In this document: positions 1-64,000 of the stretch, in pieces | Numbering within the stretch: the stretch's first letter is position 1 | Layout of the letters: each line of letters begins with the position of its first letter | Source: Candidatus Omnitrophota bacterium | Lineage (GTDB): Bacteria > Omnitrophota > Gorgyraeia > Zapsychrales > JANLHA01 | DNA: 64,000 nucleotides | Direction: 5' to 3' | NCBI GenBank assembly: GCA_020632555.1 | Contig: JACKFI010000004.1 | Span: forward strand, 12,335 to 76,334 | Made by a program: the position numbers and the translations under genes | The notes under the pieces: model-generated | The model's database searches: none | Seen by the model: the letters and a program-made list of their open reading frames with translations, nothing else | Told to the model about the DNA's origin: nothing

Positions 1-570
1 CCCGGAAAATCTGACACCAGCGAGATAGAATTCTTTATGAATAATTATCAAGATGAATTATTTATGACAACCAAAGAATTACCTGCGTTAGAAAATTTTA
101 TTCTCTATTTATCCGTCGCGAAAACAACCATGATGATGGCCCAGTGGATTGAGGAAGAACAAGAGGAAACCATTTGCGATCAGTTTAATATTGGCCCCGG
201 CGACATTTATCGTCACACCGAGTCCAACCTCTGGCTTTTGCACGCGGCTCTAACATTTAGCGAACTTTTTAATTTCGCTAATCTCACTTGGCCGCTGGTG
301 CATTTGAAAAACCGCGTTAAATACGGAATCAAAGAAGAATTGACCCAACTGACTCAAATCAAAGGAGTCGGCCGCATACGGGCGAGAATTCTTTTTGACA
401 AAGGATTTAAAAACTTTAAAGATTTGAAAATAACACCCTTAGATGATTTGGCACAAATCGACAAAATCGGCAAAACACTGGCCAAAGAAATCCTTCAACA
501 ACTTTCCAAGCCAACCCTCGAGAACATTAACGCTGACGGAAATTTGTCGCGGTTACTAAAAAATTATTGA
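1..570 (+). CDS. C-terminal fragment of a Hel308/Ski2-like SF2 DNA helicase (5' end outside window)
   Basis: Frame 1 is open from base 1 into ORF 37..570. The C-terminal helix-hairpin-helix segment 'IKGVGRIRARILFDKGF' and the preceding helical domain resemble Hel308 domains 4/5. Confidence 0.5.
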   Translation, partial: PGKSDTSEIEFFMNNYQDELFMTTKELPALENFILYLSVAKTTMMMAQWIEEEQEETICDQFNIGPGDIYRHTESNLWLLHAALTFSELFNFANLTWPLVHLKNRVKYGIKEELTQLTQIKGVGRIRARILFDKGFKNFKDLKITPLDDLAQIDKIGKTLAKEILQQLSKPTLENINADGNLSRLLKNY

Positions 571-645
571 GATCTTTCCAGAGATAAGACCCTTGTCTTC
601 TTAACTTTCCTCCCCCTTTTGATGGCGGAATACCGCAACCAAAGG

Positions 646-712
646 CAAATTTTGCATTTCACTTTTTTCTGCGCAACGTATCGTCGCGCACTGTGTTGTA
701 ATGCAAAATTTG
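646..712. repeat. Palindrome-ended dispersed repeat, copy 1 (REP/terminator-like), between convergent genes
   Basis: CAAATTTTGCATT (646-658) is the exact reverse complement of AATGCAAAATTTG (700-712). A second, inverted copy lies at 14271-14347, and both give the same spurious translation 'YRRALCCNAKFGI'. Confidence 0.65.
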
Positions 713-747
713 GGATAAACAAGGGATTTCGATTCAGTCAAGGAAAT

Positions 748-1137
748 CTAAATGACGGCAACGGCCTCAATCTCGACCAAAGCATCTTTGGGCAAACGCG
801 CGACTTGTATGGTCGAGCGAGCTGGTGCATTTTCGGCGTGAATATATTTGGCATAAACTTCATTCATTCCCGCGAAATCATTCATATCTTTCAAAAACAC
901 AGTTGTTTTAACCACATGATCAAACGACGTTCCCGCCCCCGCAAGAACAGCTTGCAAATTCTTAAGCACTTGCTGTGTTTGTTCTTTAATCGTTGTGCCG
1001 ACCATGGCTCCACTAACCGGATCCAAAGGAATTTGACCGGCAGTAAAAACAAAATTTCCAGCAACCACCGCTTGATTGTAGGGCCCAACAGCTGCCGGCG
1101 CACCAGCAGGTTTAATAATCTTTCTGGTCATAACCAA
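748..1137 (-). CDS. ridA: RidA/YjgF/TdcF family reactive-intermediate (enamine/imine) deaminase
   Basis: 129 aa. 'GPYNQAVVAGNFVFTAGQIPLDP...' and C-terminal 'ARSTIQVARLPKDALVEIEAVA' are typical RidA. An AAGGAG RBS lies upstream. Confidence 0.85.
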   Translation of the reverse strand: MVMTRKIIKPAGAPAAVGPYNQAVVAGNFVFTAGQIPLDPVSGAMVGTTIKEQTQQVLKNLQAVLAGAGTSFDHVVKTTVFLKDMNDFAGMNEVYAKYIHAENAPARSTIQVARLPKDALVEIEAVAVI

Positions 1138-1176
1138 CTCCTTTTTATTCTATCTATTAAATGCAAAAAACTTTTA

Positions 1177-1253
1177 CTAACTACTAACCCCTAATCCCTA
1201 ACCCCTAATCCCTAACCCCTAACCCCTAACCCCTAACCCCTATCCCCTATCCC
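1177..1253. repeat. Tandem heptamer array, about 10-11 units of CTAACCC/CTAATCC/CTATCCC (minus strand GGGTTAG-type)
   Basis: Read directly: ctaaccc ctaatcc ctaaccc ctaatcc ctaaccc x4 ctatccc x2, in the recO-ridA intergenic spacer. Confidence 0.95.
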
Positions 1254-1260
1254 CTGAATT

Positions 1261-2001
1261 TCACCGCAAATATTTAGCCGACTTTATTTTCCGTCCCAAG
1301 TGGAAAACCAAAAAGTTATTCAAAACATACTTTAATTCTTTTTGTACCGATTCCGTCAGCTTTAAGCGTAAACAAATCGGCCATTCATGACTTTCCGCAT
1401 AAATGATTGACGACACCGCCCCCGGAGAAAGCAATTCCAGCGTCGAGTCTCCCGCGGCACAATCCCAACACACCAGACCCCCTTCCCGCAAACTAAAACG
1501 CGCTTTTTCAATAATCGTTTTTTTGCATTTGAGACACGTATCCAAATGCGGCTTAAAACCAGACAAAGACAATACTTTGATTTGGAAAAAATGAACCAAC
1601 AGACTTGAATCCCGACTTTCGACACTTTGTAAACTCTCCAAAAAATCCAACATCAAACGATAAATTTTGACGTTTTTCTCCTCGGATGGCATAATCAAAT
1701 TAACCAATTCCAAGATATAACTGGCGGCCAATGATTTCTTCAAATCCTGCCGTATCGGATAATAATAACTTTTTAAATCGCAATGACTGATCAAATGCAA
1801 ATCCGAATTGCGATACTGATAATACACAATGTCATTAACCGAAAAACGATCGACACTGCTGCCAAACTTTTTGTGATCTTTACGTATGCCTTTTAAAACG
1901 CCACCAACTTTTCCGTATTCTTTTGTAAAAAAGATCGCGATGCGGCTGGTCTCACGCAAATCAAATGTTTTTAAAACAATGCCTTCTGTTTTGAGAATCA
2001 T
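1261..2001 (-). CDS. recO: DNA repair protein RecO
   Basis: 246 aa. The N-terminal OB-fold sequence 'ILKTEGIVLKTFDLRETSRI' and the C-terminal Cys motif (CLKC...CWDC) are typical of RecO. Confidence 0.85.
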   Translation of the reverse strand: MILKTEGIVLKTFDLRETSRIAIFFTKEYGKVGGVLKGIRKDHKKFGSSVDRFSVNDIVYYQYRNSDLHLISHCDLKSYYYPIRQDLKKSLAASYILELVNLIMPSEEKNVKIYRLMLDFLESLQSVESRDSSLLVHFFQIKVLSLSGFKPHLDTCLKCKKTIIEKARFSLREGGLVCWDCAAGDSTLELLSPGAVSSIIYAESHEWPICLRLKLTESVQKELKYVLNNFLVFHLGRKIKSAKYLR

Positions 2002-2423
2002 AAAGCCGCCAACAGCTTTTTTTCTTGCGCGCGCATTTTCTTAATTTTTGCAGGGCTATGATCGTCGAACCCCAGCAAATGCAACACGCCGTGAACCATA
2101 TACAAAAGGATTTCATCTTTCAAGCTCACATCATATTCAGCCGCTTGACGTTTCGCTGTTTGCGCTGAAATAATGATCTCTCCCTCAAGGGAAGAACCAC
2201 ACCCCTTTTGGCGCCAATCGAACGTCAATACATCCGTTGCATAATCATGCCGCAAATACTTTTTATTTAAAGCTTTAATTTTCAAATCACTAACAAACAC
2301 AAAGGAAAGATGCCCGTCAACAATTTGTTGATGCTTAAGAACTTTGCGGATTAGTTTTTTGAGCTGGAGGAGGTTCAGCGGAATTGTCGCTTGCAGATTT
2401 TGAATTTCGATAATCACTGGCAT
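1998..2423 (-). CDS. ybeY: rRNA maturation endoribonuclease YbeY
   Basis: Metal-binding motif 'HGVLHLLGFDH'. I placed the start at internal 'MPVIIEIQN' because the longer ORF N-terminus overlaps the upstream gene tail. Confidence 0.8.
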   Translation of the reverse strand: MPVIIEIQNLQATIPLNLLQLKKLIRKVLKHQQIVDGHLSFVFVSDLKIKALNKKYLRHDYATDVLTFDWRQKGCGSSLEGEIIISAQTAKRQAAEYDVSLKDEILLYMVHGVLHLLGFDDHSPAKIKKMRAQEKKLLAAL

Positions 2424-3798
2424 TTTTGAGTTCCGGGTATTTGACACGACCATGATAAGCCGCGCTTAAACTGCGTATAAACGTCACCGCGACCATTTCA
2501 ATCTCAGTTAACGTCAAATTACTTTCATCCAACTGCCCATCAATAAATTTATTATTAATCACTTTGCGCACAACTTCATCAATCCGACTGGGCGTCAAAT
2601 CCTCAAGCGAACGGGTTGCCGCTTCCGCCGAATCCGCCAAAAGAACAATCGCCGTTTCCTTACGCTGTGGTTTAGGTCCCGGATAACGATAATTTTCTTC
2701 GGACACCTCATTGATATCCGCTTTTGCCGCCAACGCTTTTTGATAAAAGAAATGCATCAAACTGGTACCATGATGTTCGGGAATAAAACTGGCAATAATC
2801 GGATTCAAACGGTGTTTCTTCGCAAGCTCGACACCCTCTTTGACATGATTTAAAATCACCAAACGGCTGATTGAAGGCTCCAAGTCATCATGCTTATTCC
2901 CGACGGTAATCTGATTTTCTGTAAAATAATCCGGTTTGACCAATTTTCCAATATCATGATAATACGCCCCCACACGAGTCAAAAGCGCATTGGCACCAAT
3001 CGCATCCGCGGCCGCTTCCGCAATATTACTGACAACCAAACTGTGATGATACGTTCCCGGCGCCTCAAGAATCATACGCTTAAGCAACGGTTGATTAAAA
3101 TCCGTCATTTCCAACAAACTAAAATTGGTAATTACCCCAAATAAATATTCAAATATTTTCAAAGCCGTTAAAACAATAATGCAATACAGCCCACTCATAA
3201 AAAATGGGAGTATATAGGTATTGAGAAACACCGGTGACAAAATCAATACGAAATCATGATGAATCAACAGCATCCCCACCGATTGAATCACACCAACATA
3301 CACTCCGGCCGCAATCAAAGTTCCTCGTCTGCGAGCGCCACGCACCGCATAAGCTCCAGCCAAACCCCCAATAAAAAAAATCAACATCACATCCAACGGG
3401 GTAACACCCAAAACCATCAACCAACGACTGCTGCTTAATATCAAGCCGACGCACACACTGCTTAAAAAAGCCATAATGATCGTCAAATGCAAATCATCAA
3501 ACAACAACATGGTCAACATCGCAATCGACGCGACCGGCAAATACAACGGACAATTCTTAAAATACGTCTGAATCGTCACCGTCGCAAAAACCGTAATGCT
3601 CAACAAAAGCCCTAAACTCAACAATAATCTCAAACTGCCTTTGTCAGAGAGAAATAGATGCAGACCGGCGAAAAGCAGAAGAAACGGAATAATCAACGGC
3701 AAGCCAACCAATTTACAAAAAACTGCCAAAAAAAAGACAACACCCAAAGATAAAAACGCGTCACGATAAGTCAATTTTTGCTTTTGAGATAATTGCAT
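2335..3798 (-). CDS. 7TM-receptor/HD-domain phosphohydrolase (PgpH/YqfF-like)
   Basis: Multi-pass hydrophobic N-terminal half followed by an HD domain ('HHSLVVSNIAE...YYHDIGK'). It sits in the conserved phoH - HD protein - ybeY neighbourhood. Confidence 0.75.
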   Translation of the reverse strand: MQLSQKQKLTYRDAFLSLGVVFFLAVFCKLVGLPLIIPFLLLFAGLHLFLSDKGSLRLLLSLGLLLSITVFATVTIQTYFKNCPLYLPVASIAMLTMLLFDDLHLTIIMAFLSSVCVGLILSSSRWLMVLGVTPLDVMLIFFIGGLAGAYAVRGARRRGTLIAAGVYVGVIQSVGMLLIHHDFVLILSPVFLNTYILPFFMSGLYCIIVLTALKIFEYLFGVITNFSLLEMTDFNQPLLKRMILEAPGTYHHSLVVSNIAEAAADAIGANALLTRVGAYYHDIGKLVKPDYFTENQITVGNKHDDLEPSISRLVILNHVKEGVELAKKHRLNPIIASFIPEHHGTSLMHFFYQKALAAKADINEVSEENYRYPGPKPQRKETAIVLLADSAEAATRSLEDLTPSRIDEVVRKVINNKFIDGQLDESNLTLTEIEMVAVTFIRSLSAAYHGRVKYPELKNASDYRNSKSASDNSAEPPPAQKTNPQSS

Positions 3799-3815
3799 AA
3801 ACTATTAAAAGAACC

Positions 3816-4787
3816 TTAAGAGAGAATATTTTTCTGAGTTTGTTGATCAACCCGTTCGTAAGCTTCAATAATCCGCTGAACAAGTTCATGCCGAACAACG
3901 TCCCCGCCATTTAAATGCACAAACTTAATGCCGTCCGTATCCCGCAAAATATTTTCCGCGTCCACCAGCCCGATCGACGATCCTTTTGGCAAATCACTTT
4001 GCGTAATGTCCCCAGTGATCACCGTCTTGGAATCAAATCCTAGCCGCGTCAAAAACATTTTCATCTGAAACGGTGTCGAATTTTGTGCTTCATCCAGAAT
4101 AACAAAAGCATCATTAAGTGTCCGCCCGCGCATAAATGCCAGCGGAGCAACTTCAATAATCCCCTGCTCGGTATACTGCTCAACCTGATCGGGCTCCATC
4201 ATATCATAAAGCGCGTCATACAATGGCCGCAAGTAAGGCAAAACTTTTTCCACCATATCTCCAGGCAAAAACCCCAAGTTCTCACCGGCTTCAATCGCTG
4301 GACGAGTCAGAATGATACGGCGGACAATGCCTTTTTTCAAAGCATTAACCGCCATAGCCATAGCTAAATAAGTTTTACCTGTTCCCGCCGGGCCGATAGC
4401 AAAAACGATATCATGTTTTTTAATCGCTTCAACATATTCAATTTGCCCCTTGGTTTTAGGAATAATCAAGCCGCCGCGCAAATAAACTTCAATTTTTTCT
4501 TTCGCCAGCCGCTTAAAATCAAAACCCTTATCCGGACGGGTCAAATCAATAGCATAAACAATATCCTGCCGTTTAACATCTCGCCCATCGTCAGTGATAG
4601 AAACCAAATAATCCATCAAATCACTGACTTTTTCAACCGCCTGATCGTCACCAGAGACCTTCAAACCATTCTCATGGCGAACAACTCGAACTTTCAGTTC
4701 TTCTTCAATCAATTTCAAATGCTGATCATACTTGCCAAAGAGCGCCTGCAAGTTCTTGTTATTATTCAAATAAATAATACGATCCAT
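3816..4787 (-). CDS. phoH: PhoH-like ATPase (PhoH/YbeZ)
   Basis: Walker A 'GPAGTGKTYLAMA' and Walker B 'FVILDEAQN'. It lies next to the ybeY cluster. Confidence 0.85.
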   Translation of the reverse strand: MDRIIYLNNNKNLQALFGKYDQHLKLIEEELKVRVVRHENGLKVSGDDQAVEKVSDLMDYLVSITDDGRDVKRQDIVYAIDLTRPDKGFDFKRLAKEKIEVYLRGGLIIPKTKGQIEYVEAIKKHDIVFAIGPAGTGKTYLAMAMAVNALKKGIVRRIILTRPAIEAGENLGFLPGDMVEKVLPYLRPLYDALYDMMEPDQVEQYTEQGIIEVAPLAFMRGRTLNDAFVILDEAQNSTPFQMKMFLTRLGFDSKTVITGDITQSDLPKGSSIGLVDAENILRDTDGIKFVHLNGGDVVRHELVQRIIEAYERVDQQTQKNILS

Positions 4788-4838
4788 TTACTCAACAGCC
4801 CTACTCTTTCTTTTGTTGTCTTGCGACAATTCTACAAC

Positions 4839-5420
4839 TTAAGGAATACGGATCGTAAGCCCCGGCTTAATGCGGTTGGGGTCAGCGATAATATCTTTGT
4901 TGGCTTCGTATATTTTGTACCAATTTTTATAAGTGTTATATACTTTCTTGGAAATCTTCTGCAAAGTGTCACCTTTTTCAATCACATATTCCGTCGGAGT
5001 TTTTGCTGAGGGAGCCTCTTTGATTTCTTCAACATCATTGTACGGTCCTCGTTCAATCACAACCGGAGTCGGCGCTCGATAGGTTTCAACTGCGGCAGGC
5101 TGACGACGTTCTGGAACATTGATTTGCACCGGTTGCACGGGAGGGACTTCTCTGCGCAAATCTTCCGGGGTCACATCAGGATTTTTTGTAAATTCCAAAA
5201 CATACACTTTACGAGATTTGGACATCGCGGAGGTATCTGGTTTGATCGGCGTTCCAGTAACATAGCCATAATTGCCGCCTTCCATATTTTGGTCCACACG
5301 AGCTTTATCAGCAATATAAGCGCGCGTTTCAACACCACCGGCGCCCGTACTGGCACAACCAGCGACAGCCAAAGCCATCACACCTAAACCCAACTGGAAC
5401 AACATCACTTTCTTAGACAT
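4839..5420 (-). CDS. LysM-domain lipoprotein
   Basis: Lipobox 'LAVAGCAS' and a C-terminal LysM domain, 'YVIEKGDTLQKISKKVY...IKPGLTIRIP'. Confidence 0.7.
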   Translation of the reverse strand: MSKKVMLFQLGLGVMALAVAGCASTGAGGVETRAYIADKARVDQNMEGGNYGYVTGTPIKPDTSAMSKSRKVYVLEFTKNPDVTPEDLRREVPPVQPVQINVPERRQPAAVETYRAPTPVVIERGPYNDVEEIKEAPSAKTPTEYVIEKGDTLQKISKKVYNTYKNWYKIYEANKDIIADPNRIKPGLTIRIP

Positions 5421-6813
5421 GTTTATCTCCTTTTTTGAGCATCTTAAGCCCTAACTCCGTTAATTGCTTATCGTCAATCGCTGACGGAGCTTCTGTTAAA
5501 AGACAACTCCCTTTTTGTGTTTTTGGAAATGCCATTGTATCACGAATCGAATCCAACCCCGCTAAAATACTGACTAAACGATCAACACCATAAGCCACAC
5601 CCGCGTGCGGTGGAGCCCCATATTCAAACGCGCGCAATAAAAACCCGAACCGCTGCTGCGCCTCTTCTTGAGAAAGGCCGATGATATCAAACACTTTCTG
5701 TTGTGTTTCTCGACGGTGGATACGAATTGAACCGCTGCCTAATTCTGTCCCGTTGAGGACCAAATCATAGGAACAAGCCCGAACTTGATCCAACTTGCCT
5801 TCTTCTAAAAGATGGACATCTTCTTCTTTCATGGAAGTAAAAGGATGATGCTCACTTTCCCATCTTTTTTCTTCGCTATTATATTTGAACATTGGGAAAT
5901 CCACAACCCAAACAAAAGCAAATTTATCATCGCCTTTACGCAGGTCCGGCTTATCACTTTGATAATTTTTAACAGCGTCGGCGTGGGTCATACGAGGGAA
6001 AGGTGTGGGTAAATCAATACCTTTGAGTTCTTTAAAAATTTCTTTAAATAAGTTCTCCGTAAGAGAAAAAATGTCTTCTTGAGTTGCAAAAGACATTTCA
6101 ATATCCAATTGTGTAAATTCCGGCTGCCGGTCCGCACGCAAATCCTCATCGCGAAAACACTTCACAATCTGAAAATACCGATCCATCCCGGAAACCATCA
6201 ACAATTGTTTAAACAATTGCGGAGATTGCGGCAAAGCAAAGAAATTGTTCACATTCAGACGAGACGGCACCAAAAAATCTCGTGCTCCTTCAGGCGTGGA
6301 TTTCGTCAAAATCGGTGTTTCAATTTCCACAAAATCGGCTTTCGACATCACACGGCGCATAATCTGACAAAGTTTATGCCGCAATAACAAAGCGTCTCGC
6401 ACTTTATCTCGACGAATATCCAAATACCGATAGGTCAAACGCAATTCTTCGGAAGCTTCCACTGTACTGTCAATTTCAAAAACCGGCACCTTACTAACAT
6501 TGAGAATCTCTAATTCTTCGGCCACCAACTCTGTTTCACCGGTAGCAAGATCCGCGTTGACATTCTTCGGCGGGCGGACATTGACCTTACCCTTGATCTG
6601 CACAACAAATTCCGGGCCTAAGGTCTGCGCTTTTTCATGCGCTGCTTTAGCAATCGACGGAATAAAAACAACTTGTGTCAAACCATAACGGTCGCGAATA
6701 TCGATAAATGTTAACTTGCCGTGATCCCGACGACGATGAACCCAGCCGCACAAAACAACACTTTGGTCTTTATGTTCTTTTCTTAATTCCCCGCATGTAT
6801 GTGTCCGCAACAT
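5413..6813 (-). CDS. aspS: Aspartyl-tRNA synthetase, bacterial type, lacking the GAD insertion domain
   Basis: 'MLRTHTCGELR', motif 2 'FRDEDLRADRQPEFTQLD', 'GAPPHAGVAYGVDR'. It is only 466 aa. 'SDKPDLRKGDDKFAFVWVVDFPMF' joins directly the two segments that flank the roughly 125-aa GAD domain in E. coli AspS. Confidence 0.85.
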   Translation of the reverse strand: MLRTHTCGELRKEHKDQSVVLCGWVHRRRDHGKLTFIDIRDRYGLTQVVFIPSIAKAAHEKAQTLGPEFVVQIKGKVNVRPPKNVNADLATGETELVAEELEILNVSKVPVFEIDSTVEASEELRLTYRYLDIRRDKVRDALLLRHKLCQIMRRVMSKADFVEIETPILTKSTPEGARDFLVPSRLNVNNFFALPQSPQLFKQLLMVSGMDRYFQIVKCFRDEDLRADRQPEFTQLDIEMSFATQEDIFSLTENLFKEIFKELKGIDLPTPFPRMTHADAVKNYQSDKPDLRKGDDKFAFVWVVDFPMFKYNSEEKRWESEHHPFTSMKEEDVHLLEEGKLDQVRACSYDLVLNGTELGSGSIRIHRRETQQKVFDIIGLSQEEAQQRFGFLLRAFEYGAPPHAGVAYGVDRLVSILAGLDSIRDTMAFPKTQKGSCLLTEAPSAIDDKQLTELGLKMLKKGDKHV

Positions 6814-6850
6814 CGCAAAACCTTTCTTATCGTAACCTTAAAAATTTTGT

Positions 6851-7180
6851 TTACTTTAAAATATTCTGAACGAACCTCTTAAGTTCGGGAAGTTCTTTTT
6901 TACATATTTTCCACACAAGCAAATTATCCACTCCAAAATATTGGTGAATCAACTTATCACGCAAGCCAGAAATGTCTTTCCACGGAATTTGCTTATGCGC
7001 TTTACGAAAATCAACCGATAAATTCTTAACAGCTTCTCCAATGATTTCTAACTGCCGAATGACCGCGCTATAGACCAAAGCATTACGACTAAAACTATTA
7101 GCATCAACAGCTCGAATAAAATTCTCAATATGTGTTATCGCATCATCAATATGCCGCAAATAAATCTTATCGTTTTTCAT
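6851..7180 (-). CDS. hepT: HepT (DUF86) toxin of a HepT/MntA type VII toxin-antitoxin pair
   Basis: 109 aa with the Rx4HxY motif 'RDKLIHQY'. It overlaps the upstream nucleotidyltransferase gene by 14 nt. Confidence 0.75.
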   Translation of the reverse strand: MKNDKIYLRHIDDAITHIENFIRAVDANSFSRNALVYSAVIRQLEIIGEAVKNLSVDFRKAHKQIPWKDISGLRDKLIHQYFGVDNLLVWKICKKELPELKRFVQNILK

Positions 7181-7493
7181 AAATAACTCGAACAGATCTC
7201 AAAATATCCTTGCGAAGATACGGGGAAAGACTGCCTTCTGTTAAAAGATCAACTTTTCTTTTAAAAACCTTTTTCAATTGCCCTTGGGCATGAATCAAAT
7301 CTAACAAACTTTTTTCTTTAACGGCATCAAATCTAATTAAAATATCCACATCACTTTTTGTCGTTGCCTTCCCCGAGGCAAAAGACCCAAAAAGACCCAA
7401 AAACACAACATCATTCATCTCGCAAACTGTTTTAAGTTTTTCTTGAATAGCTTTTTTCCGCCATTGTGCAGGCAATCCATTGATTTTGACCAT
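7167..7493 (-). CDS. mntA: MntA minimal nucleotidyltransferase antitoxin
   Basis: 108 aa with the GSx(n)DxD NTase motif 'GLFGSFASGKATTKSDVDILI'. Confidence 0.75.
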   Translation of the reverse strand: MVKINGLPAQWRKKAIQEKLKTVCEMNDVVFLGLFGSFASGKATTKSDVDILIRFDAVKEKSLLDLIHAQGQLKKVFKRKVDLLTEGSLSPYLRKDILRSVRVIYEKR

Positions 7494-7503
7494 ACAAATT
7501 CTC

Positions 7504-8787
7504 CTATATCTTCAATCTTTGTACCAATAATGTTAGATCAAAGATCGGAATTTCTTCTTGTTGCCCATCACTCATATTCTTCAAAGTCACAACACCCTTA
7601 TTCAACTCATCTTGGCCGAGGATTATAACATAGCGCGCCTTTAATTTGTCCGCCAAACGCATTTGACTTTTCATCGAACCCAAACGATAACTCATTGCCG
7701 CCGAGAACCCCGCCTCACGGACCTGATGAGACAGCATAAAATTATGCTTCAAAACACTTTCATCCAAAGAAACAAAAACCACATCAATGGGTTTATCGTC
7801 CTGCGTCTTTTTACCCAATGCCAACAAAACCCGTTCGATACCTAATGCAAAACCAATCGCGTCCACCTGAGGTCCGCCCAATTGCGCAACCAAACCACTA
7901 TAACGCCCACCGGCACCCAAAGCATCTTGACTGCCCAAAGCCGGACACGCTATTTCAAAAACAGTATGCGTATAGTAATCCAAACCGCGCACCAAGGTTT
8001 GATTTATTTCATATTTAATATGCAAACTCTCCAAAGCTTCGCAAACTTGCGTAAAATATTGACGACTCTCATCAGAAAGATAGGAATAATCCAGATTTAA
8101 ACGCGCAACAACACTTTTACAATCTCTATTTTTGCAATCCAAAATACGAAAAACATTACGCTCAAAGCGGTTCTGACAATCTGGGCACAATGCTTGTAAA
8201 TGCGACTTCAATTGTTGCCGTAAAAAAAACGAAAAACTTTCTTTATCTTGTGTTGAGCCAAGAGTATTCAGTTTGAGCTGAAATTGTTCTTGGGGCAAAC
8301 CATAAGTTGTTAACAACTTAACACTTAAAGCAATCACTTCTGCATCTAAAAACGGCGAAGCCGAATTTGGGCCAATCGCTTCAGCTCCAATCTGATGAAA
8401 TTGCCGCAAACGACCTTTTTGCGGACGCTCACCCCGAAACATCGGGCCAGCATAAAATAATTTAGAGAGCGCCTCTTTTTTATCCAAATCATTTTGAATA
8501 TAAGAACGAACAATCGCCGCCGTTCCTTCCGGACGCAAAGCAAAATTAGCTGAATCTGTATCATCATTCTGTGATTTAAGCTGCAGCATTTGTTTTTGCA
8601 CAATATCGCTGGTTTGACCCATGGAACGAGCGAAAAGTTCGGTTTCTTCAAATAAAGGCGTACGAATTTCACGGTAACCAAAGCGAGACAAAAGATCGCG
8701 CGACTTAGCTTCAAGGTCATGCCAAAGCGCTATTTCTTCAGGAAGAATATCAGTCGTACCACGAGGAGTTGAAAAAATTTTATTCAT
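7504..8787 (-). CDS. hisS: Histidyl-tRNA synthetase
   Basis: 427 aa. 'PRGTTDILPEE', 'FRGERPQKGRLRQFHQIG' and 'GGGRY' class II HisRS motifs. Confidence 0.9.
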   Translation of the reverse strand: MNKIFSTPRGTTDILPEEIALWHDLEAKSRDLLSRFGYREIRTPLFEETELFARSMGQTSDIVQKQMLQLKSQNDDTDSANFALRPEGTAAIVRSYIQNDLDKKEALSKLFYAGPMFRGERPQKGRLRQFHQIGAEAIGPNSASPFLDAEVIALSVKLLTTYGLPQEQFQLKLNTLGSTQDKESFSFFLRQQLKSHLQALCPDCQNRFERNVFRILDCKNRDCKSVVARLNLDYSYLSDESRQYFTQVCEALESLHIKYEINQTLVRGLDYYTHTVFEIACPALGSQDALGAGGRYSGLVAQLGGPQVDAIGFALGIERVLLALGKKTQDDKPIDVVFVSLDESVLKHNFMLSHQVREAGFSAAMSYRLGSMKSQMRLADKLKARYVIILGQDELNKGVVTLKNMSDGQQEEIPIFDLTLLVQRLKI

Positions 8788-8800
8788 TTTTTTCTAATAA

Positions 8801-9000
8801 TTAATCCCACGCTTTTCAAGCGTTAGGGATGAATTTCCGCCAAGGAAACCTAAAGTTTAAGACCTGCAAATTAATCCCACGCTTTTCAAGCGTTAGGGAT
8901 GAATTTCCGCCAAGGAAACCTAAAGTTTAAGACCTGCAAATTAATCCCACGCTTTTCAAGCGTTAGGGATGAATTTCCGCCAAGGAAACCTAAAGTTTAA
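8801..9000. repeat. Perfect 70-bp tandem repeat, 2.86 copies (8801-8870, 8871-8940, 8941-9000)
   Basis: Identical units read directly. Each contains the hairpin ATCCCACGCTT-TTC-AAGCGTTAGGGAT and TTTCC-GCCAA-GGAAA. The array begins 14 bp upstream of the hisS ATG. Confidence 0.95.
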
Positions 9001-9008
9001 GGGCGGAA

Positions 9009-9037
9009 ATTCAAAAGCGGAGAAAAATTCCTCCGCT
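9009..9037 (-). terminator. Rho-independent terminator downstream of the HU-family gene
   Basis: The minus strand reads AGCGGAG-GAATTTTT-CTCCGCT followed by TTTT. Confidence 0.7.
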
Positions 9038-9100
9038 TAATTAAAACCTTAATATAAAAACACTTCGAGGATAAGAAGTCTATTTTTGTAAAGCATTAGC

Positions 9101-9373
9101 TTACTTAATCTTCTGCTTCATTTCTAAGCCCGGTTTGAAAACAACAACTTTGCGGGGTGGAACAGGAACACTAGCACCAGTGCGCGGATTGCGGCCGAAT
9201 CTTGCCCGGCGTTCTTTAATTTTGAAAACGCCAAAGTTACGCAATTCTACTTTTTCATTGCGCATAAGACTATCGACGATCACATCAAAGGTTTGTTGAA
9301 CAATGGTTTTAACGTCAACTTGCTTGATTCCGGTCGCATCAGTGATTTTCAAGACGATATCTTTTTTCGTCAT
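9101..9373 (-). CDS. hup: HU/IHF-family nucleoid DNA-binding protein
   Basis: 90 aa, 'MTKKDIV...RNFGVFKIKERRARFGRNPRTGASVPVPPRKVVVFKPG'. An AGGAGGT RBS precedes it. The longer 165-aa ORF N-terminus is a translation of the upstream hairpin repeats. Confidence 0.85.
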   Translation of the reverse strand: MTKKDIVLKITDATGIKQVDVKTIVQQTFDVIVDSLMRNEKVELRNFGVFKIKERRARFGRNPRTGASVPVPPRKVVVFKPGLEMKQKIK

Positions 9374-9394
9374 AGAACTCACCTCCTTATTGCA

Positions 9395-9426
9395 AGTATA
9401 GTATAAACAATGTGTTACGATGTCAA
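9395..9426 (-). promoter_or_regulatory. Putative sigma70-type promoter for the HU-family gene
   Basis: The minus strand reads TTGACA (9421-9426), then a 15-17 nt spacer, then TATACT/TACTAT, followed by the RBS and ATG. Confidence 0.45.
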
Positions 9427-9436
9427 GATTATTTTC

Positions 9437-9615
9437 AAACCCTTTGCGGCCATCAGCCGCAGGGTTTGATGCAAGAGCTCTCGCGACGGCGCAAACCCTT
9501 TGGCCATCAGCCGCAGGGTTTGATGCAGGAGCTCTCGCGACTGAGCATGCAATGTGCGAAGGAATGCCGAGCTCTCTGTAGCGAGGCCGACGGCGCAAAC
9601 CCTTTAGCGGCCATT
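9437..9615. repeat. GC-rich hairpin repeat, 2 full units of about 55 bp plus a partial third, between dnaE and the HU-family gene
   Basis: Units are 9437-9491 and 9492-9545, with a partial unit at 9569-9615. The core is AAACCC-TT-TGCGGC-CATCA-GCCGCA-GGGTTT. GC content is far above the surrounding sequence. Confidence 0.75.
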
Positions 9616-9624
9616 AAATAATCA

Positions 9625-12600
9625 TCACATTGTCACTGAAAAGCTTTCGGCACCGACCAATTCTTTGATTTCATTGATTAAAGCTTCGCTGGGAGCGACA
9701 AAAAGGTCTTCTCCTACCAGAATTTGCACACTTTTGAATTCTTGCGTATTCAAATGCAGATAAATCGGTGTTGTGCCGGGAAACAAGCTGAGCTTTTCAC
9801 GCAAAGATAAGAGAACCGGTTGTGTAATTGTAGACACATTTAAGTTGATGGCTTTAATGACTTTATAGATTTCTTCAATGCGCTTGATATCCCCGGCAAT
9901 AATATTGGGCGTTTCTTCACGAAAACCCACTCGCCCAATTACCACCACCACTGCACCTTCTTTGAGAATTTCCGCTACATTGGGATATGTGGAGGGAAAA
10001 ACCACCGCTTCTACTTCGCCATCCAAATCCTGAACTTTCACGATGGCCATACGCTCATTGCTTTTGCGCGTCGTCGTCAATTTAACACCGCTGATGATGC
10101 CAATAATCTTAACTTCTTGACCTTCCACCACACCTTTTAAATCTTTAATCGTATGTTTGGCAAACTCTTTGATTTCAGTCTTATAATGCGCCAAAGGATG
10201 TCCACTTAAATAAAAACCTAAAATCTCTTTTTCATACCCTAAAATCTCGTTCTTAGGAAATTCTTTAATATCAGGAAAAGCATTTTCTTGTTTTTTAAAT
10301 CCTCCCGCGCTTTCTCCCATACTAAAGAACGAAAATTGACCACTGGCCGCTTCTTTCTGCGATTGCGCGCCCCGCTCTAAAGCATTATCCAAAACCGCCA
10401 TCAATTGCGAACGCCGGACTTGCAAACTATCAAAAGCCCCGCATTTGATCAAACTTTCCACAACCTTGCGATTGGTCACGCGCAAATCCACCCGTTTGCA
10501 AAACTCAAAAATCGACTTGTATGGCCCATCCGCCTGCCGATTAGCCACAATGGATTCAATTGCGGTTTGACCAACATTTTTGATCGCCAAGAACCCAAAA
10601 CGAATGGTTTTTTCATCCATAACATTAAATTCAACAATACTTTCATTAATATCCGGCGGCAAAATCGCAATACCCAACTCTTCACTGGCATTAACATACT
10701 CGACAACCTTGTCGGTATTATCCTTTTCACAGGTCAGCAAAGCCGCCATATACTCGACGCTATAATTAGCTTTCAAATACGCGGTTTGATAGGAAATCAC
10801 GGCATAAGCGGCCGAATGACTGCGATTAAACCCATAGCCGGAAAAATAATCAATCAAATCAAAAAGTTTATTGGCCTCATCTTCCTTAATATGACTGGCT
10901 TTCAGGCAACCCTCAACAAACAATTTGCGAATCTTTTCCATGTCCTCAGCAACTTTCTTACTCATCGCCCGCCGCAAATGATCAGCCTGCGTCATCGAAA
11001 AACCCGCCAAAACACTGGCCATTTGCATAACTTGTTCCTGATAAATAATAATGCCAAAGGTGTCCTTTAAAAGACCTTCCAATTTCGGATGCGGATATTT
11101 CACCGTCGCTTCGCCACGTTTGCGTTTGATATAATCGTCGAGCATGCCCGAGCCCATTGGACCAGGCCGATACAAAGCCAGAATCGAAATCAAATCTTCA
11201 AACTGGCTGGGTTTAATTTTACGCAAAAGATCTCGCATACCAGCGCTTTCTAACTGAAAAATTCCCGACGCATTTCCTGTTCCCAAAAGCTCATAGGTTT
11301 TTTTATCATCCAGAGGTAATTTGCTTAAATCCAAATCAATGCCGCGAGTTTTTTTAATCCACTTAACAGCCTTGTCAATCACCGTTAAATTGCGCAAACC
11401 CAAGAAGTCCATTTTCAAAAGACCGATTTTGGCAATCCCGTCCATCGAAAAACCCGTGGTCACTTGTCCGTCGGTGCTTTTAAAAAGCGGAACATATTCT
11501 GTCAAAGGCTTATCCGCAATAACCACCCCGGCCGCGTGAATCGAAGCATGACGATTCAAACCTTCCAAAACTTGCGCGGTTTCGACAATATCATGCGCCA
11601 CCTGATTTTCTTGACACAACTTTGCCAACTGCGGCTCAACTTTAAGCGCGTCTTTAAGCGTCATGCCAATTTCAGCGGGAATCAATTTGGCAATCTTATC
11701 AACATCCGCGTACGGCGCGCTCATCACCCGCCCCACATCACGCACCGCCGCGCGCGCTTGCATGGTTCCAAAGGTAATGATTTGAGCCACATTATCCTTA
11801 CCGTATTTGTTGGTCACATAATCAATAACTTCCTGCCGACGCTCAAAACAAAAATCAATATCAATATCCGGCATACTCATTCGTTCGGGATTTAAAAATC
11901 GCTCAAACAACAAACCATAACGAATCGGGTCCAAATCGGTAATGCCCAAAAGATAACTGACCAAACTGCCCGCCGCTGAACCACGACCAGGCCCGACGGG
12001 AATCCCGCGCTGTTTAGCATAATGAATAAAATCCCAAACAATCAAGAAATAACTGACAAAACCCATTTTTTTAATGGTTTGCAATTCGTGGTTCAATCGT
12101 TCCTGCAAAACCGGCGTTATTACGCCATAGCGATCTTTGATACCACGCGTGCATAATTCTTGCAAATACTCATCCTTACCCATGCCGCCGGGCGGATCAT
12201 AATTGGGTAAATGATATTGGCCAAAACGCAAATCCAGATTACACTTGTCAGCAATCTCAACGGTATTCTGTAATGCTTCCGGCACCCACAAAAATTCACG
12301 CTTCATCTGATCAGGAGACTTGAAAAAAAACTGATCCGTTTTTAAGCGCATGCGATTAGGATCATTGAGGAAACTTTGCGTCTGAATGCACAACAAGGCT
12401 TCATGCGCTTTATACTGCGCTTGTTCCAAATAATGAACATCATTGGTAACCACCAACGGCAAATTCAGCTCTTTAGCAATGCGCATTAAGCCTTCATTGA
12501 CCGGCTTTTGATCCGGCAAACCATGCTCCATCAATTCAATGTAGAAATTGCCCTTGCCAAAAATTTGACTAAACTGATCAGCAGATTTTAAAGCGGCGTC

Positions 12601-13059
12601 ATAATGACCATTTTTAAGATTATAGGCCACCTCTCCACGTAAACACGCTGAGGTGCACAACAACCCTTCGCTGTGTTGAGCCAAAATTTCTTTGTCCATA
12701 CGCGGACGATAATAAAATCCTTCCAAATAACCAGCAGAAACCAATTTCATTAAATTTTTATAACCAGTCATATCCTTAGCAAACAAAACCAAATGTGACG
12801 ACCCGCCCTGTTGCGGATTGCGGTCAAAACGACTGCCCGGAGCCAAATACGCTTCACAACCAATAATCGGCTTGACCCCATGCTTGATCGCGGTCTGATA
12901 AAAAGTGATTGCTCCGCACAAATTGCCGTGATCGGTCATGCCCAAGGCTGGCATTTTATATTCGGCAGCTTTTTTAATCAGTTCATTGACCCGGCAAGCC
13001 CCGTCGAGTAAACTGTACTGAGTGTGAACATGAAGATGAACGTAATCGGAGAAATGCAT
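9625..13059 (-). CDS. dnaE: DNA polymerase III alpha subunit
   Basis: 1144 aa. The N-terminal PHP domain begins 'FVHLHVHTQYSLLDG', followed by pol III alpha core motifs and a C-terminal OB fold. Confidence 0.95.
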   Translation of the reverse strand: MHFSDYVHLHVHTQYSLLDGACRVNELIKKAAEYKMPALGMTDHGNLCGAITFYQTAIKHGVKPIIGCEAYLAPGSRFDRNPQQGGSSHLVLFAKDMTGYKNLMKLVSAGYLEGFYYRPRMDKEILAQHSEGLLCTSACLRGEVAYNLKNGHYDAALKSADQFSQIFGKGNFYIELMEHGLPDQKPVNEGLMRIAKELNLPLVVTNDVHYLEQAQYKAHEALLCIQTQSFLNDPNRMRLKTDQFFFKSPDQMKREFLWVPEALQNTVEIADKCNLDLRFGQYHLPNYDPPGGMGKDEYLQELCTRGIKDRYGVITPVLQERLNHELQTIKKMGFVSYFLIVWDFIHYAKQRGIPVGPGRGSAAGSLVSYLLGITDLDPIRYGLLFERFLNPERMSMPDIDIDFCFERRQEVIDYVTNKYGKDNVAQIITFGTMQARAAVRDVGRVMSAPYADVDKIAKLIPAEIGMTLKDALKVEPQLAKLCQENQVAHDIVETAQVLEGLNRHASIHAAGVVIADKPLTEYVPLFKSTDGQVTTGFSMDGIAKIGLLKMDFLGLRNLTVIDKAVKWIKKTRGIDLDLSKLPLDDKKTYELLGTGNASGIFQLESAGMRDLLRKIKPSQFEDLISILALYRPGPMGSGMLDDYIKRKRGEATVKYPHPKLEGLLKDTFGIIIYQEQVMQMASVLAGFSMTQADHLRRAMSKKVAEDMEKIRKLFVEGCLKASHIKEDEANKLFDLIDYFSGYGFNRSHSAAYAVISYQTAYLKANYSVEYMAALLTCEKDNTDKVVEYVNASEELGIAILPPDINESIVEFNVMDEKTIRFGFLAIKNVGQTAIESIVANRQADGPYKSIFEFCKRVDLRVTNRKVVESLIKCGAFDSLQVRRSQLMAVLDNALERGAQSQKEAASGQFSFFSMGESAGGFKKQENAFPDIKEFPKNEILGYEKEILGFYLSGHPLAHYKTEIKEFAKHTIKDLKGVVEGQEVKIIGIISGVKLTTTRKSNERMAIVKVQDLDGEVEAVVFPSTYPNVAEILKEGAVVVVIGRVGFREETPNIIAGDIKRIEEIYKVIKAINLNVSTITQPVLLSLREKLSLFPGTTPIYLHLNTQEFKSVQILVGEDLFVAPSEALINEIKELVGAESFSVTM

Positions 13060-13060
13060 A
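13034..13060. repeat. Direct repeat, left copy (27 bp; the functional dnaE start codon plus codons 2-9)
   Basis: AGATGAACGTAATCGGAGAAATGCATA is identical to 14209-14235. Confidence 0.95.
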
Positions 13061-13076
13061 TTTTTTATTTTTTGAC

Positions 13077-14123
13077 CTATTTTATGCTTTTACTTAATTC
13101 TTTCTCAATCTGCTTAATCGTTGGCAGACTTAATTTCAAATTCTTTGGCAATGAATGACTTAATTTATACTCCGAAACACCGATAGGTTTATGAATGTCA
13201 CTTAAAGCATATTCAGCAACCAATTTATCTTTGTTTTTGCACAACAACAGCCCTATGGTTGGCTGATCACCGGGCTTACGCAATTGCATATCGACAGCTT
13301 TAATATAAAAATTTAGCTGACCAGCAAACGACGGTTCAAAGCTTTTTGTTTTCAATTCAATAACCACGTAACAATGCAATTGTGCATGATAAAAAAGAAG
13401 ATCAATATAAAACTCCTGACTTCCAACCTGAATGTGAAATTGTTGGCCAATAAAAGCAAACCCTGCCCCCAACTCCAAGAGGAATTTAGTTAAGTGATCC
13501 ACAAGCCCTTTTTCGAGATCGCGCTCATTATAATCATCTGCCATACTTAAGAAATCAAAAACATAGGGGTCTTTTAACGTTTCATGCGCAAGGTCAGATT
13601 GTGGCTTAGGTAATGTTAAAACAAAATTACTAATCGCCTTACCTTCACGTTTATATAAACGGCTTTCTATTTGATGAGTTAAGAGGCTTCTGCTCCAATT
13701 ATGCAAAATAGTCTTTTTTACGTAATAAAACGCCTCATCTAGATTCTTACACTGTGAAATAATGACAATATTATGCCCCCAAGGGATTTGCATAATTAGT
13801 GCAACAGCTTGTTGCACTAATTCATTCTTTTTGCCGGCATAAAACAAATACCATTTTTGAATATACATCATATTCCGGCGAGAAAATCCCTTCATGGCGG
13901 GAAATTCCGTTGACAAATCTTGGCTTAACTGATCAATTAAACCATCACCCCATTTAGCTTTTTTCTGTTTAGCAACAATATCGGCGCCAATGCTCCAATA
14001 AAGCTCAAGCAACTGCGTGTTAACACTTACGGCCGCTTTAATTTGGGCATTACGAACCCGCGCTTTAATATCTGAAAGCCAGATTTTATACGCTTTATCT
14101 AAAATTAATCTTGATTTCACCAC
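13077..14123 (-). CDS. DUF1016/YhcG-family PD-(D/E)xK nuclease-like protein
   Basis: 348 aa. The N-terminal sequence 'LSDIKARVRNAQIKAAVSVNTQLLELYWSIG' is typical of YhcG. The C-terminal nuclease core is 'IDLLFYH...YVVIELK'. GTG start with a GAGGA RBS. Confidence 0.7.
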   Translation of the reverse strand: MVKSRLILDKAYKIWLSDIKARVRNAQIKAAVSVNTQLLELYWSIGADIVAKQKKAKWGDGLIDQLSQDLSTEFPAMKGFSRRNMMYIQKWYLFYAGKKNELVQQAVALIMQIPWGHNIVIISQCKNLDEAFYYVKKTILHNWSRSLLTHQIESRLYKREGKAISNFVLTLPKPQSDLAHETLKDPYVFDFLSMADDYNERDLEKGLVDHLTKFLLELGAGFAFIGQQFHIQVGSQEFYIDLLFYHAQLHCYVVIELKTKSFEPSFAGQLNFYIKAVDMQLRKPGDQPTIGLLLCKNKDKLVAEYALSDIHKPIGVSEYKLSHSLPKNLKLSLPTIKQIEKELSKSIK

Positions 14124-14138
14124 AAAATCCTCACTGTT

Positions 14139-14234
14139 TTAAAGAAACACTAAACCTGGACAAACACTGCAAAACATCAGCAAACCTTCAAATTGGCTAT
14201 TTATATGTAGATGAACGTAATCGGAGAAATGCAT
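14139..14234 (-). pseudogene. Orphaned duplicate of the dnaE 5' end (31-codon remnant ORF, MHFSDYVHLHINS...)
   Basis: The first 9 codons are identical in nucleotide sequence to the dnaE start. The sequence then diverges and stops at 14139. Confidence 0.6.
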
Positions 14235-14235
14235 A
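14209..14235. repeat. Direct repeat, right copy (27 bp)
   Basis: Identical to 13034-13060. A further 4 of the next 6 bases also match. Confidence 0.95.
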
Positions 14236-14270
14236 AATAAAAAGGATTATTGAGATTAAAAATGTGTTTT

Positions 14271-14347
14271 ATCCCAAATTTTGCGTTACAACACAGTGCG
14301 CGACGATACATTGTACACAAAAAGTAAAATGCAAAATTCGGGTTTAT
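14271..14347. repeat. Palindrome-ended dispersed repeat, copy 2 (inverted relative to 646-712)
   Basis: ATCCCAAATTTTGCGTTACAACACAGTGCGCGACGATAC...AAATGCAAAATTCGGG aligns with the reverse complement of copy 1, with a few mismatches. Confidence 0.65.
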
Positions 14348-14477
14348 ATTAACACAATATTTTTTACTAGGAAAAAATTTTTTGAATATCGTCGACAAAA
14401 ACAACGGGGGCAATGAATCAGCCAGCTCAACGAGCCTGCTTCATGCCCCCGATTTTGTACAATCTAAAAAACCCTGC

Positions 14478-15098
14478 CTACTTAATCATGATTTTTCGAC
14501 CGTCAGCCTTCTTGCTGTCTTTTTTCTCGCGAGGAATAGTAACTTTCAAAACCCCATTATCATATTGAGCATCAATCAAGTCTGCCTTGGCATCATCCGG
14601 CAAAGGGATACTTTGCGAAAAATGCCCAAATGACCGCTCTTTACGAAAGAATTGATTGCCTTTGGTTTCCTCAACCTCGCTGTTTCGCTCTCCAGAAACC
14701 AACAACATGCCCTTTTTGACTTCAACATTGATATTGTCCTTTTGCATACCAGGCAAATCAATGGTCACCACATATTGCTGATCGGTTTGCTTCATGTCCA
14801 CCTTGGTTTGAAAAACATTCATGCTGGGCATCATCGTACTTCGCATCATACGACTCATTTGTCTTTGCATTCGATCCATTTCCAAAAAAGGATCCATAAC
14901 ATCTGTTGCATAATAATTCACCGGAGACGGCTGGTTTTGATCCGCTAATTGCTGTTGCAATTGCGCAACCTGCTGTTGCAAATGTTCAACTTGCTGTTTT
15001 AACTGCGCCGTATCATCGGCACCATAACCGGTTAACGGAAAAAACGCACAGACACCAACCACCCATCCTGCCATCATTAATTTTTTATAATTCATCAT
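14478..15098 (-). CDS. Hsp20/alpha-crystallin small heat-shock protein with an N-terminal signal peptide (predicted periplasmic)
   Basis: Signal-like 'MMNYKKLMMAGWVVGVCAFFPLTGYGA', a Q-rich coiled segment, a Met-rich segment, then the ACD 'VTIDLPGMQKDNINVEV...DNGVLKVTIPR'. GGAGG RBS. Confidence 0.7.
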   Translation of the reverse strand: MMNYKKLMMAGWVVGVCAFFPLTGYGADDTAQLKQQVEHLQQQVAQLQQQLADQNQPSPVNYYATDVMDPFLEMDRMQRQMSRMMRSTMMPSMNVFQTKVDMKQTDQQYVVTIDLPGMQKDNINVEVKKGMLLVSGERNSEVEETKGNQFFRKERSFGHFSQSIPLPDDAKADLIDAQYDNGVLKVTIPREKKDSKKADGRKIMIK

Positions 15099-15129
15099 GA
15101 CCTCCGTGATTTCATGACCAAAAAATTAA

Positions 15130-15582
15130 TTATCCAACCTGTATATCAATCGATTTGGGTTGCGCCGCTTCAGACTTGGGAACACTAATCTCTAAAATCC
15201 CATCTTTATAATTAGCCTTGATTTTGTTTTGATCCACATCTGTTCCCAAATTGATAACCCGAACAAACCGGCCATACGAGCGCTCAATGCGATGCGCTTG
15301 CCGATCTTTATGTTCCGCTTCACTCTTGCGTTCACCATCAATTCTTAAAACTCCATGCTCAAAAGAAATCTTAATATCCTCTTTCTTAATCCCCGGAAGA
15401 TCAGCTTTCAATACATACTGATTCTTTTCCTCCAAAAGATCCAAAGCCGGATACCAATCTCCGCCCAGCGACGATTGAGTCTCCGTCAATGAAGAAAACG
15501 GTAAATTAAAAAAGAACCCATCATCCAAAAACTTTTTAATCACATCATTGCTGCGGTTTTGATACGGTACAATTTTCATCAT
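15130..15582 (-). CDS. Hsp20/IbpA-family small heat-shock protein (cytosolic)
   Basis: 150 aa with ACD motifs 'YVLKADLPGIKKEDIKISF' and 'YKDGILEISVPK'. Confidence 0.85.
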   Translation of the reverse strand: MMKIVPYQNRSNDVIKKFLDDGFFFNLPFSSLTETQSSLGGDWYPALDLLEEKNQYVLKADLPGIKKEDIKISFEHGVLRIDGERKSEAEHKDRQAHRIERSYGRFVRVINLGTDVDQNKIKANYKDGILEISVPKSEAAQPKSIDIQVG

Positions 15583-15612
15583 CCACCTCCTGTGTTATAA
15601 AGTTAATTTTAG

Positions 15613-15639
15613 TTGGCACTCAATCATTACGACTGCTAA
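15613..15639. promoter_or_regulatory. CIRCE-like HrcA operator (degenerate)
   Basis: TTGGCACTC-N9-GACTGCTAA, compared with the consensus TTAGCACTC-N9-GAGTGCTAA. Confidence 0.5.
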
Positions 15640-15680
15640 TTATTTGTTAAAATTTTTTGAGGATTTCTCCCCAAAAGGCA

Positions 15681-15707
15681 TTAGCACTCTATTCGCCTGA
15701 GTGATAA
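15681..15707. promoter_or_regulatory. CIRCE HrcA operator upstream of hsp20
   Basis: TTAGCACTC-N9-GAGTGATAA, one mismatch from consensus. The minus strand has TTGACA (15728-15733) just upstream. Confidence 0.7.
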
Positions 15708-15756
15708 ATTATCACAATTTTTATTTTTGTCAAGAGGCAGCACAAAATAAACCCTA

Positions 15757-18700
15757 TTAAAGCGCGCTCAACTTTTGCGGCTCTTTCTCAATCTGCATTC
15801 CGAATAAAAGCGGTACCTGAATCGGCGCGATATTGATAATAACCGGATAAAACCCGTCAATTTTCATATTTTGTATCGTCTGCTGCGGCAGAGGCAAGGC
15901 CACACCTTTGTCGTCGCGCTTGATTTGCAAATCTAAGCCGGCCGAATTAAAATCAATACCACCGACGGGAGTGGGAGCTGTGACTGCAGCTGAGGCAACA
16001 TCACCTCCATCGCTCTTAGTAACTTCTGTAATTATTAATTCTTCTACATGCTCAGTCGTTGTATCTGGAATAGTTAACGGATGATCAAAAATATCATATT
16101 TCTCCAACTGCGCAATCTCTTCAGAAGTTAAATTTCTCTCAAAAGATGTTGTATAGTAATCAACCCTAAATTCTCCTCCTCGCAGAAGAATATGATAGAC
16201 CTGATTTAATTGATGAGGATATTTAATCCCCACATCTCCTGCACCTTGGCGAACCTGCGATTGCAACTCCTGGTAAGCTCGATCATAAAGCAAAACACGC
16301 GGGTCCGTGACATTTAGTTGATTTAATATATGCCTAACACTCACTTTACCATGACCGTTAATTTTATCACTCTGCAATAAGCCAACCAAAAATTCAATAT
16401 CCCCATACTCTCCCAATTTCAAAAGAGCATTTGCTTGGGCTAAATCATTTGAGCTGGTCGCCACTCGACGATACTGATTAATCATTTTATCTTTTGCAAC
16501 ATTTAATTTTTCTAATGCTGTTTCAACATCGGTATAATTTGATCCACTTAAAAGTGGCAACAATGGTTCAATAGCCCGAACATCTCCCAATTCACCAAGT
16601 TTTTGTATCGCATTCTTCAAACCGATAGCGTAATAACTACCCAAAACCATCATATACCCATCTACCATTTGATCTTTTGTGGCATTTAACTTTATTAGCG
16701 ATGTTTCTACATCAACGTAATTTGATCCACTTAAAAGTGGCAACAATGATTCAATGGCCCGAGCATCTCCCAATTCGCCCAATTTCTGTATAACGCCGCT
16801 TATGTTATCACTTCCCAAAGCCGCAATATACGCATCCACCATTTGCTCTTTTGTGACACCTAGCTCTACTAAAATCTCCCCAGCGTCGAAGCGAAACTGT
16901 AAGTTTGGATGTCCTAAAAGTTTTAGTAAAGAAGGAATCGTCCCTTTAAATCCTTTGCGACCAAAATAAATAACTGCTTTGGCTTTATACGTCCCCATTA
17001 TCGCCGAGGAGGCGACATAAAAATTATTTGCTATTCGTATTTCAGTGATATCTAGCTTAGGTGGAATAATTTTATTGTATTGAGGCGCAAGAGGATGATC
17101 GCCATTATCCCATCCGCCAAAATCAATCGGATCCTCATATCTCTGAGAATAATATCTAACCCGAAAATCTCCCCCTCGTAAAACAATTTGATAAGCTTCA
17201 GCAAATTCAGAAGGAAAACTAAAAACAACATCTCCTGCATCCATCGGCAACTCCGCTTGCAGCTTATTGTAAACTCTATCAAAAAGTAGCACGCGACGAT
17301 CCATGATTCTTAATTGAGACAAAATACTTCTGGCATGAAGAAGAAACGTACCTCTTTCGTGCTGCAATGATTCAATAACAAGTTCAACACCTCGTGAATT
17401 TCCTAATTTTGCTAAGGATTGCGCGGTAAGATTTCTAACACGTGCGTCTTGATCAGATAACCTCTCTGACAAAAACTCATTGGAACTCTCCTCACCCAAT
17501 TTCCCCAAAAGTTCTGCAAAAATAATACTCTTGTTAAAATCATTCCTATTTTTTGCCGATTCTAGTTTTGTCAACGCTATTGCACGCGCGCGCAAACCAT
17601 CAATTCTTTCCAAAGCTAAAGCAATCACCTGCAAAACAGAAGCGGTTATAACATTTTCCTGTTCTAATTTATTTATTATTGGCAACAAAGTTCTCTGAGC
17701 TTTCAGCTTGCCAAAAACATAAGCTATGTCCCGTACCGTCTGAGAACTGCTATCCTCCTGTTCAAATTTTGCCAATAACTCAGGAATAACATCTTGACCC
17801 CTCATAACAATTCTATCTAAATAGAGATAACGTTTAATATTGTTATCTTCAAGCGCACTGGCTCGCCTTAAATTAAATTCCACCTTATTTGTAAAATAGC
17901 CAATCGGGTCAAATTCGGCAACAGCATAAAGAGCGACACCAATCAAGAACATAGTTCCTGGATTGTGCGTGGCAAACTCCGCCGCCTGCTGAGCCCAAGT
18001 TGTAGCCGCATAGCCAAAGCTCTGCACTTGCTCAACCACGCCCCCCGCAGAAACGCTCCACCCACTGCTGGCCGCACCACTTAACATATAATTTTTTGTA
18101 TCAGTAACTGATGCTGGCTTGATATTCAATGGCACAGACGACGGACTTGCAACAGTCACATCACCTGGCCTAGCATTTTCAATCAAACTGGAACTGACAA
18201 CAACATCTCTACCATTTTCTAATGGTGATCCGGCGACAACTCCCCGCACATTCGCCGGCTGATCAGAAAGCGACCCCTGGTATTCTTTTAAACCTGCAAC
18301 TGTCGCCACACCAACAGAAAGCCCGCCAGAAAAATATTTTCGCGGAATCGGTTCATTGGTTAAAGCATCAGTATCTTCTTTAATGTAGTTATAAACGCCT
18401 TTCTTAAATGCCGCTAAATACTGTTCATAAATTTTTTGTTTGGTTTCTTTGTCGAGTAAATCAATGCCTTTGGTTTTATTTTGATTCACATAAACCTGCC
18501 CCAAAAGACTTTCCTTCAGGCGCTTTTTATACCACGTCGCTAAAATCATCGAATTGTAAATCTGGCGGACCGCCGCAAAATTGCGCCCTTCATTGACTTC
18601 TTTTTCAATCTCGGGGATAATCAGCTCACGCAGGATATTAGCACCAATTTTATTTATGTCATTGCGACTGAAGGGAGTCCCTTTTAGACGAGGACCCGCA

Positions 18701-19449
18701 GGTGACAAAGTAATCTTTTCAAAAGATTGCCGCGCCCCTTCGGGGCTCGCAATGACATTGCTTTGAGAGAGCGCCGCATAATCTTCTTCCAACATAACCT
18801 TCAAGTGACGTTCCACGACAAAAACACGATTATCGTTTTCATACACTGCCGCTTTGTCCGGCATAATCCATACTTTGTTAAAAGTGTTGACTGGCAATTG
18901 ATCAACCCCATACAACTTTTGCGCTTTTTCCCGTACCCGTTGCCAAAATTCACTGCCTAATTCTTGCTCAGGATAAATCAATGACGCCGTCAGCTGCTTT
19001 AAAATATAATCTTGCGCGAGCATATCTCGACCCATCTCGGTCACGCCCAAAGCTTCGGGAATGATTCGCCCGCTTTCATACGGAGAAAGATTAACCCAAA
19101 ATTCATTCTCAGGCGTTGTCAAAGACGCTAAAAAGTATTTAATCAGCTTTTGCGACTCTTGTTCAAGTGCTGTGCCTGAAATATTTTCATCACCAGTATT
19201 TACAATAAAATCAAATCGCAAAGGATTGCCTGGATAAATGCTCATTCCACGAATAATTGGCGGTTGAAAACTCTCGCTTAACCCCATCATTGTCCCAACT
19301 GCAGGCAAACTGACGCCGGAAATACCAACACTCTGGGCACTGGCTTTGGCAGGCATTAAAAATGATGTCATGCCAAAAACAATAACAAGGACAAAACTTG
19401 TCAACCGCCGTATAAAGCCATGATTTGTCATGAAAAGATTTCTTTTCAT
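15757..19449 (-). CDS. Giant secreted protein, paralog A (shared N- and C-modules, HEAT-repeat core)
   Basis: 1230 aa with a signal peptide ending 'AKASAQ'. About 380 aa at the N-terminus are homologous to ORF 22779-27266. The core has PBS-lyase-type HEAT repeats ('LGELGDARAIESLLPLL') and a duplicated domain ('RVLL(F/Y)DR(V/A)Y..LQ...LRGG(D/E)FRV.YY'). The C-terminus is 'GGIDFN...YPVIINIAP'. Confidence 0.7.
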   Translation of the reverse strand: MKRNLFMTNHGFIRRLTSFVLVIVFGMTSFLMPAKASAQSVGISGVSLPAVGTMMGLSESFQPPIIRGMSIYPGNPLRFDFIVNTGDENISGTALEQESQKLIKYFLASLTTPENEFWVNLSPYESGRIIPEALGVTEMGRDMLAQDYILKQLTASLIYPEQELGSEFWQRVREKAQKLYGVDQLPVNTFNKVWIMPDKAAVYENDNRVFVVERHLKVMLEEDYAALSQSNVIASPEGARQSFEKITLSPAGPRLKGTPFSRNDINKIGANILRELIIPEIEKEVNEGRNFAAVRQIYNSMILATWYKKRLKESLLGQVYVNQNKTKGIDLLDKETKQKIYEQYLAAFKKGVYNYIKEDTDALTNEPIPRKYFSGGLSVGVATVAGLKEYQGSLSDQPANVRGVVAGSPLENGRDVVVSSSLIENARPGDVTVASPSSVPLNIKPASVTDTKNYMLSGAASSGWSVSAGGVVEQVQSFGYAATTWAQQAAEFATHNPGTMFLIGVALYAVAEFDPIGYFTNKVEFNLRRASALEDNNIKRYLYLDRIVMRGQDVIPELLAKFEQEDSSSQTVRDIAYVFGKLKAQRTLLPIINKLEQENVITASVLQVIALALERIDGLRARAIALTKLESAKNRNDFNKSIIFAELLGKLGEESSNEFLSERLSDQDARVRNLTAQSLAKLGNSRGVELVIESLQHERGTFLLHARSILSQLRIMDRRVLLFDRVYNKLQAELPMDAGDVVFSFPSEFAEAYQIVLRGGDFRVRYYSQRYEDPIDFGGWDNGDHPLAPQYNKIIPPKLDITEIRIANNFYVASSAIMGTYKAKAVIYFGRKGFKGTIPSLLKLLGHPNLQFRFDAGEILVELGVTKEQMVDAYIAALGSDNISGVIQKLGELGDARAIESLLPLLSGSNYVDVETSLIKLNATKDQMVDGYMMVLGSYYAIGLKNAIQKLGELGDVRAIEPLLPLLSGSNYTDVETALEKLNVAKDKMINQYRRVATSSNDLAQANALLKLGEYGDIEFLVGLLQSDKINGHGKVSVRHILNQLNVTDPRVLLYDRAYQELQSQVRQGAGDVGIKYPHQLNQVYHILLRGGEFRVDYYTTSFERNLTSEEIAQLEKYDIFDHPLTIPDTTTEHVEELIITEVTKSDGGDVASAAVTAPTPVGGIDFNSAGLDLQIKRDDKGVALPLPQQTIQNMKIDGFYPVIINIAPIQVPLLFGMQIEKEPQKLSAL
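18658..18756. repeat. 99-bp palindromic repeat element embedded in frame in paralog A
   Basis: GTCATTGCGA (18658-18667) is the reverse complement of TCGCAATGAC (18747-18756). There is an inner hairpin GATTGCCGCGCCCCTTCGGGGCTCGCAATGAC. It is translated as '...SRND...VIASPEGARQS'. Confidence 0.6.
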
Positions 19450-19580
19450 AAAGTGCCTCCCTATCTCAAATACAAAAAATTATAGAATTGTCCAGAACAA
19501 TAGAAAGAAAACCCCTGTTAGCAAATACCAATGCTTCCAAGGGCTTTGAGCAGAGCAGAAAAACAAAAGAATATTCCGCT

Positions 19581-21296
19581 TTATTCCCACTCGATGGTGG
19601 CTGGCGGTTTGGAGCTGATATCATAAACCACGCGATTAACGCCGGCAACTTCATTGATGATGCGATTGGAAATCCGCCCCAGCAAATCATAGGGCAAATT
19701 GACCCAATCCGCAGTCATGCCGTCGAGACTAGACACACAACGAATCGCGATCACATTTTCATAGGTTCGTTGATCACCCATAACGCCAACCGTCTTAACC
19801 GGCAAAAGAACAGCAAACGATTGCCAAACTTCGGTATACAATCCGGCTTTTTTGATTTCATCAATCACTCGTTCATCCGCTTCGCGCAAAATTTCTAAAC
19901 GTTCTTTGGTCACATCACCAAGAATACGAATGGCCAAACCCGGCCCCGGAAACGGTTGCCGAGCCAAAACCGTGTCAGGCATTTCTAAAACCTTACCAAT
20001 CACCCGGACTTCATCCTTAAATAATTCGCGCAAGGGTTCAACCAATTGCAGCTTCATATCTTTAGGCAAACCACCAACATTATGATGACTTTTGATCATC
20101 GAAGAAGGCCCACCAATTGGAGAAATCGATTCAATCACGTCGGGATACAATGTCCCTTGACCTAAGAATTCAGCTCCTTTTATCTTTTTGGCGGCATCTT
20201 GAAAAACTTTGATAAATTCGTCCCCAATGATTTTACGTTTTTCTTCGGGATCTTCTATACCTTTTAATCGAGTTAAAAAACGCGCAGAAGCATCAATGCA
20301 ATGCAAATTCATTTTAAAATGGCCCTTGAATGTCTTCTCAACCGAGGCAGCTTCATTCTTACGCAACAAGCCATTATCAACAAAAATGCAATGCAAATTC
20401 TTGCCAATGGCTTTCTGCAATAAAACCGCAGCCACCGACGAATCTACCCCGCCACTTAAACCCAACACCACACGTTTTGTTCCAACTAAATCTTGAACTT
20501 GTGAAATGGCTGAGCCAATAAATTTGTCCATGGTCCAACGAGGCAAACACCCACAAATTTGATACACAAAATTCACCAAAACTTGTGAACCGCGCTGTGA
20601 ATGCACGACTTCCGGATGAAACTGAACGGCAAAGATTTTTTTAGACCGATTGGCAATACCAGCAAATGATGTGGTCAAGGTATGCGCCAGCGTCGTAAAA
20701 CCCTGCGGAATTTTGGTCACGATATCCGAATGACTCATCCAACAGGTCAAATTCGTCGGAAGATTCACAAAAAGATCTTTATTGCTGTCAATAAAAAGTT
20801 CAGCACGGCCGAACTCGCGTTCCTTTGACTTTTGAACCGTTCCACCAAACATATGCGTAATCAACTGCATCCCATAACAAATACCCAAAATTGGAATATT
20901 CATTTTGAAAATTCCCGGATCCGGCAAAGGCGCACCTTTGTCATAAACGCTCATCGGCCCGCCAGAAAGAATAATTCCTTTAGGATTTTGTTTTTGAATT
21001 TCTTCAGGAGTAATATTGTACGGAACAATGCGGCTAAAAACTTTATTTTCACGAATCCGACGAGCGATCAATTGAGTGTACTGAGAGCCAAAATCTAAAA
21101 CCAAGATCAGCTCTTTAACCCGCGGCCGAGTAACCGTCGAGGATTTAACCATTTTATTAAACTTCGCACTGCGCGCCGGCTTAGCAGCCCAACGGCTGGC
21201 CTTAAACTTCTTTTTACGGTTCATGAACTTCTTTTGCAAAGAACGTCTAGCGGAAGTACTTGCTGTTTTAACCTTAACTTTAGCTTTCGCTGTCAT
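19581..21296 (-). CDS. guaA: GMP synthase (glutamine-hydrolysing); the ORF carries a 48-codon Lys/Arg-rich N-terminal extension (an alternative start is near 21152)
   Basis: '[20 protein letters not shown]', GATase 'GICYGMQ', ATP-PPase '[10 protein letters not shown]', C-terminal 'PPATIEWE'. Confidence 0.9.
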
Positions 21297-21353
21297 AATC
21301 TACCTTTTGTTTTGTTCTCTTTAAATGCTTCCAAATTAAAACAAACCCGGCTC

Positions 21354-22514
21354 TTACTTACCCATACCAACACGTTGGCCAACTTGAAAAACTTTGCCTT
21401 CCGTCTGAATCGAGGGCGCAATAATCATTTCAACATCATGCATTTCTTGAATATTAGCGCAACCTAACGACCCCATCGAAGTTCTCAATGCCCCAATCAG
21501 GTTCTGCGAACCATCATCAACTTTAGCTGGGCCAAAAAGAATTTCCTTTAATTGACCAGTCGTCCCGACGTGAATCCGTGTTCCGCGCGGTAAATTAGCA
21601 TGCGACGTAGCCATGCCCCAATGAAATCCGCGACCCGGCGCTTCTTCGGCACGAGCAAAAGAAGAACCCACCATCACCGCGTCAGATCCAGCAGCCACGG
21701 CTTTGCATATCTCACCACCGATACGCATACCGCCATCGGTAATAATCGGAATATACTGTCCACGGCGTTTAAAGAAATAATCACGAGCAGCGGCCGCATC
21801 GACGGTTGCCGTTACCTGTGGGACCCCAATACCCAAAACACCGCGCGTCGTACACGCGGCACCCGGCCCAACTCCGACGAGAATACCAGCGGCGCCGATT
21901 TCCATCAATTCCAAAGTCATGTCATAAGTCACACAGTTGCCGATAATGACTGGAATCTTGCAATTTTTAACAAATTTTTCAAGATCTAAAATTTTATATT
22001 CGCTGGAAATATGGCGGGTCGTGGCCACGGTCTGCTGAACAACAAAAATATCACAACCAGCATCGACTGCGATTTGTGAAAAAGCTTTAGCGTTTTGAGG
22101 AATGCAGCTGACAATAGCCGGTACTTTGGCTTTTTTGATTTCCCGAATCCGCTTGGCAATCAACTCGTCCTTAACCGGCTTTAAATAAACCGTTTGCACC
22201 AGTTTGGTGGCTTCTTGAGGAGAGGCATTAGCAATGTCATTTAAAACTTCATCCGGTTTATCATAACGTGTCTGAATACCGTCGAGATTTAAAACCGCGA
22301 TCCCACCCAACTTGCCCATGGCAATCGCAAACTTCACATCCACAACACCATCCATCGCCGCGGCTAAAATCGGCACGTCAAATTTAACACCGCCAACCGA
22401 CCAACTGATATCAACTTCGTTTGGATTAACGGTGACCATACCAGGAACCAAAGCAACTTCATCAAAACCATAACACCGCCGTGCACGACGGCCAATTCCG
22501 ATCCACTCAGCCAT
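21354..22514 (-). CDS. IMP dehydrogenase-family protein without a CBS pair (GuaB3-like)
   Basis: About 386 aa from 'MAEWIGIGRRARRCYGFDEVALVP', with the TIM-barrel IMPDH motif 'GVGPGAACTTR'. It has no CBS subdomain. GAGGAGG RBS. Confidence 0.75.
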   Translation of the reverse strand: MAEWIGIGRRARRCYGFDEVALVPGMVTVNPNEVDISWSVGGVKFDVPILAAAMDGVVDVKFAIAMGKLGGIAVLNLDGIQTRYDKPDEVLNDIANASPQEATKLVQTVYLKPVKDELIAKRIREIKKAKVPAIVSCIPQNAKAFSQIAVDAGCDIFVVQQTVATTRHISSEYKILDLEKFVKNCKIPVIIGNCVTYDMTLELMEIGAAGILVGVGPGAACTTRGVLGIGVPQVTATVDAAAARDYFFKRRGQYIPIITDGGMRIGGEICKAVAAGSDAVMVGSSFARAEEAPGRGFHWGMATSHANLPRGTRIHVGTTGQLKEILFGPAKVDDGSQNLIGALRTSMGSLGCANIQEMHDVEMIIAPSIQTEGKVFQVGQRVGMGK

Positions 22515-22699
22515 ACCAAAAAACCTCCTCAAAAATTGAAAATAACTAGATTTTTAGCAAATTTTATATGAATATTAAGTCAACAATATATATAAAAACA
22601 CCTCAAAAGTCAATGATTTTAAAAATTTAATCCAATTCTCCCCCACCCACTGTTTTCACATAATATATTGATAACAAATAACTTGTAAACATAACGCCA

Positions 22700-22730
22700 A
22701 ACAAAAACCCCGCCTTCCACAGACGGGGCT
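22700..22730 (-). terminator. Rho-independent terminator downstream of paralog B
   Basis: The minus strand reads GCCCCG-TCTGTGGAAGG-CGGGGT followed by TTTTTG. Confidence 0.6.
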
Positions 22731-22778
22731 TTTGTTATAAATACACACGGCAAAACGCCTTTACGTTAAATTTAAACC

Positions 22779-25700
22779 TCAGCTTTTCTGAGCCAAGATA
22801 TCTTCCTCACGAATAGCTTTTTGCCGATCTGCTGGTGAGAGCTGATCTTTAAACGCTGCCTTCTTCTGCTGAGCCTCTTCAGCCTTACTTAACAGCGGGA
22901 AATTCGCCATCGTTGCCGGCGCGATATTGATAATAACCGGATACAATCCTTCGATATTGATATTCGGCAAGTCCTGTTGAAATACCGGCAAAGGAACGCC
23001 ATTCTTGTCTCGTTTAACTTGAAGATTCATTAAAGTCGGATCAAAGTTGATACCACCGACTTGCGAAGAAGCCGTAGCGCCGGCTTTCACATCTTCGCCA
23101 ATCTTGTTAATGGTTGAGTCATAAGCCTTCAAAGCTTTAACAATATTCCAGCGATTATTCTTAAATACTTTAATTGCCTCATCTATTCGATTCTCTCGAT
23201 TTTCTAAATATGGATTCTTAAAAGCAATAATGTCACTAGTCAAATCACGAACCCACCCGATATCGATTCCAATATCGAGAACGCCAGATTTTAATGCGGC
23301 AGTTAACGCCTTGTTAAGCGAATCGCCCAAAAGCGCAGCTATAGCCTTATTTAATTCTTCTTCACTTGATTTAATCTTAGATCCTCTTGCCTGATCTCCC
23401 GCCGGCAATCGTTGAGCTTTATCATAAACCGCCCACACTTGCTCAAGTTGATCAATCATCTGCGTTAACGCGCTGGAGGAGACCACTTGATCCAAAACGA
23501 TATCCACAAAATTTATATCCAATTCTTGTAACCATCCTTCAAGTTCTGAGAATTTTGTGCCGATCAATCCTTGCGTATAACTATCCACTCCGTCTACTCC
23601 TGCATTGTCTATACTATGTTGTGCCCATAAATCATGCATCTGTGTTCCAATATTAATAACCATTAAATCTTGTTGGGAATCTAATTGACTCCCAGATTTA
23701 ATACGTTCTAAGGCATCTTTAACCTGACTTCGTACTGCTTCTAAATCCTCTCCTTGACTTATTAATCCCTGAATAACATCCACCGCATCTTGCAATCCAA
23801 CGCCATCCATATCTTTCAAATTCTGTGTCTTATCAACATAGGGCGTTGTAAATAAATCCATATAAATAACCCCTTGGGCGTCTCTTCCTATGTGTTCCCG
23901 GCCTTTGAGAATTTCAACAACCCCACGTTTTTTCTTATCTTCTTTAGTTGGAGTAATCCATTCTCCCTGAATACCAGACTTGAGAGTTTTATCGTCATTG
24001 GTAACAAAGCGCGCTTGTGTCCAATTTGCCTTTGTCTGAGCCCCTTGCGCATTTGTAGCTATATATCGCAATGTCGCTTGCTCCCCTGACTTTTCTATAA
24101 TATCTGCTGGAATCGTCACCGCACTGGCGGCGGAGGCCCAATGCTTAACAATTCTCTTTGCAACGTCTGTCGCATTGTCCTGACCACGGGGAATAGCATA
24201 ATTTGGCGTATCGATCAAGATATGCTTAACAAGCTTTTCCTGCTGATGACGATGTTTAATGGAGTTCAGTGCGATTTCTACAGCAGCAATCACTTGATCA
24301 TCCGCTTTACCAACCGTATGAACTGGCTGACCTTTCTCGTCAAGAATCATAATTCTGTAATCATCCTCCCCAGATAAAATTGCAACAAAAAGATCTAGTC
24401 CCTTAACATGCATCGGAGATATAGAACGAACCTCTCGACTGCCAGGCATAAAAACTGTCACACTTTCCCCATGCCTAAGAGTAATTTTAACTTGATAATC
24501 ATTTATGATCTCTGCTTTAACCGCGCTGGAGGAGACGAAAGTGATTTCCACAATATTCTCAATTGGTATTTCTTGAGATATACCAGTCAGGCTTATGCTT
24601 CTAACTGTTTTATTTGATTGAGCCTGCTGCAGTTTATTAAGAATTCCCTCAGAATGATTTCTTGCAAATTTTTTTATTGTTTCAATATTAGAATCAGACA
24701 AATCATGTTTTAAACGTACTTCTTCTGAAGAAACGAATTCGATAACTTCCGAATCAAGCAACATATTTTGGACACTTTTTTCTTCATCGGTAGCCTCACC
24801 AAAAACAAAAGGCTCAAATTCTCGAGTAATAGCATCAATCTTATTATTATCAAGCTTGTATGCCTGCACTGCTCCATCGACGACAAATTTTATTTCACGA
24901 ACACGCGTATCCTTAGCAACTGTACCATTTTTAATTGCAGCCAAAAGTGCATCTGCACTGTTTAACTTAATTATTTCTCCAGCCGTCACAGCGCTGGCGG
25001 CGGGCTCGCTATTCTTTAAGTCATAAGCCTTCAAAGCTTTAACAATATTCCAGCGATTATTCTTAAATACTTTAATTGCCTCATCTATTCGATTCTCTTG
25101 ATTTTCTAAATATGGATTCTTAAAAGCAATAATGTCACTAGTCAAATCACGAACCCACCCGATATCGATTCCAATATCGAGAACACCAGATTTTAATGCG
25201 GCAGTTAACGCCTTGTTAAGCGAATCGCCCAAAAGCGCAGCTATAGCCTTATTTAATTCTTCTTCACTTGATTTAATCTTAGATCCTCTTGCCTGATCTC
25301 CCGCCGGCAATTGTTGAGCTTTATCATAAACCGCCCACGCTTGCTCAAGTTGATCAATCATCTGCGTTAACGCGCTGGAGGAGACGAAGATATCTAAGGA
25401 AACAATATCATTGATCGCTACATTTCCCCGCAAAGAAAAATCTATGCTCGAAACTTCTCCGTACTCATCTCTATTTATGCGATCAATTGTTCCAACATTT
25501 GTAGTAGAGGCGAAAGACCCACGAAACTTTCCACTTCTAACTTCCTGCCCAACATTGATTTCACCATCCTCTATACGCAAAGAAATTTTATCCCCAGAAA
25601 ATTCTTTTGAATCTCGTTGCGTTGACGTCTTGGCGGGCAAGCCTACACGTGCTCGAACAGCATTTTCTTGATACTCATATGTTGTTTTTAAGTTCTCAGC

Positions 25701-27266
25701 AAAAACGATTGCCTCTCTACTTGCATTGCTATTCGATTGTTGGGCATAATTCAGATTCGCATTTGCGGCATTTACTAATCCTTCATAGGTCAATTGATCT
25801 ACTTGATTACCACTGGCCTTTTCTATAAGACCAATTATCTGGTCTTTCAATCTAGCTTTCACGTCTGCTGGCAAAAACGTAAACTCTCTTTCGAAAGCGT
25901 TGGTCACTAATGCTTTTGCTTCATCCACCGCGCTGGCGGCGGATTTGGCGGCGACTTTGTTAGCAATGGTACGACTGTCTTGACCATTCACCTCTCCCAT
26001 CTGAACCATTACATCAGCATCATTAGCATTAACTGCTGATGCAGCAACACCATTTGCACCCTTTTGAACTACATTAGGTAAAACAACCCCACCGGAAAAA
26101 TAACGTGTCGGCACCGACTCAGCTGTATTCATATCAAAATCTTCTTTAATCATATTGTAAGCGCCTTTTTTGAAGGCTTGGACATACTGATTGTAAACAT
26201 CTTGTTTGAAACCCACAGCGTCGGTTTCGATGCCTTTGACCTTGCTTTTGTCGGCATAGATTTTGCCCAATAAAGATTCTTTCAAAGCGCTTTTGTACCA
26301 GACAGCGAGAATTGCGGCATCATAAATTTGACGCACAGCAGCGAAGTTTTTGCCTTCATTGATTTCTTTTTCGATACTGGGAAGAATGGTGGTGCGAAAG
26401 ACTTGGGAGGAAATTTTCAATATGTCATTGTCAGCAGCCGCAGGTGACCCAGCAATCTTATCCTTACTGTCATTCCCGTAATCTTTTAACGGGAATCCAT
26501 TATTTGTAAAAGGATCCCCGATAGAAGCCTTCGGAGATGACAAATTTGAAACAGATTGCTTCACTTCGTTCGCAATGACAGAGCTTTTTGCTAACGTCTT
26601 TTGCATAGCATCCAGATCCTCTTCCAACATCACCTTCAAACGATTTTGGGTAATGAAAACTTTGCCGTCTTTTTCGGCGACTTCGGCCTTGGCCGGCACA
26701 ATCCACACCTTATTAAAAGTACTCATCGGAATATCAGTGGTCCCAAATTGCTCTTGCACTTTCGCGCGAACATTGGTCCAGAACTTTTTGCCCAAGTCTG
26801 TTTCGGGATTAGTCAAGGAAGATGCTAATTGTTTCAAAAGATAATCTTGCTCAAGCATAACCTTGCCCATTTCGGTCTTGCCCAAAGCATCAGGAATAAT
26901 ACGATTGGCTTCATAGGGAGAAAGATTGACCCAAGCTTCTTTGTCGGGAATGGTCATCGCAGTTAAAAAAAACTTAACCAGCTTTTCGGACTCAGCTTTA
27001 AGCGCCGGGCCCTGAATTTTGTCATCGCCGCGGCCAACGATAAAATCAAATAAAAACGGATTCTCCGGATGAATATTCAAACCTTTGAGCGTCGGCGCGA
27101 TAAAAACCGGCGAAATCGTCACCGCCGTCCCCGGAACAGGCAAAAGGCTGGCTAATTGCGCGCTGGCCGGACCAGGCAAACTCATAAGAAATGTCAAAAT
27201 GATTAAGCAACAGATTATTTTTTTGACAAAAACAAATTTCCGACGAGCGGCAAAAGACAAAAACAT
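22779..27266 (-). CDS. Giant secreted protein, paralog B (shared N- and C-modules, modular core with a near-identical 122-aa duplication)
   Basis: 1495 aa with a signal peptide ending 'GPASAQ'. The N-module is homologous to paralog A ('WVNLSPYE..RIIP..LG.TEMG..ML.QDY.LKQL'). The C-module is 'GGINFD...LYPVIINIAP'. GGGAGG RBS. Confidence 0.7.
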   Translation of the reverse strand: MFLSFAARRKFVFVKKIICCLIILTFLMSLPGPASAQLASLLPVPGTAVTISPVFIAPTLKGLNIHPENPFLFDFIVGRGDDKIQGPALKAESEKLVKFFLTAMTIPDKEAWVNLSPYEANRIIPDALGKTEMGKVMLEQDYLLKQLASSLTNPETDLGKKFWTNVRAKVQEQFGTTDIPMSTFNKVWIVPAKAEVAEKDGKVFITQNRLKVMLEEDLDAMQKTLAKSSVIANEVKQSVSNLSSPKASIGDPFTNNGFPLKDYGNDSKDKIAGSPAAADNDILKISSQVFRTTILPSIEKEINEGKNFAAVRQIYDAAILAVWYKSALKESLLGKIYADKSKVKGIETDAVGFKQDVYNQYVQAFKKGAYNMIKEDFDMNTAESVPTRYFSGGVVLPNVVQKGANGVAASAVNANDADVMVQMGEVNGQDSRTIANKVAAKSAASAVDEAKALVTNAFEREFTFLPADVKARLKDQIIGLIEKASGNQVDQLTYEGLVNAANANLNYAQQSNSNASREAIVFAENLKTTYEYQENAVRARVGLPAKTSTQRDSKEFSGDKISLRIEDGEINVGQEVRSGKFRGSFASTTNVGTIDRINRDEYGEVSSIDFSLRGNVAINDIVSLDIFVSSSALTQMIDQLEQAWAVYDKAQQLPAGDQARGSKIKSSEEELNKAIAALLGDSLNKALTAALKSGVLDIGIDIGWVRDLTSDIIAFKNPYLENQENRIDEAIKVFKNNRWNIVKALKAYDLKNSEPAASAVTAGEIIKLNSADALLAAIKNGTVAKDTRVREIKFVVDGAVQAYKLDNNKIDAITREFEPFVFGEATDEEKSVQNMLLDSEVIEFVSSEEVRLKHDLSDSNIETIKKFARNHSEGILNKLQQAQSNKTVRSISLTGISQEIPIENIVEITFVSSSAVKAEIINDYQVKITLRHGESVTVFMPGSREVRSISPMHVKGLDLFVAILSGEDDYRIMILDEKGQPVHTVGKADDQVIAAVEIALNSIKHRHQQEKLVKHILIDTPNYAIPRGQDNATDVAKRIVKHWASAASAVTIPADIIEKSGEQATLRYIATNAQGAQTKANWTQARFVTNDDKTLKSGIQGEWITPTKEDKKKRGVVEILKGREHIGRDAQGVIYMDLFTTPYVDKTQNLKDMDGVGLQDAVDVIQGLISQGEDLEAVRSQVKDALERIKSGSQLDSQQDLMVINIGTQMHDLWAQHSIDNAGVDGVDSYTQGLIGTKFSELEGWLQELDINFVDIVLDQVVSSSALTQMIDQLEQVWAVYDKAQRLPAGDQARGSKIKSSEEELNKAIAALLGDSLNKALTAALKSGVLDIGIDIGWVRDLTSDIIAFKNPYLENRENRIDEAIKVFKNNRWNIVKALKAYDSTINKIGEDVKAGATASSQVGGINFDPTLMNLQVKRDKNGVPLPVFQQDLPNINIEGLYPVIINIAPATMANFPLLSKAEEAQQKKAAFKDQLSPADRQKAIREEDILAQKS
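23118..23483. repeat. 366-bp intragenic direct repeat, copy 1
   Basis: Aligns with 25020-25385 with 4 mismatches by eye. It encodes 'VSSSALTQMIDQLEQ.WAVYDKAQ.LPAGDQARGSKIK...NRWNIVKALKAYD'. Confidence 0.9.
25020..25385. repeat. 366-bp intragenic direct repeat, copy 2
   Basis: See 23118-23483. The copies start 1902 bp apart. Confidence 0.9.
26469..26579. repeat. 111-bp degenerate palindromic element embedded in frame in paralog B (homologous position to 18658-18756)
   Basis: GTCATTCCCG...GATTGCTTCACTTCGTTCGCAATGAC, translated as 'VIANEVKQS'. The alternate frame gives 'CHCERSEAI'. Confidence 0.5.
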
Positions 27267-27403
27267 GTGGCAATCCTCCCTTTAAGGTTGCGGACAAAAA
27301 GCTTGAAATATTTTTAGAAAGAAATAATACGAACAGCTGGAAAGGCACTCACACTAATAACGTAAATGTAACATACACAGTGTAACACGTCAACATGGAA
27401 TCC

Positions 27404-27436
27404 ACAAAAACCCCCGCCTGTTTTGCAGACGGGGGT
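27404..27436 (-). terminator. Rho-independent (bidirectional-looking) terminator downstream of groEL
   Basis: CCCCCG-N13-CGGGGG, flanked by an A run and a T run. Confidence 0.75.
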
Positions 27437-27494
27437 TTTTGTATATTATGTAAGCAACGGTTGCGACCGTTCCCTACAGCGACTCCTATTTCTC

Positions 27495-29186
<1,692 letters not shown>

Positions 29187-29199
29187 TTAAAATCTGTGT

Positions 29200-29499
29200 T
29201 TACTTCGCATCTTTAAAAACGGCCAAAATATCATCTTCACGCATAATCAAAAGGTCTTCCCCTTCGGTCGTGGTGATTTCGCTGCCGCTGTATTTACCAT
29301 AAAGGATACGGTCGCCGACCTTAACTTCCGGAGCATGAACGCTGCCATTATCCAAAAGTTTGCCTTTGCCAACCGCGACAATCTTGCCTTCTTGCGGTTT
29401 TTCTTTGGCGGTTTCGGGAAGCAAAATGCCGCCCTTGGTTTTCTCGATGGCATCGAGAGGTTTGACGATGATTCTGTCTGCTAACGGTTGTAACTTCAC
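29200..29499 (-). CDS. groS: Co-chaperonin GroES
   Basis: A GTG start is preceded by AAGGAGG. '(M)[43 protein letters not shown]'. Confidence 0.9.
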
Positions 29500-29568
29500 T
29501 GCTGACCTCCTTGTTGAATCTGTTGGACTATTAAGCAAACCCAAAACCTTAAAACATCAATTTCAGGT

Positions 29569-29595
29569 TTAGCAATCAAATTGATTGAGTGCTAA
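29569..29595. promoter_or_regulatory. CIRCE HrcA operator of groESL
   Basis: TTAGCAATC-N9-GAGTGCTAA. Confidence 0.8.
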
Positions 29596-29622
29596 TTCTA
29601 CGAATCAAATGCATTTTGTCAA
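29595..29622 (-). promoter_or_regulatory. Sigma70-type groESL promoter
   Basis: The minus strand reads TTGACA-N17-TAGAAT, immediately followed by CIRCE. Confidence 0.65.
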
Positions 29623-29642
29623 GATTTTTTTTTAAAACACCC

Positions 29643-29680
29643 TTGACAAAGGTGTATTAGTGTATTACTCTTGTGATACA
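29643..29680 (+). promoter_or_regulatory. Putative promoter plus operator of the YtrA-like operon
   Basis: TTGACA (29643-29648), N17, then TACTCT. The direct repeat GTGTATTA-GTGTATTA and the inverted repeat GTGTAT...ATACAC overlap the spacer and -10 region. Confidence 0.4.
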
Positions 29681-29700
29681 CAAGCGCAACGGAGAAACCT

Positions 29701-30099
29701 ATGCAGAAAAAACCAAAATATTATTTTCAAATCAATCCATCGTCGGGAGTTCCGGTTTACCGCCAAGTGATGGATCAAGTCAAAACGCAAATCGCCCTCG
29801 ATCATTTACCGCGCGGCAGTTTTTTACCGTCTGTCCGCCAAATGTCCAAAGATTTAGAAATCAATCCCATGACCGTTTCCAAAGCCTATTCCCTTTTAGA
29901 AAAGGACGGCATCGTTGAGCATGTGCGCGGGCAAGGCATGAAAATCACTCAAGGCCCGCTGGCGCAAAAATTCTTGAATGTCAGCCATGAAAGCATTGGC
30001 CCTTTATTAAGTGAAGTAATCACCAAAAGCAAACAGCTTTCGCTGACGGTTTCACATTTACATAAACTGATTGATGATGCCTGGGACAAGGAGAATTGA
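29701..30099 (+). CDS. GntR-family transcriptional regulator, YtrA subfamily (short effector domain)
   Basis: 132 aa with the wHTH 'PVYRQVMDQVKTQIALDHLPRGSFLPSVRQMSKDLEINPMTVSKAYSLLEKDGIV'. Confidence 0.8.
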   Translation: MQKKPKYYFQINPSSGVPVYRQVMDQVKTQIALDHLPRGSFLPSVRQMSKDLEINPMTVSKAYSLLEKDGIVEHVRGQGMKITQGPLAQKFLNVSHESIGPLLSEVITKSKQLSLTVSHLHKLIDDAWDKEN

Positions 30100-30100
30100 T

Positions 30101-30976
30101 ATGGAAAATATTATCGTCGTGCAGGATGTCAGTAAATCGTTTGGAAAGAAAACTGTTCTGGACCACATCGATCTGATCGTCCCCCGCGGTTGTGTTTTTG
30201 GGTTGATGGGGAAAAACGGCGCCGGAAAAACCACCTTAATCAAATCACTCTTAGGTTTGGTTAAACCAACGGCCGGTCGTATTGATTTGTTGGGCGAAAA
30301 TCCCTGGACGCTGTCTGATCGGGCCAAAGAACAAATCGGCTACACGCCGCAAAGCGATCAACTCTACTCGTGGTTAACCGTCGGACAATTATTAAACTAC
30401 ACCGCTTCCTTTTATCGAAATTGGAATAGCAAGCTGGTTGATAAATTGCTCAACGACTGGGACGTCGATCCGCAAGACCGCGTCGGCCTGCTCTCCGAGG
30501 GGCAAATGCAAAAAGTCGCTATCATTTTGGCTTTAGGCCACGAACCTCAACTGCTTATTTTTGACGAACCGGTCGCCAGCTTGGATCCAATGGCACGCCG
30601 ACAATTTTTAAAAACCATATTGGAAATTGTTTCCGACCGCGATTGCACCATCTTCTTTTCCAGCCATATCACACCGGATCTGGAGCGTGTTACTGATCAA
30701 GTCGCCATCTTAAACAAAGGGAAAGTCGATTTTACCGGCGGATTGGATGTGCTTAAAGATACGGTCAAACGATTACGCATTGATGCCGCAAATACTTTAC
30801 CTGCCGACTTAAACATTGCCGGATCATTGTCTTGCGAAATCAATGAACGTACCGCCATCATTACCGTGCGCGAGTTTAACGATGCTCTCATCCATGATCT
30901 GACCAACCGCCTTCAAGCCAAAATCACCGTTGAAAATCTGAACTTGGAAGAAATTTTTTTGGAGCTTAACGCATGA
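30101..30976 (+). CDS. ABC transporter ATP-binding protein (first of two)
   Basis: Walker A 'GKNGAGKTT', signature 'LSEGQMQK', Walker B 'LLIFDEP'. The start 'MENIIVV' follows AAGGAG. Confidence 0.85.
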   Translation: MENIIVVQDVSKSFGKKTVLDHIDLIVPRGCVFGLMGKNGAGKTTLIKSLLGLVKPTAGRIDLLGENPWTLSDRAKEQIGYTPQSDQLYSWLTVGQLLNYTASFYRNWNSKLVDKLLNDWDVDPQDRVGLLSEGQMQKVAIILALGHEPQLLIFDEPVASLDPMARRQFLKTILEIVSDRDCTIFFSSHITPDLERVTDQVAILNKGKVDFTGGLDVLKDTVKRLRIDAANTLPADLNIAGSLSCEINERTAIITVREFNDALIHDLTNRLQAKITVENLNLEEIFLELNA

Positions 30977-32451
30977 TGCGCAAACTCAAACATATTGTTC
31001 TCTTATACCTACGCGAACCGGGCTTTATCGTGCTTTCAGCCTTAAGCTTCCTATCATTATGCGCGATGCAAGCAGTGATTTACTGGGGCATTGAAAGAAA
31101 TTTATGGAATGATAACTTTGTTAGCATTGCTATTGGCAATCAGAAAAGCATTGAAATTCTCGTGCATAAATACATGTTGGGCGACGAACTTTTGAGTTTC
31201 GTTTTTATTTTAGGCCTGTGGTTGATGTTTACTTTTGGGCTGTTAATCAAAAAACAATTTGCCAATGAACGCGCTGCTCTACTGCCGAATTATCGCTGGC
31301 CGCATGTCAGCGTCATGCTGGGAATTTTAGCTTTTATGATTAGCGCAACCATTGTGCTCAGTAAAAGCGCTATGGTTCTGTCGCAACTATTTTTTTTGCA
31401 AGTCTTACATGTTCCTGTTTCTCTCTGGGCCATTTATTTGGTGATTCTGACTATGGGCTTAACCATGTTGTATTTAGGTTATCTTTCAATGAGTTATATC
31501 GTCGTTATCGGTTATCTGGCTTTGATTGTTTTAGCGCAAAATATGACTGGGGTTTTGGGTATGGTTTCCTCCAGCGCTCTCTGGTATTACAGTCTCTTAT
31601 CTATTTTCACCGGCGGAATTATCCTTTTTGTCTATCGCCTGATCCATTTGAAAAGCGAACACATCGAGTATCCATTTCTTTTGTCGTGGCCGCCACAAAA
31701 AGCGCTGCGCAATCAACAAGCGCTTGCGCAGAAAGTTTACTTGCTCAAAACCCGCTGTTTAAAATTCTTACACCTATCCCCTCAAGAACCAACGATTCCT
31801 GCTTTTTATCAACACACAACATTGTGGGCACGTGCCCACACTTGGGGATCTGTCGGTCAACCCAATATTTTCTTGTTGATGCTTTTATCTTTTGCGGGAT
31901 TGCCATTGTATTTTATCTTTTTACAATCTCCCACAACTGAATTGGCCACCATAAGAATTGAAACCAATTTTCTTCTGTTAAGCACCGCTGCCGTCCTGCT
32001 GACCATTATCACCAATTATAAAAATATGATGTTCTGGAGTTCTGACCTCATCAAACCTGTCCGTCGCTGTGATTTTTTTAAACAGCAAGGTGTCAAAGTA
32101 TATTGCCATCTTTTGTCCTACTGGTTCGTGATTGTCCTCTATTTTGCCATCATCCCGGATTGGGCAACGGGAGCTCAACAATTGCAAACAACCCATTTTT
32201 GGGCTTTTCTCTTTTTAACATTGTGCTTTGCAACCCTTTGCCTCTGGTGGCTGGCCACCTTAAGTGCCCTGCGCAATGAGCGCGCCGTAATTGGCAATGG
32301 TTTTGTGCTCTGTCTTATCATTATGTCTGAACTTCTGCTGGCTGGTAAAAGTTCGACACAGTGGATAATAGTCAATGCTTTTCTGTGCCTGACTCTCAGC
32401 ACCCTGTTTTTAAAATTAGCTTATGAGAAATGGATGGATAAAGAATTTTAA
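30973..32451 (+). CDS. Large polytopic membrane protein (putative permease partner, uncharacterised)
   Basis: 492 aa with many hydrophobic segments. It is translationally coupled to the upstream ATPase by an ATGA overlap. I recognised no family motif. Confidence 0.5.
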   Translation: MMRKLKHIVLLYLREPGFIVLSALSFLSLCAMQAVIYWGIERNLWNDNFVSIAIGNQKSIEILVHKYMLGDELLSFVFILGLWLMFTFGLLIKKQFANERAALLPNYRWPHVSVMLGILAFMISATIVLSKSAMVLSQLFFLQVLHVPVSLWAIYLVILTMGLTMLYLGYLSMSYIVVIGYLALIVLAQNMTGVLGMVSSSALWYYSLLSIFTGGIILFVYRLIHLKSEHIEYPFLLSWPPQKALRNQQALAQKVYLLKTRCLKFLHLSPQEPTIPAFYQHTTLWARAHTWGSVGQPNIFLLMLLSFAGLPLYFIFLQSPTTELATIRIETNFLLLSTAAVLLTIITNYKNMMFWSSDLIKPVRRCDFFKQQGVKVYCHLLSYWFVIVLYFAIIPDWATGAQQLQTTHFWAFLFLTLCFATLCLWWLATLSALRNERAVIGNGFVLCLIIMSELLLAGKSSTQWIIVNAFLCLTLSTLFLKLAYEKWMDKEF

Positions 32452-32476
32452 TAACTCATCTCCAAGGAGAACACTT

Positions 32477-33421
32477 ATGAACACTGTTGAAGTATCACAA
32501 CTGCGCGTCGAATACGACGAAGTCACAGCGGTACATGATCTTTCCCTGACATTAGAACAAGGAAAAATTTACGGCTTTGTCGGACCCAACGGCGCCGGAA
32601 AAACATCGACCATCAAAGCTTTGGCCGGCGTCATCGAGCCTACGCAAGGCACCATTTTGCTCAATGGCTTTGATTTAGATCTACATCGCGAAAAAGCCTT
32701 ACGGCATATCGGCTATATGCCTGACTTTTCTCCGGTTTATGAGAATTTAAAAGTGTGGGAATACCTAGATGTTTTCGCCGCCGCCTACGATATCAAAGCA
32801 TCTGAACGCCCGCATCACGTCGAGAAATGGCTCAACAAAAGTGACCTTGTCTCTAAGCGTGATGCTTTAATCAAAGGCTTATCCCGTGGGATGCGTCAAA
32901 GATTAGTTTTAGCTAAAACCTTAGAATCTGACCCCAACATTTTATTACTCGACGAACCTGCCAGCGGACTTGACCCCATCGCGCGCAAACATATGCGCGA
33001 CTTGATCAAGGAAGCCAGTCAAAATGGAGCAACCGTCCTGATCTCCAGCCACATTCTTTCGGAATTGAGCGAATTTATTGACAGCGCCATCATTCTTGAA
33101 AAAGGCAAACTGGTCGTCTGCGGAACCATCGATGACATTCGGCAGAAAATCGGCGGTGAACAAAAACTCATTGTCAAATTTGCTAACGCAACCGCCGGTA
33201 AAGAATTCATGGGAAAATTACTATTATCCCAAAACGTCCCGCCCAATCAAGTCACCTGCGACAAAGCAAACTATATAATTAACTTTGGCAATGACAAAAA
33301 CACAGCCGCGCAATTCTTAAACAAAATCCTTTCATCCGGCGTTGCTATCGAAGAATGTTCTATCAAAAACGACACCATCGAAGACATCTTTCATAAAATT
33401 GGTGCAAAGGAGGTCGCATGA
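32477..33421 (+). CDS. ABC transporter ATP-binding protein (second)
   Basis: Walker A 'GPNGAGKTS', signature 'LSRGMRQR', Walker B 'ILLLDEP'. The start 'MNTVEVS' follows AAGGAGA. Confidence 0.85.
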   Translation: MNTVEVSQLRVEYDEVTAVHDLSLTLEQGKIYGFVGPNGAGKTSTIKALAGVIEPTQGTILLNGFDLDLHREKALRHIGYMPDFSPVYENLKVWEYLDVFAAAYDIKASERPHHVEKWLNKSDLVSKRDALIKGLSRGMRQRLVLAKTLESDPNILLLDEPASGLDPIARKHMRDLIKEASQNGATVLISSHILSELSEFIDSAIILEKGKLVVCGTIDDIRQKIGGEQKLIVKFANATAGKEFMGKLLLSQNVPPNQVTCDKANYIINFGNDKNTAAQFLNKILSSGVAIEECSIKNDTIEDIFHKIGAKEVA

Positions 33422-34953
33422 ACCCTTTTCAATTAAAAGACAACGCCCTGTTCTTAAGCTGCTGGCATGAACGCAATCGCCCTATTCAGCTGATTTGCTA
33501 TACGATTTTTATTATCGGAATTCTCTTATTAACCTTTTTTTCAATTGCTCTTTTTGATCAGACACCAAACATGAGCTGGCTGATTCTATTTTATGTCTTG
33601 ACAACCATCCAAGCGGTCGCCTTACTTTTAATCGGCTCTCTTTTTGCTAGTTCCTTAAGTAGCCGTGAACGCACTTGTGCAACCCTCGACTTTCACCGTA
33701 ATTCGCCGCAACCGGTCATTGAAAAGATCATTGGCCTGGTGTTGGGCGCAACATGGTTTGAATGGTCCCTCTTCTTACTTCTTTTTGTCATTGAATTGCC
33801 GTTCGCAATATTGCCACAAATAGCACTCGTTGACATTCTCTTATTTAATGCTTCACTAATGCTGACCGGTATTTTCTTCCAAACGACAGCATCCATGCTG
33901 GCACTTCTTTCCCCTCAAAAAAAGAGAGGATCTCCATTCGCACTATTATTCTTACTTTTATTTCTAGGTTGGCCGCTAGTTGGATTTATTTTTGCCTCAT
34001 CTCAATCCAGTTTCTTTGCGCATCTCTTCGGAGCAACAGTATTAAAATATATTTATCACGAACCTTTTGTGAGATTTAACGGGTGGTTTTATCATTTCCA
34101 ACTCCCCTTGATTCTTTTGCAAGGTATTGTCCAACTCCCACTTATTTTACTGATGATTAAAGGACTCAAACGAATCTTTAATCGACCCAACAGTCCCGCG
34201 TGGTCTAAACTCGACGTTATCGGATTTTTCGGTTTTATCTTCTTTATGATTACGGGATTCTTTGTCGCAAATTATAGCCACTTTAATATAATCGCTGAGC
34301 AACATTCCTACGGGCGCTATAACACTCTTTCTCTGGGAGATTTTACCCTACAAAGCATGGGTCTATTTATTATTTTATTTGCAGCTATCGGATTTTTCAT
34401 CGGATTTTTTACCGTCCCCAGTTATTTTAAGCGAACAAAATACCTGATCTTAAGTACCAAGAAATCCTCAGCATTAAACAATTTCTTTAACGACGGGGCA
34501 ACATCCCTCCCCACTATTCTTATCTATCTGGCTATTGGAGCTATCTTTATGCTCCCGTATATCTTTTTACAAAAAGTTCCAATCCCCAATGCCTTGGCTG
34601 TATTGACCATGCTGTCAAGCCACATTATTGCTTTTGCCGGATTTCTGGAATTCTTTCGCTTAAGCCGTTTTCGCAGCGACAAAGTTTTTTTTGTCACAAC
34701 TTTAATTGTTTTGTGGGTATTTGTTCCGTGGTTAGTCAGCCTTGCGTGCGGCAATAAGTTTGAAACCATGGTGAACATTGGAACCCTTTCACCATTTGTT
34801 GGAATCGCTTACATATTTACAGTCATTTCAGCCCAGATAAAATTACCCTATTGGCCATTATTTTTGCCCTGTCTAACCGGAGCAATAACATGGCTTTTAG
34901 CATGGCGAGAACATCAAATCATTAAACAAAAAATAAAATATTCACAACAATAA
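33418..34953 (+). CDS. Large polytopic membrane protein (second putative permease, uncharacterised)
   Basis: 511 aa and highly hydrophobic, with an ATGA overlap to the upstream ATPase. Confidence 0.5.
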   Translation: MNPFQLKDNALFLSCWHERNRPIQLICYTIFIIGILLLTFFSIALFDQTPNMSWLILFYVLTTIQAVALLLIGSLFASSLSSRERTCATLDFHRNSPQPVIEKIIGLVLGATWFEWSLFLLLFVIELPFAILPQIALVDILLFNASLMLTGIFFQTTASMLALLSPQKKRGSPFALLFLLLFLGWPLVGFIFASSQSSFFAHLFGATVLKYIYHEPFVRFNGWFYHFQLPLILLQGIVQLPLILLMIKGLKRIFNRPNSPAWSKLDVIGFFGFIFFMITGFFVANYSHFNIIAEQHSYGRYNTLSLGDFTLQSMGLFIILFAAIGFFIGFFTVPSYFKRTKYLILSTKKSSALNNFFNDGATSLPTILIYLAIGAIFMLPYIFLQKVPIPNALAVLTMLSSHIIAFAGFLEFFRLSRFRSDKVFFVTTLIVLWVFVPWLVSLACGNKFETMVNIGTLSPFVGIAYIFTVISAQIKLPYWPLFLPCLTGAITWLLAWREHQIIKQKIKYSQQ

Positions 34954-34979
34954 ATCTCATTTGAAAGGAGGTGAAGACT

Positions 34980-35183
34980 ATGACACCAGAAGCCATTAAG
35001 CACGTGTGTAAAGCCCTGGCTGTTTGTTGTATTGCCGTTGGGGGATTGGGCTCCATGGCCTGCGTCCCTTTCGCGTTGACCAACAACTTAAGCCTGATCA
35101 CAACAGCTGGCATTTATTTTGTCGCTGGCGGGGTTATGATCACAGGCGGTTTGCTCAGTTACATCGTCTTAAACAAGTCGTAA
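34980..35183 (+). CDS. Small two-TM membrane protein
   Basis: 67 aa. AGGAGG lies 9 nt upstream of the ATG, and there are two hydrophobic helices. Confidence 0.5.
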   Translation: MTPEAIKHVCKALAVCCIAVGGLGSMACVPFALTNNLSLITTAGIYFVAGGVMITGGLLSYIVLNKS

Positions 35184-35240
35184 AAAGTAGTGCCGACTCT
35201 TACTTTTTCGGCATCACCAAAGGACCAGCTTTTGGCTGGA

Positions 35241-35280
35241 TAGCCCGACGGACGGAGGGGCCCCTCCTACGTTTGGGCTA
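35241..35280. other. GC-rich 40-nt palindromic stem (possible terminator or structured RNA)
   Basis: TAGCCC...GGAGGGGCCCCTCC...GGGCTA. The central 14-bp palindrome at 35254-35267 is perfect, and the outer arms TAGCCC/GGGCTA also pair. Confidence 0.5.
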
Positions 35281-35313
35281 AGCAAAACAATGTCACCTTA
35301 AAGAAATAAAACT

Positions 35314-35619
35314 ATGAAAAATTGCTCTCATTGCAATCAACCGATAAAAGAAGAAGCACTCAAATGCCGTCATTGTCAGCGCTGGCTCATTGATATAACG
35401 AAACAGAATGACCCCTCGGGCATCATCTTGGGAATATTCATTATTATATTAATTTTTGAAATGTATCACGCTTTGATTACTAAGGCCATGCGCGTTGATC
35501 AAGTTCAACAATGTCATCACCCAAACATTACACAGATTGAGCATGACTTATGTCAGCTACAAATCACTTATTGGAAAACGTTCTTTGATATTAAAAAAGT
35601 ATTGCTGGCCTTTGATTAA
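35314..35619 (+). CDS. Zinc-ribbon domain membrane protein
   Basis: 'CSHCNQPIKEEALKCRHCQRW' (CxxC-N10-CxxC) followed by one TM helix. Confidence 0.5.
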   Translation: MKNCSHCNQPIKEEALKCRHCQRWLIDITKQNDPSGIILGIFIIILIFEMYHALITKAMRVDQVQQCHHPNITQIEHDLCQLQITYWKTFFDIKKVLLAFD

Positions 35620-35635
35620 GAGCAGTCCCAAAAAA

Positions 35636-36637
35636 ATGAACCTTCCTACCAATTCAAAGATGATAAAACCCAGAAGAAAAAATCCGCCCATGCCATTTAT
35701 CCTTTTAACCCTATCCTGCATCTTCACTCTCGCCGGATTTTTCAGTCAATATGGCTGGTGGTTTGATTTAGCGTCGCATTTTCGTCTGCAGTATTTACTC
35801 ATTCAAATTTTGTGTATCGTCTTATGCGTTTACCAGAAACGGAACAAATTGCTTTTTGTCACGGCCCTTTTTGCGCTGATCAATCTGACTCTTATTGCGC
35901 CTTATTATTTCCCAGTGACAAATCCCCCGACCCCCTTTCTTAAAGGGGGTTCAAATAATAAAATGACCAGCGAGCCAATCAAAATTCTCTTAATCAATGT
36001 CAATTCACCTAATACCAACTATCAAGCCGTCCGCAACTATATTAAAAAGACTGCGCCAGATATCTTGGCATTGGAAGAAATCAATGAGCGTTGGATTAAT
36101 GAATTAACTCCGACCCTACAGAGTTATCCAAACTTTAAAGAAGTCTCGCAAGAGAACAACTTCGGGCTGGGGCTTTACAGTAGATTTCCTTTGCAAAACA
36201 TGAAAGTGGAATATTTTGCAAGCCATCTTATCCCAAGTCTCGTCGGTGAAATAACATGGGATGGACAACCTGTATCCATTATTTTTACGCACCCAATGCC
36301 GCCAGGAACAGCCAAGCATTTTATTTGGCATAATACGCAACTTGAACGTATCGGATTATTAAAACCACATTTGGAAAAAAATATTCTTCTGATTGGCGAC
36401 CTGAATGCGACTTCATGGTCGTACTCTTTTCAAAAACTCACCAAAGATTTAAATGTGAAAGATTCGCGGGAAGGGTTTGGGTTGCAGACATCATGGCCGT
36501 CATTCTTGCCTTACGTAGGCATTACCATCGACCATTGTTTGGTCAGCAAAAATATCTTTGTGGTTGAACGAACGGTGGGGCCCAATGTCGGGTCAGATCA
36601 TTTGCCAGTCTTAATCAAGCTTTCTTTGCCCCAATAA
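35636..36637 (+). CDS. Membrane-anchored endonuclease/exonuclease/phosphatase (EEP) family protein
   Basis: N-terminal TM helices followed by the EEP motifs 'DILALEEIN', 'GDLNATSWS' and 'SDHLPVLIKL'. The start is set at 'MNLPTNS', after the upstream stop. Confidence 0.7.
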   Translation: MNLPTNSKMIKPRRKNPPMPFILLTLSCIFTLAGFFSQYGWWFDLASHFRLQYLLIQILCIVLCVYQKRNKLLFVTALFALINLTLIAPYYFPVTNPPTPFLKGGSNNKMTSEPIKILLINVNSPNTNYQAVRNYIKKTAPDILALEEINERWINELTPTLQSYPNFKEVSQENNFGLGLYSRFPLQNMKVEYFASHLIPSLVGEITWDGQPVSIIFTHPMPPGTAKHFIWHNTQLERIGLLKPHLEKNILLIGDLNATSWSYSFQKLTKDLNVKDSREGFGLQTSWPSFLPYVGITIDHCLVSKNIFVVERTVGPNVGSDHLPVLIKLSLPQ

Positions 36638-37417
36638 AACAAGACCTTTAAGAACCAAATCAGAATCAACAACATCAATACTGTCTTTGATATATTCATT
36701 CATCAACTTCACGTGACCGCCGGTGACAATAACTTGCGGTTTATTTTTAAAATCGTGAGATAAAAGTCTAATTAACCCTTTGAGCATTTCGCCATAGCCA
36801 TAAAAAATGCCGCTCAATATACTGCCCTGCGTATCCTTGCCAATCAAATGCTCTGGTTTATGAATATCCACCAAAGGCAAAAGCGCGGTACGTTCAAATA
36901 AAGTTTCAGCGGTAATACGAATCCCCGGAACAATAATCCCGCCTAAATATTCCCGCTTTTCCGAAACCACATCCAGGGTAATCGCAGTTCCTAAATCAAT
37001 AATAATGGCCGGACTTCCATAAAGTTGACACGCAGCATAAGCGCAAACCAATCGATCCTGACCAACGTGTTGAGGATTACGATACAGATTCTCCATCGGC
37101 ACAATCACATCACGTCCAACAACCTGTGCTTTGATATTGAAGTTTTTTAAAACCAAAATCTCAAGAACTTTAGTCACCGACGGGACAACACTGCAAACCA
37201 GCACACAAACCAATCCCCTATTATTCCGGCGTAAAGACGCCAAAACCTCATTTAGCTCAATTCTTTGCGCGGCCGCATTCTGTACCGTAGCTATTGTTTG
37301 ACGAGAAACAATTTTGTCCCCCCGACAAACAGCAAGATGAATATAGGTATTGCCCACATCCACCGCAAGGACCAACTCTTTCAAATTACAACTTGTTTTC
37401 TTTTTTAGCTTTACCAT
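36611..37417 (-). CDS. coaX: Type III pantothenate kinase
   Basis: 'LVLAVDVGNTYIHLAV', 'IIIDLGTAITLD', 'VIVTGGH'. The start was chosen at 'MVKLKK' because the upstream part of the ORF overlaps uvrB. Confidence 0.8.
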   Translation of the reverse strand: MVKLKKKTSCNLKELVLAVDVGNTYIHLAVCRGDKIVSRQTIATVQNAAAQRIELNEVLASLRRNNRGLVCVLVCSVVPSVTKVLEILVLKNFNIKAQVVGRDVIVPMENLYRNPQHVGQDRLVCAYAACQLYGSPAIIIDLGTAITLDVVSEKREYLGGIIVPGIRITAETLFERTALLPLVDIHKPEHLIGKDTQGSILSGIFYGYGEMLKGLIRLLSHDFKNKPQVIVTGGHVKLMNEYIKDSIDVVDSDLVLKGLVLLGQRKLD

Positions 37418-39440
37418 TTTTATAGCCTTTATTTGATTGATTCCGTGAACGCTCAAGCTCATCCCAACTCGTGCTGTGTTTAAGTTCCGCAATCTTGTCC
37501 CGAATTGCCGCGGCTTTTTCAAATTGCAGATTTCGTGCTGCTGACTCCATGCGTACTTCAAGCTCTGAAATCATATTAGTAAACGCATATTCTTCCTCGC
37601 CTAATCCCGTGGACGCCAAAGCAATCTCTTGCGCGTCTTCTATGGCCAACTCTTCAATCCCGCCAGTAATAGCCTTAACAATACTTTCAGGCGTAATATT
37701 ATATTTTGCATTAAAAGCAATTTGAATCTGTCTGCGACGATCACATTCCGATATCGCATCGCGCATCGCTGTACTGATGGTATCCGCATACATAATCACA
37801 ATACCATTGACATTGCGCGCCGCGCGACCTGAAACTTGAATCAATGACGTCCGCGATCGTAAAAAGCCTTGTTTGTCCGCGTCAAAAATCGCCACCAGAG
37901 ACACTTCCGGCAAATCAATCCCTTCCCGCAATAAATTAACCCCCACTAAACAATCAAATTTTTTCTGTCGCAACTCTTGCAAAATTTTGGTCCGATCAAT
38001 GGTTTCAATATCTGAATGCAAATATTTCACTTTAATGCCCTGATCTTCCAAGTAGGAAGATAAATCTTCTGCCATTTTTTTAGTCAAGGTCGTCACCAAA
38101 ACACGTTCATTGCGTTTAGCCCGCCCCCGAATTTCTTCCATCAAATCATCTACTTGTCCGGCGGTCGGCCGCACAAAAATCAGAGGGTCAATAATTCCCG
38201 TCGGTCGAATGATTTGTTCAATCGCTTTACCCTGACTTTCCTTTAATTCATAATCGGACGGTGTCGCCGAAACAAAAATCCAGTCTTTGACCAGCGAACG
38301 AAACTCATCAAATTTCAACGGCCGATTATCCAAACACGACGGCAAACGAAACCCATAATTCACCAATGTTTCTTTGCGGCTGCGATCTCCCGCATACATG
38401 CCGCGAATCTGCGGAATGGTCACATGTGATTCATCAACTAAAACCAAATAATCCTCCGGAAAATAATCCAACAAACAAAATGGCTTGCTGCCCGGTGGAC
38501 GTCCGGATAATGCACGCGAATAATTTTCAATGCCCTGGCAATACCCAACTTCTTTTATCATTTCCATATCATAACGCGTGCGCGAATTAAGCCGTTGAGA
38601 TTCGAGCAGTTTTCCTTGTGCATTTAATTCGGCCAACCGCACCTTCAACTCCGCCTCAATATCCACCATCGCTTTTTCAATATATGGCTGCGAAACCATA
38701 AAATGCTTGGCCGGGAAAATCGCCGTTTTCTCTAAAACCTGCATTTCTTCGCCAGTCACGGGATTAATCTGACTAATTTTCTCAATTTCATCACCAAAAA
38801 ACACTATCCGAATCGCATCTTGACGATACGCGGGGAAAACTTCCACCACATCCCCACGAACCCTCACCTTGCCGCGCGTAAAATCATAATCATTGCGCTC
38901 ATATTGAATATCAATCAATTTGCGAATTATTTCATCACGATCCACAATTTGACCTTTTTCAAAACAAACCAGCTGGTTTTTATAATCGCCCGGAGACCCC
39001 AAATTATAAATGCACGACACACTGGCCACGATCAGCACATCCCGACGAGACATTAAAGATGTTGTCGCCGCCAAACGCAAACGATCCAGACGATCATTGA
39101 TCGATGAATCTTTTTCAATATAAACATCGGTTTGGGGAATATACGCTTCCGGCTGATAATAATCATAATAACTGACAAAGTACTCCACCGCATTCTGCGG
39201 AAAGAATTCTTTGAATTCACCATACAACTGCGCAGCCAGTGTTTTATTATGCGAAATCACCAGCGTCGGACGATTGACTTTTTCAATCACATTGGCGAGC
39301 GTGAAAGTTTTACCACTGCCAGTAACACCTAACAGAACTTGCGAAGCAGTTTTATTGCGTAAATTTTCAACAATTTTATCAATAGCGACATTCTGTTCCG
39401 GCACAGGCCGGAAAGGACTTTGAAGAATAAACTTATCCAT
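37386..39440 (-). CDS. uvrB: Excinuclease ABC subunit B
   Basis: 684 aa. 'GVTGSGKTFTLANVI', the beta-hairpin region, helicase motifs and a C-terminal UVR domain. Confidence 0.95.
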   Translation of the reverse strand: MDKFILQSPFRPVPEQNVAIDKIVENLRNKTASQVLLGVTGSGKTFTLANVIEKVNRPTLVISHNKTLAAQLYGEFKEFFPQNAVEYFVSYYDYYQPEAYIPQTDVYIEKDSSINDRLDRLRLAATTSLMSRRDVLIVASVSCIYNLGSPGDYKNQLVCFEKGQIVDRDEIIRKLIDIQYERNDYDFTRGKVRVRGDVVEVFPAYRQDAIRIVFFGDEIEKISQINPVTGEEMQVLEKTAIFPAKHFMVSQPYIEKAMVDIEAELKVRLAELNAQGKLLESQRLNSRTRYDMEMIKEVGYCQGIENYSRALSGRPPGSKPFCLLDYFPEDYLVLVDESHVTIPQIRGMYAGDRSRKETLVNYGFRLPSCLDNRPLKFDEFRSLVKDWIFVSATPSDYELKESQGKAIEQIIRPTGIIDPLIFVRPTAGQVDDLMEEIRGRAKRNERVLVTTLTKKMAEDLSSYLEDQGIKVKYLHSDIETIDRTKILQELRQKKFDCLVGVNLLREGIDLPEVSLVAIFDADKQGFLRSRTSLIQVSGRAARNVNGIVIMYADTISTAMRDAISECDRRRQIQIAFNAKYNITPESIVKAITGGIEELAIEDAQEIALASTGLGEEEYAFTNMISELEVRMESAARNLQFEKAAAIRDKIAELKHSTSWDELERSRNQSNKGYKNGKAKKENKL

Positions 39441-39455
39441 GAGGGAGATAGAGCT

Positions 39456-39911
39456 TTACTTAACCGGCGGTAAAACTTCGCTGAGTCGTTCAAAGAATCG
39501 TTTGACCGCACTGTCATTATTATACGTTGAGAAATTATTCAACGCCGTTGAGGTGGTCGTCAAATAACGAACTTCCACCTCTGAAAGATCTTTTTTAGAA
39601 CGCAGATAAATATTCATGCGAGCATAACGTGTTCCAATGAGCATCGGTGTTGGCCGAACGGCTGTCACTAAAAGCACTTGGTCTTCATCTAAATCATTAA
39701 AACGAGTATGTTCATAAACACCTGGATCCGTCGTCTCTTCTAAAATCCAGCCAAGCTCAGTGAGCGTCTGTTTAACAGCGCCCAAGCTCTTTTCATAATT
39801 AGAATAATACCTCGTCAAATATGGTTTCTTGGGTTGAAGATAGCTTGGCATATTGGTTGTGGCGCAACCCGCCAAAAGAACAACAGCGAAAACAAAAAAA
39901 AGACTTTTCAT
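39456..39911 (-). CDS. Hypothetical lipoprotein
   Basis: Lipobox 'VLLAGCAT' after 'MKSLFFVFAV'. I recognised no family. Confidence 0.5.
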   Translation of the reverse strand: MKSLFFVFAVVLLAGCATTNMPSYLQPKKPYLTRYYSNYEKSLGAVKQTLTELGWILEETTDPGVYEHTRFNDLDEDQVLLVTAVRPTPMLIGTRYARMNIYLRSKKDLSEVEVRYLTTTSTALNNFSTYNNDSAVKRFFERLSEVLPPVK

Positions 39912-39943
39912 ACCCCTCCTCTGAACATTATCCCAAGATGAAT

Positions 39944-40258
39944 TTAACAAATTTTCCCATGTTTATACGGACGGTTTTTGTTCTTGTTTGATTTCTTTTC
40001 GATTTCACCCTCGATATCAATACTCATACCACCACACAGGTCAAGCAAACGAATAAAACTATCCGCGATTTCTTCTTTAAAATTTTCTTGATCTTGGATA
40101 CGATGCGCTTCCATCGCTTCTGCCAATTCGGTCACAATCAGCATCAATGCCTCTCCAACATTGCGTTCTTTTTCCCAAAAACCCTTTTCGACCGCAATTG
40201 AATGACAAATGGCAGAAAGTTCATTTAATGATTTTCCTTTAATTTCTACAGTCTGCAA
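39944..40258 (-). CDS. MazG-like all-alpha nucleotide pyrophosphohydrolase
   Basis: 104 aa with 'EKGFWEKERNVGEALMLIVTELAEAMEAHR', an EExxE-type metal motif. Confidence 0.6.
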   Translation of the reverse strand: MQTVEIKGKSLNELSAICHSIAVEKGFWEKERNVGEALMLIVTELAEAMEAHRIQDQENFKEEIADSFIRLLDLCGGMSIDIEGEIEKKSNKNKNRPYKHGKIC

Positions 40259-40297
40259 ATGATCCTCCCTTGTTAACGTCCCAATAACCCAGTCATT

Positions 40298-41005
40298 CTA
40301 GTATCGATTAACAAAATTTTCCATATCTTTCGCAAGCTGTGCACAAACATTGATTTTCTGACCGGTCAGCGGGTGCTTAAAACCGATTTCCCCGGCATGC
40401 AAAGCGACACGCTTAAACTTAACGGGAAAATCTTTACCAAACGCGTAAAGCCGTTCGCCTAAAATCGGATGGCCAATTTCACCCAAATGAATACGAATTT
40501 GATTCGTGCGCCCCGTTAATGGATAAACCTCAACGACACTAAACAAATGCTTCACCGCCAAAACTTTATATCGCGTCACCGCTAATTTGCCATTCTGTTT
40601 TGCGGCAAAGCGGTCATTAAATCTTTTAATCCCACGACTATACTTTTTTTGATGAAAATCCCGAATAACACTTTTAATTTCACCAGCTGGTTTTTTCATC
40701 TTCCCACGAACAAACGCAATATACTTCTTGTATACCGCACCGTTACGAAATTCATCCATCATTCGTTCTTGATTCACTTTACCGCGAGCAAAAACAATAA
40801 CTCCAGATGTTTCCCGATCCAAACGATGACACGGATACAGCCATCCTTGTTCTGTCAAAGGACATTGCTCGTTAACCAAATCTTCCAAAGTTTTTGACAA
40901 GCCGCGCGGATCAGGAACGACCAACAAGCCCGAAGGTTTGTCAAAAACAACATAATCTTTATCTTGATACAAAATGGTAATCACAGCAGACATAGGAAGG
41001 TTCAA
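40298..41005 (-). CDS. RluA-family pseudouridine synthase
   Basis: Catalytic motif 'HRLDRETSGVIVFAR' and 'GRTNQIRIHL'. Confidence 0.85.
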   Translation of the reverse strand: MNLPMSAVITILYQDKDYVVFDKPSGLLVVPDPRGLSKTLEDLVNEQCPLTEQGWLYPCHRLDRETSGVIVFARGKVNQERMMDEFRNGAVYKKYIAFVRGKMKKPAGEIKSVIRDFHQKKYSRGIKRFNDRFAAKQNGKLAVTRYKVLAVKHLFSVVEVYPLTGRTNQIRIHLGEIGHPILGERLYAFGKDFPVKFKRVALHAGEIGFKHPLTGQKINVCAQLAKDMENFVNRY

Positions 41006-41041
41006 AGCAAATCACAACAACAGCATTATTTAAATCAAGAA

Positions 41042-41209
41042 TTATGTTTGGTTTTCTTCTGCCTCATCTTCAAATTGTGATTCAACCAATTCAGTCAAAT
41101 AATTGAGCTTACGAAAAACCATAACCAGAAAAATAACCACAACCCAAAATTGAATAGCGAACATAAAAAACATCTGCATCGGCGTAATCTGTCCTAACAT
41201 CGCTTCCAT
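41042..41209 (-). CDS. Small membrane protein (55 aa, below the ORF-track cutoff)
   Basis: My own translation is MEAMLGQITPMQMFFMFAIQFWVVVIFLVMVFRKLNYLTELVESQFEDEAEENQT. It starts 4 nt after the PilZ stop. Confidence 0.4.
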   Translation of the reverse strand: MEAMLGQITPMQMFFMFAIQFWVVVIFLVMVFRKLNYLTELVESQFEDEAEENQT

Positions 41210-41212
41210 CAA

Positions 41213-41629
41213 TCAATTGGCTCCCGTCCGTGTTTTTGCCTCATCCTTAAGCATATTAGCAACATAATCCTTTAATGTTGTAATATCACGCGGTTCAATA
41301 TCATTAAAGAATATCGCGACACTGTATCCGCCGTCAGCAGGAGCGCTTTCAGTACGAACAATCACCGCCCCGCAAGAAATCTTGCGTGTCACCGTACGAT
41401 TACTATGCTTAAACGGCAAAAGAAACTGCACACGCAGTTTGGTCATTGGCTCAATGTACTGATTAACGCGACAATACGCCCCCGACTTGCTTAAGTTTTT
41501 CGTTTCCGTGACCAGATCAAAATCGTCACCAGAAATTTTCAAAGGGACACTACCAAAAAACCGAGGATCTTTACGGCGTTCCTGAGAAGATTTTTGACTC
41601 ACGTTTTCCTCCAGCCTGTACTCAAACAA
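41213..41629 (-). CDS. PilZ-domain c-di-GMP-binding protein
   Basis: RxxxR 'RRKDPR' and D/NxSxxG 'NLSKSGA' motifs. Confidence 0.75.
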   Translation of the reverse strand: MFEYRLEENVSQKSSQERRKDPRFFGSVPLKISGDDFDLVTETKNLSKSGAYCRVNQYIEPMTKLRVQFLLPFKHSNRTVTRKISCGAVIVRTESAPADGGYSVAIFFNDIEPRDITTLKDYVANMLKDEAKTRTGAN

Positions 41630-41806
41630 TTAAGCTTCTGCGGGTTGAACTTCAGCAGTTTCCTTGCTTGGCTTTACTTTGCGCCAACAATTGTAATTAC
41701 AGTAATATTTGCCATCACGAAAATATCGACGAGATTTCTTTACTGGTTTTTTGCAGCCAGCACAGTTTTTAATAACCTCTGCGGCTTCTTTTTTTGGTTT
41801 TGCCAT
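41630..41806 (-). CDS. Small Cys-rich basic protein (58 aa, zinc-ribbon-like; below the ORF-track cutoff)
   Basis: My own translation is MAKPKKEAAEVIKNCAGCKKPVKKSRRYFRDGKYYCNYNCWRKVKPSKETAEVQPAEA. Its stop abuts the PilZ start codon. Confidence 0.45.
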   Translation of the reverse strand: MAKPKKEAAEVIKNCAGCKKPVKKSRRYFRDGKYYCNYNCWRKVKPSKETAEVQPAEA

Positions 41807-41841
41807 GACTCAACAACACTCCTTTCAAAACGCATAAGGTG

Positions 41842-42183
41842 TTACGATTTATTCAATTCTAAAAAATTCTTTACAATAAAACGAGGGAAAATATTGTCTC
41901 TGCTCTCTAAAAACTCACAGCCAACATGATATGTTTCCGCATGCGGCATTTTTTGCACCCAAACAACCCGTGCCTCTAAAGTTGCTTCTCGGTCAGCTTT
42001 AAGCTGAATATTAACAACCACCTGCGCATCTTCAGGCAGGAACTCTTCCGTGCGAAAACGGATGCCACCCTCACTTAAATCACAACCGACTGACCCATTC
42101 AAAACTAAAGTTTCAGGGAAACGATAGCCAACTGCTTGACGAAATTCTCTGCGTAAAAATTTACGATTATCCTGCGGCTCCAT
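41842..42183 (-). CDS. PilZ-domain protein
   Basis: 'RKFLRREFR' and 'GCDLSEGGIRF' motifs, 113 aa. Confidence 0.7.
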   Translation of the reverse strand: MEPQDNRKFLRREFRQAVGYRFPETLVLNGSVGCDLSEGGIRFRTEEFLPEDAQVVVNIQLKADREATLEARVVWVQKMPHAETYHVGCEFLESRDNIFPRFIVKNFLELNKS

Positions 42184-42270
42184 AGATTTCTCCTAACAGA
42201 CCGGTGATTATAACATAAACCCTCATTTTGCAATAGAAAAAAATCCTCCAAGCTTGCGACCTATGCTATA

Positions 42271-43155
42271 ATGCGCCCCATGTACAAAAAGTTTTACAAA
42301 TTTTCTGAACAACCCTTTAACATCACCTCTGATCCAGAGTTTTTCTTTCCCAGCCAGCATCACAAAGAAGCTTTTTCTCATGTCGTCTACGGCATTGAAC
42401 AACGCAAAGGCATTGTAATCATCACCGGCGAAATAGGCACCGGGAAAACCACCATTTGCCGCACTTTACTCAGCCAGCTGCAAACACATGTCAAAACCGC
42501 CCTAGTCTTAAACCCCTACTTCTCAGAATTACAATTGTTGCAATTTATCATCAAAGATTTGGGAATTGATGGGCATTTTCGCAACAAACTCTCCTTGTTG
42601 GCCGCACTCAATAACTTTCTTATCGAACAATCCACCTTAGGCAATAACGTTGTCTTGATTATTGATGAAGCTCAAAATCTCAAAATCAATCAGCTAGAAC
42701 AAATACGATTATTATCAAACCTAGAAACGGAAAAAGAGAAATTATTACAAATCATTCTTGTTGGACAACCCGAGCTACAAGAAAAGCTCAAACTCCCAGC
42801 CTTGCGCCAACTCACCCAGCGCGTTGCGATCCGCTATCACATTTTACCTTTAACACACGACGATGTCAGACGATACATTGAGCATCGCATCAAAATAGCC
42901 GGCCATCTTCCCATCGACGTTGAAATTTCCCCCGATCAATTACCAGCACACTTTACCGAGCAAGCTGTCGAAATTATCTATGAACATTCCCAAGGCACAC
43001 CACGCATCATTAATATCATTTGTGACCGCGCACTATTGCTGGGCTATGTCACCGAAACAAAAATCATTGATGAAAACATCACCCGTAAAGCCGTTGAAGA
43101 GGTCGGCAATTCTTATGAGCATCATTCACGAAGCACTGAAAAAAGTTCAATCTGA
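42271..43155 (+). CDS. ExeA/GspA-like AAA+ ATPase
   Basis: 'FYKFSEQPFNITSDPEFFF', Walker A 'GEIGTGKTT', Walker B 'VLIIDEAQNL'. A TATAAT box lies 7 nt upstream of the first ATG. An alternative start is at 42280. Confidence 0.75.
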   Translation: MRPMYKKFYKFSEQPFNITSDPEFFFPSQHHKEAFSHVVYGIEQRKGIVIITGEIGTGKTTICRTLLSQLQTHVKTALVLNPYFSELQLLQFIIKDLGIDGHFRNKLSLLAALNNFLIEQSTLGNNVVLIIDEAQNLKINQLEQIRLLSNLETEKEKLLQIILVGQPELQEKLKLPALRQLTQRVAIRYHILPLTHDDVRRYIEHRIKIAGHLPIDVEISPDQLPAHFTEQAVEIIYEHSQGTPRIINIICDRALLLGYVTETKIIDENITRKAVEEVGNSYEHHSRSTEKSSI

Positions 43156-43681
43156 ACGCTCTGGAAACACCAACGCTCAGAATAATCCCGCGACGACTCC
43201 AAAACAATCACCATCGAATTCAACCACTTACAGCACTATACTAAAAACACCCCTCATCACAAATAATTCCTGGTCCATTAATAAACTGCTCTGGTCTTTA
43301 CTCCTGTTTATTCTCTTGAGTTTTACCCTCTACAATCTTTATTCATACAATGTGCGTATAACTAAAATCGCTGCCACTGATTCCGACATCCTATCTGTCC
43401 AATCGCTCGTAAATCAAAATACCAATTCAAATCACCCACCTGCTATAACAGACCCTGCTGCTCGCATCCCAATGCCACCTCAACCCAAAAAAGGTGAACT
43501 TATCCTTTCCGGTGTCGTCAAAATGGACGGAAAAAACTTCGCGTTAATCAATAATGAATTTTACGAAACTGGTGAGACCGTCGAAGGAGCAAAAATCACG
43601 CGCATCACAACTGACAGCGTTGACATTCTTCAAAAAAATAAACTGCGGACAATCAAAATACTGCGCCCTCGAGAACCCTAA
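43115..43681 (+). CDS. GspB/ExeB-like single-pass membrane partner of ExeA
   Basis: Start 'MSIIHEALKKVQ', one TM helix, and C-terminal 'ILSGVVKMDGKNFALINNEFYETGETVEGAKITRITTDSVDI'. The ORF-track N-terminus overlaps exeA out of frame. Confidence 0.55.
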   Translation: MSIIHEALKKVQSERSGNTNAQNNPATTPKQSPSNSTTYSTILKTPLITNNSWSINKLLWSLLLFILLSFTLYNLYSYNVRITKIAATDSDILSVQSLVNQNTNSNHPPAITDPAARIPMPPQPKKGELILSGVVKMDGKNFALINNEFYETGETVEGAKITRITTDSVDILQKNKLRTIKILRPREP

Positions 43682-43704
43682 AAAATCCTAACACTTTCTC
43701 GCTC

Positions 43705-44793
43705 TTATAAATAACTTTTGATAGCGGCCTTAATGTTAGCCAATGCAATCCCATCAACCACTTTGACACAACCTAAACCAATGGCCAAAACAAAACGCGG
43801 TTTGCCTGCTTTAAACTTCTTATCATGCGCCATATGTTGCAAAATCTCATTGAATTTAACACCTTTAATCTTCTCGGGTAAACCAATATCAGACAACACG
43901 CCACCCAAAATCGCGGCATCCTTCGCAGATAAAAATTTCATCTGAACAGACAATTCTGCCGCAACCCGCATGCCCAAAGCAACCGCTTCCCCATGTTGAT
44001 AAATATGAAACTTTCCTGCGGCTTCCACCGCATGACCAACAGTATGACCAAAATTCAAAATCGTGCGAATCCCTTTGGTTTCTTTCTCATCCTGCTCAAC
44101 AACTCGCGCCTTGATACGGCTGCACTGATAAACAATCTCTTGTAAAACTTTCGCATCAGAGTTAAGAAGTTTGGCAACATTACGGGCGATATAATCAAAC
44201 AACCGCCGATCAGAAATCACGCCATACTTAACCGCTTCGCTCAAACCATTACAAATTTGACGCTTATTTAAAGTCGCCAGAACCGAGACATCACTATAAA
44301 CAAGTTTGGGTTGATAAAAAGCACCTACCAAATTTTTACCAACAGGCAAATCAATCGCTGTTTTGCCCCCAATCGCCGAATCAATTTGCGCCAATAAAGT
44401 CGTTGGCACTTGAACATACGGCACGCCACGTCGATATGTCGCGGCAACAAAACCAGCTAAATCCCCAACGACCCCGCCGCCTAAGGCAACAATAAAAACA
44501 TTCTTATTCACATCATGCCGAGCAATTTTCTCCAAAAGAGCAACAAATGTTTGCGCTGATTTGCTCTGTTCACCTTCAGCCACTTCAAAAAATTTCACAC
44601 CAAACCCTTGTGTCAACAAACTCTTCTCTACTGTTTTTCCATAAAGTTTTTTCAAAACCGGATGCGTAATCACCAAAGCTTCTCCATCAAGACTCAAATT
44701 CTTTAACTCAGCGCCAAGATTCTGCAAAATCTTTTGTCCAATAATAATTTTATAACTGCTTTCACGAAGATTCACTTTTAAATTCAAAGCCAT
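43705..44793 (-). CDS. aroB: 3-dehydroquinate synthase
   Basis: 'GGGVVGDLAGFVAATYRRGVPYVQVPTTLLAQIDSAIGGKT' and 'LNFGHTVGHAVE'. Confidence 0.9.
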   Translation of the reverse strand: MALNLKVNLRESSYKIIIGQKILQNLGAELKNLSLDGEALVITHPVLKKLYGKTVEKSLLTQGFGVKFFEVAEGEQSKSAQTFVALLEKIARHDVNKNVFIVALGGGVVGDLAGFVAATYRRGVPYVQVPTTLLAQIDSAIGGKTAIDLPVGKNLVGAFYQPKLVYSDVSVLATLNKRQICNGLSEAVKYGVISDRRLFDYIARNVAKLLNSDAKVLQEIVYQCSRIKARVVEQDEKETKGIRTILNFGHTVGHAVEAAGKFHIYQHGEAVALGMRVAAELSVQMKFLSAKDAAILGGVLSDIGLPEKIKGVKFNEILQHMAHDKKFKAGKPRFVLAIGLGCVKVVDGIALANIKAAIKSYL

Positions 44794-44838
44794 ACCAAAC
44801 CCTTTCTCCAACAATCCATCTCATTTAAATAACTTCTA

Positions 44839-45450
44839 TTATAAAGAAACAGGCCCTATTAAAATGGCGGCAACCATCATCACGAAACTTGCCAAAAAAT
44901 CAAAAGCTCTGGTCTGCAAAAGAACCAGCACAATAATAAAACCAAAAGGTTCCAGATATAAATATTTTCTAGCCAAGGGGGCTGGCAAAAGGCCTGCCAC
45001 AACGCGCGATCCATCCAACGGCGGAATCGGAATCATGTTAAAAACAGCTAAAAACAAATTAATGACCACCGCCAATGTAAAAAGATTCGGGCTAAAAGAA
45101 ATAAAAAAACTAGCAAGAACCGCAAGAATAATATTTACCGCCGGACCAGCTAAAGCGACAAAAATCATATTGTTCTTGGGATTACGCAAATTGGCAAAAT
45201 TAACTGGCACAGGTTTAGCCCAGCCAAAAGGAAAACCCAAAGCTAATTTGGTAATGATCGGAACAACAATGGTTCCAATCGGATCAATATGTTTTAATGG
45301 GTTCAAGGTAAGACGGCCCAACAGTTTCGCCGTTGGATCACCAAACTTCAAAGCGACCCAACCATGAGCGTATTCATGCAAGATCACTGCCGTCCCTAAA
45401 ACAAAAATGATTTGTAATGTTTGTAACCCTTCAGATGTCATGGCGTGCAT
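44839..45450 (-). CDS. Site-2 protease (M50) family zinc metalloprotease
   Basis: HExxH motif 'HEYAHG', a polytopic topology, and 'PIPPLDGS'. Confidence 0.75.
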   Translation of the reverse strand: MHAMTSEGLQTLQIIFVLGTAVILHEYAHGWVALKFGDPTAKLLGRLTLNPLKHIDPIGTIVVPIITKLALGFPFGWAKPVPVNFANLRNPKNNMIFVALAGPAVNIILAVLASFFISFSPNLFTLAVVINLFLAVFNMIPIPPLDGSRVVAGLLPAPLARKYLYLEPFGFIIVLVLLQTRAFDFLASFVMMVAAILIGPVSL

Positions 45451-45489
45451 TGTAGCAGAAAATTAAAACGAAGCAAATACACTGGAATT

Positions 45490-46272
45490 TTACAAAACTA
45501 AAGTGATCTTAGAAACAAGGACAACGGGGTATTGAGCTTTGATGTTTGATTGCTGCTGCCCCTCAATTCTAACTTTCTGATGCAAAAATCCATCAAGAAT
45601 ACGACGATAACCTTTCAAGGCATATATCTTCCCATCGCTTTCTAAATAATGTCGAACATCAGGCGACACCATTTGCTCATCCAAATCAGAAACAACTCCA
45701 ACCGCAAGAATAACTTCCGCTGGCAACTCTACTGGCTTAACCACTTCTGGAAGTTTATCCATATCAACTTTCTGAACAGGCACCTGAACCAAACGCGCTG
45801 GCGGAATTTGCGATGATTTAAAAGCAATAAAATCTTTAAGAATCCACCCAAAACTTTGATCTGGTGATTCAATCTCATACCAATCATCTTTTTTGTTAAT
45901 AATGCGAATCAACTCACCTTTTTTAAGCTGGCCCAAAACCGAAGCATTATTTGAAGCCGTGGCACGAATATTCAACCGATTAGCCATCACCTCACCAGTC
46001 CCATTGCCTAAATCTTTCACAAATCCTGCGCTGACATAAACTTTTATCTCAGAAGAAAGTTTAATCTTTCGCCAATCATAGCTAGCCCCAACCACAACAA
46101 TATCATCGCCCTTATTTAACTGCCCCAGAGATTCAAAATTAGCATTTTGACCAGCGCGCACATTTGTCGTTTTTGTTGTAACCGTTGCCACAAAAGGAAA
46201 AGCCTCTTGCGCCTGAGCATAAATGCCACCCAAACACAAAAGGCTTAAACCAACACATATTAATCTTTTCAT
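45490..46272 (-). CDS. Secreted SH3b-domain protein
   Basis: A signal peptide and two SH3_3-like segments ('VNVRAGQNANFESLGQLNKGDDIVVV', 'LNIRATASNNASVLGQLKKGELIRII'). Confidence 0.6.
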   Translation of the reverse strand: MKRLICVGLSLLCLGGIYAQAQEAFPFVATVTTKTTNVRAGQNANFESLGQLNKGDDIVVVGASYDWRKIKLSSEIKVYVSAGFVKDLGNGTGEVMANRLNIRATASNNASVLGQLKKGELIRIINKKDDWYEIESPDQSFGWILKDFIAFKSSQIPPARLVQVPVQKVDMDKLPEVVKPVELPAEVILAVGVVSDLDEQMVSPDVRHYLESDGKIYALKGYRRILDGFLHQKVRIEGQQQSNIKAQYPVVLVSKITLVL

Positions 46273-46331
46273 GAAGAACCGATTGCCTAAAAGTTGCTTT
46301 ACATCTTAATATTTAAAATACAAACAAAACT

Positions 46332-46586
46332 TTATTTCTTAGGAGCAGCTTTTCCGGCAGCCTTAGCTCCGGGAGCAGGAGCAGCAGCACCATCCGCGGC
46401 GGGAGCAGCTTTAACCGTTTTACGCGCTTTAATTTTAACAATTTTTGTTTTTGGCAAACCAATCGCGCGACCATCTTCCTTTAAAAGACCCTTTTTCATC
46501 AATTCCTTCATGCGCTCAATACGCGTCAAAACAGATCGCTGTTGTGCTCCGGCTGTGTCAATTTTCAAGGACGGGTGTAAAGACAT
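46332..46586 (-). CDS. 'Small basic protein' (TIGR04137-like) with an Ala/Lys/Pro-rich tail
   Basis: 'SLHPSLKIDTAGAQQRSVLTRIERMKEL...GLPKTK'. I assigned the family from memory. Confidence 0.55.
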   Translation of the reverse strand: MSLHPSLKIDTAGAQQRSVLTRIERMKELMKKGLLKEDGRAIGLPKTKIVKIKARKTVKAAPAADGAAAPAPGAKAAGKAAPKK

Positions 46587-46587
46587 G

Positions 46588-47202
46588 TTATAAACTCCTT
46601 ATCATACTATCTTTGTATCGTTTTTTAAGTTTGCTCAGCATTTGCTTTGCTTTATCTTGATTAGTGAATTTTCCAACACAAATAATCACATAATCTCCTT
46701 TTTGCATCGTAAAACTCTCAAAACCTTCACGCTTTAAATTCATGGCCTCCTTCTCTGCCATGGATTCTTTTTTGTAAGATGCTACCTGAACAGTGTATCC
46801 TTTGTCAACATCTTTTTGCGCAGCTGCCGGCTGATCCATAATTGGAGCAACCACTGAAACAGGCGATAAATCACTTTGTGCTGCTTGAGCTGCACCTGTC
46901 ATATTTTGCGGCATCGTAACCGCCATAACCTGTGGAGAAGGCAAACTCTCTGTTTGTACCGCCACCGGCACTGCAAGTTGCGCAACCGAATGAGCCATAC
47001 GCGCCCTAACCCGACCACGTTCAACGCCAATGGAAAACGCAATGATCAAACTCACAATCATAAAAACAAAAACCACAACAACATTTTCAAAGGTCAAAAC
47101 AATACGACTAAAAATAAAACGCGGCGCCGTATTTTCAATTGGCTCGCCAGTGGTGCCAGGAAAAAGTTCGAATTGAGATTGATTACCAAAATGGATATTC
47201 AC
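46588..47202 (-). CDS. SPOR-domain (septal peptidoglycan-binding) membrane protein
   Basis: An N-terminal TM helix and the C-terminal SPOR domain 'GYTVQVASYKKESMAEKEAMNLKREGF...GKFTNQDKAKQMLSKLK'. Confidence 0.7.
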   Translation of the reverse strand: MNIHFGNQSQFELFPGTTGEPIENTAPRFIFSRIVLTFENVVVVFVFMIVSLIIAFSIGVERGRVRARMAHSVAQLAVPVAVQTESLPSPQVMAVTMPQNMTGAAQAAQSDLSPVSVVAPIMDQPAAAQKDVDKGYTVQVASYKKESMAEKEAMNLKREGFESFTMQKGDYVIICVGKFTNQDKAKQMLSKLKKRYKDSMIRSL

Positions 47203-47224
47203 GGAATTATTATATAAAGAATTA

Positions 47225-48322
47225 CTAAAGTTTACTCAAGAATTTCCGAAACTTTTTTTGTCTATAAAGATCACTGAAACATTTGACAACCTTCGGATCA
47301 AATTGCGTGCCGCTATTACGTAACAATTCATTAACCGCGTCAACCAAGGTGAGTTTGCGCTTATAGGGTCGTCCGCGCACCATCGCTTCAAACGCGTCAA
47401 CAACCGACATAATGCGTGCACCGACGGGAATCTGCTCTTTTTTTAAACCCGACGGATAACCAGTCCCATCATATTTCTCGCGGTGATACAAAATAATCGG
47501 CAAAACCGGCCGTAAAAATGCCACCGGCTTTATCAACTCCGCGCTCTTGGTCGGCAAATCACGAATGATTTTAAATTCTTCAGGTGTTAACTGACTGGTC
47601 TTCGATAAAATTTCAAACGGCACATCCACCGCTCCAGCATCGTGCAACATACTGGCGTATTGTAAACAATCAATCGCGTCTTGTCCAAGATTCATTTTTT
47701 CAGCAATCGCTTTCATAATACTAAAATACGCCGGCGCATGCATCAAAGCTTGATATCCTTTACGTTCCAAAAGCTTGTCAATAAACTGAATACTGCCCAG
47801 AATGGTTCTTTGCTGTTCCTCATAAATCTGCAATTTCTTAATAGCCGTCACAGATTGCTCAGCAAACACAGATAACATTTCACGATCAAAATCAGTAAAA
47901 GGCGCTTCACTGTTTTTACGCTCAACAAAAATCGCACCAATATTTTCATCAGCAATCAAAGGTAACCCTATGACCCGCGACTCAATCAGCGGATAACCTT
48001 CCGTCACACGAATCTCAACATCACTGATATTTTTAAGATCTTGTCGTTTATCTAACAAAATGTTGATTTGATTGTTAAACATAGCCACGAGAATAACTTT
48101 TCTCTTCTGCGGATCCAAAATGTAAACGCTGGCCGAACTGGCTTTAATAAATTGGCACAACAATCGAGTTAACCGCAAGGTTAATTCATGAACATTATAA
48201 GTAGAATTAACCAAACGATACACCATATGCACCGCGGAAAGAATCAAACTATAGCGCTTCTCTAATGAAAGATGCGATCGGGGATTCTTTGATTGTCTTT
48301 TCAAAAGCTTATGATTTTTCAC
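47225..48322 (-). CDS. GAF + HD-GYP domain protein (c-di-GMP phosphodiesterase type)
   Basis: 'LHDAGAV' and 'HREKYDGTGYPSGL', with a GAF-like N-terminal half. Confidence 0.75.
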   Translation of the reverse strand: MKNHKLLKRQSKNPRSHLSLEKRYSLILSAVHMVYRLVNSTYNVHELTLRLTRLLCQFIKASSASVYILDPQKRKVILVAMFNNQINILLDKRQDLKNISDVEIRVTEGYPLIESRVIGLPLIADENIGAIFVERKNSEAPFTDFDREMLSVFAEQSVTAIKKLQIYEEQQRTILGSIQFIDKLLERKGYQALMHAPAYFSIMKAIAEKMNLGQDAIDCLQYASMLHDAGAVDVPFEILSKTSQLTPEEFKIIRDLPTKSAELIKPVAFLRPVLPIILYHREKYDGTGYPSGLKKEQIPVGARIMSVVDAFEAMVRGRPYKRKLTLVDAVNELLRNSGTQFDPKVVKCFSDLYRQKKFRKFLSKL

Positions 48323-48324
48323 AT

Positions 48325-49491
48325 TTACACCAAGGCATAAGGATTAAAGAATTTTTTATGTTCCTCAAGAGCATAACGATCCGTCATCGAAGCAATGTAG
48401 TTACAAATGATTTCATATTTTTCTACTTTGGAATACACCTTACTGCGCGAATAAACATGCGGTGAAAGCTGATGAGGCTCTTTGACATAAACCGCAAAAA
48501 GATCATCAATAATCCGCTGTGCTTTTGCGGTCATACGCACAACACGATAATGATGATATAATTTTTGATTCAATAAATTCTGCAAAAAAACTCTTTCGCT
48601 GGACATCTGCGGGCTAAAAGACACCACATCTTTATTGTATTGCTTGACCTCCTGCGCAGAACGAAAAGCCAACGTCTTTAAACGCTGGTCCGTAAACTGC
48701 AGCAAATCCGTAATCTGCATATCGATTAATGCTTTAACGACTTGATATTTCAGCATATCCCGATTGGTAAAATTCTTAGTTCCCCCGATGCGTGTTAAAG
48801 CTTTTTGCCACAAAGAACTTTCCGTCAAATCTTCTTCAGTAATACACCCCGACGTCAATCCATCATCAATATCATGATTCAAATACGCCAAAGAATCTGC
48901 CAAATCGACAACCTGAGCCTCTAAGGTTGTTCCTTCATTAAAGAATTTCTTGGCCTTGCCTGGCAAATCATACACTGTCTTATGTTTCAAAATGCCGACT
49001 AAAACTTCCGGCGTTAAATTTAATCCAGAAAAATCTGGATACCGCTTCTCCAACCGTGTAAGAATTTCGAAACTGTGCTTATTGTGATTAAAACCTTTAA
49101 GTTTTGCTTTTTTCAAAATATTGTCCAACGCATCCTCACCGGCATGACCAAACGGCGGATGTCCCAAATCATGAGCCAAAGCAATCGCTTCAATCAAATC
49201 TTCATTGAGCATCAAACTCCGGCCAACCGTACGCCCAATCTGCGCGACCTCAATGGTATGCGTCAAACGCGTGCGATAATAATCTCCCTCAAGAATAGTA
49301 AAAACTTGTGTTTTATATTCCAATTTACGAAAAGCTTCACAATGAACAATACGATCACGGTCACGTTGATAACAAGTTCTCACAGCGTGTGCTGGTTCTT
49401 TGTGCATACGAGCGCCAGAGTCACCGCTTTTCATTGCGTAAACAGCGAGAATTTTGCGCTCCAAAGCTTCAATGTCTTGTCGTGTCCGCAT
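48325..49491 (-). CDS. dgt: dGTP triphosphohydrolase-like HD protein
   Basis: 'FRKLEYKTQVF', 'RTRLTHTIEVAQIGR' and 'AHDLGHPPFGHAGE'. Confidence 0.85.
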   Translation of the reverse strand: MRTRQDIEALERKILAVYAMKSGDSGARMHKEPAHAVRTCYQRDRDRIVHCEAFRKLEYKTQVFTILEGDYYRTRLTHTIEVAQIGRTVGRSLMLNEDLIEAIALAHDLGHPPFGHAGEDALDNILKKAKLKGFNHNKHSFEILTRLEKRYPDFSGLNLTPEVLVGILKHKTVYDLPGKAKKFFNEGTTLEAQVVDLADSLAYLNHDIDDGLTSGCITEEDLTESSLWQKALTRIGGTKNFTNRDMLKYQVVKALIDMQITDLLQFTDQRLKTLAFRSAQEVKQYNKDVVSFSPQMSSERVFLQNLLNQKLYHHYRVVRMTAKAQRIIDDLFAVYVKEPHQLSPHVYSRSKVYSKVEKYEIICNYIASMTDRYALEEHKKFFNPYALV

Positions 49492-49496
49492 ATCGC

Positions 49497-50003
49497 TTAA
49501 GACTTCTTTTTTGACTCCCGCACATGTTGTTGAGCTAATTTTTCATGCAAAACTTTCAACGATTGAGAGATAACTTTTGTTTGCGCAACAACCGGCATGA
49601 AGTTAACATCCCCCTTCCAACGCGGTACCACATGCACATGCAAATGCCCTGGGAATCCCGCACCTGCAGCTCGCCCCAAATTAATACCAACATTATAACC
49701 CGCTGGCTTGAGCGTTTTTTGCAACAAACCCTTGACATAATTAAGCAAACAAAAAAGATCCATTATTTCTTGCTCAGATAATTTGCTCAAATCATTAACA
49801 TGCCGATTGGGCAAAATAAGAACATGGCCATTGTTATAGGGAAAAAGATTGAGTACCCCGAAACTCAACTCACTGCGGACAAAGATAAGATTCTTCTTAT
49901 CATTCTTTTCTTTAATCATACGACAAAACACACACCCCTTGGTTTTACCAATCAACTCGGTCACATATTTAACTCGCCAAGGAGCCCAAAGCTTGTCCAT
50001 CAA
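49497..50003 (-). CDS. HIT-family nucleotide hydrolase/phosphorylase (Ap4A phosphorylase-like)
   Basis: Histidine triad 'GHLHVHVVPRW' and 'CVFC' near the N-terminus. Confidence 0.75.
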   Translation of the reverse strand: MMDKLWAPWRVKYVTELIGKTKGCVFCRMIKEKNDKKNLIFVRSELSFGVLNLFPYNNGHVLILPNRHVNDLSKLSEQEIMDLFCLLNYVKGLLQKTLKPAGYNVGINLGRAAGAGFPGHLHVHVVPRWKGDVNFMPVVAQTKVISQSLKVLHEKLAQQHVRESKKKS

Positions 50004-50491
50004 ACACCTGCCTTAATTCTGACATGTTTGGCCGAAAAATCTTTATTCGCAATTTCAATAATCCCATAAGAACAGTACGGCGCAAAAATGGTATCATTGG
50101 GGCTGCCCGGATTAAAATAAAGCACGGCCCCTTCTTTTTGATTTAACGGCTGGTGCGAATGTCCAAAAATAACAATATCCACTTTATCGTGTGCAAATTC
50201 CTCTTTCACGTTAACCATAATTGTTTTCGCAGGACCTTCACCATGAAACAGCCCCACCGTGAATGCCCCCAACTTGAATATTTGCCGACGAGGAAAAAGA
50301 TTGCGAATCGCGGCGGTATCCATATTTCCAAAAACAGCCTTAACCGGTTTAATCTGCGCTAAAGTTTCATAATCAGGCGTATCGCAAAAATCCCCCGCAT
50401 GAATAATTAAATCGACTGACTTGAAATCTTTGAGCATCATCTTGGGCAGATCCCGAGAATGAGTATCTGCAACAACACCAATACGCAACAT
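50000..50491 (-). CDS. YfcE/MJ0936-family metallophosphoesterase
   Basis: 'IGVVADTHS', 'HAGDF', 'GNMD' and 'FGHSH'. Confidence 0.8.
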   Translation of the reverse strand: MLRIGVVADTHSRDLPKMMLKDFKSVDLIIHAGDFCDTPDYETLAQIKPVKAVFGNMDTAAIRNLFPRRQIFKLGAFTVGLFHGEGPAKTIMVNVKEEFAHDKVDIVIFGHSHQPLNQKEGAVLYFNPGSPNDTIFAPYCSYGIIEIANKDFSAKHVRIKAGV

Positions 50492-50495
50492 AAAA

Positions 50496-52148
50496 TTATG
50501 CCTTATCTTCCTGAGGACAAACAATCAATGACTTATCAAAGATTGACGTTAATATATTGAGTTCACCCTCATTCCAAATCCACATCCGCTCTTGCAAAGC
50601 ACGAACTCGCGCATTTTCATCCAAACGATCAAATGAAATTAAAACACGGCGCTGCGGTTTATGAATAATTTTCCTGGTTTCATTTAATACATTATTGATT
50701 TCATTTTCACCAACCGCCCCAGACTTCAAAATAATAATCCACTCTCCATCATCAGCAACCGCACGAATAAAATCCAAATGCCCACCGGCAACCATGCGCA
50801 CCCGCGATGGCGTCATTTGTCGAAATAACGGTAATTTGTAGCGCCGTCCATTGATCGACAAAGCTTCATTTTCAAAACAGGAAAGCAGCTCTAAAACCTG
50901 CGAGCAAACATCACGTTTAGCACTGGCACAAGAGACATCATACGCACGACTAAATTCCTGCCGAAATTCTTCTTGCTGCCGCTCGCCATGATTTTCAATA
51001 ACATTACGCCGTTTATAAAAAATAAACTTCAACCAATACTTCAAAAGTCGATCTGGCAAATAATAATAATTCCCATTCTTGGCTACAATGCCAAGCTCTA
51101 AAAGTCGATTAACCCGACCAGTAACCACAGTCTGCTTGAGATTAAGACGTTCTTTAAGTTCACCAATCTTTTGTCGACCACCAGCCAAAGACAGTAAAAT
51201 TCGTGAAACAACAACATTCCCTTTACCTGAAGCGATCCGTTCAATAATCAAATCAAAATGTCGGCTCAAAACACCCCAGCGTTCATTTAATATTTTTTCG
51301 AACGCCAATGATACTAATGGCAAAAAGATTTCCGTTTGCTTATGAACAGCACATAATGCGCGCAGCTCTTCACAAATCAAGGTCAAATATAATGGCTGTC
51401 CGCCGGTAAAATCAATTAAAAAATGTGTCAACGGGCCGCTCAGTTTAATGCCTTGCAGCTGAAATTGCACAAACTCTTGGCTGGTCTTGATATCAAAAGG
51501 CTGAATCTCCAAAACTTCAAAGTTCCCAAACAGCAAAGACAACTTTTCTGAAAGAATTTTTTGTGCAGACCACAACAAGGAGCTAGCCACAACATACAAA
51601 CAACGCCGCTGAATCATTATCCGCTTGCCTAATTCTTGGAATTCATCATTAATTCCAAAGTCTTCCAAATGCTGGAATTCATCAAAAAACAAAACACAAT
51701 ACATATTCGCTTCCTGAGTAAAAGTCTGCGGCAAAGTAATAATTTCCAAATACGCTTCCAGCTCACGATTATGAGCCAAATGATTCTGGATTTTCTTAAT
51801 CGCCTTGACGGTTTGCGGCAAACAGTTTTCGGCTAAACTCATCAGAACAACTAAATCATCAGAAACAGCTAACCCTTGACGACAAACAAAATGATGCAAC
51901 AAACTACCTGCTAATCTATAAAAGAAATAGGCCAAATCCGCATTTTCCAAATCAATATAAACAGGAACAATCTGCGGATCATCCAGGTCAGCAAGAAACT
52001 TCTTAATGATCATCGTTTTACCGCTATAACGATCACCCAAAAAAGCCATATTCTGACGATAACCGTCCTTTAAATCAAAAACACGGCGTTTCAAAAGTTC
52101 TAATTTCTTTTTACGCCCATAAAACTGTTCTTGTCCAACATGGCTCAT
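50496..52148 (-). CDS. Archaeal-type AAA ATPase with wHTH and a DUF234-like C-terminal domain
   Basis: 'FYGRKKKLELL', Walker A 'GDRYSGKT', Walker B 'VLFFDEFQHL', wHTH 'VTGRVNRLLELGIV'. The start was moved to 'MSHVGQ' because the longer ORF overlaps the nlpD-like gene. Confidence 0.6.
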   Translation of the reverse strand: MSHVGQEQFYGRKKKLELLKRRVFDLKDGYRQNMAFLGDRYSGKTMIIKKFLADLDDPQIVPVYIDLENADLAYFFYRLAGSLLHHFVCRQGLAVSDDLVVLMSLAENCLPQTVKAIKKIQNHLAHNRELEAYLEIITLPQTFTQEANMYCVLFFDEFQHLEDFGINDEFQELGKRIMIQRRCLYVVASSLLWSAQKILSEKLSLLFGNFEVLEIQPFDIKTSQEFVQFQLQGIKLSGPLTHFLIDFTGGQPLYLTLICEELRALCAVHKQTEIFLPLVSLAFEKILNERWGVLSRHFDLIIERIASGKGNVVVSRILLSLAGGRQKIGELKERLNLKQTVVTGRVNRLLELGIVAKNGNYYYLPDRLLKYWLKFIFYKRRNVIENHGERQQEEFRQEFSRAYDVSCASAKRDVCSQVLELLSCFENEALSINGRRYKLPLFRQMTPSRVRMVAGGHLDFIRAVADDGEWIIILKSGAVGENEINNVLNETRKIIHKPQRRVLISFDRLDENARVRALQERMWIWNEGELNILTSIFDKSLIVCPQEDKA

Positions 52149-52155
52149 ACGATCC

Positions 52156-52845
52156 TCAAATTTTAGGTAAAAAGTAAAGCGGATTTTCTGCTTTAGCATA
52201 CCGACGAATTTCAAAATACAATAACGGAGAATTTCCCTTTTTCCCAGCCAGCGCCAATTTCTGTCCCTTAACAACCATATCTCCCAGACCGACTGCAATC
52301 TTTGAATTGAACCCATAAACAGTAAAATAACCGTCCATATGATCCAAAATAACGGTGTAATAATACCCCGCCAAATAATCCGCAAAAACAACCTTTCCCT
52401 GTCGAGAAGCGGTAACAGATTGTCCCTCCATTGTTTCGATACCAATGCCATGGTTCAAATACGAACCACGCCTCTCCCCAAAATAACGAACAATCCGCCC
52501 AGAGACAGGCCACCCAAAATCATCTTTCACCAATGCGGTTGTCATAGTCGAAGATGCCGCAGTTGTAACCTTCTGCGAACTTGCGCCAGGAATAAAAATC
52601 AATTGATTCTCTTCAAGATGAGCACCATCAGGAATATTATTACTGCGGATGATATTATCAATATCAATCTGATACGTTTTTGCTATTCGCCAAAGGGTTT
52701 CCCCTTTTTGAACTTTATGATAAATGCCGGCCTGGCTACGATTAACCCCTGTTGACATTCCAGAATCAACCGTCATGCAGCCAGAAAAAGAAAAGAGCAT
52801 AAAAACAATAACCAGAAAACAATAAGCAGAAAAAGATTTTCTCAC
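52156..52845 (-). CDS. NlpD-like lipoprotein: LysM plus a degenerate (probably non-catalytic) LytM/M23 domain
   Basis: A GTG start gives '(M)RKSFSAYCFLVIVFMLFSFSGC' (lipobox), followed by the LysM segment 'YHKVQKGETLWRIAKTY'. The M23 HxH site is replaced ('PLLYFEI' instead of 'PHLHFEI'). Confidence 0.7.
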   Translation of the reverse strand: MRKSFSAYCFLVIVFMLFSFSGCMTVDSGMSTGVNRSQAGIYHKVQKGETLWRIAKTYQIDIDNIIRSNNIPDGAHLEENQLIFIPGASSQKVTTAASSTMTTALVKDDFGWPVSGRIVRYFGERRGSYLNHGIGIETMEGQSVTASRQGKVVFADYLAGYYYTVILDHMDGYFTVYGFNSKIAVGLGDMVVKGQKLALAGKKGNSPLLYFEIRRYAKAENPLYFLPKI

Positions 52846-52865
52846 TAATGCAACCTCATAAAATT

Positions 52866-52939
52866 TGGAGCGAGGGACGGGAATCGAACCCGCGTAGATA
52901 GCTTGGGAAGCTACCATTCTACCATTGAATTACCCTCGC
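52866..52939 (-). tRNA. tRNA-Gly (anticodon CCC), CCA encoded
   Basis: The minus strand reads GCGAGGGTAATTCAATGGTAGAATGGTAGCTTCCCAAGCTATCTACGCGGGTTCGATTCCCGTCCCTCGCTCCA. It folds as a cloverleaf by hand, with a TTCGATT T-loop. Confidence 0.9.
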
Positions 52940-52973
52940 AAAAGTCAAAGCATCATCAGAAAATAGTATTTTC

Positions 52974-53615
52974 CTAATTTCCAGGTTCCAACCTTTGCAA
53001 AAACTTTTTTGTTGTCCCTTTAACATCCTTTGCTTTACAAATGGCTCGCGTAACAGCAACACGCCGTCCACCATATTCAACAACACGATCAAGGTTCACA
53101 AGCGTGATCCCGCCAATAAAAAACACCGGGATTTTAATTTTCCGACCAATTTCAGATAAAAGCTTTAAATTCATCGGGCTGCGCTCTGGTTTGGTCTTAG
53201 TCGTAAAAACCGACCCAAAACCAATATAATCCGCACCTTGCTTTTGTGCTTGAAGTGATTGATTAAGAGTCTGACAAGAAACTCCAATCATCTTCCCGGC
53301 TCCACATATTTTCCGTGCTTGATCCAGCGGCAAATCATGCTGTCCCAAATGGACACCATCGCAATCACCAGCTAAAGCTAAATCCAAACGATCATTAACA
53401 ATGAACAAAGCCTTGCCCTTAACATAAGCATTCGCCTTCTGACAAAAAGCTAAAATCTCACGAGCAGAACCGTCTTTACTGCGCAATTGAATTATCCCTG
53501 CTCCGGCATCAACAGTCTTTTTTAAAACACGCAACAATTCTTTAAAATCAGCGACACTGTTATCTAAGACAACATAAAACTTTGCTCTTTTTAAAATGGT
53601 CTTTTTACTTAACAT
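52974..53615 (-). CDS. thiE: Thiamine-phosphate synthase
   Basis: 'IIQLRSKD', 'GVHLGQHDLP', 'IGVSCQT' and 'DYIGFGSVFTTKTK'. Confidence 0.85.
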   Translation of the reverse strand: MLSKKTILKRAKFYVVLDNSVADFKELLRVLKKTVDAGAGIIQLRSKDGSAREILAFCQKANAYVKGKALFIVNDRLDLALAGDCDGVHLGQHDLPLDQARKICGAGKMIGVSCQTLNQSLQAQKQGADYIGFGSVFTTKTKPERSPMNLKLLSEIGRKIKIPVFFIGGITLVNLDRVVEYGGRRVAVTRAICKAKDVKGTTKKFLQRLEPGN

Positions 53616-54033
53616 GTAAACCAGACGAAGTTAAAACCTTCTGCTCAACCGCGTAAACGTTATACCGCAAATTTTTAATTTCAGCCGCCGCGCGCGCATC
53701 TTTGAATTTGGCAAACTCCTCCAAAACACGCAATGATTCCTTCGCCCGCTGACAATTCGCATAAAAAACATCAGCTATTGTTTCACGCTTAGACTCAGAT
53801 AAAATCGTGGCCCGCCCCTGATCTGTTTGAATATCACGACCAATAATCAAATCTTGATAGCCAAAACATCCCACGTGCGCAGTAAGTTGATGTCGAATAT
53901 CCTTAAATTTCTTTGTTGAGCTTTTTTCATTCAACCAAAATCGGCAAACATCTTCACAAACCCGCAAACCTTCTTTAGCACGATTAAAATTCGCATCCAC
54001 GACCCGCAATAATTTCATTTCGAATTTTTTAAG
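53605..54033 (-). CDS. ThiE-associated helical domain protein (a domain fused to the ThiE N-terminus in some lineages)
   Basis: '[24 protein letters not shown]' and '[17 protein letters not shown]', an internal repeat. It overlaps the thiE start. The start codon is uncertain (54033 or 54015). Confidence 0.5.
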
Positions 54034-54517
54034 CATGACCTTTGATTTTCCTAACAATATTGCTAGTCGATAGTCCATCTAAATATTTAATGAGTTCAAC
54101 TTTCCCGCCATTTTGCCGAACAATATCCGCCCCGGCAATTTCTTTACCCTTCCAATCTGCTCCTTTAATCAAGATATCCGGCTTTAACTGGCTGATCAAA
54201 TGTTGAGGGGTATCTTCATCAAAGATAACAATAAAATCCACCGATGATAATCCAGCTAAAACGCCAGCACGATTAAGTTCACCATTAACTGGCCGTCCCA
54301 AACCTTTTAAACGCCGCACAGAATCATCACTGTTTAAACCAACAATTAAAATTCGATCAGTTTTTTTGGCCGCGTTTAAATAACTCACATGACCGAAATG
54401 CAAAATATCAAAACACCCATTGGTAAAAGCTATTTTCTGACCACTCCCGCGCAAACCAATCAATTTTCTTTTCAAAGAACCAACCGATACAATTTTCTTC
54501 ACCAAATCTGACATCAT
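54029..54517 (-). CDS. hldC: D-glycero-beta-D-manno-heptose-1-phosphate adenylyltransferase (RfaE domain II type)
   Basis: Cytidylyltransferase motif '[17 protein letters not shown]'. Confidence 0.8.
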
Positions 54518-54552
54518 TCAATAACCATCAACTTTCAGCACATATTAAAAAC

Positions 54553-55122
54553 TCAAATAACAAACTCTTGTTCCACCAATTCACAAATCGTATGCGCGAT
54601 GGTTATGTGAGCCTCTTGAATACGCGCGGTAACAGACGATGGAACAATCAATTTTATGTCAGCTAAAGATGCCAATACCCCGCCATTGCCGCCAGTCAAA
54701 ACAATCGTCACCAAACCCAGCGCTTTCGCTTTCTTGATCGCCTCTACAATATTCTTAGAATTCCCGCTGGTGGATATCCCAATGGCAACATCACCAGCTT
54801 TACCCAAAGCTTCAATTTGTCGACTAAAAATTATATCGAAACTATAATCATTGCCCAGTGCTGTTAAAGCCGATGTGTCTGTTGTCAAAGCAATCGCAGC
54901 CAAAGCACGCCGCTCTTTCTGAAAACGACCAATAAACTCAGCCGCAATGTGTTGACTATCCGCAGCAGAACCGCCATTGCCAAACAATAAAATTTTTCCA
55001 CCAGATTTTAAAGTTGTGGTTAAAACAGACACAGCTGTTTGAATTGCGGAAAGATTCTTCGCCAATGTTGCCCGCTGGACGTCAGCTGATTGTTCAAAAA
55101 TTTGCTTAATGCGATCTTGCAT
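54553..55122 (-). CDS. gmhA: Phosphoheptose isomerase (SIS domain)
   Basis: '[16 protein letters not shown]' and '[10 protein letters not shown]'. Confidence 0.85.
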
Positions 55123-55129
55123 ATTTTCC

Positions 55130-56152
55130 TTACGCCGCAAAAAACACTTTAGCTAATTCATAAAGTTCCATATCAATCATTTTACGCTTTTTAACAGCTC
55201 GGGCAATGTCAACGGACTGCAGCTTATTATCACGCAGGCTAACCATTTGACCAAATTTTCCTTGAGTAACAAGTTCCACGGCTTTAACGCCAAACTGGGT
55301 TCCAACCAAACGATCATAAGCTGTTGGTGTACCGCCGCGCTGTATATGGCCTAAAACACTCACGCGTGTTTCAAAACCTGTGCTTTCTTCAATCACTTTA
55401 GCCACAACTTCCCCAACATACCCAAAGCGACGACGCTCACCGACAGGAGCCATATCTTTGTTGTAGCCAACCACACTGGCGCCCTCAGAAACAACAATAA
55501 TACTAAAATTCCGTCCCCGGCTATGACGAGCCTTCAAATCTTCACAAACTTTTCTCAAATCCGTTGGAATTTCTGGAATTAAAATTTCATCTGCTCCACC
55601 GGCAATCCCGGCTTCTAAAGCAATCCACCCTGTATAGCGACCCATAACTTCAATCACAATAATCCGATGATGACTTTCCGCAGTGGTATGCAAACGATCA
55701 ATGCATTCTGTCGCGACATTAACAGCTGTATCAAAACCAAAAGCGTAATCTGTTCCTGAAAGCGCATTGTCAATCGACTTGGGAACACCTATTACTTTAA
55801 TCAACCCTTTGTTGAAAAGATCCAATGCAATTTTCAACGTTTCTTCACCACCAACAGCGATCAACGCGTCTAAACCGCTGCGTTTATAATTTTCCGCCAG
55901 CTGTTTAATTTGTGTCGCATTATCAAGCAATGTCATCCGGCTGGTTCCCAAAATCGTCCCACCCTTATCCAAAATCCCGGTGGTTTGACGAATATCCAAA
56001 ATACGCATATCATTTTCAACGAGCCCCAGCCAACCATTCTTGATGCCCGCAACGACATACCCCTCTTGCATACCTTTACGCACAACAGCGCGAATCACCG
56101 AATTTAAACCCGGACAGTCTGCGCCACCGGTCAATATACCAATTTTTTTCAT
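55130..56152 (-). CDS. pfk: 6-phosphofructokinase, residues suggest the PPi-dependent type
   Basis: '[13 protein letters not shown]'. 'GGEET' replaces GGDGS, and 'PKSIDN' carries Lys where ATP-dependent PFKs have Gly. Confidence 0.8.
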
Positions 56153-56230
56153 TAATGAGTCCTACCTTTACGCATATTATTTTCTGCATAAATCATAATC
56201 ACGCGCTCCCCAAAAAGCAAAAAGTAAAAT

Positions 56231-56851
56231 TTATGCCCGATATCCCTGGAATGGGACAGTTGACTCCAAAGAACCAGAAAGAGATTTCGCGTGCTTATCT
56301 TTAGTACGATGTTTATTATCCTCACCGCTAATTTTAGTAACATCAACATGAACCGTAACTGTTTCTTCCAAACCAATCGTATCAAGAATCTTTTTCTTAA
56401 CTGCTTCTTGCAACTGCGCGGTTGTTTCAGGAATACTTACGTCGCTATGCAATGCCAAATTCAACGACACTTCCAAGCCACGTTTTCCAACCCTAATCCG
56501 TGCTGCTCGAACATCCTTAATCTCACTCATACGACCAATCACTTTGCGAATTAAATCTTCCATCGCCGACAAAGAAACAGTCACCCGGCCCGCAGGATTA
56601 TCAAAAGCTATATTCGTCTCGCGAAACTCTTTGCCAGAAATGGCTCGATTAAAAAGGATATTCATCAAAAAAACTAACACGGCTGTTAAACCAAGAATCA
56701 CCCGCAGCTGTCGATCATTATAGATCACTTGGGCAAGAAGACTAACATCTTGAACAGAGATCAATTGAAAAGCCAACCCAATTGAGAAACAAACCAAAAA
56801 CAAAATCACCGCCGTGTAAAACCATAATGCCAATTGTGTAATCAACTTCAT
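56231..56851 (-). CDS. AmaP-like membrane anchor for Asp23 (alkaline-shock response)
   Basis: Two N-terminal TM helices, and translational coupling to the upstream Asp23-family gene. Confidence 0.5.
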   Translation of the reverse strand: MKLITQLALWFYTAVILFLVCFSIGLAFQLISVQDVSLLAQVIYNDRQLRVILGLTAVLVFLMNILFNRAISGKEFRETNIAFDNPAGRVTVSLSAMEDLIRKVIGRMSEIKDVRAARIRVGKRGLEVSLNLALHSDVSIPETTAQLQEAVKKKILDTIGLEETVTVHVDVTKISGEDNKHRTKDKHAKSLSGSLESTVPFQGYRA

Positions 56852-57207
56852 ACCTTCCCCCTCTCAACTCCATAAACATTGACATTGACATCTCTTAAAT
56901 CAACATCCGTCAACTGATCAAATCTTTCACGAATAATCTCTTGCACATGCTCAGCGACATCAGGAATATTAAGACCATAGCGCACACAAACCTTGACCTC
57001 CAAAGAAACAGCATTGGCCTCACGATCAACGTGTATCTCAACACCAGAGCATCGTCGTATACCTAAAAGCTCAAGCACGGTATCACCGAAGCTTTGCGGG
57101 ATCAATGTCACTCCATCGATTTCCTCAACCGCCGCTTTTGCTATATCGGTAATAACATGATTGTGATAATTGATTAGCCCCGAATCAACCTTGCTAAATC
57201 CCGTCAT
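56848..57207 (-). CDS. Asp23/Gls24-family envelope stress protein
   Basis: '[16 protein letters not shown]' and 'VNVNVYGV'. Confidence 0.75.
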
Positions 57208-58565
57208 CTGCTGGCCTCCGTATCGGATTTTACCATTTTTTCTAAAAAGTGTGTTGATACTTTTCCTTCTACGAATAATGGATGATCCAAAATTTCACTG
57301 TGCAACCCAATAGTTGTCTTAATCGGACTGACATAGAACTCTTCTAACGCACGACGCATTTTTCGAATTGCTTCAACGCGGGTTTTATCATGAACAATCA
57401 ACTTCGCCACCATCGAATCATAAAATGGCGGGATAACGTATCCCGAATAAATGTGCGTATCCACACGCACACCAAAACCTCCGGGAAGATTCAGTTCAGT
57501 AATCTTGCCCGGAGAAGGCATAAAATTATTACTGGGATCCTCAGCATTAATCCGACATTCAATTGCGGCACCGGTTATCTTAACATCATCCTGTTTAATC
57601 TTAAGTTTTTCGCCAGCAGCTGCTTTAATCTGTTCTTTAACAAGATCAACGCCTGTCACCATCTCCGTTACCGGATGTTCAACTTGAATGCGCGTATTCA
57701 TTTCCATAAAATAAAATTCACCATTCGCATTCAAAAGGTATTCAATGGTTCCAACTCCGCGATAATTGCAAGCCTTGGCAATCTTAACAGCTGTCTCACC
57801 CATTCTTTTTCGCAACTTCGCATCCAAAGCAGGCGATGGAGATTCTTCTAAAAGTTTTTGATGCCGCCGTTGAATGCTGCAATCCCGCTCACCCAAATGA
57901 ATAACATTTCCGTGCTGGTCCGCTAAGACTTGAAACTCAATATGACGAGGATCAATAATGTATTTTTCAATATAAACATTTGGATTCCCAAAATTAGCTT
58001 CGGCTTCTTTTTGCGCGACATTAAAAGAACTGGTCAAGGTGACATCATTATGACAAATGCGCATTCCTTTCCCGCCACCACCAGCCGCCGCTTTAATGAT
58101 AACCGGATATTTAATTTCTTTTGCAACTTTAAGGGCTTCTTGTTGATTCTTTATAATCCCTTTGCCTCCTGGCGTTAAAGGCACACCTGCCTTTCGAACC
58201 GTTTCACGAGCTTGAACCTTATCGCCCATCAAACGTATTGTTTCCGGAGTAGGGCCAATAAAAGTAATATTGCAAGATTCGCAAATTTCGGCAAAATGAG
58301 CATTCTCAGAAAGAAAACCATAACCAGGATGAATTGCTTCAACGTCTGTGATCTCAGCAGCGGAAATAATCGCAGGGATATTCAAATAACTATCCGCGCT
58401 TTTTGCCGGACCAATGCAAACAGCTTCATCAGCAAAACGAACATGCAAAGATGTTGCATCTGCTTCTGAATAAACCGCGACCGTCTTAATATTGAGCTCT
58501 CGACAAGCACGGATAACGCGCAATGCGATTTCACCACGATTAGCTATGAGGATTTTTGAGAACAT
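57204..58565 (-). CDS. accC: Acetyl-CoA carboxylase, biotin carboxylase subunit
   Basis: '[36 protein letters not shown]' and the ATP-grasp motifs. Confidence 0.95.
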
Positions 58566-58608
58566 GATCAGAAAAGAAATATTTTAAAAATCAGCATTAA
58601 ATGCTGAT

Positions 58609-59070
58609 TTAAACGGGTTCAACCACAAAAAGAACTTGTCCAAACTCAACCGGCTCAGCATTATTCGCTTTCACTTCAACAACTTTACCGCGAATTTCAG
58701 ACTTGATCTCATTCATTAGTTTCATAGCTTCAACAATACAAACCACCTGTCCAATTTCTACCACTTGACCAACGTCCACGAAAGACGATGACTCTGGAGA
58801 GGGTGAACGATAAAACGTTCCCACCATTGGCGAAGTAATGCTCTTGGTCACCTTCCCCGGTTTTTGCTCAGCGGCAGCTGTTTGTTCTGAAGCGCTAACT
58901 GAGTGCGTATCAACCTTGTATTGCGGCAATGCTGGACGAACAACCGTTTCAACAAATTCTGTTGAAGCTCGTTTGATCTTAATTTTAGAACCCTCCCGCT
59001 CGACTTCAACTTCCATCAAATCATTTTCATTCATCAAGCCGATGATTTCTTTAATTTCTTTCAAGTTCAT
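58609..59070 (-). CDS. accB: Biotin carboxyl carrier protein
   Basis: Biotinylation motif 'EAMKLMNEI'. Confidence 0.9.
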   Translation of the reverse strand: MNLKEIKEIIGLMNENDLMEVEVEREGSKIKIKRASTEFVETVVRPALPQYKVDTHSVSASEQTAAAEQKPGKVTKSITSPMVGTFYRSPSPESSSFVDVGQVVEIGQVVCIVEAMKLMNEIKSEIRGKVVEVKANNAEPVEFGQVLFVVEPV

Positions 59071-59633
59071 CGCTGCACCCTTTCAACATATTGACCATCT
59101 CTGGTATCAATTTTAACCCAATCACCAATGTTTATAAAAAGCGGCACCGCAACTGCGGCACCTGTTTCAATCGTGGCTGGTTTATTTCCGGAACGAGTCG
59201 AATCCCCCCGTATTCCCGGCTCAGAAGCAATGATACGGGAAATAATAAAATTGGGCAAGATAACTTTAACAATTTTATTGTCATAACACATTCCTGTGAC
59301 TGTTAAATTTTCTAAAAGAAACCGTTCGGATGCGCCCAATAATTCACGAGCAACAGCAACTTCTTCATAGGTCGTATGATCCATAAAATGCAACAAAGTT
59401 CCATCTGAGTAAAGATATTCCAATTCTCGCTCTTGAATTTCTACATTTTCCAGTTTTTCGGAAGTACGAAATGTCCGCTCTAAAACCGAATCGTTTACTA
59501 AACTTTTAAGCTTAACCCGTACAAAAGCTGAACCTTTTCCCGGCTTAACATGCTGATATTCTAAAACCATATAAACATGTCCATTAATATTCAACCCAAT
59601 TCCTGATTCAATTTGATTAATCGTAATTGTCAT
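59067..59633 (-). CDS. efp: Elongation factor P
   Basis: 'VKPGKGSAFVRVKLKSL', 188 aa. Confidence 0.9.
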   Translation of the reverse strand: MTITINQIESGIGLNINGHVYMVLEYQHVKPGKGSAFVRVKLKSLVNDSVLERTFRTSEKLENVEIQERELEYLYSDGTLLHFMDHTTYEEVAVARELLGASERFLLENLTVTGMCYDNKIVKVILPNFIISRIIASEPGIRGDSTRSGNKPATIETGAAVAVPLFINIGDWVKIDTRDGQYVERVQR

Positions 59634-59657
59634 AATAACTCTCGCCGCAATTGATGT

Positions 59658-60722
59658 TTAAGAATGTTTAACCTTATCCTTACGACTTAAAACCTCATAA
59701 CCCCGTCGCTTGACCAAAACCATCTCCTCAAGCCGTATGCCAAACTGTCCAGGGAGATACACTCCCGGTTCTACTGTAACAACCATTCCTTCTTGCAAAA
59801 TTGCGCCACTTTGCGATGAAAGTCTTGGCAATTCATGGATATCAAGCCCCACTCCATGCCCCAGCGAATGGCCAAAATATTTTGCTAAACCAAGACTTTC
59901 TAAGTAGTTGCGTGCTGCAAAATCAATATCAGCCGCTTTAACACCAGCCTGAATTTTAGCAATCGCATGATTTTGTGCGCAACTCACCGCCGCATATATT
60001 CTCTGGTAAAGAGCGGGCATTTTACCTAAAAAGAACATACGTGTCAAGTCGCTCTTGTATCCATCAATATCTATCCCCATATCAACCAATACTGGTTCAT
60101 TATTACGTATTTTCCGACGACTAATTCGGGCATGAGGAAAAGCAGAATTAGGCCCCGATGCGATAATCGGATCAAATGAAAAATCAGCACCCTTGGACCT
60201 GACATATCTTTCTAACTTAATTAAAACATCCTGTTCTGTCATTCCCCAACGAATGACACCCTGCAAATATTTATAGGCGCTCAAATTCAAATCCAAACAT
60301 TTTCTTATTTGAGTAATTTCAACTGCGTCCTTAATCTCCCGCATTTTTTCAACAATATCATTAGCACACACCAACTGGATGTCACGAGGGCAAGCCTTCT
60401 GCAATTGTTTAAATTGATATACAGAAAAATGATGCTCATCAAAACCAAGCCTTTTCACTTTGTTTTGAACCATAATATTAAATACAGAATGAAAAATATT
60501 ATGGGTAAATTGCTCCACCTTTACGCCATCTAACCCATCTCTTGCCTCTTCTAAATATCTAGAATCAGTCAAGTATAATGATTTTGTGGGAAAAGACAAT
60601 AATAGCGATTCGGAGGCAGGGAAATATGTTAAGTAGCGAATATTTACATCATTAGAATGGATATAACCATCTAGCTGGTATGAAGAAAGCAACCGCTGAA
60701 ATTTCTTTAATCTCTGAGACAC
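59658..60722 (-). CDS. pepP: Xaa-Pro aminopeptidase (M24B)
   Basis: 'DMGIDIDGYKSDLTRMF', 'GHSLGHGVGLDIHE' and 'VEPGVY'. Confidence 0.85.
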   Translation of the reverse strand: MSQRLKKFQRLLSSYQLDGYIHSNDVNIRYLTYFPASESLLLSFPTKSLYLTDSRYLEEARDGLDGVKVEQFTHNIFHSVFNIMVQNKVKRLGFDEHHFSVYQFKQLQKACPRDIQLVCANDIVEKMREIKDAVEITQIRKCLDLNLSAYKYLQGVIRWGMTEQDVLIKLERYVRSKGADFSFDPIIASGPNSAFPHARISRRKIRNNEPVLVDMGIDIDGYKSDLTRMFFLGKMPALYQRIYAAVSCAQNHAIAKIQAGVKAADIDFAARNYLESLGLAKYFGHSLGHGVGLDIHELPRLSSQSGAILQEGMVVTVEPGVYLPGQFGIRLEEMVLVKRRGYEVLSRKDKVKHS

Positions 60723-60764
60723 TCAAACCTCATCACAAATACGCATCTACAAACTACCAAAATC

Positions 60765-61202
60765 CTACACCTTTATAATCCCAATCAGCGCCTGCAACCC
60801 CAGCAAATAGCTCTTTATTCCAAAACCACTGATTTGGCCGCAAACAACTGGAGCCACCAATGATTTATGACGAAAATCTTCCCGCGCATAAATATTAGAC
60901 AAATGAACTTCAACCGCTGGCAAACCAACCGCCAGCAAAGCGTCACGTATCGCAACACTAGTATGCGTGTACGCGGCCGGGTTAATCAAAATCGCGGCAA
61001 AACCATCATTTTTAGCATCACCAATTCTATCAACCAAATCACCCTCATGATTGGATTGGACAATGTTCAAAACGACATCCTGCCCTTTGGCAAAATCCTG
61101 CAACTGCTGATTAATTTCTTCAAGGGTCGTTTGGCCGTAAACATCTTTTTCGCGCTGGCCTAAAAGATTGAGATTCGGACCATGAATAACAAGAATTTTC
61201 TT
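60765..61202 (-). CDS. aroQ: Type II 3-dehydroquinate dehydratase
   Basis: '[16 protein letters not shown]', 'QSNHEG' and '[11 protein letters not shown]'. Confidence 0.9.
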
Positions 61203-61212
61203 CATAACAAGA

Positions 61213-61368
61213 TTATTTTTCTGCTTGGTCAACCAACATCACCGGAATGCCGCTCTTAATGGGATACTTACGACCGCATTTAAGACAAACAATTTTCTCA
61301 TCTTTGTGCTGAATTTCACCCCGACACGCTGGGCAAGCTAAAATTCTTAAAAGGTCCTGATCGATCAC
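61213..61368 (-). CDS. Trm112/YcaR (UPF0434) family small zinc-ribbon protein (51 aa, below the ORF-track cutoff)
   Basis: My own translation from the GTG start is (M)[50 protein letters not shown]. There is a GTGA overlap with the upstream gene. Confidence 0.7.
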
Positions 61369-61778
61369 GCATTTTCCTTTTTAAGCAATTCAACAAATTT
61401 CATTTGCAGCTCATAAACTGTTGAAGAAATTAAATTATCTTCTTCAGGAGTCAAATTCCCTTTTGTTTTTTCACGAATCATAATCAAAGTATCAATCAAA
61501 AATTTAGCTTGCGGCAAATTCTTCTCGAGCTTGCTATCATCCAGTGGATTAGGCAATTCACCCAAAAAGATCAAAGCCTGAAAAGCAAGGCTGGAAATAT
61601 AATTGATAAAGTTTATTTCCATCGAATCTGCCTGCTCTTGACCGTGCGCATGTTCATGAGAGTGCCCACACCCACAACCATCGCCGCAATCTTCTTTCGC
61701 GCCACCACCTACCAAAATTTCCTTCTCTCCAGAGACAGCATCCTTCCATGACTCATCAACTGATTTTTCACGATGCAT
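61365..61778 (-). CDS. DUF1844-domain protein with a His/Cys-rich N-terminal segment
   Basis: 'SLAFQALIFLGELPNP...AKFLIDTLIMIREKTKGNLTPEE', preceded by 'CGDGCGCGHSHEHAHG'. Confidence 0.6.
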   Translation of the reverse strand: MHREKSVDESWKDAVSGEKEILVGGGAKEDCGDGCGCGHSHEHAHGQEQADSMEINFINYISSLAFQALIFLGELPNPLDDSKLEKNLPQAKFLIDTLIMIREKTKGNLTPEEDNLISSTVYELQMKFVELLKKENA

Positions 61779-61886
61779 ATGTGTTCTTCCTTTCAATTTC
61801 CATAAGGTTTATTCTTTAAATGTTGACTACAATACCACTCTGCTGAATCATTGTCAATCGAAGAAAACACGTTCTAGAGCTAAAAA

Positions 61887-62420
61887 TCACATAAAACTCT
61901 TCAATCGAATGGATTTCTTAAATTCATTAAACAACTTTCCGTAATCTTTAAATTTTTTCAAAGAACCCACAAAACGAATAATCGTTAAACGATTAAAATC
62001 ATCAGCAATATACAAACTCACCACAGCAATTTCCGGCCGATGATATCGAAAAAGCACCCAATGCGATGCCTGCCCATCGATCAATTCCTCACCAGTAGAC
62101 AAAATCTCACCATTCTCACGCCCCAGCGAAGCCAAAACCTCAGGCCAAAAATCCTCCATAAAAAGGGCACCTTTTTGTTTTTCAGCATAAATCGAAAAAA
62201 CAGCAACCGGCATCTCGGTGGCATCATCAGTTTCCGGAGAAGTCACAGTAACATCCGTTCTTGTCTTCTTAACATGCCAACCCTCTGGAACCTTGACGCT
62301 AAAAGATTCATTCCGAACAATACTACGGTCAAAAAGCCGCGGAGCAAAAGTTTTGATGCCCACCACAGCAAGAACTAGAGCCATAAGGAAAATTGACGGA
62401 TATCGACGACCCAAAACCAT
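61887..62420 (-). CDS. Hypothetical membrane-anchored protein
   Basis: The start 'MVLGRRYPSIFLMALVLAVVG' gives one TM helix. I recognised no family. Confidence 0.4.
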   Translation of the reverse strand: MVLGRRYPSIFLMALVLAVVGIKTFAPRLFDRSIVRNESFSVKVPEGWHVKKTRTDVTVTSPETDDATEMPVAVFSIYAEKQKGALFMEDFWPEVLASLGRENGEILSTGEELIDGQASHWVLFRYHRPEIAVVSLYIADDFNRLTIIRFVGSLKKFKDYGKLFNEFKKSIRLKSFM

Positions 62421-62451
62421 TCCTCCTTTTTGAAATATTCGAATAAAATAT

Positions 62452-64000
62452 TTAGAAACGATGAACAATTTGATAAACCGTAAACTCTCGATTCATCACC
62501 GTCCAAATCGCCTGACTATTCTGAGCACGCAAAAGTTCATCCTGAATATCTTTTCTACTGATCACTCGGCTTATTGCCCGCAGAATTTGAACTTGAATAT
62601 CATCATCATTAAGCGGCGTTAAAATCAAAAAAACAAAATGTGTAGGCTCGCCATCAGGAGAATTCCAATCAATGCCAATCAAGGACCGGCCAAAAATAAT
62701 AATAGGCCGCCGCAAACCCAACAATCGTGAATGCGGCAAAGCAATGCCCGACTCAACTGCCGTGCCCACAATACTTTCACGAGCCATCACAGCACTGACA
62801 ATATCCTCGCGATAAAGCGTCCCTTCTTGATCAGCCGCCATATCACACAACTGAACAATAGCCTCATTCTTCGATGTTGACTGCAAATCACATATTAATC
62901 CTCGACGATTAAAAAACTCCAGAAAACTAATGTTTCGACGACGATTAATCGCAAAACTTAACCACGGCCCCAAAAGAATCGACGAAATCATCGCCCCACA
63001 AACAATGGCCGTAAAAATCGGTTCGGAAATCAAGCGATGCTCCAAAGCCACCAAACCCACCACAATTTCCATCATACCACCAGCCGTATGAGCAATAGCA
63101 ACAGGAAGTCGATTGCCCTTTGAAACCTTTGTCAAAGAAACTCCAATCCACGCACCCAAAAACTTTGTTGAAATCCCTAATCCCGTAAAAAGAATAACCA
63201 ATAACAGATCAAAATTCTTCAAAAAATCAATCTTTAAACCAATGCCAGCAAAAAATAACGGTATAAAAATAGCATAAACCATTTGAGAAATAACTTGCCG
63301 GCTTTTTTCCGGCAAAGACCTCGAATCACCCACCATAATCCCCGCCAAGAAAAAACCAAAAATCGCGTGAATTCCCAATTTGTGCGTAATGGCTCCCGAC
63401 AAAAGAGCCAATAAGGAAATAAAAGTCAATGAACTTCCCGGTTCAGGCATTTTACGCACCCTGATTCTTTCAATCACCCAGTGCGCAAACATTCTGCCAA
63501 AAGTTAAAGCAAGAGCCGTAAAGCCAATGGTGGCAGCAAACAAAATTGAGATATTAAAAATATTAATTTCTCCACGAATCGATAATCCCAAAACAACCGC
63601 AAAAATAAGCCAACCTAAAATATCATTCACAGATAAAGCCGACATAATCAAGGAACTTAAATCTGTTTTAATCATTCTTAACTCATTCAAAGCCCGCGCC
63701 GCGATAGGCATCGCGCTAATTGCTATGACACTGGCCATAAAAAGCAAAAACAAGGTTCTGTTTTCGGGGGCGGGGAAATACTGCTGTGGAAGAAATGAAA
63801 AAACAACATAAGCAATGGATATCGGAACAACAATATCAGCAACAGCAATTTTTAAAACTTCTCCACGCTGGCGCCAAGCACTCAACAAATCAATCTCCAG
63901 CCCTGTTTCCAAAAGCAAATAAAACACACCAAACCACGCCATTGTATCTAACATCGTCATTTGAATAGGATTAACTGGAAAAATCGCGGCCTGAACATGA
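62452..64000 (-). CDS. Cation:proton antiporter (CPA family) fused to a C-terminal PTS EIIA(Ntr/Fru)-type domain; N-terminus outside window
   Basis: A polytopic N-terminal part, then the EIIA-like 'ESGIALPHSRL...IIIFGRS...PTHFVFLILTP'. The frame stays open to base 64000. Confidence 0.7.
   Translation of the reverse strand, partial: HVQAAIFPVNPIQMTMLDTMAWFGVFYLLLETGLEIDLLSAWRQRGEVLKIAVADIVVPISIAYVVFSFLPQQYFPAPENRTLFLLFMASVIAISAMPIAARALNELRMIKTDLSSLIMSALSVNDILGWLIFAVVLGLSIRGEINIFNISILFAATIGFTALALTFGRMFAHWVIERIRVRKMPEPGSSLTFISLLALLSGAITHKLGIHAIFGFFLAGIMVGDSRSLPEKSRQVISQMVYAIFIPLFFAGIGLKIDFLKNFDLLLVILFTGLGISTKFLGAWIGVSLTKVSKGNRLPVAIAHTAGGMMEIVVGLVALEHRLISEPIFTAIVCGAMISSILLGPWLSFAINRRRNISFLEFFNRRGLICDLQSTSKNEAIVQLCDMAADQEGTLYREDIVSAVMARESIVGTAVESGIALPHSRLLGLRRPIIIFGRSLIGIDWNSPDGEPTHFVFLILTPLNDDDIQVQILRAISRVISRKDIQDELLRAQNSQAIWTVMNREFTVYQIVHRF

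Follow-up and report, generated by a model that had tools for sequence, protein, structure and literature searches.

The spacer between an HU gene and hisS in this Candidatus Omnitrophota genome carries an RNA module with two hairpins, A and B, in 2.9 perfect tandem copies. The best reading of this region, to which we give a probability of about 0.6, is that the module is a structured RNA specific to this lineage, located in the intercistronic leader between HU and hisS, and that it gains and loses tandem copies. The module is quite probably a functional RNA. It matches no Rfam family, and we propose it as a new candidate mRNA leader element. All coordinates refer to the window, which is the whole 64-kb stretch of DNA analyzed, and related loci are given L numbers.

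The HU-hisS spacer and its tandem array

On the minus strand, dnaE (13059-9625) is followed by the HU gene (9373-9101), hairpin T, a clamp sequence, the array, hisS, a HEPN/nucleotidyltransferase pair and aspS. The order dnaE-HU-hisS-aspS was kept in every relative fetched that retains these flanks, and the HU-hisS adjacency persisted down to 62% HisRS identity. HU identity was rejected as a guide to relatedness, given that 98% identical HU proteins occur at only 65-74% HisRS identity.

The homologs of hisS carry PF13393, PF00587 and PF03129, and are named histidine--tRNA ligase of Candidatus Omnitrophica. The N-terminus of the hisS product in the window lines up with what we take to be the N-terminus of E. 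coli HisRS, and thus the ATG at 8787 looks right. The exact 427-aa HisRS has no record in the protein collection, and the neighboring proteins MCB9757251-53, -55 and -56 do have records; the deposited annotation may place the hisS start elsewhere or handle the gene differently. Downstream, a pair of genes encoding DUF86 (HEPN) and nucleotidyltransferase proteins lies at 6851-7493, between hisS and aspS, in this genome only. The hisS-aspS gap is 14 nt in L001, and a GIY-YIG gene together with another ORF is found at the same position in L007. This junction seems to be an insertion hot spot.

The lack of a Shine-Dalgarno sequence ahead of hisS, noted in the preliminary description of this DNA, was borne out: the ATG is preceded by UUAGAAAAAAAUG, with no GGAGG-type motif. 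The relatives carry UAGGAAAA ahead of hisS, from which the window differs by a G-to-A change (UAGGAAAA to UAGAAAAA). Since dnaE in the window has a similar A-rich leader, likewise without a Shine-Dalgarno sequence, the absence is unremarkable in this genome. The HU gene has a strong Shine-Dalgarno sequence, AAGGAGGTG.

Tandem Repeats Finder placed the array at 8799-9001, with a period of 70, 2.9 copies, 100% matches, no indels and a score of 406. A separate repeat search returned copies at 8799-8868 and 8869-8938 with 100% identity, and a further one at 8939-9008 with 94% identity that overran the end of the array. Both searches confirmed the three perfect 70-bp tandem repeats described earlier, though the count of exactly three rests on a short-read metagenome assembly and the copy number may be wrong. 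The window contains exactly three copies of the 38-nt core of the unit, versus 0 expected from shuffles. The array does end close to the hisS ATG, at a gap that is 11-13 nt depending on the phasing of the unit (14 bp was first given).

The clamp GGCGGAAATTCA (9002-9013) is a 12-nt perfect inverted repeat of TGAATTTCCGCC, whose three occurrences lie at 8830-8841, 8900-8911 and 8970-8981. Its exact complementarity to each unit, which had been recognized from the outset, therefore holds; the position originally assigned to it, 9003-9013, was off by one, the complementary 11-mer GGCGGAAATTC being located at 9002-9012. The features of the spacer and its flanks are as follows, R2 being a six-module covariance model.

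7504-8787, minus strand: hisS (ORF), encoding a histidyl-tRNA synthetase of 427 aa, directly downstream of the array
8788-8803, minus strand: linker and ribosome-binding region UAAUUAUUAGAAAAAA before the AUG, from the sequence; the AGGA of relatives is AGAA here
8804-8873, minus strand: unit 3, closest to hisS (R2 match of 61.6 bits)
8804-8830, minus strand: hairpin B of unit 3
8831-8841, minus strand: 3' arm of helix A in unit 3, sense GGCGGAAAUUC, with A-loop sequence next to it
8862-8873, minus strand: degenerate 5' arm and junction of unit 3, sense UAAUUUGCAGGU
8874-8943, minus strand: unit 2, identical to unit 3 (R2 match of 61.6 bits)
8874-8900, minus strand: hairpin B of unit 2
8901-8911, minus strand: 3' arm of helix A in unit 2
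8932-8938, minus strand: junction filler of unit 2, 7 nt, sense UGCAGGU
8944-9012, minus strand: unit 1, the complete ancestral-type module (R2 match of 92.4 bits; covariation), which folds to -31.2 kcal/mol
8944-8970, minus strand: hairpin B of unit 1 (5 bp, 2-nt bulge, 6 bp, GAA/UGAAA loop)
8971-8981, minus strand: 3' arm of helix A in unit 1
8982-9001, minus strand: A loop of unit 1, 20 nt
9002-9012, minus strand: 5' arm of helix A in unit 1, which is the clamp, sense GAAUUUCCGCC
9015-9038, minus strand: hairpin T, AAGCGGAGG...CUCCGCUU, terminator-like, 2 nt upstream of the module (scan for terminator-like sites; eight invariant pairs)
9101-9373, minus strand: gene for an HU/IHF-family DNA-binding protein of 90 aa, the upstream neighbor (MCB9757255.1, PF00216)

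The GCGGAG/CUCCGC core of hairpin T was kept in relatives down to 62% HisRS identity, as seen in the spacers of L007, L012, L013, L015 and L019. Such conservation appears to exceed what a plain terminator needs. In L007 and L019, hairpin T has no U tract, being followed by AAAAUUU, and about 20 nt separate it from the hisS ATG. We also observed that the 5' arm of hairpin T contains GGAGG.

Other repeats were present in the window as well. At 1184-1255, about ten tandem heptamers (CCCCTAA/CCCTAAT on the plus strand, TTAGGGG on the minus strand) lie ~55-125 nt upstream of a minus-strand gene that has its ATG near 1131 and an AGGAG Shine-Dalgarno sequence; this G-tract repeat in a promoter/leader region could form a G-quadruplex. 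The dnaE-HU spacer (9436-9608) contains a GC-rich unit of ~54 nt, present as two to three imperfect copies in tandem with 93% identity, bounded by AAAGGGTTTG direct repeats and located just upstream of a promoter-like site of the HU gene, TTGACA-17-TACTAT. In L001, these AAAGGGTTTG repeats enclose another GC-rich insert, which is different and longer, and the dnaE-HU spacers of L005 and L006 are only 60-90 nt. The repeat in the dnaE-HU spacer looks like an inserted element.

Structure and possible role of the A/B module

On the hisS-sense strand, the module comprises ~70 nt with the two hairpins A and B directly adjacent. Helix A (GAAUUUCCGCC, 20-nt loop, GGCGGAAAUUC) has an 11-bp stem formed by the clamp and its nearest complementary arm, and its loop has the conserved core UUUAGGUUUCCUU. 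Hairpin B (AUCCC-UA-ACGCUU-GAA-AAGCGU-GGGAU) follows directly 3' of helix A. Its lower stem, AUCCC/GGGAU, is invariant and is separated by a 2-nt bulge from a 6-bp upper stem that covaries; the loop is mostly of the GNRA type and reads GCAA, GGGA or AGAA among relatives. The lower B stem and the bulge are conserved in sequence, as is the A-loop core. Downstream of B there is UAAUUU or GAAUUU, with no canonical U tract. Two hairpins had initially been assigned to each unit; of these, hairpin B is real, and the second local hairpin is weak (-5.7 kcal/mol).

Covariation was assessed in an alignment of six distinct sequences from one clade, spanning T, A and B. Standard pairs occupied 99.4% of the cells, and 6 pairs were altered on both sides. 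Shuffles matched the observed values in 0 of 500 cases for four of the five measures and in 1 of 500 for further pair types, and controls with slid partners gave pairing of only 39-54%. For four of the six compensated pairs the main source is a single relative, L009, which also provides most of those in helix A. RNAalifold, which was not given the structure, returned the same T, A and B helices together with a short inner extension of A. All one-sided changes (columns 34-69, 38-65, 40-63 and 85-90) led to U·G pairs on the hisS-sense strand, and since these changes would be C·A mismatches on the opposite strand, the structure belongs to the sense RNA. A covarying sense-strand structure is thus found at a fixed place between hairpin T and the hisS ribosome-binding site, as would be looked for in a structured leader in general.

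The clamp helix is therefore real and maintained by compensatory substitutions. The proposal that the clamp has three alternative partners is not supported, given that the relatives support pairing with the nearest arm only (helix A of unit 1). Where an array has several units, the 5' arm of the later ones is degenerate and their helix A is lost; the three alternative partners are therefore a by-product of amplification and not a conserved design.

Several further candidate interactions and signals were rejected. Pairing of the A loop with the Shine-Dalgarno region (UUUCCU/AGGAAA) holds in L009, L010, L016 and L018, and is lost in L020, the window, L001 and L005. An alternative pairing of T with an A arm through the shared GCGGA/UCCGC is not conserved where helix A of the relatives covaries. 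A putative promoter in the unit that overlaps the B loop (TTGAAA-17-TAGAAA) has a -10 without the conserved final T and occurs in the last unit only. A promoter scan of the array found no promoter-like site, and the hisS transcription start could lie downstream of the array.

Given that the relatives without the module have only hairpin T and ~20 nt ahead of hisS, with no room for a promoter, HU and hisS would be co-transcribed. The A/B module may act post-transcriptionally on the hisS-aspS part of the message. HU proteins are assumed to be highly expressed, and the module could uncouple hisS expression from the upstream HU gene. As to its specific role, a processing, stability or insulating structure for the hisS message is the likeliest candidate, and we suggest it tentatively. 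The two extra copies in the window would add two B hairpins and two unpartnered A arms, and this polymorphism is most likely neutral or mildly tuning. A copy-number expression tuner, which had also been suggested, gained no support from thermodynamic folding: the predicted mean unpaired probability of the ribosome-binding site (positions -18 to +15) was the same, 0.49, with 1, 2 and 3 units.

The module could instead be a specific hisS riboregulator that binds a trans factor (HisRS, tRNA-His, HU or a metabolite) and controls translation or read-through. One version would be HisRS autoregulation like that of thrS, with tandem copies giving cooperative or graded control as in tandem T-boxes and riboswitches. 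The conserved unpaired A-loop core, and the lower stem and bulge of B beside covarying stems, are typical of ligand- or protein-binding RNAs, and the association with an aminoacyl-tRNA synthetase gene is strict. There is also precedent in the 2-3 tandem leaders before thrZ and trpE (PMC2494555) and in hisS leaders, which are known to switch sensing system (PMC2965389). However, cmscan against Rfam at E<=10, run on window 8700-9700 and on L011, L017 and L020, gave no match to the T-box (RF00230), the tRNA clan or another family, apart from generic sub-threshold matches to hairpin T only, which agrees with the earlier judgment that this is not a T-box. At the gathering threshold, Rfam returned only a tRNA-Gly in the whole window, and ARAGORN detected no tRNA in the spacer. 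By inspection, tRNA mimicry of the thrS type was not seen either: the module shows neither a conserved anticodon-like loop with GUG nor an acceptor mimic resembling G-1:C73/CCA. Alternative pairings with the Shine-Dalgarno sequence or a terminator are not conserved, the module is missing in close relatives, and later array units lack helix A. On this balance we regard such a riboregulator as unlikely.

A His leader-peptide attenuator was also looked for and rejected. Every frame of the 313-nt spacer is closed on both strands, the longest open stretch being 41 codons, antisense; the sense frames contain 1 His codon each, with no consecutive His codons.

Constraint, locus specificity and copy number

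Between the window and L016, L018 and L020, the four-fold sites of hisS are 0.39-0.42 identical, which is near saturation, and the module is 81-84% identical. Between the window and L001, the corresponding values are 0.71 for the four-fold sites and 100% for the module. On these comparisons, the module is evidently under purifying selection as an RNA structure. The preliminary description had taken the perfect identity of the copies to imply recent expansion or homogenization, but the single-copy module is also 100% identical across 29% four-fold divergence. Under such selection, a perfect match among the three copies cannot alone date the amplification.

These results bear on whether the array is a functionless minisatellite, that is, a neutral duplication in the spacer whose palindromes are kept by template-switch repair and not by selection. 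Such an origin would accommodate the variable copy number, the absence of the module from some relatives and the flanking AATTT microhomology, which fits slippage; the tandem repeat in the dnaE-HU spacer likewise suggests that this genome tolerates such arrays. It accounts poorly for a module that keeps its sequence where neutral sites are near saturation, for compensatory changes that maintain both helices, for strand-asymmetric wobble pairs and for the conserved A-loop sequence, as template switching would not maintain a loop. We therefore consider a functionless array improbable, a shade more so than the riboregulator.

The locus of the module was examined with covariance models. A five-unit model, searched against 202 kb comprising the window and the loci of relatives, gave matches only in HU-hisS spacers, and R2, run on the whole window with filters off, scored 92, 62 and 62 bits on the three units. 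The next-best R2 match (51630-51678, 18.6 bits) was rejected as noise, lying antisense inside a 651-aa ORF. These spacer-only matches support the suggestion of a leader or intercistronic element that belongs specifically to hisS, and a generic dispersed repeat, the other possibility raised at the outset, does not fit matches that are confined within the 202 kb to the HU-hisS spacer. No second module locus was found in the 64-kb window or in ~140 kb of relatives, the filter-free covariance search of the window included. An exact 23-mer and a degenerate hairpin-B pattern had 0 matches in 185,579 GTDB species genomes, JGI metagenomes and IMG/VR, and the element is thus confined to a clade outside the GTDB, JGI metagenome and IMG/VR collections. 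BLAST against phages and plasmids gave no matches.

If a small, non-autonomous MITE- or REP/BIME-type mobile element had inserted beside hisS and been amplified locally, it would share several properties with the module. The module is palindromic and ~70 nt long, forms tandem arrays as BIMEs do, is precisely present or absent among relatives, and is flanked by short AATTT(T) direct repeats, though the latter are equally consistent with slippage. However, the many dispersed copies of a REP/BIME or MITE were not found in the 202 kb, with filters off in the window; the lack of a second locus in the window and relatives, of pattern matches in the large collections, and of hits in phages and plasmids makes a mobile element very improbable. 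A CRISPR array was rejected because the copies do not differ anywhere along the 70-bp unit, which leaves no variable spacers, and an attC site because inspection showed no R/L box consensus.

The conserved leader RNA that we favor is variable in copy number, as had been anticipated, with 0, 1, about 2, at least 2.5 and 2.9 copies across related populations. The closest relatives, L001, L002 and L004, are three independent assemblies with 90% HisRS identity and ~90% DNA identity in the flanking genes. They have a single unit that is 100% identical to that of the window from the clamp through the ATG. Their HU-hisS spacer is 173 nt, versus 313 nt here, and the difference is exactly two 70-nt units. 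Given that these relatives have one identical copy, the array in the window would be an amplified form of a pre-existing single-copy module, and we hold this to be very probable.

Among more distant relatives, L016/L017, L018 and L020 (~79% HisRS identity) have one module each. L009 has about two, the first complete and the second shortened and degenerate. The sister assemblies L011 and L010 have at least two to three diverged units, arranged as T, a full unit 1, a unit 2 with degenerate A and intact B, and a partial last unit. L005 resembles a deletion fusion of two units, and L006 and L012 have different hairpins at the position of the module. The module is absent from L007/L008 and L019 (78-80% HisRS identity), and as these three relatives live without it, it is dispensable.

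The repeat junction of 7 nt (sense UGCAGGU) is absent from single-copy relatives; no assembler can make up such a sequence, and two or more copies are therefore real. This junction is unexplained by simple duplication of an L001-type sequence, and in L009, L011 and the window alike the second unit starts with (G/U)AAUUUG. Two units may have been the ancestral condition of the clade with >=89% HisRS identity, followed by homogenization here and loss in L001. The AATTT(T) direct repeats that flank the module are one unit apart, and slippage or unequal exchange between them could produce both precise loss and arrays with a 70-nt period. That the assembler created the repeat or its copy number is barely credible: 203 bp of perfect 70-bp repeats is by our own reasoning near the de Bruijn limit (k ~127-141), and three related contigs break inside a unit (L011 and L010 both end, and L003 starts, inside hairpin B), but the junction (TGCAGGT as DNA) cannot come from collapsing or expanding one copy, and independent assemblies of related populations also show multi-unit arrays.

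Significance and comparison with known systems

To our knowledge, almost nothing is known of gene regulation in the Omnitrophota, which are uncultured. Covariation supports the A/B module as an RNA motif; it matches nothing in Rfam and goes with a single housekeeping aminoacyl-tRNA synthetase gene, and its natural variants with 0, 1, ~2 and ~3 copies form a ready series for testing the effect of an intercistronic structure. It also illustrates that a perfect tandem repeat in a metagenome-assembled genome can be an amplified conserved functional element. The significance is moderate, given the narrow distribution and a function that is a candidate only. A bolder proposal, which we put at long odds, is that the module represents an undescribed class of aminoacyl-tRNA synthetase leader riboregulator in Omnitrophota, sensing HisRS, tRNA-His charging or another signal via its loop and bulge, with gain and loss of tandem copies retuning hisS. 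If true, copy gain and loss would be how these small-genome bacteria retune hisS expression.

Among known intercistronic elements, the REP/BIME sequences of enterobacteria, for example between malE and malF, are imperfect palindromes with strain-variable tandem copy number, and are thought to set the relative expression of cistrons via mRNA stability. REPs occur in hundreds of dispersed copies and are mobilized by RAYT transposases. The module is likewise made of imperfect palindromes between genes with variable tandem copy number. Unlike REP/BIME sequences, it was detected at the HU-hisS spacer alone, and one of its loops is conserved and not palindromic.

The thrS operator of E. coli mediates translational autoregulation by tRNA mimicry, with stem-loops just before the start codon. 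The module also places stem-loops directly ahead of an aminoacyl-tRNA synthetase start codon, whereas no anticodon-arm or acceptor mimic of tRNA-His was recognizable in them by inspection.

In bacilli, 2-3 adjacent T-boxes precede thrZ and trpE (PMC2494555). Compared with these tandem T-box leaders, the module has no specifier loop, terminator/antiterminator or tRNA-binding features, is ~70 nt long, and loses one helix in its later copies. It shares with them the arrangement of a 5' leader module of an aminoacyl-tRNA synthetase gene, repeated head-to-tail two to three times with a copy number that varies by species (PMC2494555). The leaders of hisS are known to switch sensing system, and both His leader peptides and T-boxes have been described upstream of hisS paralogs (PMC2965389). 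Unlike these leader peptides, the HU-hisS spacer has no ORF or run of His codons; like the leaders of the hisS paralogs, the module is a candidate leader specific to the hisS family.

Follow-up and report, generated by a model that had tools for sequence, protein, structure and literature searches.

A DUF1016-family nuclease gene between two copies of the dnaE 5′ end in an Omnitrophota bacterium

Introduction

How does a single nuclease gene come to stand between two copies of the start of dnaE, and what does its presence mean for the essential replicase gene behind it? The question is raised by a locus in a 64,000-nucleotide stretch of DNA from a Candidatus Omnitrophota bacterium (the window, whose coordinates are used throughout), for which an earlier note had proposed a site-specific and homing-like insertion of a DUF1016 gene at a 27-bp site. 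Insertion of restriction-type genes with long target duplication is reportedly treated in a paper that appeared in 2000 (Gene 259:99). Insertions of this type, with target duplications that are long and variable and without a transposase or integrase, were described by Furuta, Abe and Kobayashi (2010, PMC2853133), and the published examples include a lone Type IV nuclease gene, mcrA (PMC2853133). DUF1016-type genes have been reported inside Type I systems, flanked by hsdM and hsdS (PMC9881135), and Payne et al. (2024 preprint, 10.1101/2024.01.29.577857) described defence genes embedded in other systems, an account that does not cover the entry route of the embedded genes or whether repeats flank them.

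Results

The 27-mer AGATGAACGTAATCGGAGAAATGCATA is present in exactly two copies in the window, at 13034..13060 and 14209..14235 (both minus strand), as the earlier note had it, and no copy arose in 100 shuffles with up to 3 mismatches tolerated. The direct repeat lengthens to 31 nt with a single mismatch (30/31), and the spacing from copy to copy is 1175 nt. The downstream, functional copy (13034..13060) consists of base −1, the ATG, dnaE codons 2 to 8, and bases 1 and 2 of codon 9. It heads dnaE (9625..13059, minus strand), the intact target and last cistron behind the insert, which encodes DNA polymerase III alpha (1144 aa) with PHP, DNA_pol3_alpha, finger, HHH_6, and OB Pfam domains. The gene is full-length and matches the NCBIfam equivalog PRK06826 at 1535 bits, so that the assignment of this copy as the working dnaE start holds. 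The upstream copy (14209..14235), an exact 27-mer, was placed at the ancestral dnaE start by alignment to relatives, and a 31-codon remnant or leader ORF (MHFSDYVHLHINSQFEGLLMFCSVCPGLVFL followed by a stop; 14139..14234, minus strand) begins at the ancestral ATG. A DUF1016 gene, on the same strand as dnaE, is the sole gene between the copies, and this one ORF plus about 30 nt makes up the insert of about 1.07 to 1.1 kb. Domain, ORF, and repeat searches of the insert detected no integrase, no transposase domain, and no terminal inverted repeats at its ends, in agreement with the earlier description and at variance with what defines transposons and insertion sequences; nor did the insert or the 15 kb to each side of it yield a tyrosine or serine recombinase or any other mobility gene. 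The neighbors of the insert are housekeeping genes, in a unit of hsp20, dnaE, HU/IHF, and hisS.

The inserted gene (13077..14120, minus strand; 347 aa from the second GTG) encodes a DUF1016/YhcG-family PD-(D/E)xK nuclease (COG4804 family), with matches to DUF1016_N (PF17761; E = 5e-42, 143.6 bits, gathering cutoff 32.8) and YhcG_C (PF06250; E = 9e-67, 224.2 bits, gathering cutoff 32.5). The second GTG (14120) is more likely to be the start than the first, since a Shine-Dalgarno-like GAGGA (14128..14132, minus strand; the same in the sister locus L060) lies 7 nt before it and the first GTG is GTA in the sister locus. Residues D241, E256, and K258 (IDLLF...VVIELK) are unchanged across 35 homologues, and the D ... 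E-x-K motif fits the PD-(D/E)xK description in Kosinski 2005. The GC content of the gene (35 to 38%) is lower than that of its flanks (41 to 44%), and homologues with 62 to 80% identity are spread over several phyla. Compared with L060, the gene has a dN/dS of 0.088, a sign of purifying selection that points to a protein kept functional since the insertion. Its role is probably defence-like or restriction-like, as suggested by a full-length match to the PADLOC PDC-S02 models (best match, 5.3e-152), a candidate defence gene that rests on "guilt by embedding" (10.1101/2024.01.29.577857). No phage-protection experiment with PDC-S02 was found in the literature searched, and the defence function is a predicted one. 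A PDB sequence search with the nuclease gave no match. An AlphaFold2 model built from 35 homologues had a pLDDT of 64 overall and 50 to 60 in the C-terminal nuclease domain, and a Foldseek search of the PDB with this mediocre model gave no match at E<0.001 (nothing below 0.01). The weak look-alikes that Foldseek returned were PD-(D/E)xK proteins such as MGME1, RecE, and Cas4, and the model carries no weight in our conclusions.

The comparison of empty and filled sites that the earlier note had called for gave the polarity of the event. DUF1016 is missing at 13/13 related Omnitrophota dnaE loci that hold upstream DNA. In L002 and L003, the alignment crosses the junction and leads from the upstream region directly into dnaE, and window positions 14236 to 14338 align to the DNA immediately 5′ of dnaE, as expected if the upstream repeat copy retains the ancestral dnaE upstream region (14236..14477, minus strand; an intergenic region homologous to L002 and L003 and presumed to hold the promoter). 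The junction of an empty site would read CCTTTTTATT, the core, and TCATGTTCAC, and that of a circle or tandem AAAAAATAAAAAA, TATGCATTTCTCCGATTACGTTCATCT, and ACATATAAATAGCC. The same filled site is found in a sister lineage, L060, which is collinear with the window at 90.8% nucleotide identity over 5.5 kb (97% amino acid identity in DnaE) and has an insert of the same minimal content between diverged repeats (24/27 and 35/44, i.e., 44 bp at 80%). The divergence spanned by the retained insertion corresponds to a dS of about 0.3 to 0.6, and the upstream region is identical to that of L060 at 219/241 positions. Given the 13 empty relatives and the sister insertion with its diverged repeats, we read the insertion as old and fixed and not as an active element. 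Mis-assembly at the repeat, which had been a concern, is ruled out by two independent assemblies from other samples, L059 and L060, that show the same arrangement (three in all with the window); the L059 contig spans repeat to repeat, and a Logan contig terminates within 1 nt of both repeat boundaries. A recent insertion does not fit a sister lineage that shares it at about 91% nucleotide identity. An ancient fixed duplication carried by all relatives, which the earlier note had named as a refuting case, stood with regard to age (shared by L060, repeats 24/27) and fell with regard to distribution (13 empty loci). Exact protein look-ups with the DnaE and Hsp20 of the window for empty or filled alleles from the same sample found none on record. 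The leader ORF differs from its L060 counterpart at 4 positions in 111 nt (107/111 kept), a conservation that is significant when set against synonymous rates but no more than marginally so (p = 0.02) when the intergenic rate of the region is the yardstick, and that we record only as a hint.

These loci also bear on the idea that DUF1016-dnaE is the ancestral gene order and was lost precisely in the relatives. Direct repeats do permit precise deletion. However, there are 13 empty loci in successively deeper relatives against one filled clade, and a truncated dnaE 5′ remnant arises only by insertion or duplication. We disfavor this explanation as extremely improbable, together with an assembly artefact, against which the three concordant assemblies stand.

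The duplication extends beyond the 27 bp to which it had been assigned. Alignment to L002 by blastn continues through window position 14162, corresponding to dnaE nt 73, and local alignments of the sequence past the core exceeded those of shuffles for L002 (p<0.002), L060 (p = 0.006), and L014 (p = 0.008). Judging from these alignments, the original duplication took in the dnaE 5′ end over a length of at least about 78 bp; the 27 bp are its intact rest and 14162..14208 (minus strand; dnaE nt about 27 to 78, with indels) its decayed continuation. Decay of the upstream copy is uneven: compared to the inferred ancestor, about 26/27 positions are kept in the first 27 nt, whereas identity is about 55% over nt 28 to 47 and about 75%, with indels, over nt 48 to 78. 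Simple neutral decay does not predict this pattern, which counts against the explanation that we favor, and gene conversion, constraint on the start region, or a crossover junction could each account for it.

A crossover junction would be expected from Campbell-type integration, in which a small circle with a diverged dnaE 5′ fragment, acquired in a previous host by excision between the repeats that flanked it there, recombines within the 27 to 31 bp of identity, so that the repeat is an att-like core. The high identity of the first 27 to 31 nt and its sharp fall over nt 28 to 47 agree with such a history, as do a similar pattern at L062, where the intact part is distal to the cassette and the diverged part adjoins it, and the repeat-to-repeat contig L059. 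In addition, RecA-dependent exchange in E. coli has a minimum length close to 27 bp. However, past nt 47 identity to the dnaE genes of relatives returns to about 75% and the remnant shows ancestral-type states, which fits a duplicate of the resident gene, and each new target would still need an initial nonhomologous insertion. We also considered a sharp identity step at nt 27 as the crossover junction itself, and a recount against relatives resolved it into a hyper-divergent patch at nt 28 to 47 with better conservation beyond. With the step argument thus weakened, plain duplication plus decay is preferred, and Campbell-type integration appears unlikely.

As had been anticipated, dnaE lies directly behind the insert. 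An A/T-rich spacer of 16 nt (13061..13076, minus strand) leads from the DUF1016 stop to the repeat and forms the new dnaE leader; in an alignment it has no similarity to the ancestral dnaE leader, and no terminator was found between the two genes. The 3′ end of the nuclease gene contains a candidate promoter-like match (TTGAGA, 18 nt, TAAAAT; 10/12; 13079..13108, minus strand) about 20 nt ahead of the dnaE ATG, in a consensus scan whose regional match count was not above that of shuffles. On the other side of the nuclease gene, the TAA stop of the leader ORF lies 6 to 14 nt ahead of the nuclease Shine-Dalgarno sequence and 18 nt ahead of the likely GTG. A search of 12900 to 14700 against Rfam gave no match at E≤1, and the predicted RNA fold of the leader region was no better than that of shuffles (z = −0.27). 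From this layout of leader ORF, promoter region, and ribosome-binding site, the locus most likely forms one transcription unit, and the region 14236..14477 presumably now drives the leader ORF, DUF1016, and dnaE.

Flanking repeats are a recurrent feature of DUF1016 genes. Direct repeats with z≥5 flank 12/68 DUF1016 loci compared to 3/159 neighboring control ORFs, and a conservative count gives 9/65 loci against 1/157 controls (Fisher p = 8e-5). Repeat matches at L069, L114, and L123 were discounted, as they fall in REP-like or tandem-repeat DNA; at L069, similar repeats flank control genes too. The family repeats are 17 to about 100 bp long and adjoin the ORF at the 5′ end of nuoE, the 3′ end of a T2SS-F gene, and an hsdM/hsdS junction; another target is the 5′ untranslated region plus ATG of a downstream gene. 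A second filled/empty pair is provided by plasmids of Aeromonas and Paracoccus. Genes next to DUF1016 are co-oriented in 82 to 86%, 4-nt overlaps are frequent, several DUF1016 genes make use of the next gene's start codon, and many relatives lie in Type I systems, with hsdM on one side and hsdS on the other. No flanking repeat was detectable at about 85% of DUF1016 loci, which is consistent with old age and equally with other routes of arrival. A Ralstonia megaplasmid copy (L159), which carries no annotation, has no flanking repeat.

A decayed genomic island, or an integrase-mediated insertion of which one cargo gene and att repeats are left, was weighed against this background. Att cores typically form direct repeats of around 27 bp, and integrative elements typically enter at a gene end and rebuild it. 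On the other hand, the insert, an ORF plus about 30 nt, has no integrase remnant, its counterpart in the sister lineage is just as minimal, the ORF-only architecture is repeated at unrelated sites, and no larger element with an integrase occupies the dnaE site among the related loci with upstream DNA. We consider an island origin very unlikely.

The homing-like reading of the earlier note holds that the cassette is autonomous, its nuclease cutting a specific dnaE 5′ sequence and its gene being copied into the break. Homing systems include free-standing phage homing endonuclease genes and PD-(D/E)xK enzymes such as I-Ssp6803I, and the insert is like them in being a single nuclease ORF, tightly packed beside or inside conserved essential genes. 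This reading gains from an intact nuclease gene under selection, from single-gene inserts repeatedly flanked by target repeats, from the homologues in several phyla, and from the ends of the Logan contig, which hint that its sample holds a circular form or another context. Homing genes, however, occupy one specific site, and double-strand-break repair makes no target duplication; the insert matches neither. Targets and repeat lengths vary by case, and among more than 90 DUF1016 loci none but that of the L060 sister lineage shares dnaE as its downstream gene, with no repeated insertion at this conserved target. Moreover, the window holds one DUF1016 copy, no identical protein was found in two contexts (P0079 and P0020 were checked and have one each), and the insertion is old and vertically inherited. 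Site-specific homing was thus not borne out and seems quite improbable.

The nuclease gene contains a perfect intragenic palindrome, AATTAGTGCAACA-GCT-TGTTGCACTAATT, with 13-bp arms (13794..13822), which is also present in L060. Perfect arms of at least 9 bp occur at the homologous place in 73/88 DUF1016 genes, 93.6% of cells in the palindrome alignment are paired, and 124 cells are altered on both sides, compared to 29.5 in shuffles, indicating compensatory change. E. coli K-12 yhcG carries a perfect intragenic palindrome too. By these alignments, the palindrome appears to be a family-wide conserved hairpin or cruciform element of nearly all DUF1016 genes, and it is previously undescribed. 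That its arms differ among lineages yet remain perfectly complementary, even at the cost of amino acid changes, is a strong new functional clue. One could imagine that DUF1016/YhcG genes are widespread ORF-sized mobile cassettes without a recombinase, whose Holliday-junction-resolvase-like nuclease acts on its own palindrome as a cruciform or single-strand hairpin and so drives or regulates entry at gene boundaries, accompanied by long target duplications, an idea that we hold as speculative and doubtful.

Discussion

The explanation that we consider probable, with moderate confidence, is a single insertion of foreign ORF-sized nuclease DNA into the dnaE 5′ end, with a long target duplication and one resulting transcription unit. 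A piece of about 1.07 kb, consisting of little more than the nuclease gene and the Shine-Dalgarno sequence that it brought along, would have inserted once in the common ancestor of the window lineage and L060, after the split from the closest empty-site relatives, and would have duplicated dnaE from base −1 to at least base +78. The downstream copy would have remained the working dnaE start, while the upstream copy, no longer functional, would have accumulated substitutions and indels everywhere but in its first 27 to 31 nt; it would now form, at the ancestral promoter and start region, a leader ORF of 31 codons that stops just before the nuclease ribosome-binding site. Leader ORF, nuclease, and dnaE would most likely be transcribed as one unit, an essential gene's promoter now serving the nuclease gene and dnaE being read through or just behind that gene. 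The polarity and age of the insertion, the extent of the duplication, the single-gene content, the purifying selection, and the recurrence of flanking repeats in the family are observed here, whereas cotranscription, translational coupling, and a defence function are inferred. Either staggered breaks or template switching may have given rise to the duplication, and the nuclease itself may have triggered them. The term insertion with long target duplication is a classification and not a mechanism, which counts against this explanation.

Several known systems resemble the locus in part. SXT/R391 ICEs integrate in the 5′ end of prfC and provide a new 5′ end and promoter; they are about 100 kb in size and encode a tyrosine integrase, and their att core has a fixed length of 17 bp. 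The dnaE insertion likewise hits the 5′ coding end of a housekeeping gene, regenerates a working start, and has repeats at both junctions, but it consists of one 1-kb ORF without a recombinase. Its repeats, being long and variable in the family, also differ from the short, fixed-length target duplications of insertion sequences. The match to PDC-S02 and the relatives between hsdM and hsdS recall embedded defence genes, whereas the host here is a housekeeping unit and not a defence system.

The closest likeness is to the insertions of Furuta et al. (2010), in which the repeats around a nuclease-type gene likewise match one copy at the empty site of another genome, are long, vary in length from event to event, and often overlap gene ends. 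Of the criteria used in that study, an empty-site genome aligning to both flanks is available (L002 and L003), the duplication exceeds 30 bp (31 bp at 30/31, with decayed homology to about 78), and the insert is below 20 kb and has no other mobility genes. R and M homologues are not both present, only a nuclease-like gene; given the reported lone mcrA insertion (PMC2853133), this criterion is a screening rule and not a property of the process. Unlike most of those cases, DUF1016 is no recognized restriction enzyme and has no methyltransferase partner, its inserts are ORF-sized and co-oriented in operons, and what is hit here is coding sequence, at the 5′ end of a gene for an essential replicase.

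The mode of movement is thus already known for restriction genes, and our survey brings recombinase-free movement with long target duplication to DUF1016, a very common uncharacterized nuclease family, with a concrete account of ORF-tight, co-oriented embedding in operons, Type I restriction operons included. At dnaE, a foreign nuclease gene occupies the promoter-proximal place of an essential replicase and has been retained over substantial divergence, a clear example of how a selfish or defence-type gene secures its expression and retention ahead of an indispensable gene.

A single nuclease gene separates two copies of the dnaE start

Exactly two copies of the 27-mer AGATGAACGTAATCGGAGAAATGCATA lie in the window, at 13034-13060 (left copy) and 14209-14235 (right copy); chance would be expected to give none, even if up to three mismatches were permitted. 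A repeat finder lengthened this direct repeat to 31 nt, one of them mismatched, with the copies spaced 1175 nt apart. The left copy, read on the minus strand, comprises base -1, the ATG, codons 2 to 8, and codon 9 as far as its second base, all of dnaE, and it begins a complete gene (9625-13059, minus strand, 1144 aa) that has the full DNA polymerase III alpha set of five Pfam domains and matches the NCBIfam equivalog at 1535 bits. The right copy, also on the minus strand, opens a 31-codon remnant open reading frame (ORF) at 14139-14234 (MHFSDYVHLHINSQFEGLLMFCSVCPGLVFL, then a stop). The only gene between the copies lies on the dnaE strand and encodes a DUF1016_N plus YhcG_C protein (E = 5e-42 and 9e-67). 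Its start is likely the second GTG, at 14120, since GAGGA lies 7 nt before it and the first GTG is GTA in L060, a metagenomic contig from a sister lineage. No terminal inverted repeats were found on the insert, and neither an integrase nor a transposase was found within 15 kb of it. The earlier note's description of a duplication around a lone nuclease gene, with regeneration of the dnaE start, is thus borne out. GC content is somewhat lower in the insert (35 to 38%) than in its flanks (41 to 44%), and the window neighbors are housekeeping genes, i.e., aspS, hisS, an HU/IHF-type protein gene, two hsp20 genes, guaA, guaB, groEL, recO, and phoH.

Close relatives carry the empty site

When the DnaE N terminus was searched against a set with one genome per species, the matches were Candidatus Omnitrophota metagenome-assembled genomes, some deposited as "Planctomycetales." Amino acid identity over this region was 93 to 94% for L001, L002, L003, and L014, 87% for L004, and 65 to 75% for L005 to L013. 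Of these loci, 13 include DNA upstream of dnaE, and tblastn found no DUF1016 gene in any of them. The stretch immediately upstream of dnaE in L002 and L003 aligns to window positions 14236-14338, to the right of the right copy, and in L002 the alignment continues through the repeat to position 14162, which corresponds to dnaE nucleotide 73. The right copy is therefore the ancestral dnaE start on its ancestral upstream region, as the earlier note had presumed for the promoter, and these relatives represent the empty site.

Gene content differs at a second place adjoining the insertion site. Two hsp20 genes (window 14478-15582) are present in the window and L060 and missing at the same place in L002, where the region compared (6271-10000) instead contains a 1149-aa ORF ending 280 nt before dnaE. 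Farther upstream, two very large ORFs of 1230 and 1495 aa (15757-19449 and 22779-27266) are partly paralogous (47% identity over about 390 aa); the former contains HEAT repeats, the latter has no Pfam match, and several related copies lie upstream of dnaE in L002 and L004.

The insertion is old and its duplication has decayed unevenly

The exact DUF1016 protein was found on a 1201-bp Logan contig, L059 (SRR12358675_11589453), equivalent to window 14234-13034, and a 94%-identical protein was found on the 8.8-kb contig L060 from another sample. The order in L060 matches that of the window (hsp20, remnant, DUF1016, dnaE, HU, hisS, aspS), with collinearity at 90.8% nucleotide identity over 5.5 kb, 97% amino acid identity in DnaE, and dS values of 0.33 to 0.57. 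Mis-assembly at the repeat is excluded, as three independent assemblies agree. Because the window and L060 share the filled site, the insertion took place before their split and after the split from the empty-site relatives. The repeat copies of L060 have diverged (24/27 in the 27-nt core, 35/44 overall). L060 therefore shows the arrangement with diverged repeats, part of what the earlier note named as counting against its reading, but most relatives are empty. The note's main mechanistic suggestion, a site-specific, homing-like event, is not supported, and the insertion cannot be called recent.

The L059 contig, an independent assembly, starts and stops within 1 nt of both repeat boundaries. 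At k = 31, the value used by Logan, a repeat of 27 bp would not by itself be expected to interrupt a contig, so the SRR12358675 sample may contain the cassette in a further context (a circular form, a tandem copy, or a different flank).

Beyond the core, the remnant is still dnaE-like. In local alignments against dnaE nucleotides 27 to 110, with 500 shuffles, it scored above chance with dnaE of L002 (p < 0.002), L060 (p = 0.006), and L014 (p = 0.008), though not with the window's own, more diverged dnaE. The original duplication therefore spanned at least base -1 to about +78 of dnaE. Within the remnant, the first 27 nt show about one change from the inferred ancestor, nucleotides 28 to 47 retain about 55% identity, and nucleotides 48 to 78 retain about 75% with three indels. 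This uneven decay may stem from gene conversion by the working copy, from constraint on the region where translation starts, or from a crossover junction.

The nuclease gene is probably expressed ahead of dnaE

The remnant TAA lies 6 nt before the nuclease Shine-Dalgarno sequence and 18 nt before the likely GTG start. At the other end, the nuclease stop codon is followed by 16 nt up to the repeat and 17 nt up to the dnaE ATG, an interval in which no terminator-like site was found. In the simplest reading of this layout, the ancestral dnaE promoter would drive a single transcription unit comprising the leader ORF, the nuclease, and dnaE. Transcripts of dnaE might instead come from a candidate promoter, a promoter-like match (10/12) within the 3' end of the nuclease gene some 20 nt ahead of the dnaE ATG; matches of this kind are no commoner in this region than in shuffles. 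By evolutionary criteria the nuclease is functional, with a dN/dS of 0.088 between the window and L060 and residues D241, E256, and K258 invariant in 35 homologues. The leader region is identical at 107/111 positions between the window and L060, compared to 219/241 in adjacent intergenic DNA (p = 0.02), a hint that it may be under constraint.

Flanking repeats recur at gene boundaries around DUF1016 genes

Close DUF1016 homologues elsewhere are likewise single genes, co-oriented within housekeeping operons. L061 carries one between nuoD and nuoE. Immediately upstream of it, about 98 nt from the nuoE 5' end are present as a diverged copy, and the stop of this remnant ORF overlaps the nuclease ATG (TTATGA). 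In L062 to L064, the gene follows a T2SS-F gene whose 3' end is covered by a flanking repeat of 31 to 58 nt (21 nt exact), and L065 has it between thiL and tsaE without a repeat. We surveyed these together with 80 further metagenomic loci (47 to 67% identity), seeking repeats within 150 nt. Flanking direct repeats with z ≥ 5 were found for 12/68 DUF1016 genes versus 3/159 neighboring control ORFs. A conservative count without the duplicate event L060, REP-rich L069, and tandem-repeat L114 gave 9/65 versus 1/157 (Fisher p = 8e-5). The repeats adjoin the ORF at gene boundaries, such as the hsdM stop/hsdS start junction (L077, L139), the 5' untranslated region plus ATG of the downstream gene (L091), or a ribosome-binding site (L088). 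Neighboring genes are co-oriented with DUF1016 in 82 to 86% of cases, with frequent 4-nt overlaps. Nothing points to recent movement: the window contains one DUF1016 copy, dnaE was not a recurrent target among the loci examined, and identical proteins in two contexts were never seen among those looked up.

The L069 repeats were rejected as target duplications: REP-like elements (TCACCTCGTTCCCACGCGCTGCGT..GGGAATGCAGTCAAGGCGCGCTGCGCCG; 3299-3322, 4622-4645, and around neighboring ORFs) flank several genes there, controls included. Tandem-repeat arrays of the GCTAACAGC type in L114 (about 396-424 and 1802-1831) and low-complexity or tandem-repeat DNA in L123 (about 433-472 and 2048-2087) lie on either side of DUF1016 at 170 to 260 nt.

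A second filled and empty pair was found in Type I restriction operons. Aeromonas media plasmid pMC64A (258495-265478) has the order hsdM, DUF1016, hsdS, rhuM, hsdR, with the DUF1016 ORF bounded on each side by a 21- to 22-nt repeat of the hsdM/hsdS junction, and hsdM is joined straight to hsdS on related A. veronii and Paracoccus plasmids. DUF1016 starts on the ATG and first three codons of hsdS, and its end is a copy of the last hsdM codons. This operon contains two embedded single genes, DUF1016 (hsdM/hsdS) and rhuM (hsdS/hsdR).

Nearly all DUF1016 genes examined contain a covarying palindrome

A perfect palindrome, AATTAGTGCAACA-GCT-TGTTGCACTAATT, lies inside the DUF1016 gene (window 13794-13822) and is identical in L060. 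Nearly all DUF1016 genes examined, across L059 to L163, have one in the corresponding position, some 24 nt ahead of the conserved IPWGHN motif, with arms of 9 to 16 bp, a loop of 1 to 3 nt, and the consensus AATTGnnCAACAG-S-CTGTTGnnCAATT, coding for (I/F)(V/G)QQxV(A/G)Q(L/I). In 73/88 genes the arms there are perfect over 9 to 16 bp, and no hairpin elsewhere in the gene is longer. When these genes were divided into 162-nt control tiles, the best arm was usually 4 to 5 bp, reaching ≥9 bp in only 8/421 tiles. Some genes (L091, L107, P0006) hold two to three tandem copies of the motif. E. coli K-12 MG1655 yhcG carries a perfect palindrome with 15-bp arms, AAAGATTTGGCAGAC-gct-GTCTGCCAAATCTTT, at the homologous place (L163 7205-7237; NC_000913.3 about 3368204-3368236), unrelated in sequence to the Omnitrophota one; no flanking direct repeat was found at that locus.

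Arm sequences vary by lineage while complementarity is kept, with 93.6% of cells paired across 76 distinct sequences, falling to 27 to 41% when the partner is slid by 1 to 3 columns. Both sides changed in 11/12 pairs, and cells changed on both sides numbered 124 versus 29.5 in shuffles (0/500 reached the observed value). This covariation set was centered on the best hairpin, which biases it toward central pairing, a bias from which the whole-gene scan and the tile control are free. Pairing is kept at some cost to the protein: where one arm has an amino acid change (e.g., Q to P), a synonymous change in the other arm matches it. Mismatches of the G:T type are as rare as those of the A:C type (8 versus 9), and therefore give no wobble signal of an RNA helix. 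Selection looks strand-symmetric, as for a DNA cruciform, a single-strand hairpin, or a symmetric binding site. Rfam gave no match, and no prior description of this palindrome was found in the literature. DUF1016/YhcG is an uncharacterized PD-(D/E)xK family with a helical N-terminal domain of about 200 aa and a nuclease domain nearest archaeal Holliday-junction resolvases and YraN (Kosinski 2005). With a fold of this resolvase-like kind, the DUF1016 protein may itself use the palindrome as a site.

The insertion resembles a known mode of gene movement

DUF1016 has been reported as a lone gene within a Rickettsia conjugative element and between Type I restriction genes (PMC9881135). The inserted protein is the PADLOC defense candidate PDC-S02, a class resting on "guilt by embedding" (10.1101/2024.01.29.577857). 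How the gene arrives is not discussed in the cited papers on the family, the Rickettsia element, the Type I loci, or PDC-S02. For a homing endonuclease, a transposon, and an integrase island alike, at least one of the defining features that were tested is missing. Insertion with long target duplication (Furuta et al. 2010, PMC2853133) agrees with the dnaE insert in three of its four screening criteria and differs in that both R and M genes are required. We assign the dnaE insertion to this known mode of gene movement. The account best supported by the evidence is that a restriction-like or defense-candidate nuclease gene entered long ago by insertion with long target duplication, became fixed, and is probably now expressed ahead of dnaE.

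Follow-up and report, generated by a model that had tools for sequence, protein, structure and literature searches.

CGTC-tagged REPs, defined by Di Nocera, De Gregorio & Rocco (2013, BMC Genomics 14:522; PMC3733652), are hairpin repeats with an unpaired 5′ tag (CGTC/TGTC), a stem opening A-T, A-T and a short CCA-like tail. They occur mostly as inverted dimers around a variable spacer, lie mainly outside genes with some in-frame copies inside them, where dimers encode 20–30 aa, exist as several stem classes in one genome and have no linked transposase; in most of these traits the repeats described here resemble them. No dedicated transposase for CGTC REPs was found in the 2013 survey (PMC3733652), and no RAYT flanked by CGTC units has been reported in the literature. 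Two of the families, CGTC-1 and CGTC-4 of R. conorii, were equated with RPE-6 and RPE-4 (PMC3733652).

RPEs (Ogata et al. 2000, as summarised in PMC10969869 and PMC3733652) are in-frame palindromic repeats in coding genes that are read through as an extra peptide, and in those summaries the insertions were proposed to occur where protein fold and function tolerate them. As portrayed there, RPEs occur dispersed among many unrelated genes in an alphaproteobacterium with an obligate intracellular life, and the classical RPE-1, of ~150 bp, is unrelated in sequence to the present element. REPINs/BIMEs (Bertels & Rainey 2011, PMC3116915) likewise consist of two inverted REP hairpins and a spacer that may form one long hairpin, with the dimer seeming to be the replicative unit and singlets looking like dimer remnants. 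REPINs, however, bear a tag of the GTAG/GTGG type, owe their mobility to a cognate RAYT transposase that is single-copy, are restricted to particular lineages and lie almost entirely outside genes (PMC3116915), whereas the element described here has a (C/T)GTC tag, no known transposase and a near-identical sequence across phyla.

Here we describe palindromic repeats lying in frame within two giant paralogous genes in a 64-kb stretch of Omnitrophota DNA (the window). Omnitrophota are a free-living or episymbiotic phylum.

Results

In paralog A, a signal peptide and a conserved N-terminal domain of ~380 aa are accompanied by HEAT repeats and by a C-terminal motif, likewise conserved, that is shared with paralog B (Table 1). 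The N-terminal domain, which paralog B also carries at 44–46% identity, is a member of an Omnitrophota-wide family, and the 1310 homologues of paralog A were, where named, mostly from Omnitrophota/Omnitrophica. Pfam identified only HEAT repeats in paralog A, and a Foldseek search of the N-terminal domain against the PDB gave no significant match. Both paralogs are giant surface-type proteins, with the element in a floppy loop.

Table 1 Coordinates of the host genes and of the repeat features in the window
Feature	Position	Strand	Description
Paralog A	15757..19449	(-)	Host gene of the element, 1230 aa (ORF list and translation)
Very probable complete inverted dimer of CGTC-tagged REP hairpins (class G), paralog A	18658..18756	(-)	99 bp = 33 codons
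A canonical hairpin GATTGCCGCGCCCCTTCGGGGCTCGCAATGAC	18725..18756	(-)	First in coding orientation; encodes VIASPEGARQS
A spacer between the two hairpins	18716..18724	(.)	Centre of local palindrome AATCTTTT-C-AAAAGATT, 18712-18728
A second hairpin, decayed and expanded	18658..18715	(-)	Encodes ITLSPAGPRLKGTPFSRND
Paralog B	22779..27266	(-)	1495 aa (ORF list and translation)
Class-G element of paralog B	26424..26579	(-)	156 bp = 52 codons, V230-D281
B outer hairpin 1 GTCATTGCGAACGAAGTGAAGCAATC	26554..26579	(-)	Encodes VIANEVKQS
B outer hairpin 2, decayed	26424..26457	(-)	Coding strand GATTGCTGGGTCACCTGCGGCTGCTGACAATGAC; encodes IAGSPAAADND
Nested inverted dimer, CGTC-1 by sequence (RPE-6-type, class C)	26469..26541	(-)	73 bp; 75 bp with flanking T/A

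A first-pass annotation of the window had marked off the segment of paralog A by perfect 10-bp inverted repeats at its ends (GTCATTGCGA at 18658–18667 and TCGCAATGAC at 18747–18756). These limits proved exact, and the perfect repeat is truly 12 bp long (ATGTCATTGCGA / TCGCAATGACAT, 18656–18667 and 18747–18758). The segment corresponds to residues V232–D264 (peptide VIASPEGARQSFEKITLSPAGPRLKGTPFSRND), and both translation and homologues bore out that it is in frame and that conserved family sequence picks up again on either side. The hairpin quoted in that annotation is present as the canonical hairpin of Table 1, with the structure (T)GTC-ATTGC-GAG-CCCCGAAGGGG-CGCG-GCAAT-C and an MFE of −14.7 kcal/mol. 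The second hairpin, as judged against canonical copies and the homologue L001, has decayed and expanded, reading GTCATTGCGA..CCGCAGGTGACAAAGTAATC on the plus strand and GATTAC..GTCACCTGCGG..AGTCGCAATGAC on the coding strand. The tag stands as T-GTC at either end (ATGTCATT.. / ..AATGACAT), and folding of the 103-nt segment gave z = −3.7 for the coding strand and z = −4.8 for the plus strand.

The architecture is identical in plan to that of 132 unique canonical elements found elsewhere. IMG/VR and GTDB genomes each contributed at least 120 stretches with full class-G dimers, with hosts including Bradyrhizobium, Sphingomonas, Rickettsiales, Nitrospirota, Planctomycetota, Chloroflexi, Patescibacteria, Bacteroidales, Nostoc and Omnitrophota, and 57 of 71 full elements in the IMG/VR sample were not spanned by a long ORF. 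The dimer family is thus shown to be abundant across many bacterial phyla and mostly intergenic, in line with the annotation. Other Omnitrophota contigs contained intergenic copies (L192, L276, L286 and L313), the one in the MAG contig L192 being without an open frame. The 32-nt canonical hairpin of A was found unchanged in an unrelated IMG/VR contig (L330), and one-base loop variants of it occurred 8 times in L091 and L115. The 132 unique full dimers measured 64–102 bp, with a palindrome extending to Y(C/T)-GTCATT..AATGAC-(G/A)R, a C (92 copies) or T (32 copies) at position −1 of the tag and no target-site duplication. Among 250 unique inner segments, the ending before GCAATC was GAA in 150, GTG in 38 and GCG in 37, and it is GCG in A and GAA in B. 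The signature peptides VIAS..KQS, CHCE..EAI and ..RND, which the annotation had named, are true translations of canonical copies elsewhere, and the same element (GTCGTTGCGAGCGAAGCGAAGCAATC-TTTTAAAGA-GATTGCCGCG..CTCGCAATGAC) sits at the corresponding loop of a homologue with 50% identity (L001/P0023).

Canonical copies reached no Rfam family at gathering score and the window copy gave only noise, the insert peptides had no match among NCBIfam or Pfam models, the 10-mer, longer DNA strings and signature peptides matched nothing but primers in the literature, and a search on Omnitrophota and palindromic repeats found nothing relevant. Clustering of 3307 ORFs near elements, aimed at a linked mobilising gene, brought up no recurrent transposase-like neighbour, a weak test since RAYTs are single-copy; its sole yield was phage structural genes, which reflect a bias of the IMG/VR sample, and high-GC ORFs that were spurious.

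Taken alone, the inverted repeat lacks significance, and one of 10 bp is by itself no evidence: the window holds 16 perfect 10-bp inverted repeats at most 120 nt apart against 12 in shuffles, and 6 perfect 12-bp repeats against 0.77. The hairpin pattern GATTGC-N6-36-GCAATGAC was significant, with 2 matches in the window against 0.03 expected, both of them being those in paralogs A and B. It is extremely unlikely that VIA (GTCATTGCG) and RND (CGCAATGAC) are ordinary conserved codons of native protein sequence, reverse complements of each other by accident; N-D often precedes (I/V)N.(L/I)G in family members and the shuffles yield such repeats (~12 of 10 bp and ~0.8 of 12 bp per window), but this coincidence is opposed by the excess of the hairpin pattern, the full canonical double-hairpin architecture, the exact 32-nt hairpin in an unrelated contig and the nearest homologues of A (P0001 and P0002, 61–64% identity), the insert-free orthologues that the annotation had asked for, which have 39–40-aa loops without the segment. 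No intergenic copy of the hairpin was found in the 64-kb window. A third GTCATTGCGA (1778–1787), without a partner hairpin, was put down to chance, and a generic “GTCAT + 5-bp stem” finder (95 matches against 71 in shuffles, not above shuffles or control heads) was abandoned for class-specific patterns.

In paralog B, a class-G element occupies the codon position matching that of A and is interrupted by a nested element that A lacks. This region had been described as a decayed 111-bp version of the A segment; the hairpin at 26554–26579 is exact and the interval is in frame, whereas the delimitation and the reading as a decayed A copy were wrong, the supposed left end (GTCATTCCCG at 26469) being the start of the nested double hairpin, which is of another class, and the true element being that given in Table 1. 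The 160-nt region forms nested hairpins (−57 kcal/mol, z = −5.5). Outer hairpin 1 has the canonical sequence but a weak fold (MFE −3.3 kcal/mol, z = −0.36), and direct reading of the sequence found the non-canonical GTCACCTGCGG in both outer hairpin 2 and the second hairpin of A. The nested dimer is made up of a canonical arm (GTCATTCCCGTAATCTTTTAACGGGAATC, 26469–26497) and a decayed arm (GGATCCCCG..CGGAGATGAC, 26512–26541), encodes SSPKASIGDPFTNNGFPLKDYGND and folds with z = −5.2; full class-C dimers are present elsewhere. Its sequence and encoded peptides (VIPAKAGI / ..FRGND type) identify it as CGTC-1, for which Di Nocera supplementary file 4 (PMC3733652) gives VIPAKAGI and DSRFRGND. A possible further element in B at 23993–24075 (GTCATTGG..TCGCAATGTC) was dropped for its unconvincing hairpin anatomy. 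Paralog A is nearer to element-free homologues than to B, yet the element is common to A and B, which requires loss, gene conversion or double insertion.

The 99-bp segment of A is very probably a non-autonomous palindromic repeat, namely an inverted dimer of CGTC-tagged REP hairpins with tags outside and short tails facing the spacer. The form of the element, (C/T)GTC-ATTGCGAG..GCAAT-C(CA), is that of the superfamily described by Di Nocera et al. 2013. A CGTC tag, for which TGTC or CCTC is allowed, was found in A and also in B (CTGTCATT and the nested TGTCATT); the stem starts with A-T in A and the B outer hairpins (ATTGC..GCAAT) and in the B nested arm (ATTCCCG..CGGGAAT); and the inverted-dimer layout holds for A, for L001 and for both the outer and the nested element of B. 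The 3′ tail is GCAATCCAG in canonical copies and CGGGAATCCA in the B nested arm, with the first C alone kept in the hairpins of A and B outer (GCAATCTT and GCAATCTG). Class G (ATTGC-GAG-variable inner stem-GAA/GTG/GCG-GCAAT) differs from CGTC families 1–4 in that it combines an outer stem of 5 bp with an internal loop and an inner stem that varies, rather than having an 8–9-bp stem and a 4–5-nt loop, and the nested class-C arm of B has a 7-bp stem and an 11-nt loop. Loops of other lengths were noted for some CGTC families (PMC3733652), and such departure from the CGTC dimensions counts as a variant, not as an exclusion. Class-G peptides were not found in the intragenic list or tables of 2013, and Omnitrophota was not among the five CGTC phyla of that survey (PMC3733652), to which the present scans add Nitrospirota, Planctomycetota, Chloroflexi, Patescibacteria, Cyanobacteria and others as hosts. 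Unlike in that survey, the copies described here are concentrated in one protein family rather than between genes.

The annotation had likened the insert to RPEs by analogy, and the comparison turned out stronger than claimed, CGTC-1 and CGTC-4 of R. conorii being RPE-6 and RPE-4 (PMC3733652). Judged from sequence, the relation appears to be one of homology at the superfamily level, with class G itself matched to no named RPE. As with RPEs, an in-frame repeat lies in an ORF, homologues without the insert exist and the insert falls in a low-confidence loop; unlike RPEs, different classes have repeatedly struck one loop and a few other loops of one family. The window element is very probably a new case of selfish DNA inside a protein, a kind known from Rickettsia, here in a different phylum. 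The original observation was partly confirmed, the checks proposed with it all turned out in its favor, and its interpretation is supported.

The structure prediction proposed as a check placed the insert (A 232–264) in a coil of pLDDT 49–57 between helices 221–232 and 262–287, within a domain otherwise mostly at pLDDT 83–97 (AlphaFold). Across 80 family loci, 12 canonical hairpins were located in 8.5 kb of loop DNA compared to 19 in the other 643 kb, an enrichment of ~48-fold, and most of the 19 were in-frame copies in further variable loops encoded by family genes. Folding with z < −2 was seen for 15 of the 22 loops exceeding 40 aa, compared to 5 of 44 shorter loops. Element-free loops showed no remnants at the DNA level either; element-free 33–34-aa loops (..HEGIQS..KD..) were considered as decayed CGTC-1 remnants and rejected, their DNA being GAAGGCATTCAA and not GGGAATCCAG. 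Across this Omnitrophota protein family, palindromic repeats of different kinds have been captured repeatedly and independently at the same loop, the nested pair of this window among them. The probability that a metagenomic contig was mis-joined at a short repeat to give a false in-frame fusion is negligible: the homologues are largely from metagenomes and MAGs, as the window probably is too, and short repeats can cause mis-joins, but the element spans no more than 156 bp, both of its flanks in two paralogues of the window consist of collinear, in-frame family sequence, and many independent assemblies show the same arrangement.

Discussion

The in-gene copies are nearly all in one reading frame (GTC ATT .. 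AAT GAC), a bias for which passive insertion followed by a filter accounts only partly. The loop between ‘KVMLEEDY’ and ‘IPEIEKEVNEG’, with a few other family loops, might be an actively targeted landing pad for hairpin repeats, to which REPs of several superfamilies (CGTC classes G, C and T; GTAG-tagged; heptamer palindromes) would be directed, or at which they would be generated, by a site- or structure-specific mechanism, with the cell using them for diversifying exposed loops or recombining paralogous giant genes; we consider this unlikely. It is also quite unlikely that the hairpins are retained by selection for a role at the DNA or RNA level, whether as recombination hotspots that shuffle paralogous surface-protein genes, as sites of transcription or translation pausing between subdomains, or as a targeted landing pad that diversifies an exposed loop. 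Such a function would agree with the ~24 of 31 canonical hairpins at the family loci that are in frame in family genes, with none inside other genes, with the strong frame bias, with several repeat classes sharing one loop and a constant right boundary three residues before LGSQ/IGAN, with the nested insertion in the spacer of an earlier element and with a variant hairpin that recurs at the 5′ end of family genes. Most family members, however, are element-free, including a large clade with a conserved 40-aa loop, and the hairpins of A and B are decaying, one A arm being expanded and without GATTGC and the B hairpin folding only weakly (z as given above). Identical element types are ordinary intergenic repeats in unrelated phyla, and the enrichment could reflect the mere tolerance of long disordered loops in non-essential surface proteins.

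We favor capture of selfish DNA, in which a pre-existing REP dimer would have inserted into loop-coding DNA. The copies seen today would be survivors of selection that kept the frame, avoided the single stop-containing frame and lay where the loop structure is permissive. That the frame is open and the flanks are conserved suggests translation of the insert as a passenger peptide of ~33 residues, and the insert is probably now decaying through substitutions and indels, with one A arm and the two outer arms of B off consensus. Capture and decay are probably the chief source of loop length variation across the family.

Conclusions

These results extend CGTC-tagged REPs, including RPE-4 and RPE-6, past the five phyla of 2013 to Omnitrophota and Patescibacteria, and the stem class GTCATTGCGAG..GCAATC is near-identical across phyla despite having no known transposase. 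For annotation, peptides such as VIASEAKQS, VIPAKAGIQ, VILSEAKDL and ..RND/..QND within proteins should be taken for footprints of REPs rather than for protein motifs. Translated repeat DNA probably makes up most of the “hypervariable linker” in a very large, uncharacterised family of Omnitrophota proteins, and the recurrent capture loop offers a defined, comparable target for studying how repeats insert and why one frame dominates. If the landing-pad reading were true, this family would be a natural system for learning how transposase-less CGTC REPs move.

A palindromic dimer in frame in paralog A

The first-pass annotation had described an element resembling Rickettsia palindromic elements (RPEs) in frame in both paralogs, bounded in paralog A by perfect 10-bp inverted repeats. 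Its coordinates in A are exact, and the perfect inverted repeat is present with a length of 12 bp rather than 10. Perfect 10-bp inverted repeats no more than 120 nt apart number 16 in the window compared to ~12 in dinucleotide shuffles, indicating that such a repeat alone is no better than chance; perfect 12-bp repeats at the same spacing number 6 compared to 0.77. The significance of the element lies in its match to an independently defined element and not in the inverted repeat by itself. The window contains two matches to GATTGC-N6-36-GCAATGAC, where 0.03 would be expected, and both fall at the homologous position in A and B. The folding z-score of the 103-nt segment of A is -3.7 for the coding strand and -4.8 for the plus strand. 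The element encodes V232-D264 (VIASPEGARQSFEKITLSPAGPRLKGTPFSRND). The 32-nt hairpin of A was found without a single difference in L330, an unrelated IMG/VR contig, where it lies in a different ORF (..PVIASPEGARQSHG..), and single-base loop variants of it are present eight times in two further contigs, L091 and L115.

Features of the two paralogs and the hairpin classes scored across the family
Feature	Position in window	Strand	Size or sequence
Paralog A	15757-19449	minus	1230 aa
A, C-terminus containing the shared motif	15757-15960
A, perfect 12-bp inverted repeat, first copy	18656-18667		ATGTCATTGCGA
A, perfect 12-bp inverted repeat, second copy	18747-18758		TCGCAATGACAT
A, element (coding strand)	18658-18756		99 bp; GTCATTGCGAG-CCCCGAAGGGG-CGCG-GCAATC, then TTTTGAAAA, then GATTAC..GTCACCTGCGG..AG-TCGCAATGAC
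A, example of a predicted peptide spanning residues 225-270			SFEKITLSPAGPR
A, start-codon hairpin (coding strand)	19426-19449		TATGAAAAG-AAAT-CTTTTCATGAC
Paralog B	22779-27266	minus	1495 aa
B, C-terminus containing the shared motif	22779-23060
B, internal direct repeat	23103-23402 and 25005-25304		300 nt
B, homologue of A element	26424-26579	minus	52 codons, V230-D281
B, outer hairpin (coding strand)	26554-26579		GTCATTGCGAACGAAGTGAAGCAATC
B, outer decayed arm (coding strand)	26424-26457		GATTGCTGGGTCACCTGCGGCTGCTGACAATGAC
B, nested inverted dimer, CGTC-1 class, within spacer	26469-26541		canonical arm GTCATTCCCGTAATCTTTTAACGGGAATC; decayed arm GGATCCCCG..CGGAGATGAC
Scored class G			GTCATTGCGA..GCAATC
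Scored class C			GTCATTCCCG..CGGGAATC
Scored class T1			GTCATCCTGR..AAGGATC
Scored class T2			GTCATTCTGA..AAGAATC

A second dimer nested in paralog B

A homologue of the element is present at the same site in paralog B, as had been proposed, but the 111-bp interval originally assigned to it was wrongly delimited, since it began at an inner, nested element and so merged two elements. The nested dimer folds by itself with z = -5.2, and the whole 160-nt region forms nested hairpins (-57 kcal/mol, z = -5.5). The decayed arms of A and B have the non-canonical GTCACCTGCGG in common, at which the Omnitrophota contig L001 has GTCGCCTTCGG, indicating a relationship between the A and B copies. As A lacks the nested dimer, this dimer represents a separate event.

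Distribution of the element and relation to CGTC-tagged REPs

The hairpin of A and of the outer element of B (class G) was sought in IMG/VR and the GTDB species genomes with the composite GTCATTGCGAG-N4-30-GCAATC-N0-30-GATTGC, which gave at least 120 stretches in each database. Most match both strands at overlapping coordinates, indicating full palindromic dimers, and among the matches listed these take the form GTCATTGCGAG..GCAATC(CAG)..centre..(CTG)GATTGC..CTCGCAATGAC. The 132 unique copies among these matches measure 64-102 bp, mostly 78-85 bp, with no target-site duplication at their flanks. One or two further bases on each side belong to the palindrome, with Y(C/T) preceding GTCATT and (G/A)R following AATGAC, the window copy being the T/A variant. 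The inner part of the hairpin is variable, often with a small stem of its own, and in the 250 unique versions among the matches listed it ends before GCAATC in GAA (150), GTG (38) or GCG (37); it ends in GCG in A and GAA in B. Hosts among the GTDB matches listed include Bradyrhizobium, Sphingomonas, Micavibrio, Rickettsiales including Tisiphia, Gammaproteobacteria, Nitrospirota, Planctomycetota, Chloroflexi, Patescibacteria, Bacteroidales, Nostoc, Zixibacteria, Ignavibacteriota, Spirochaetaceae and Omnitrophota. No long ORF reads through 57 of 71 full elements in the IMG/VR sample, and all six frames are closed by stops in a copy from an Omnitrophota MAG (L192). Dimers of this architecture are also built from a second stem class, GTCATTCCCG..CGGGAATCC, and no Rfam family matches the elements. 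On high-GC contigs (L091, 4238-4269; L115, 156-187 and 318-349), the class-G hairpin is joined to another stem class (GTCATCGCGA..GGCGATCC), and these heterodimers indicate that dimer partners need not share one class.

Two REP superfamilies have been distinguished by their tags, GTAG and CGTC (Di Nocera, De Gregorio and Rocco 2013, PMC3733652). CGTC REPs have an unpaired tag, CGTC or in many cases TGTC or CCTC, a stem beginning with two A-T pairs and a short CCA-like tail; they are mostly inverted dimers, occur in five phyla, mainly Alphaproteobacteria, and "seem lacking a dedicated transposase", and some are intragenic, such dimers encoding 20-30 aa (PMC3733652). In R. conorii, CGTC-1 is RPE-6 and CGTC-4 is RPE-4, and the supplementary table lists the CGTC-1-encoded peptides VIPAKAGI, SFPRKRES and DSRFRGND (PMC3733652), which are the translations of our class C (the CGTC-1 hairpin). 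Class G (GTCATTGCGAG..GCAATC) fits the published tag, A-T and dimer rules but not the stem and loop dimensions, its peptides were not found in the intragenic list of that study (PMC3733652), and it could represent a variant or a family not yet catalogued. The published description, together with the class-C peptides, places the window elements in the CGTC-tagged superfamily, so that the comparison with Rickettsia drawn in the first-pass annotation is borne out as homology at the superfamily level, through CGTC-1 and CGTC-4.

An Omnitrophota QueA gene on L001 contains a single in-frame class-G hairpin (9546-9571; ..YRVIASGAQQSRSSIVAVGTT..) immediately preceding the conserved AVGTT motif. At this position, ordinary sequence of about the same length appears to be present in other QueA proteins. 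A VIPAKAGIQ hairpin at the annotated N-terminus of the L001 protein probably lies upstream of the true start. The QueA of R. conorii (RC0283) is listed with an intragenic CGTC-4 REP (PMC3733652).

The host protein family

Paralogs A and B have in common a signal-peptide-like N-terminus, a conserved ~380-aa N-terminal domain and a ~50-aa C-terminal motif. The N-terminal domain has no Pfam model in either protein, the only Pfam matches in A being HEAT repeats C-terminal of it, and Foldseek found no significant PDB match to the confident AlphaFold model of the A domain (window 18200-19449), indicating an uncharacterised fold. With this domain as query, 1310 homologues were found, their named sources being mostly Candidatus Omnitrophota/Omnitrophica.

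The C-terminal motif, GGI(D/N)F..L(D/N)LQ(I/V)KRD..GV.LP..Q..I.G.YPVIINIAP, was also found in the homologue P0114 and in locus L275, where a CGTC-1 hairpin is inserted within it (MDSRLRGND), and is a candidate sorting or anchoring domain in this family. The direct repeat of B (97% identity, 1902 nt apart), at the protein level a repeated block of ~150 aa (VVSSSALTQMIDQLEQ..KALKAYD), looks like a recent intragenic duplication. The start codon of A sits within a perfect 9-bp-stem hairpin, again ending ..CATGAC, which might be a further REP-like relic or could block access to the start codon.

Insertion into a recurrently occupied loop

A length-variable loop between KVMLEEDY and IPEIEKEVNEG is apparent in alignments of 32 and of 122 family members. 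Orthologues without the insert exist: in P0001 and P0002, the nearest relatives of A (61-64% identity), the loop measures 39-40 aa and shows no trace of the element, and a large clade of the family retains a conserved 40-aa loop. The 50% identical P0023, encoded on L001, has the same double hairpin in the same place at the DNA level. In the AlphaFold2 model (mean pLDDT 78, pTM 0.77), residues 232-264 of A form a coil with block pLDDT values of 49-57 between helices 221-232 and 262-287, with most of the remaining domain at 83-97. The element lies in frame in a permissive loop. That A shares it with the distant B and not with closer homologues could reflect an ancient gain followed by losses, gene conversion between the paralogs, or two insertions drawn from a single population of genomic REPs.

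The four canonical hairpin classes were scored in 80 family loci from metagenomes (652 kb), giving 12 hairpins in 8.5 kb of loop DNA compared to 19 in the other 643 kb, a ~48-fold enrichment. Most of these 19 are also in frame within family genes, in other variable loops (after ..GD.., before ..IY.QYL, before RKYFSGG), the C-terminal motif, loops of second paralogues or the gene 5' end; only ~5-6 are clearly intergenic, and none is inside another gene. The peptides VIASEAKQS, VIPAKAGIQ, VILSEAKDL..SSATPQND and ..LPLATRND recur among 120 database homologues and 69 locus-derived loops, nearly all, as counted by eye, in the frame GTC ATT .. AAT GAC, a bias that is explained only in part by the stop met in one of the three frames of the dimer (..CAA TGA C). 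The loop expansions are generally palindromic, with folding z < -2 against codon shuffles in 15 of 22 loops longer than 40 aa and 5 of 44 shorter ones; at the DNA level, loops free of elements do not resemble decayed remnants. Expanded loops also contain GTAG-tagged and tandem-heptamer palindromes. The same loop has been occupied repeatedly and independently by different repeat classes. The GTAG-tagged, REP-like palindromes (L247, ~5637-5850; L274, 5682-5825) include CGTAGGGGCGCGGTTACCGCGCCC and GTAGGGGCGGTTCGC..GCGAACCGCCCTTAC, and the tandem-heptamer palindromes (L254, 5619-5723; L246, 5643-5765) encode SGQWSVVS / LTTDH.

A CGTC-1 variant, GTCATTCCCGAATGYTTTTRTCGGGAATC, recurs in four loci (L275, 772-800; L293, 4993-5021; L320, 821-849; L313, 5916-5944). 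In L275 and L293 its position is at the 5' end of a family gene or in the signal-peptide region, and its loop contains ATG; in L313 the copy looks intergenic, and the context in L320 is uncertain. The hairpin might mask the start codon or include it.

The element first reported as RPE-like is real and its interpretation is supported, now sharpened to an inverted dimer of CGTC-tagged REP hairpins, partly decayed in A and B, with a nested CGTC-1 dimer in B. Such a pre-existing dimer would have been inserted into the loop DNA by some enzyme, selection would have retained only frame-preserving, stop-free copies in this tolerant loop, and the insert, translated as a passenger, would then erode and feed the length variability of the loop. 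We consider it improbable that the hairpins are functional or that the loop is a targeted landing pad. The category of element is already known; what is new here is its host phylum, its host protein family and a notable recurrent hotspot.
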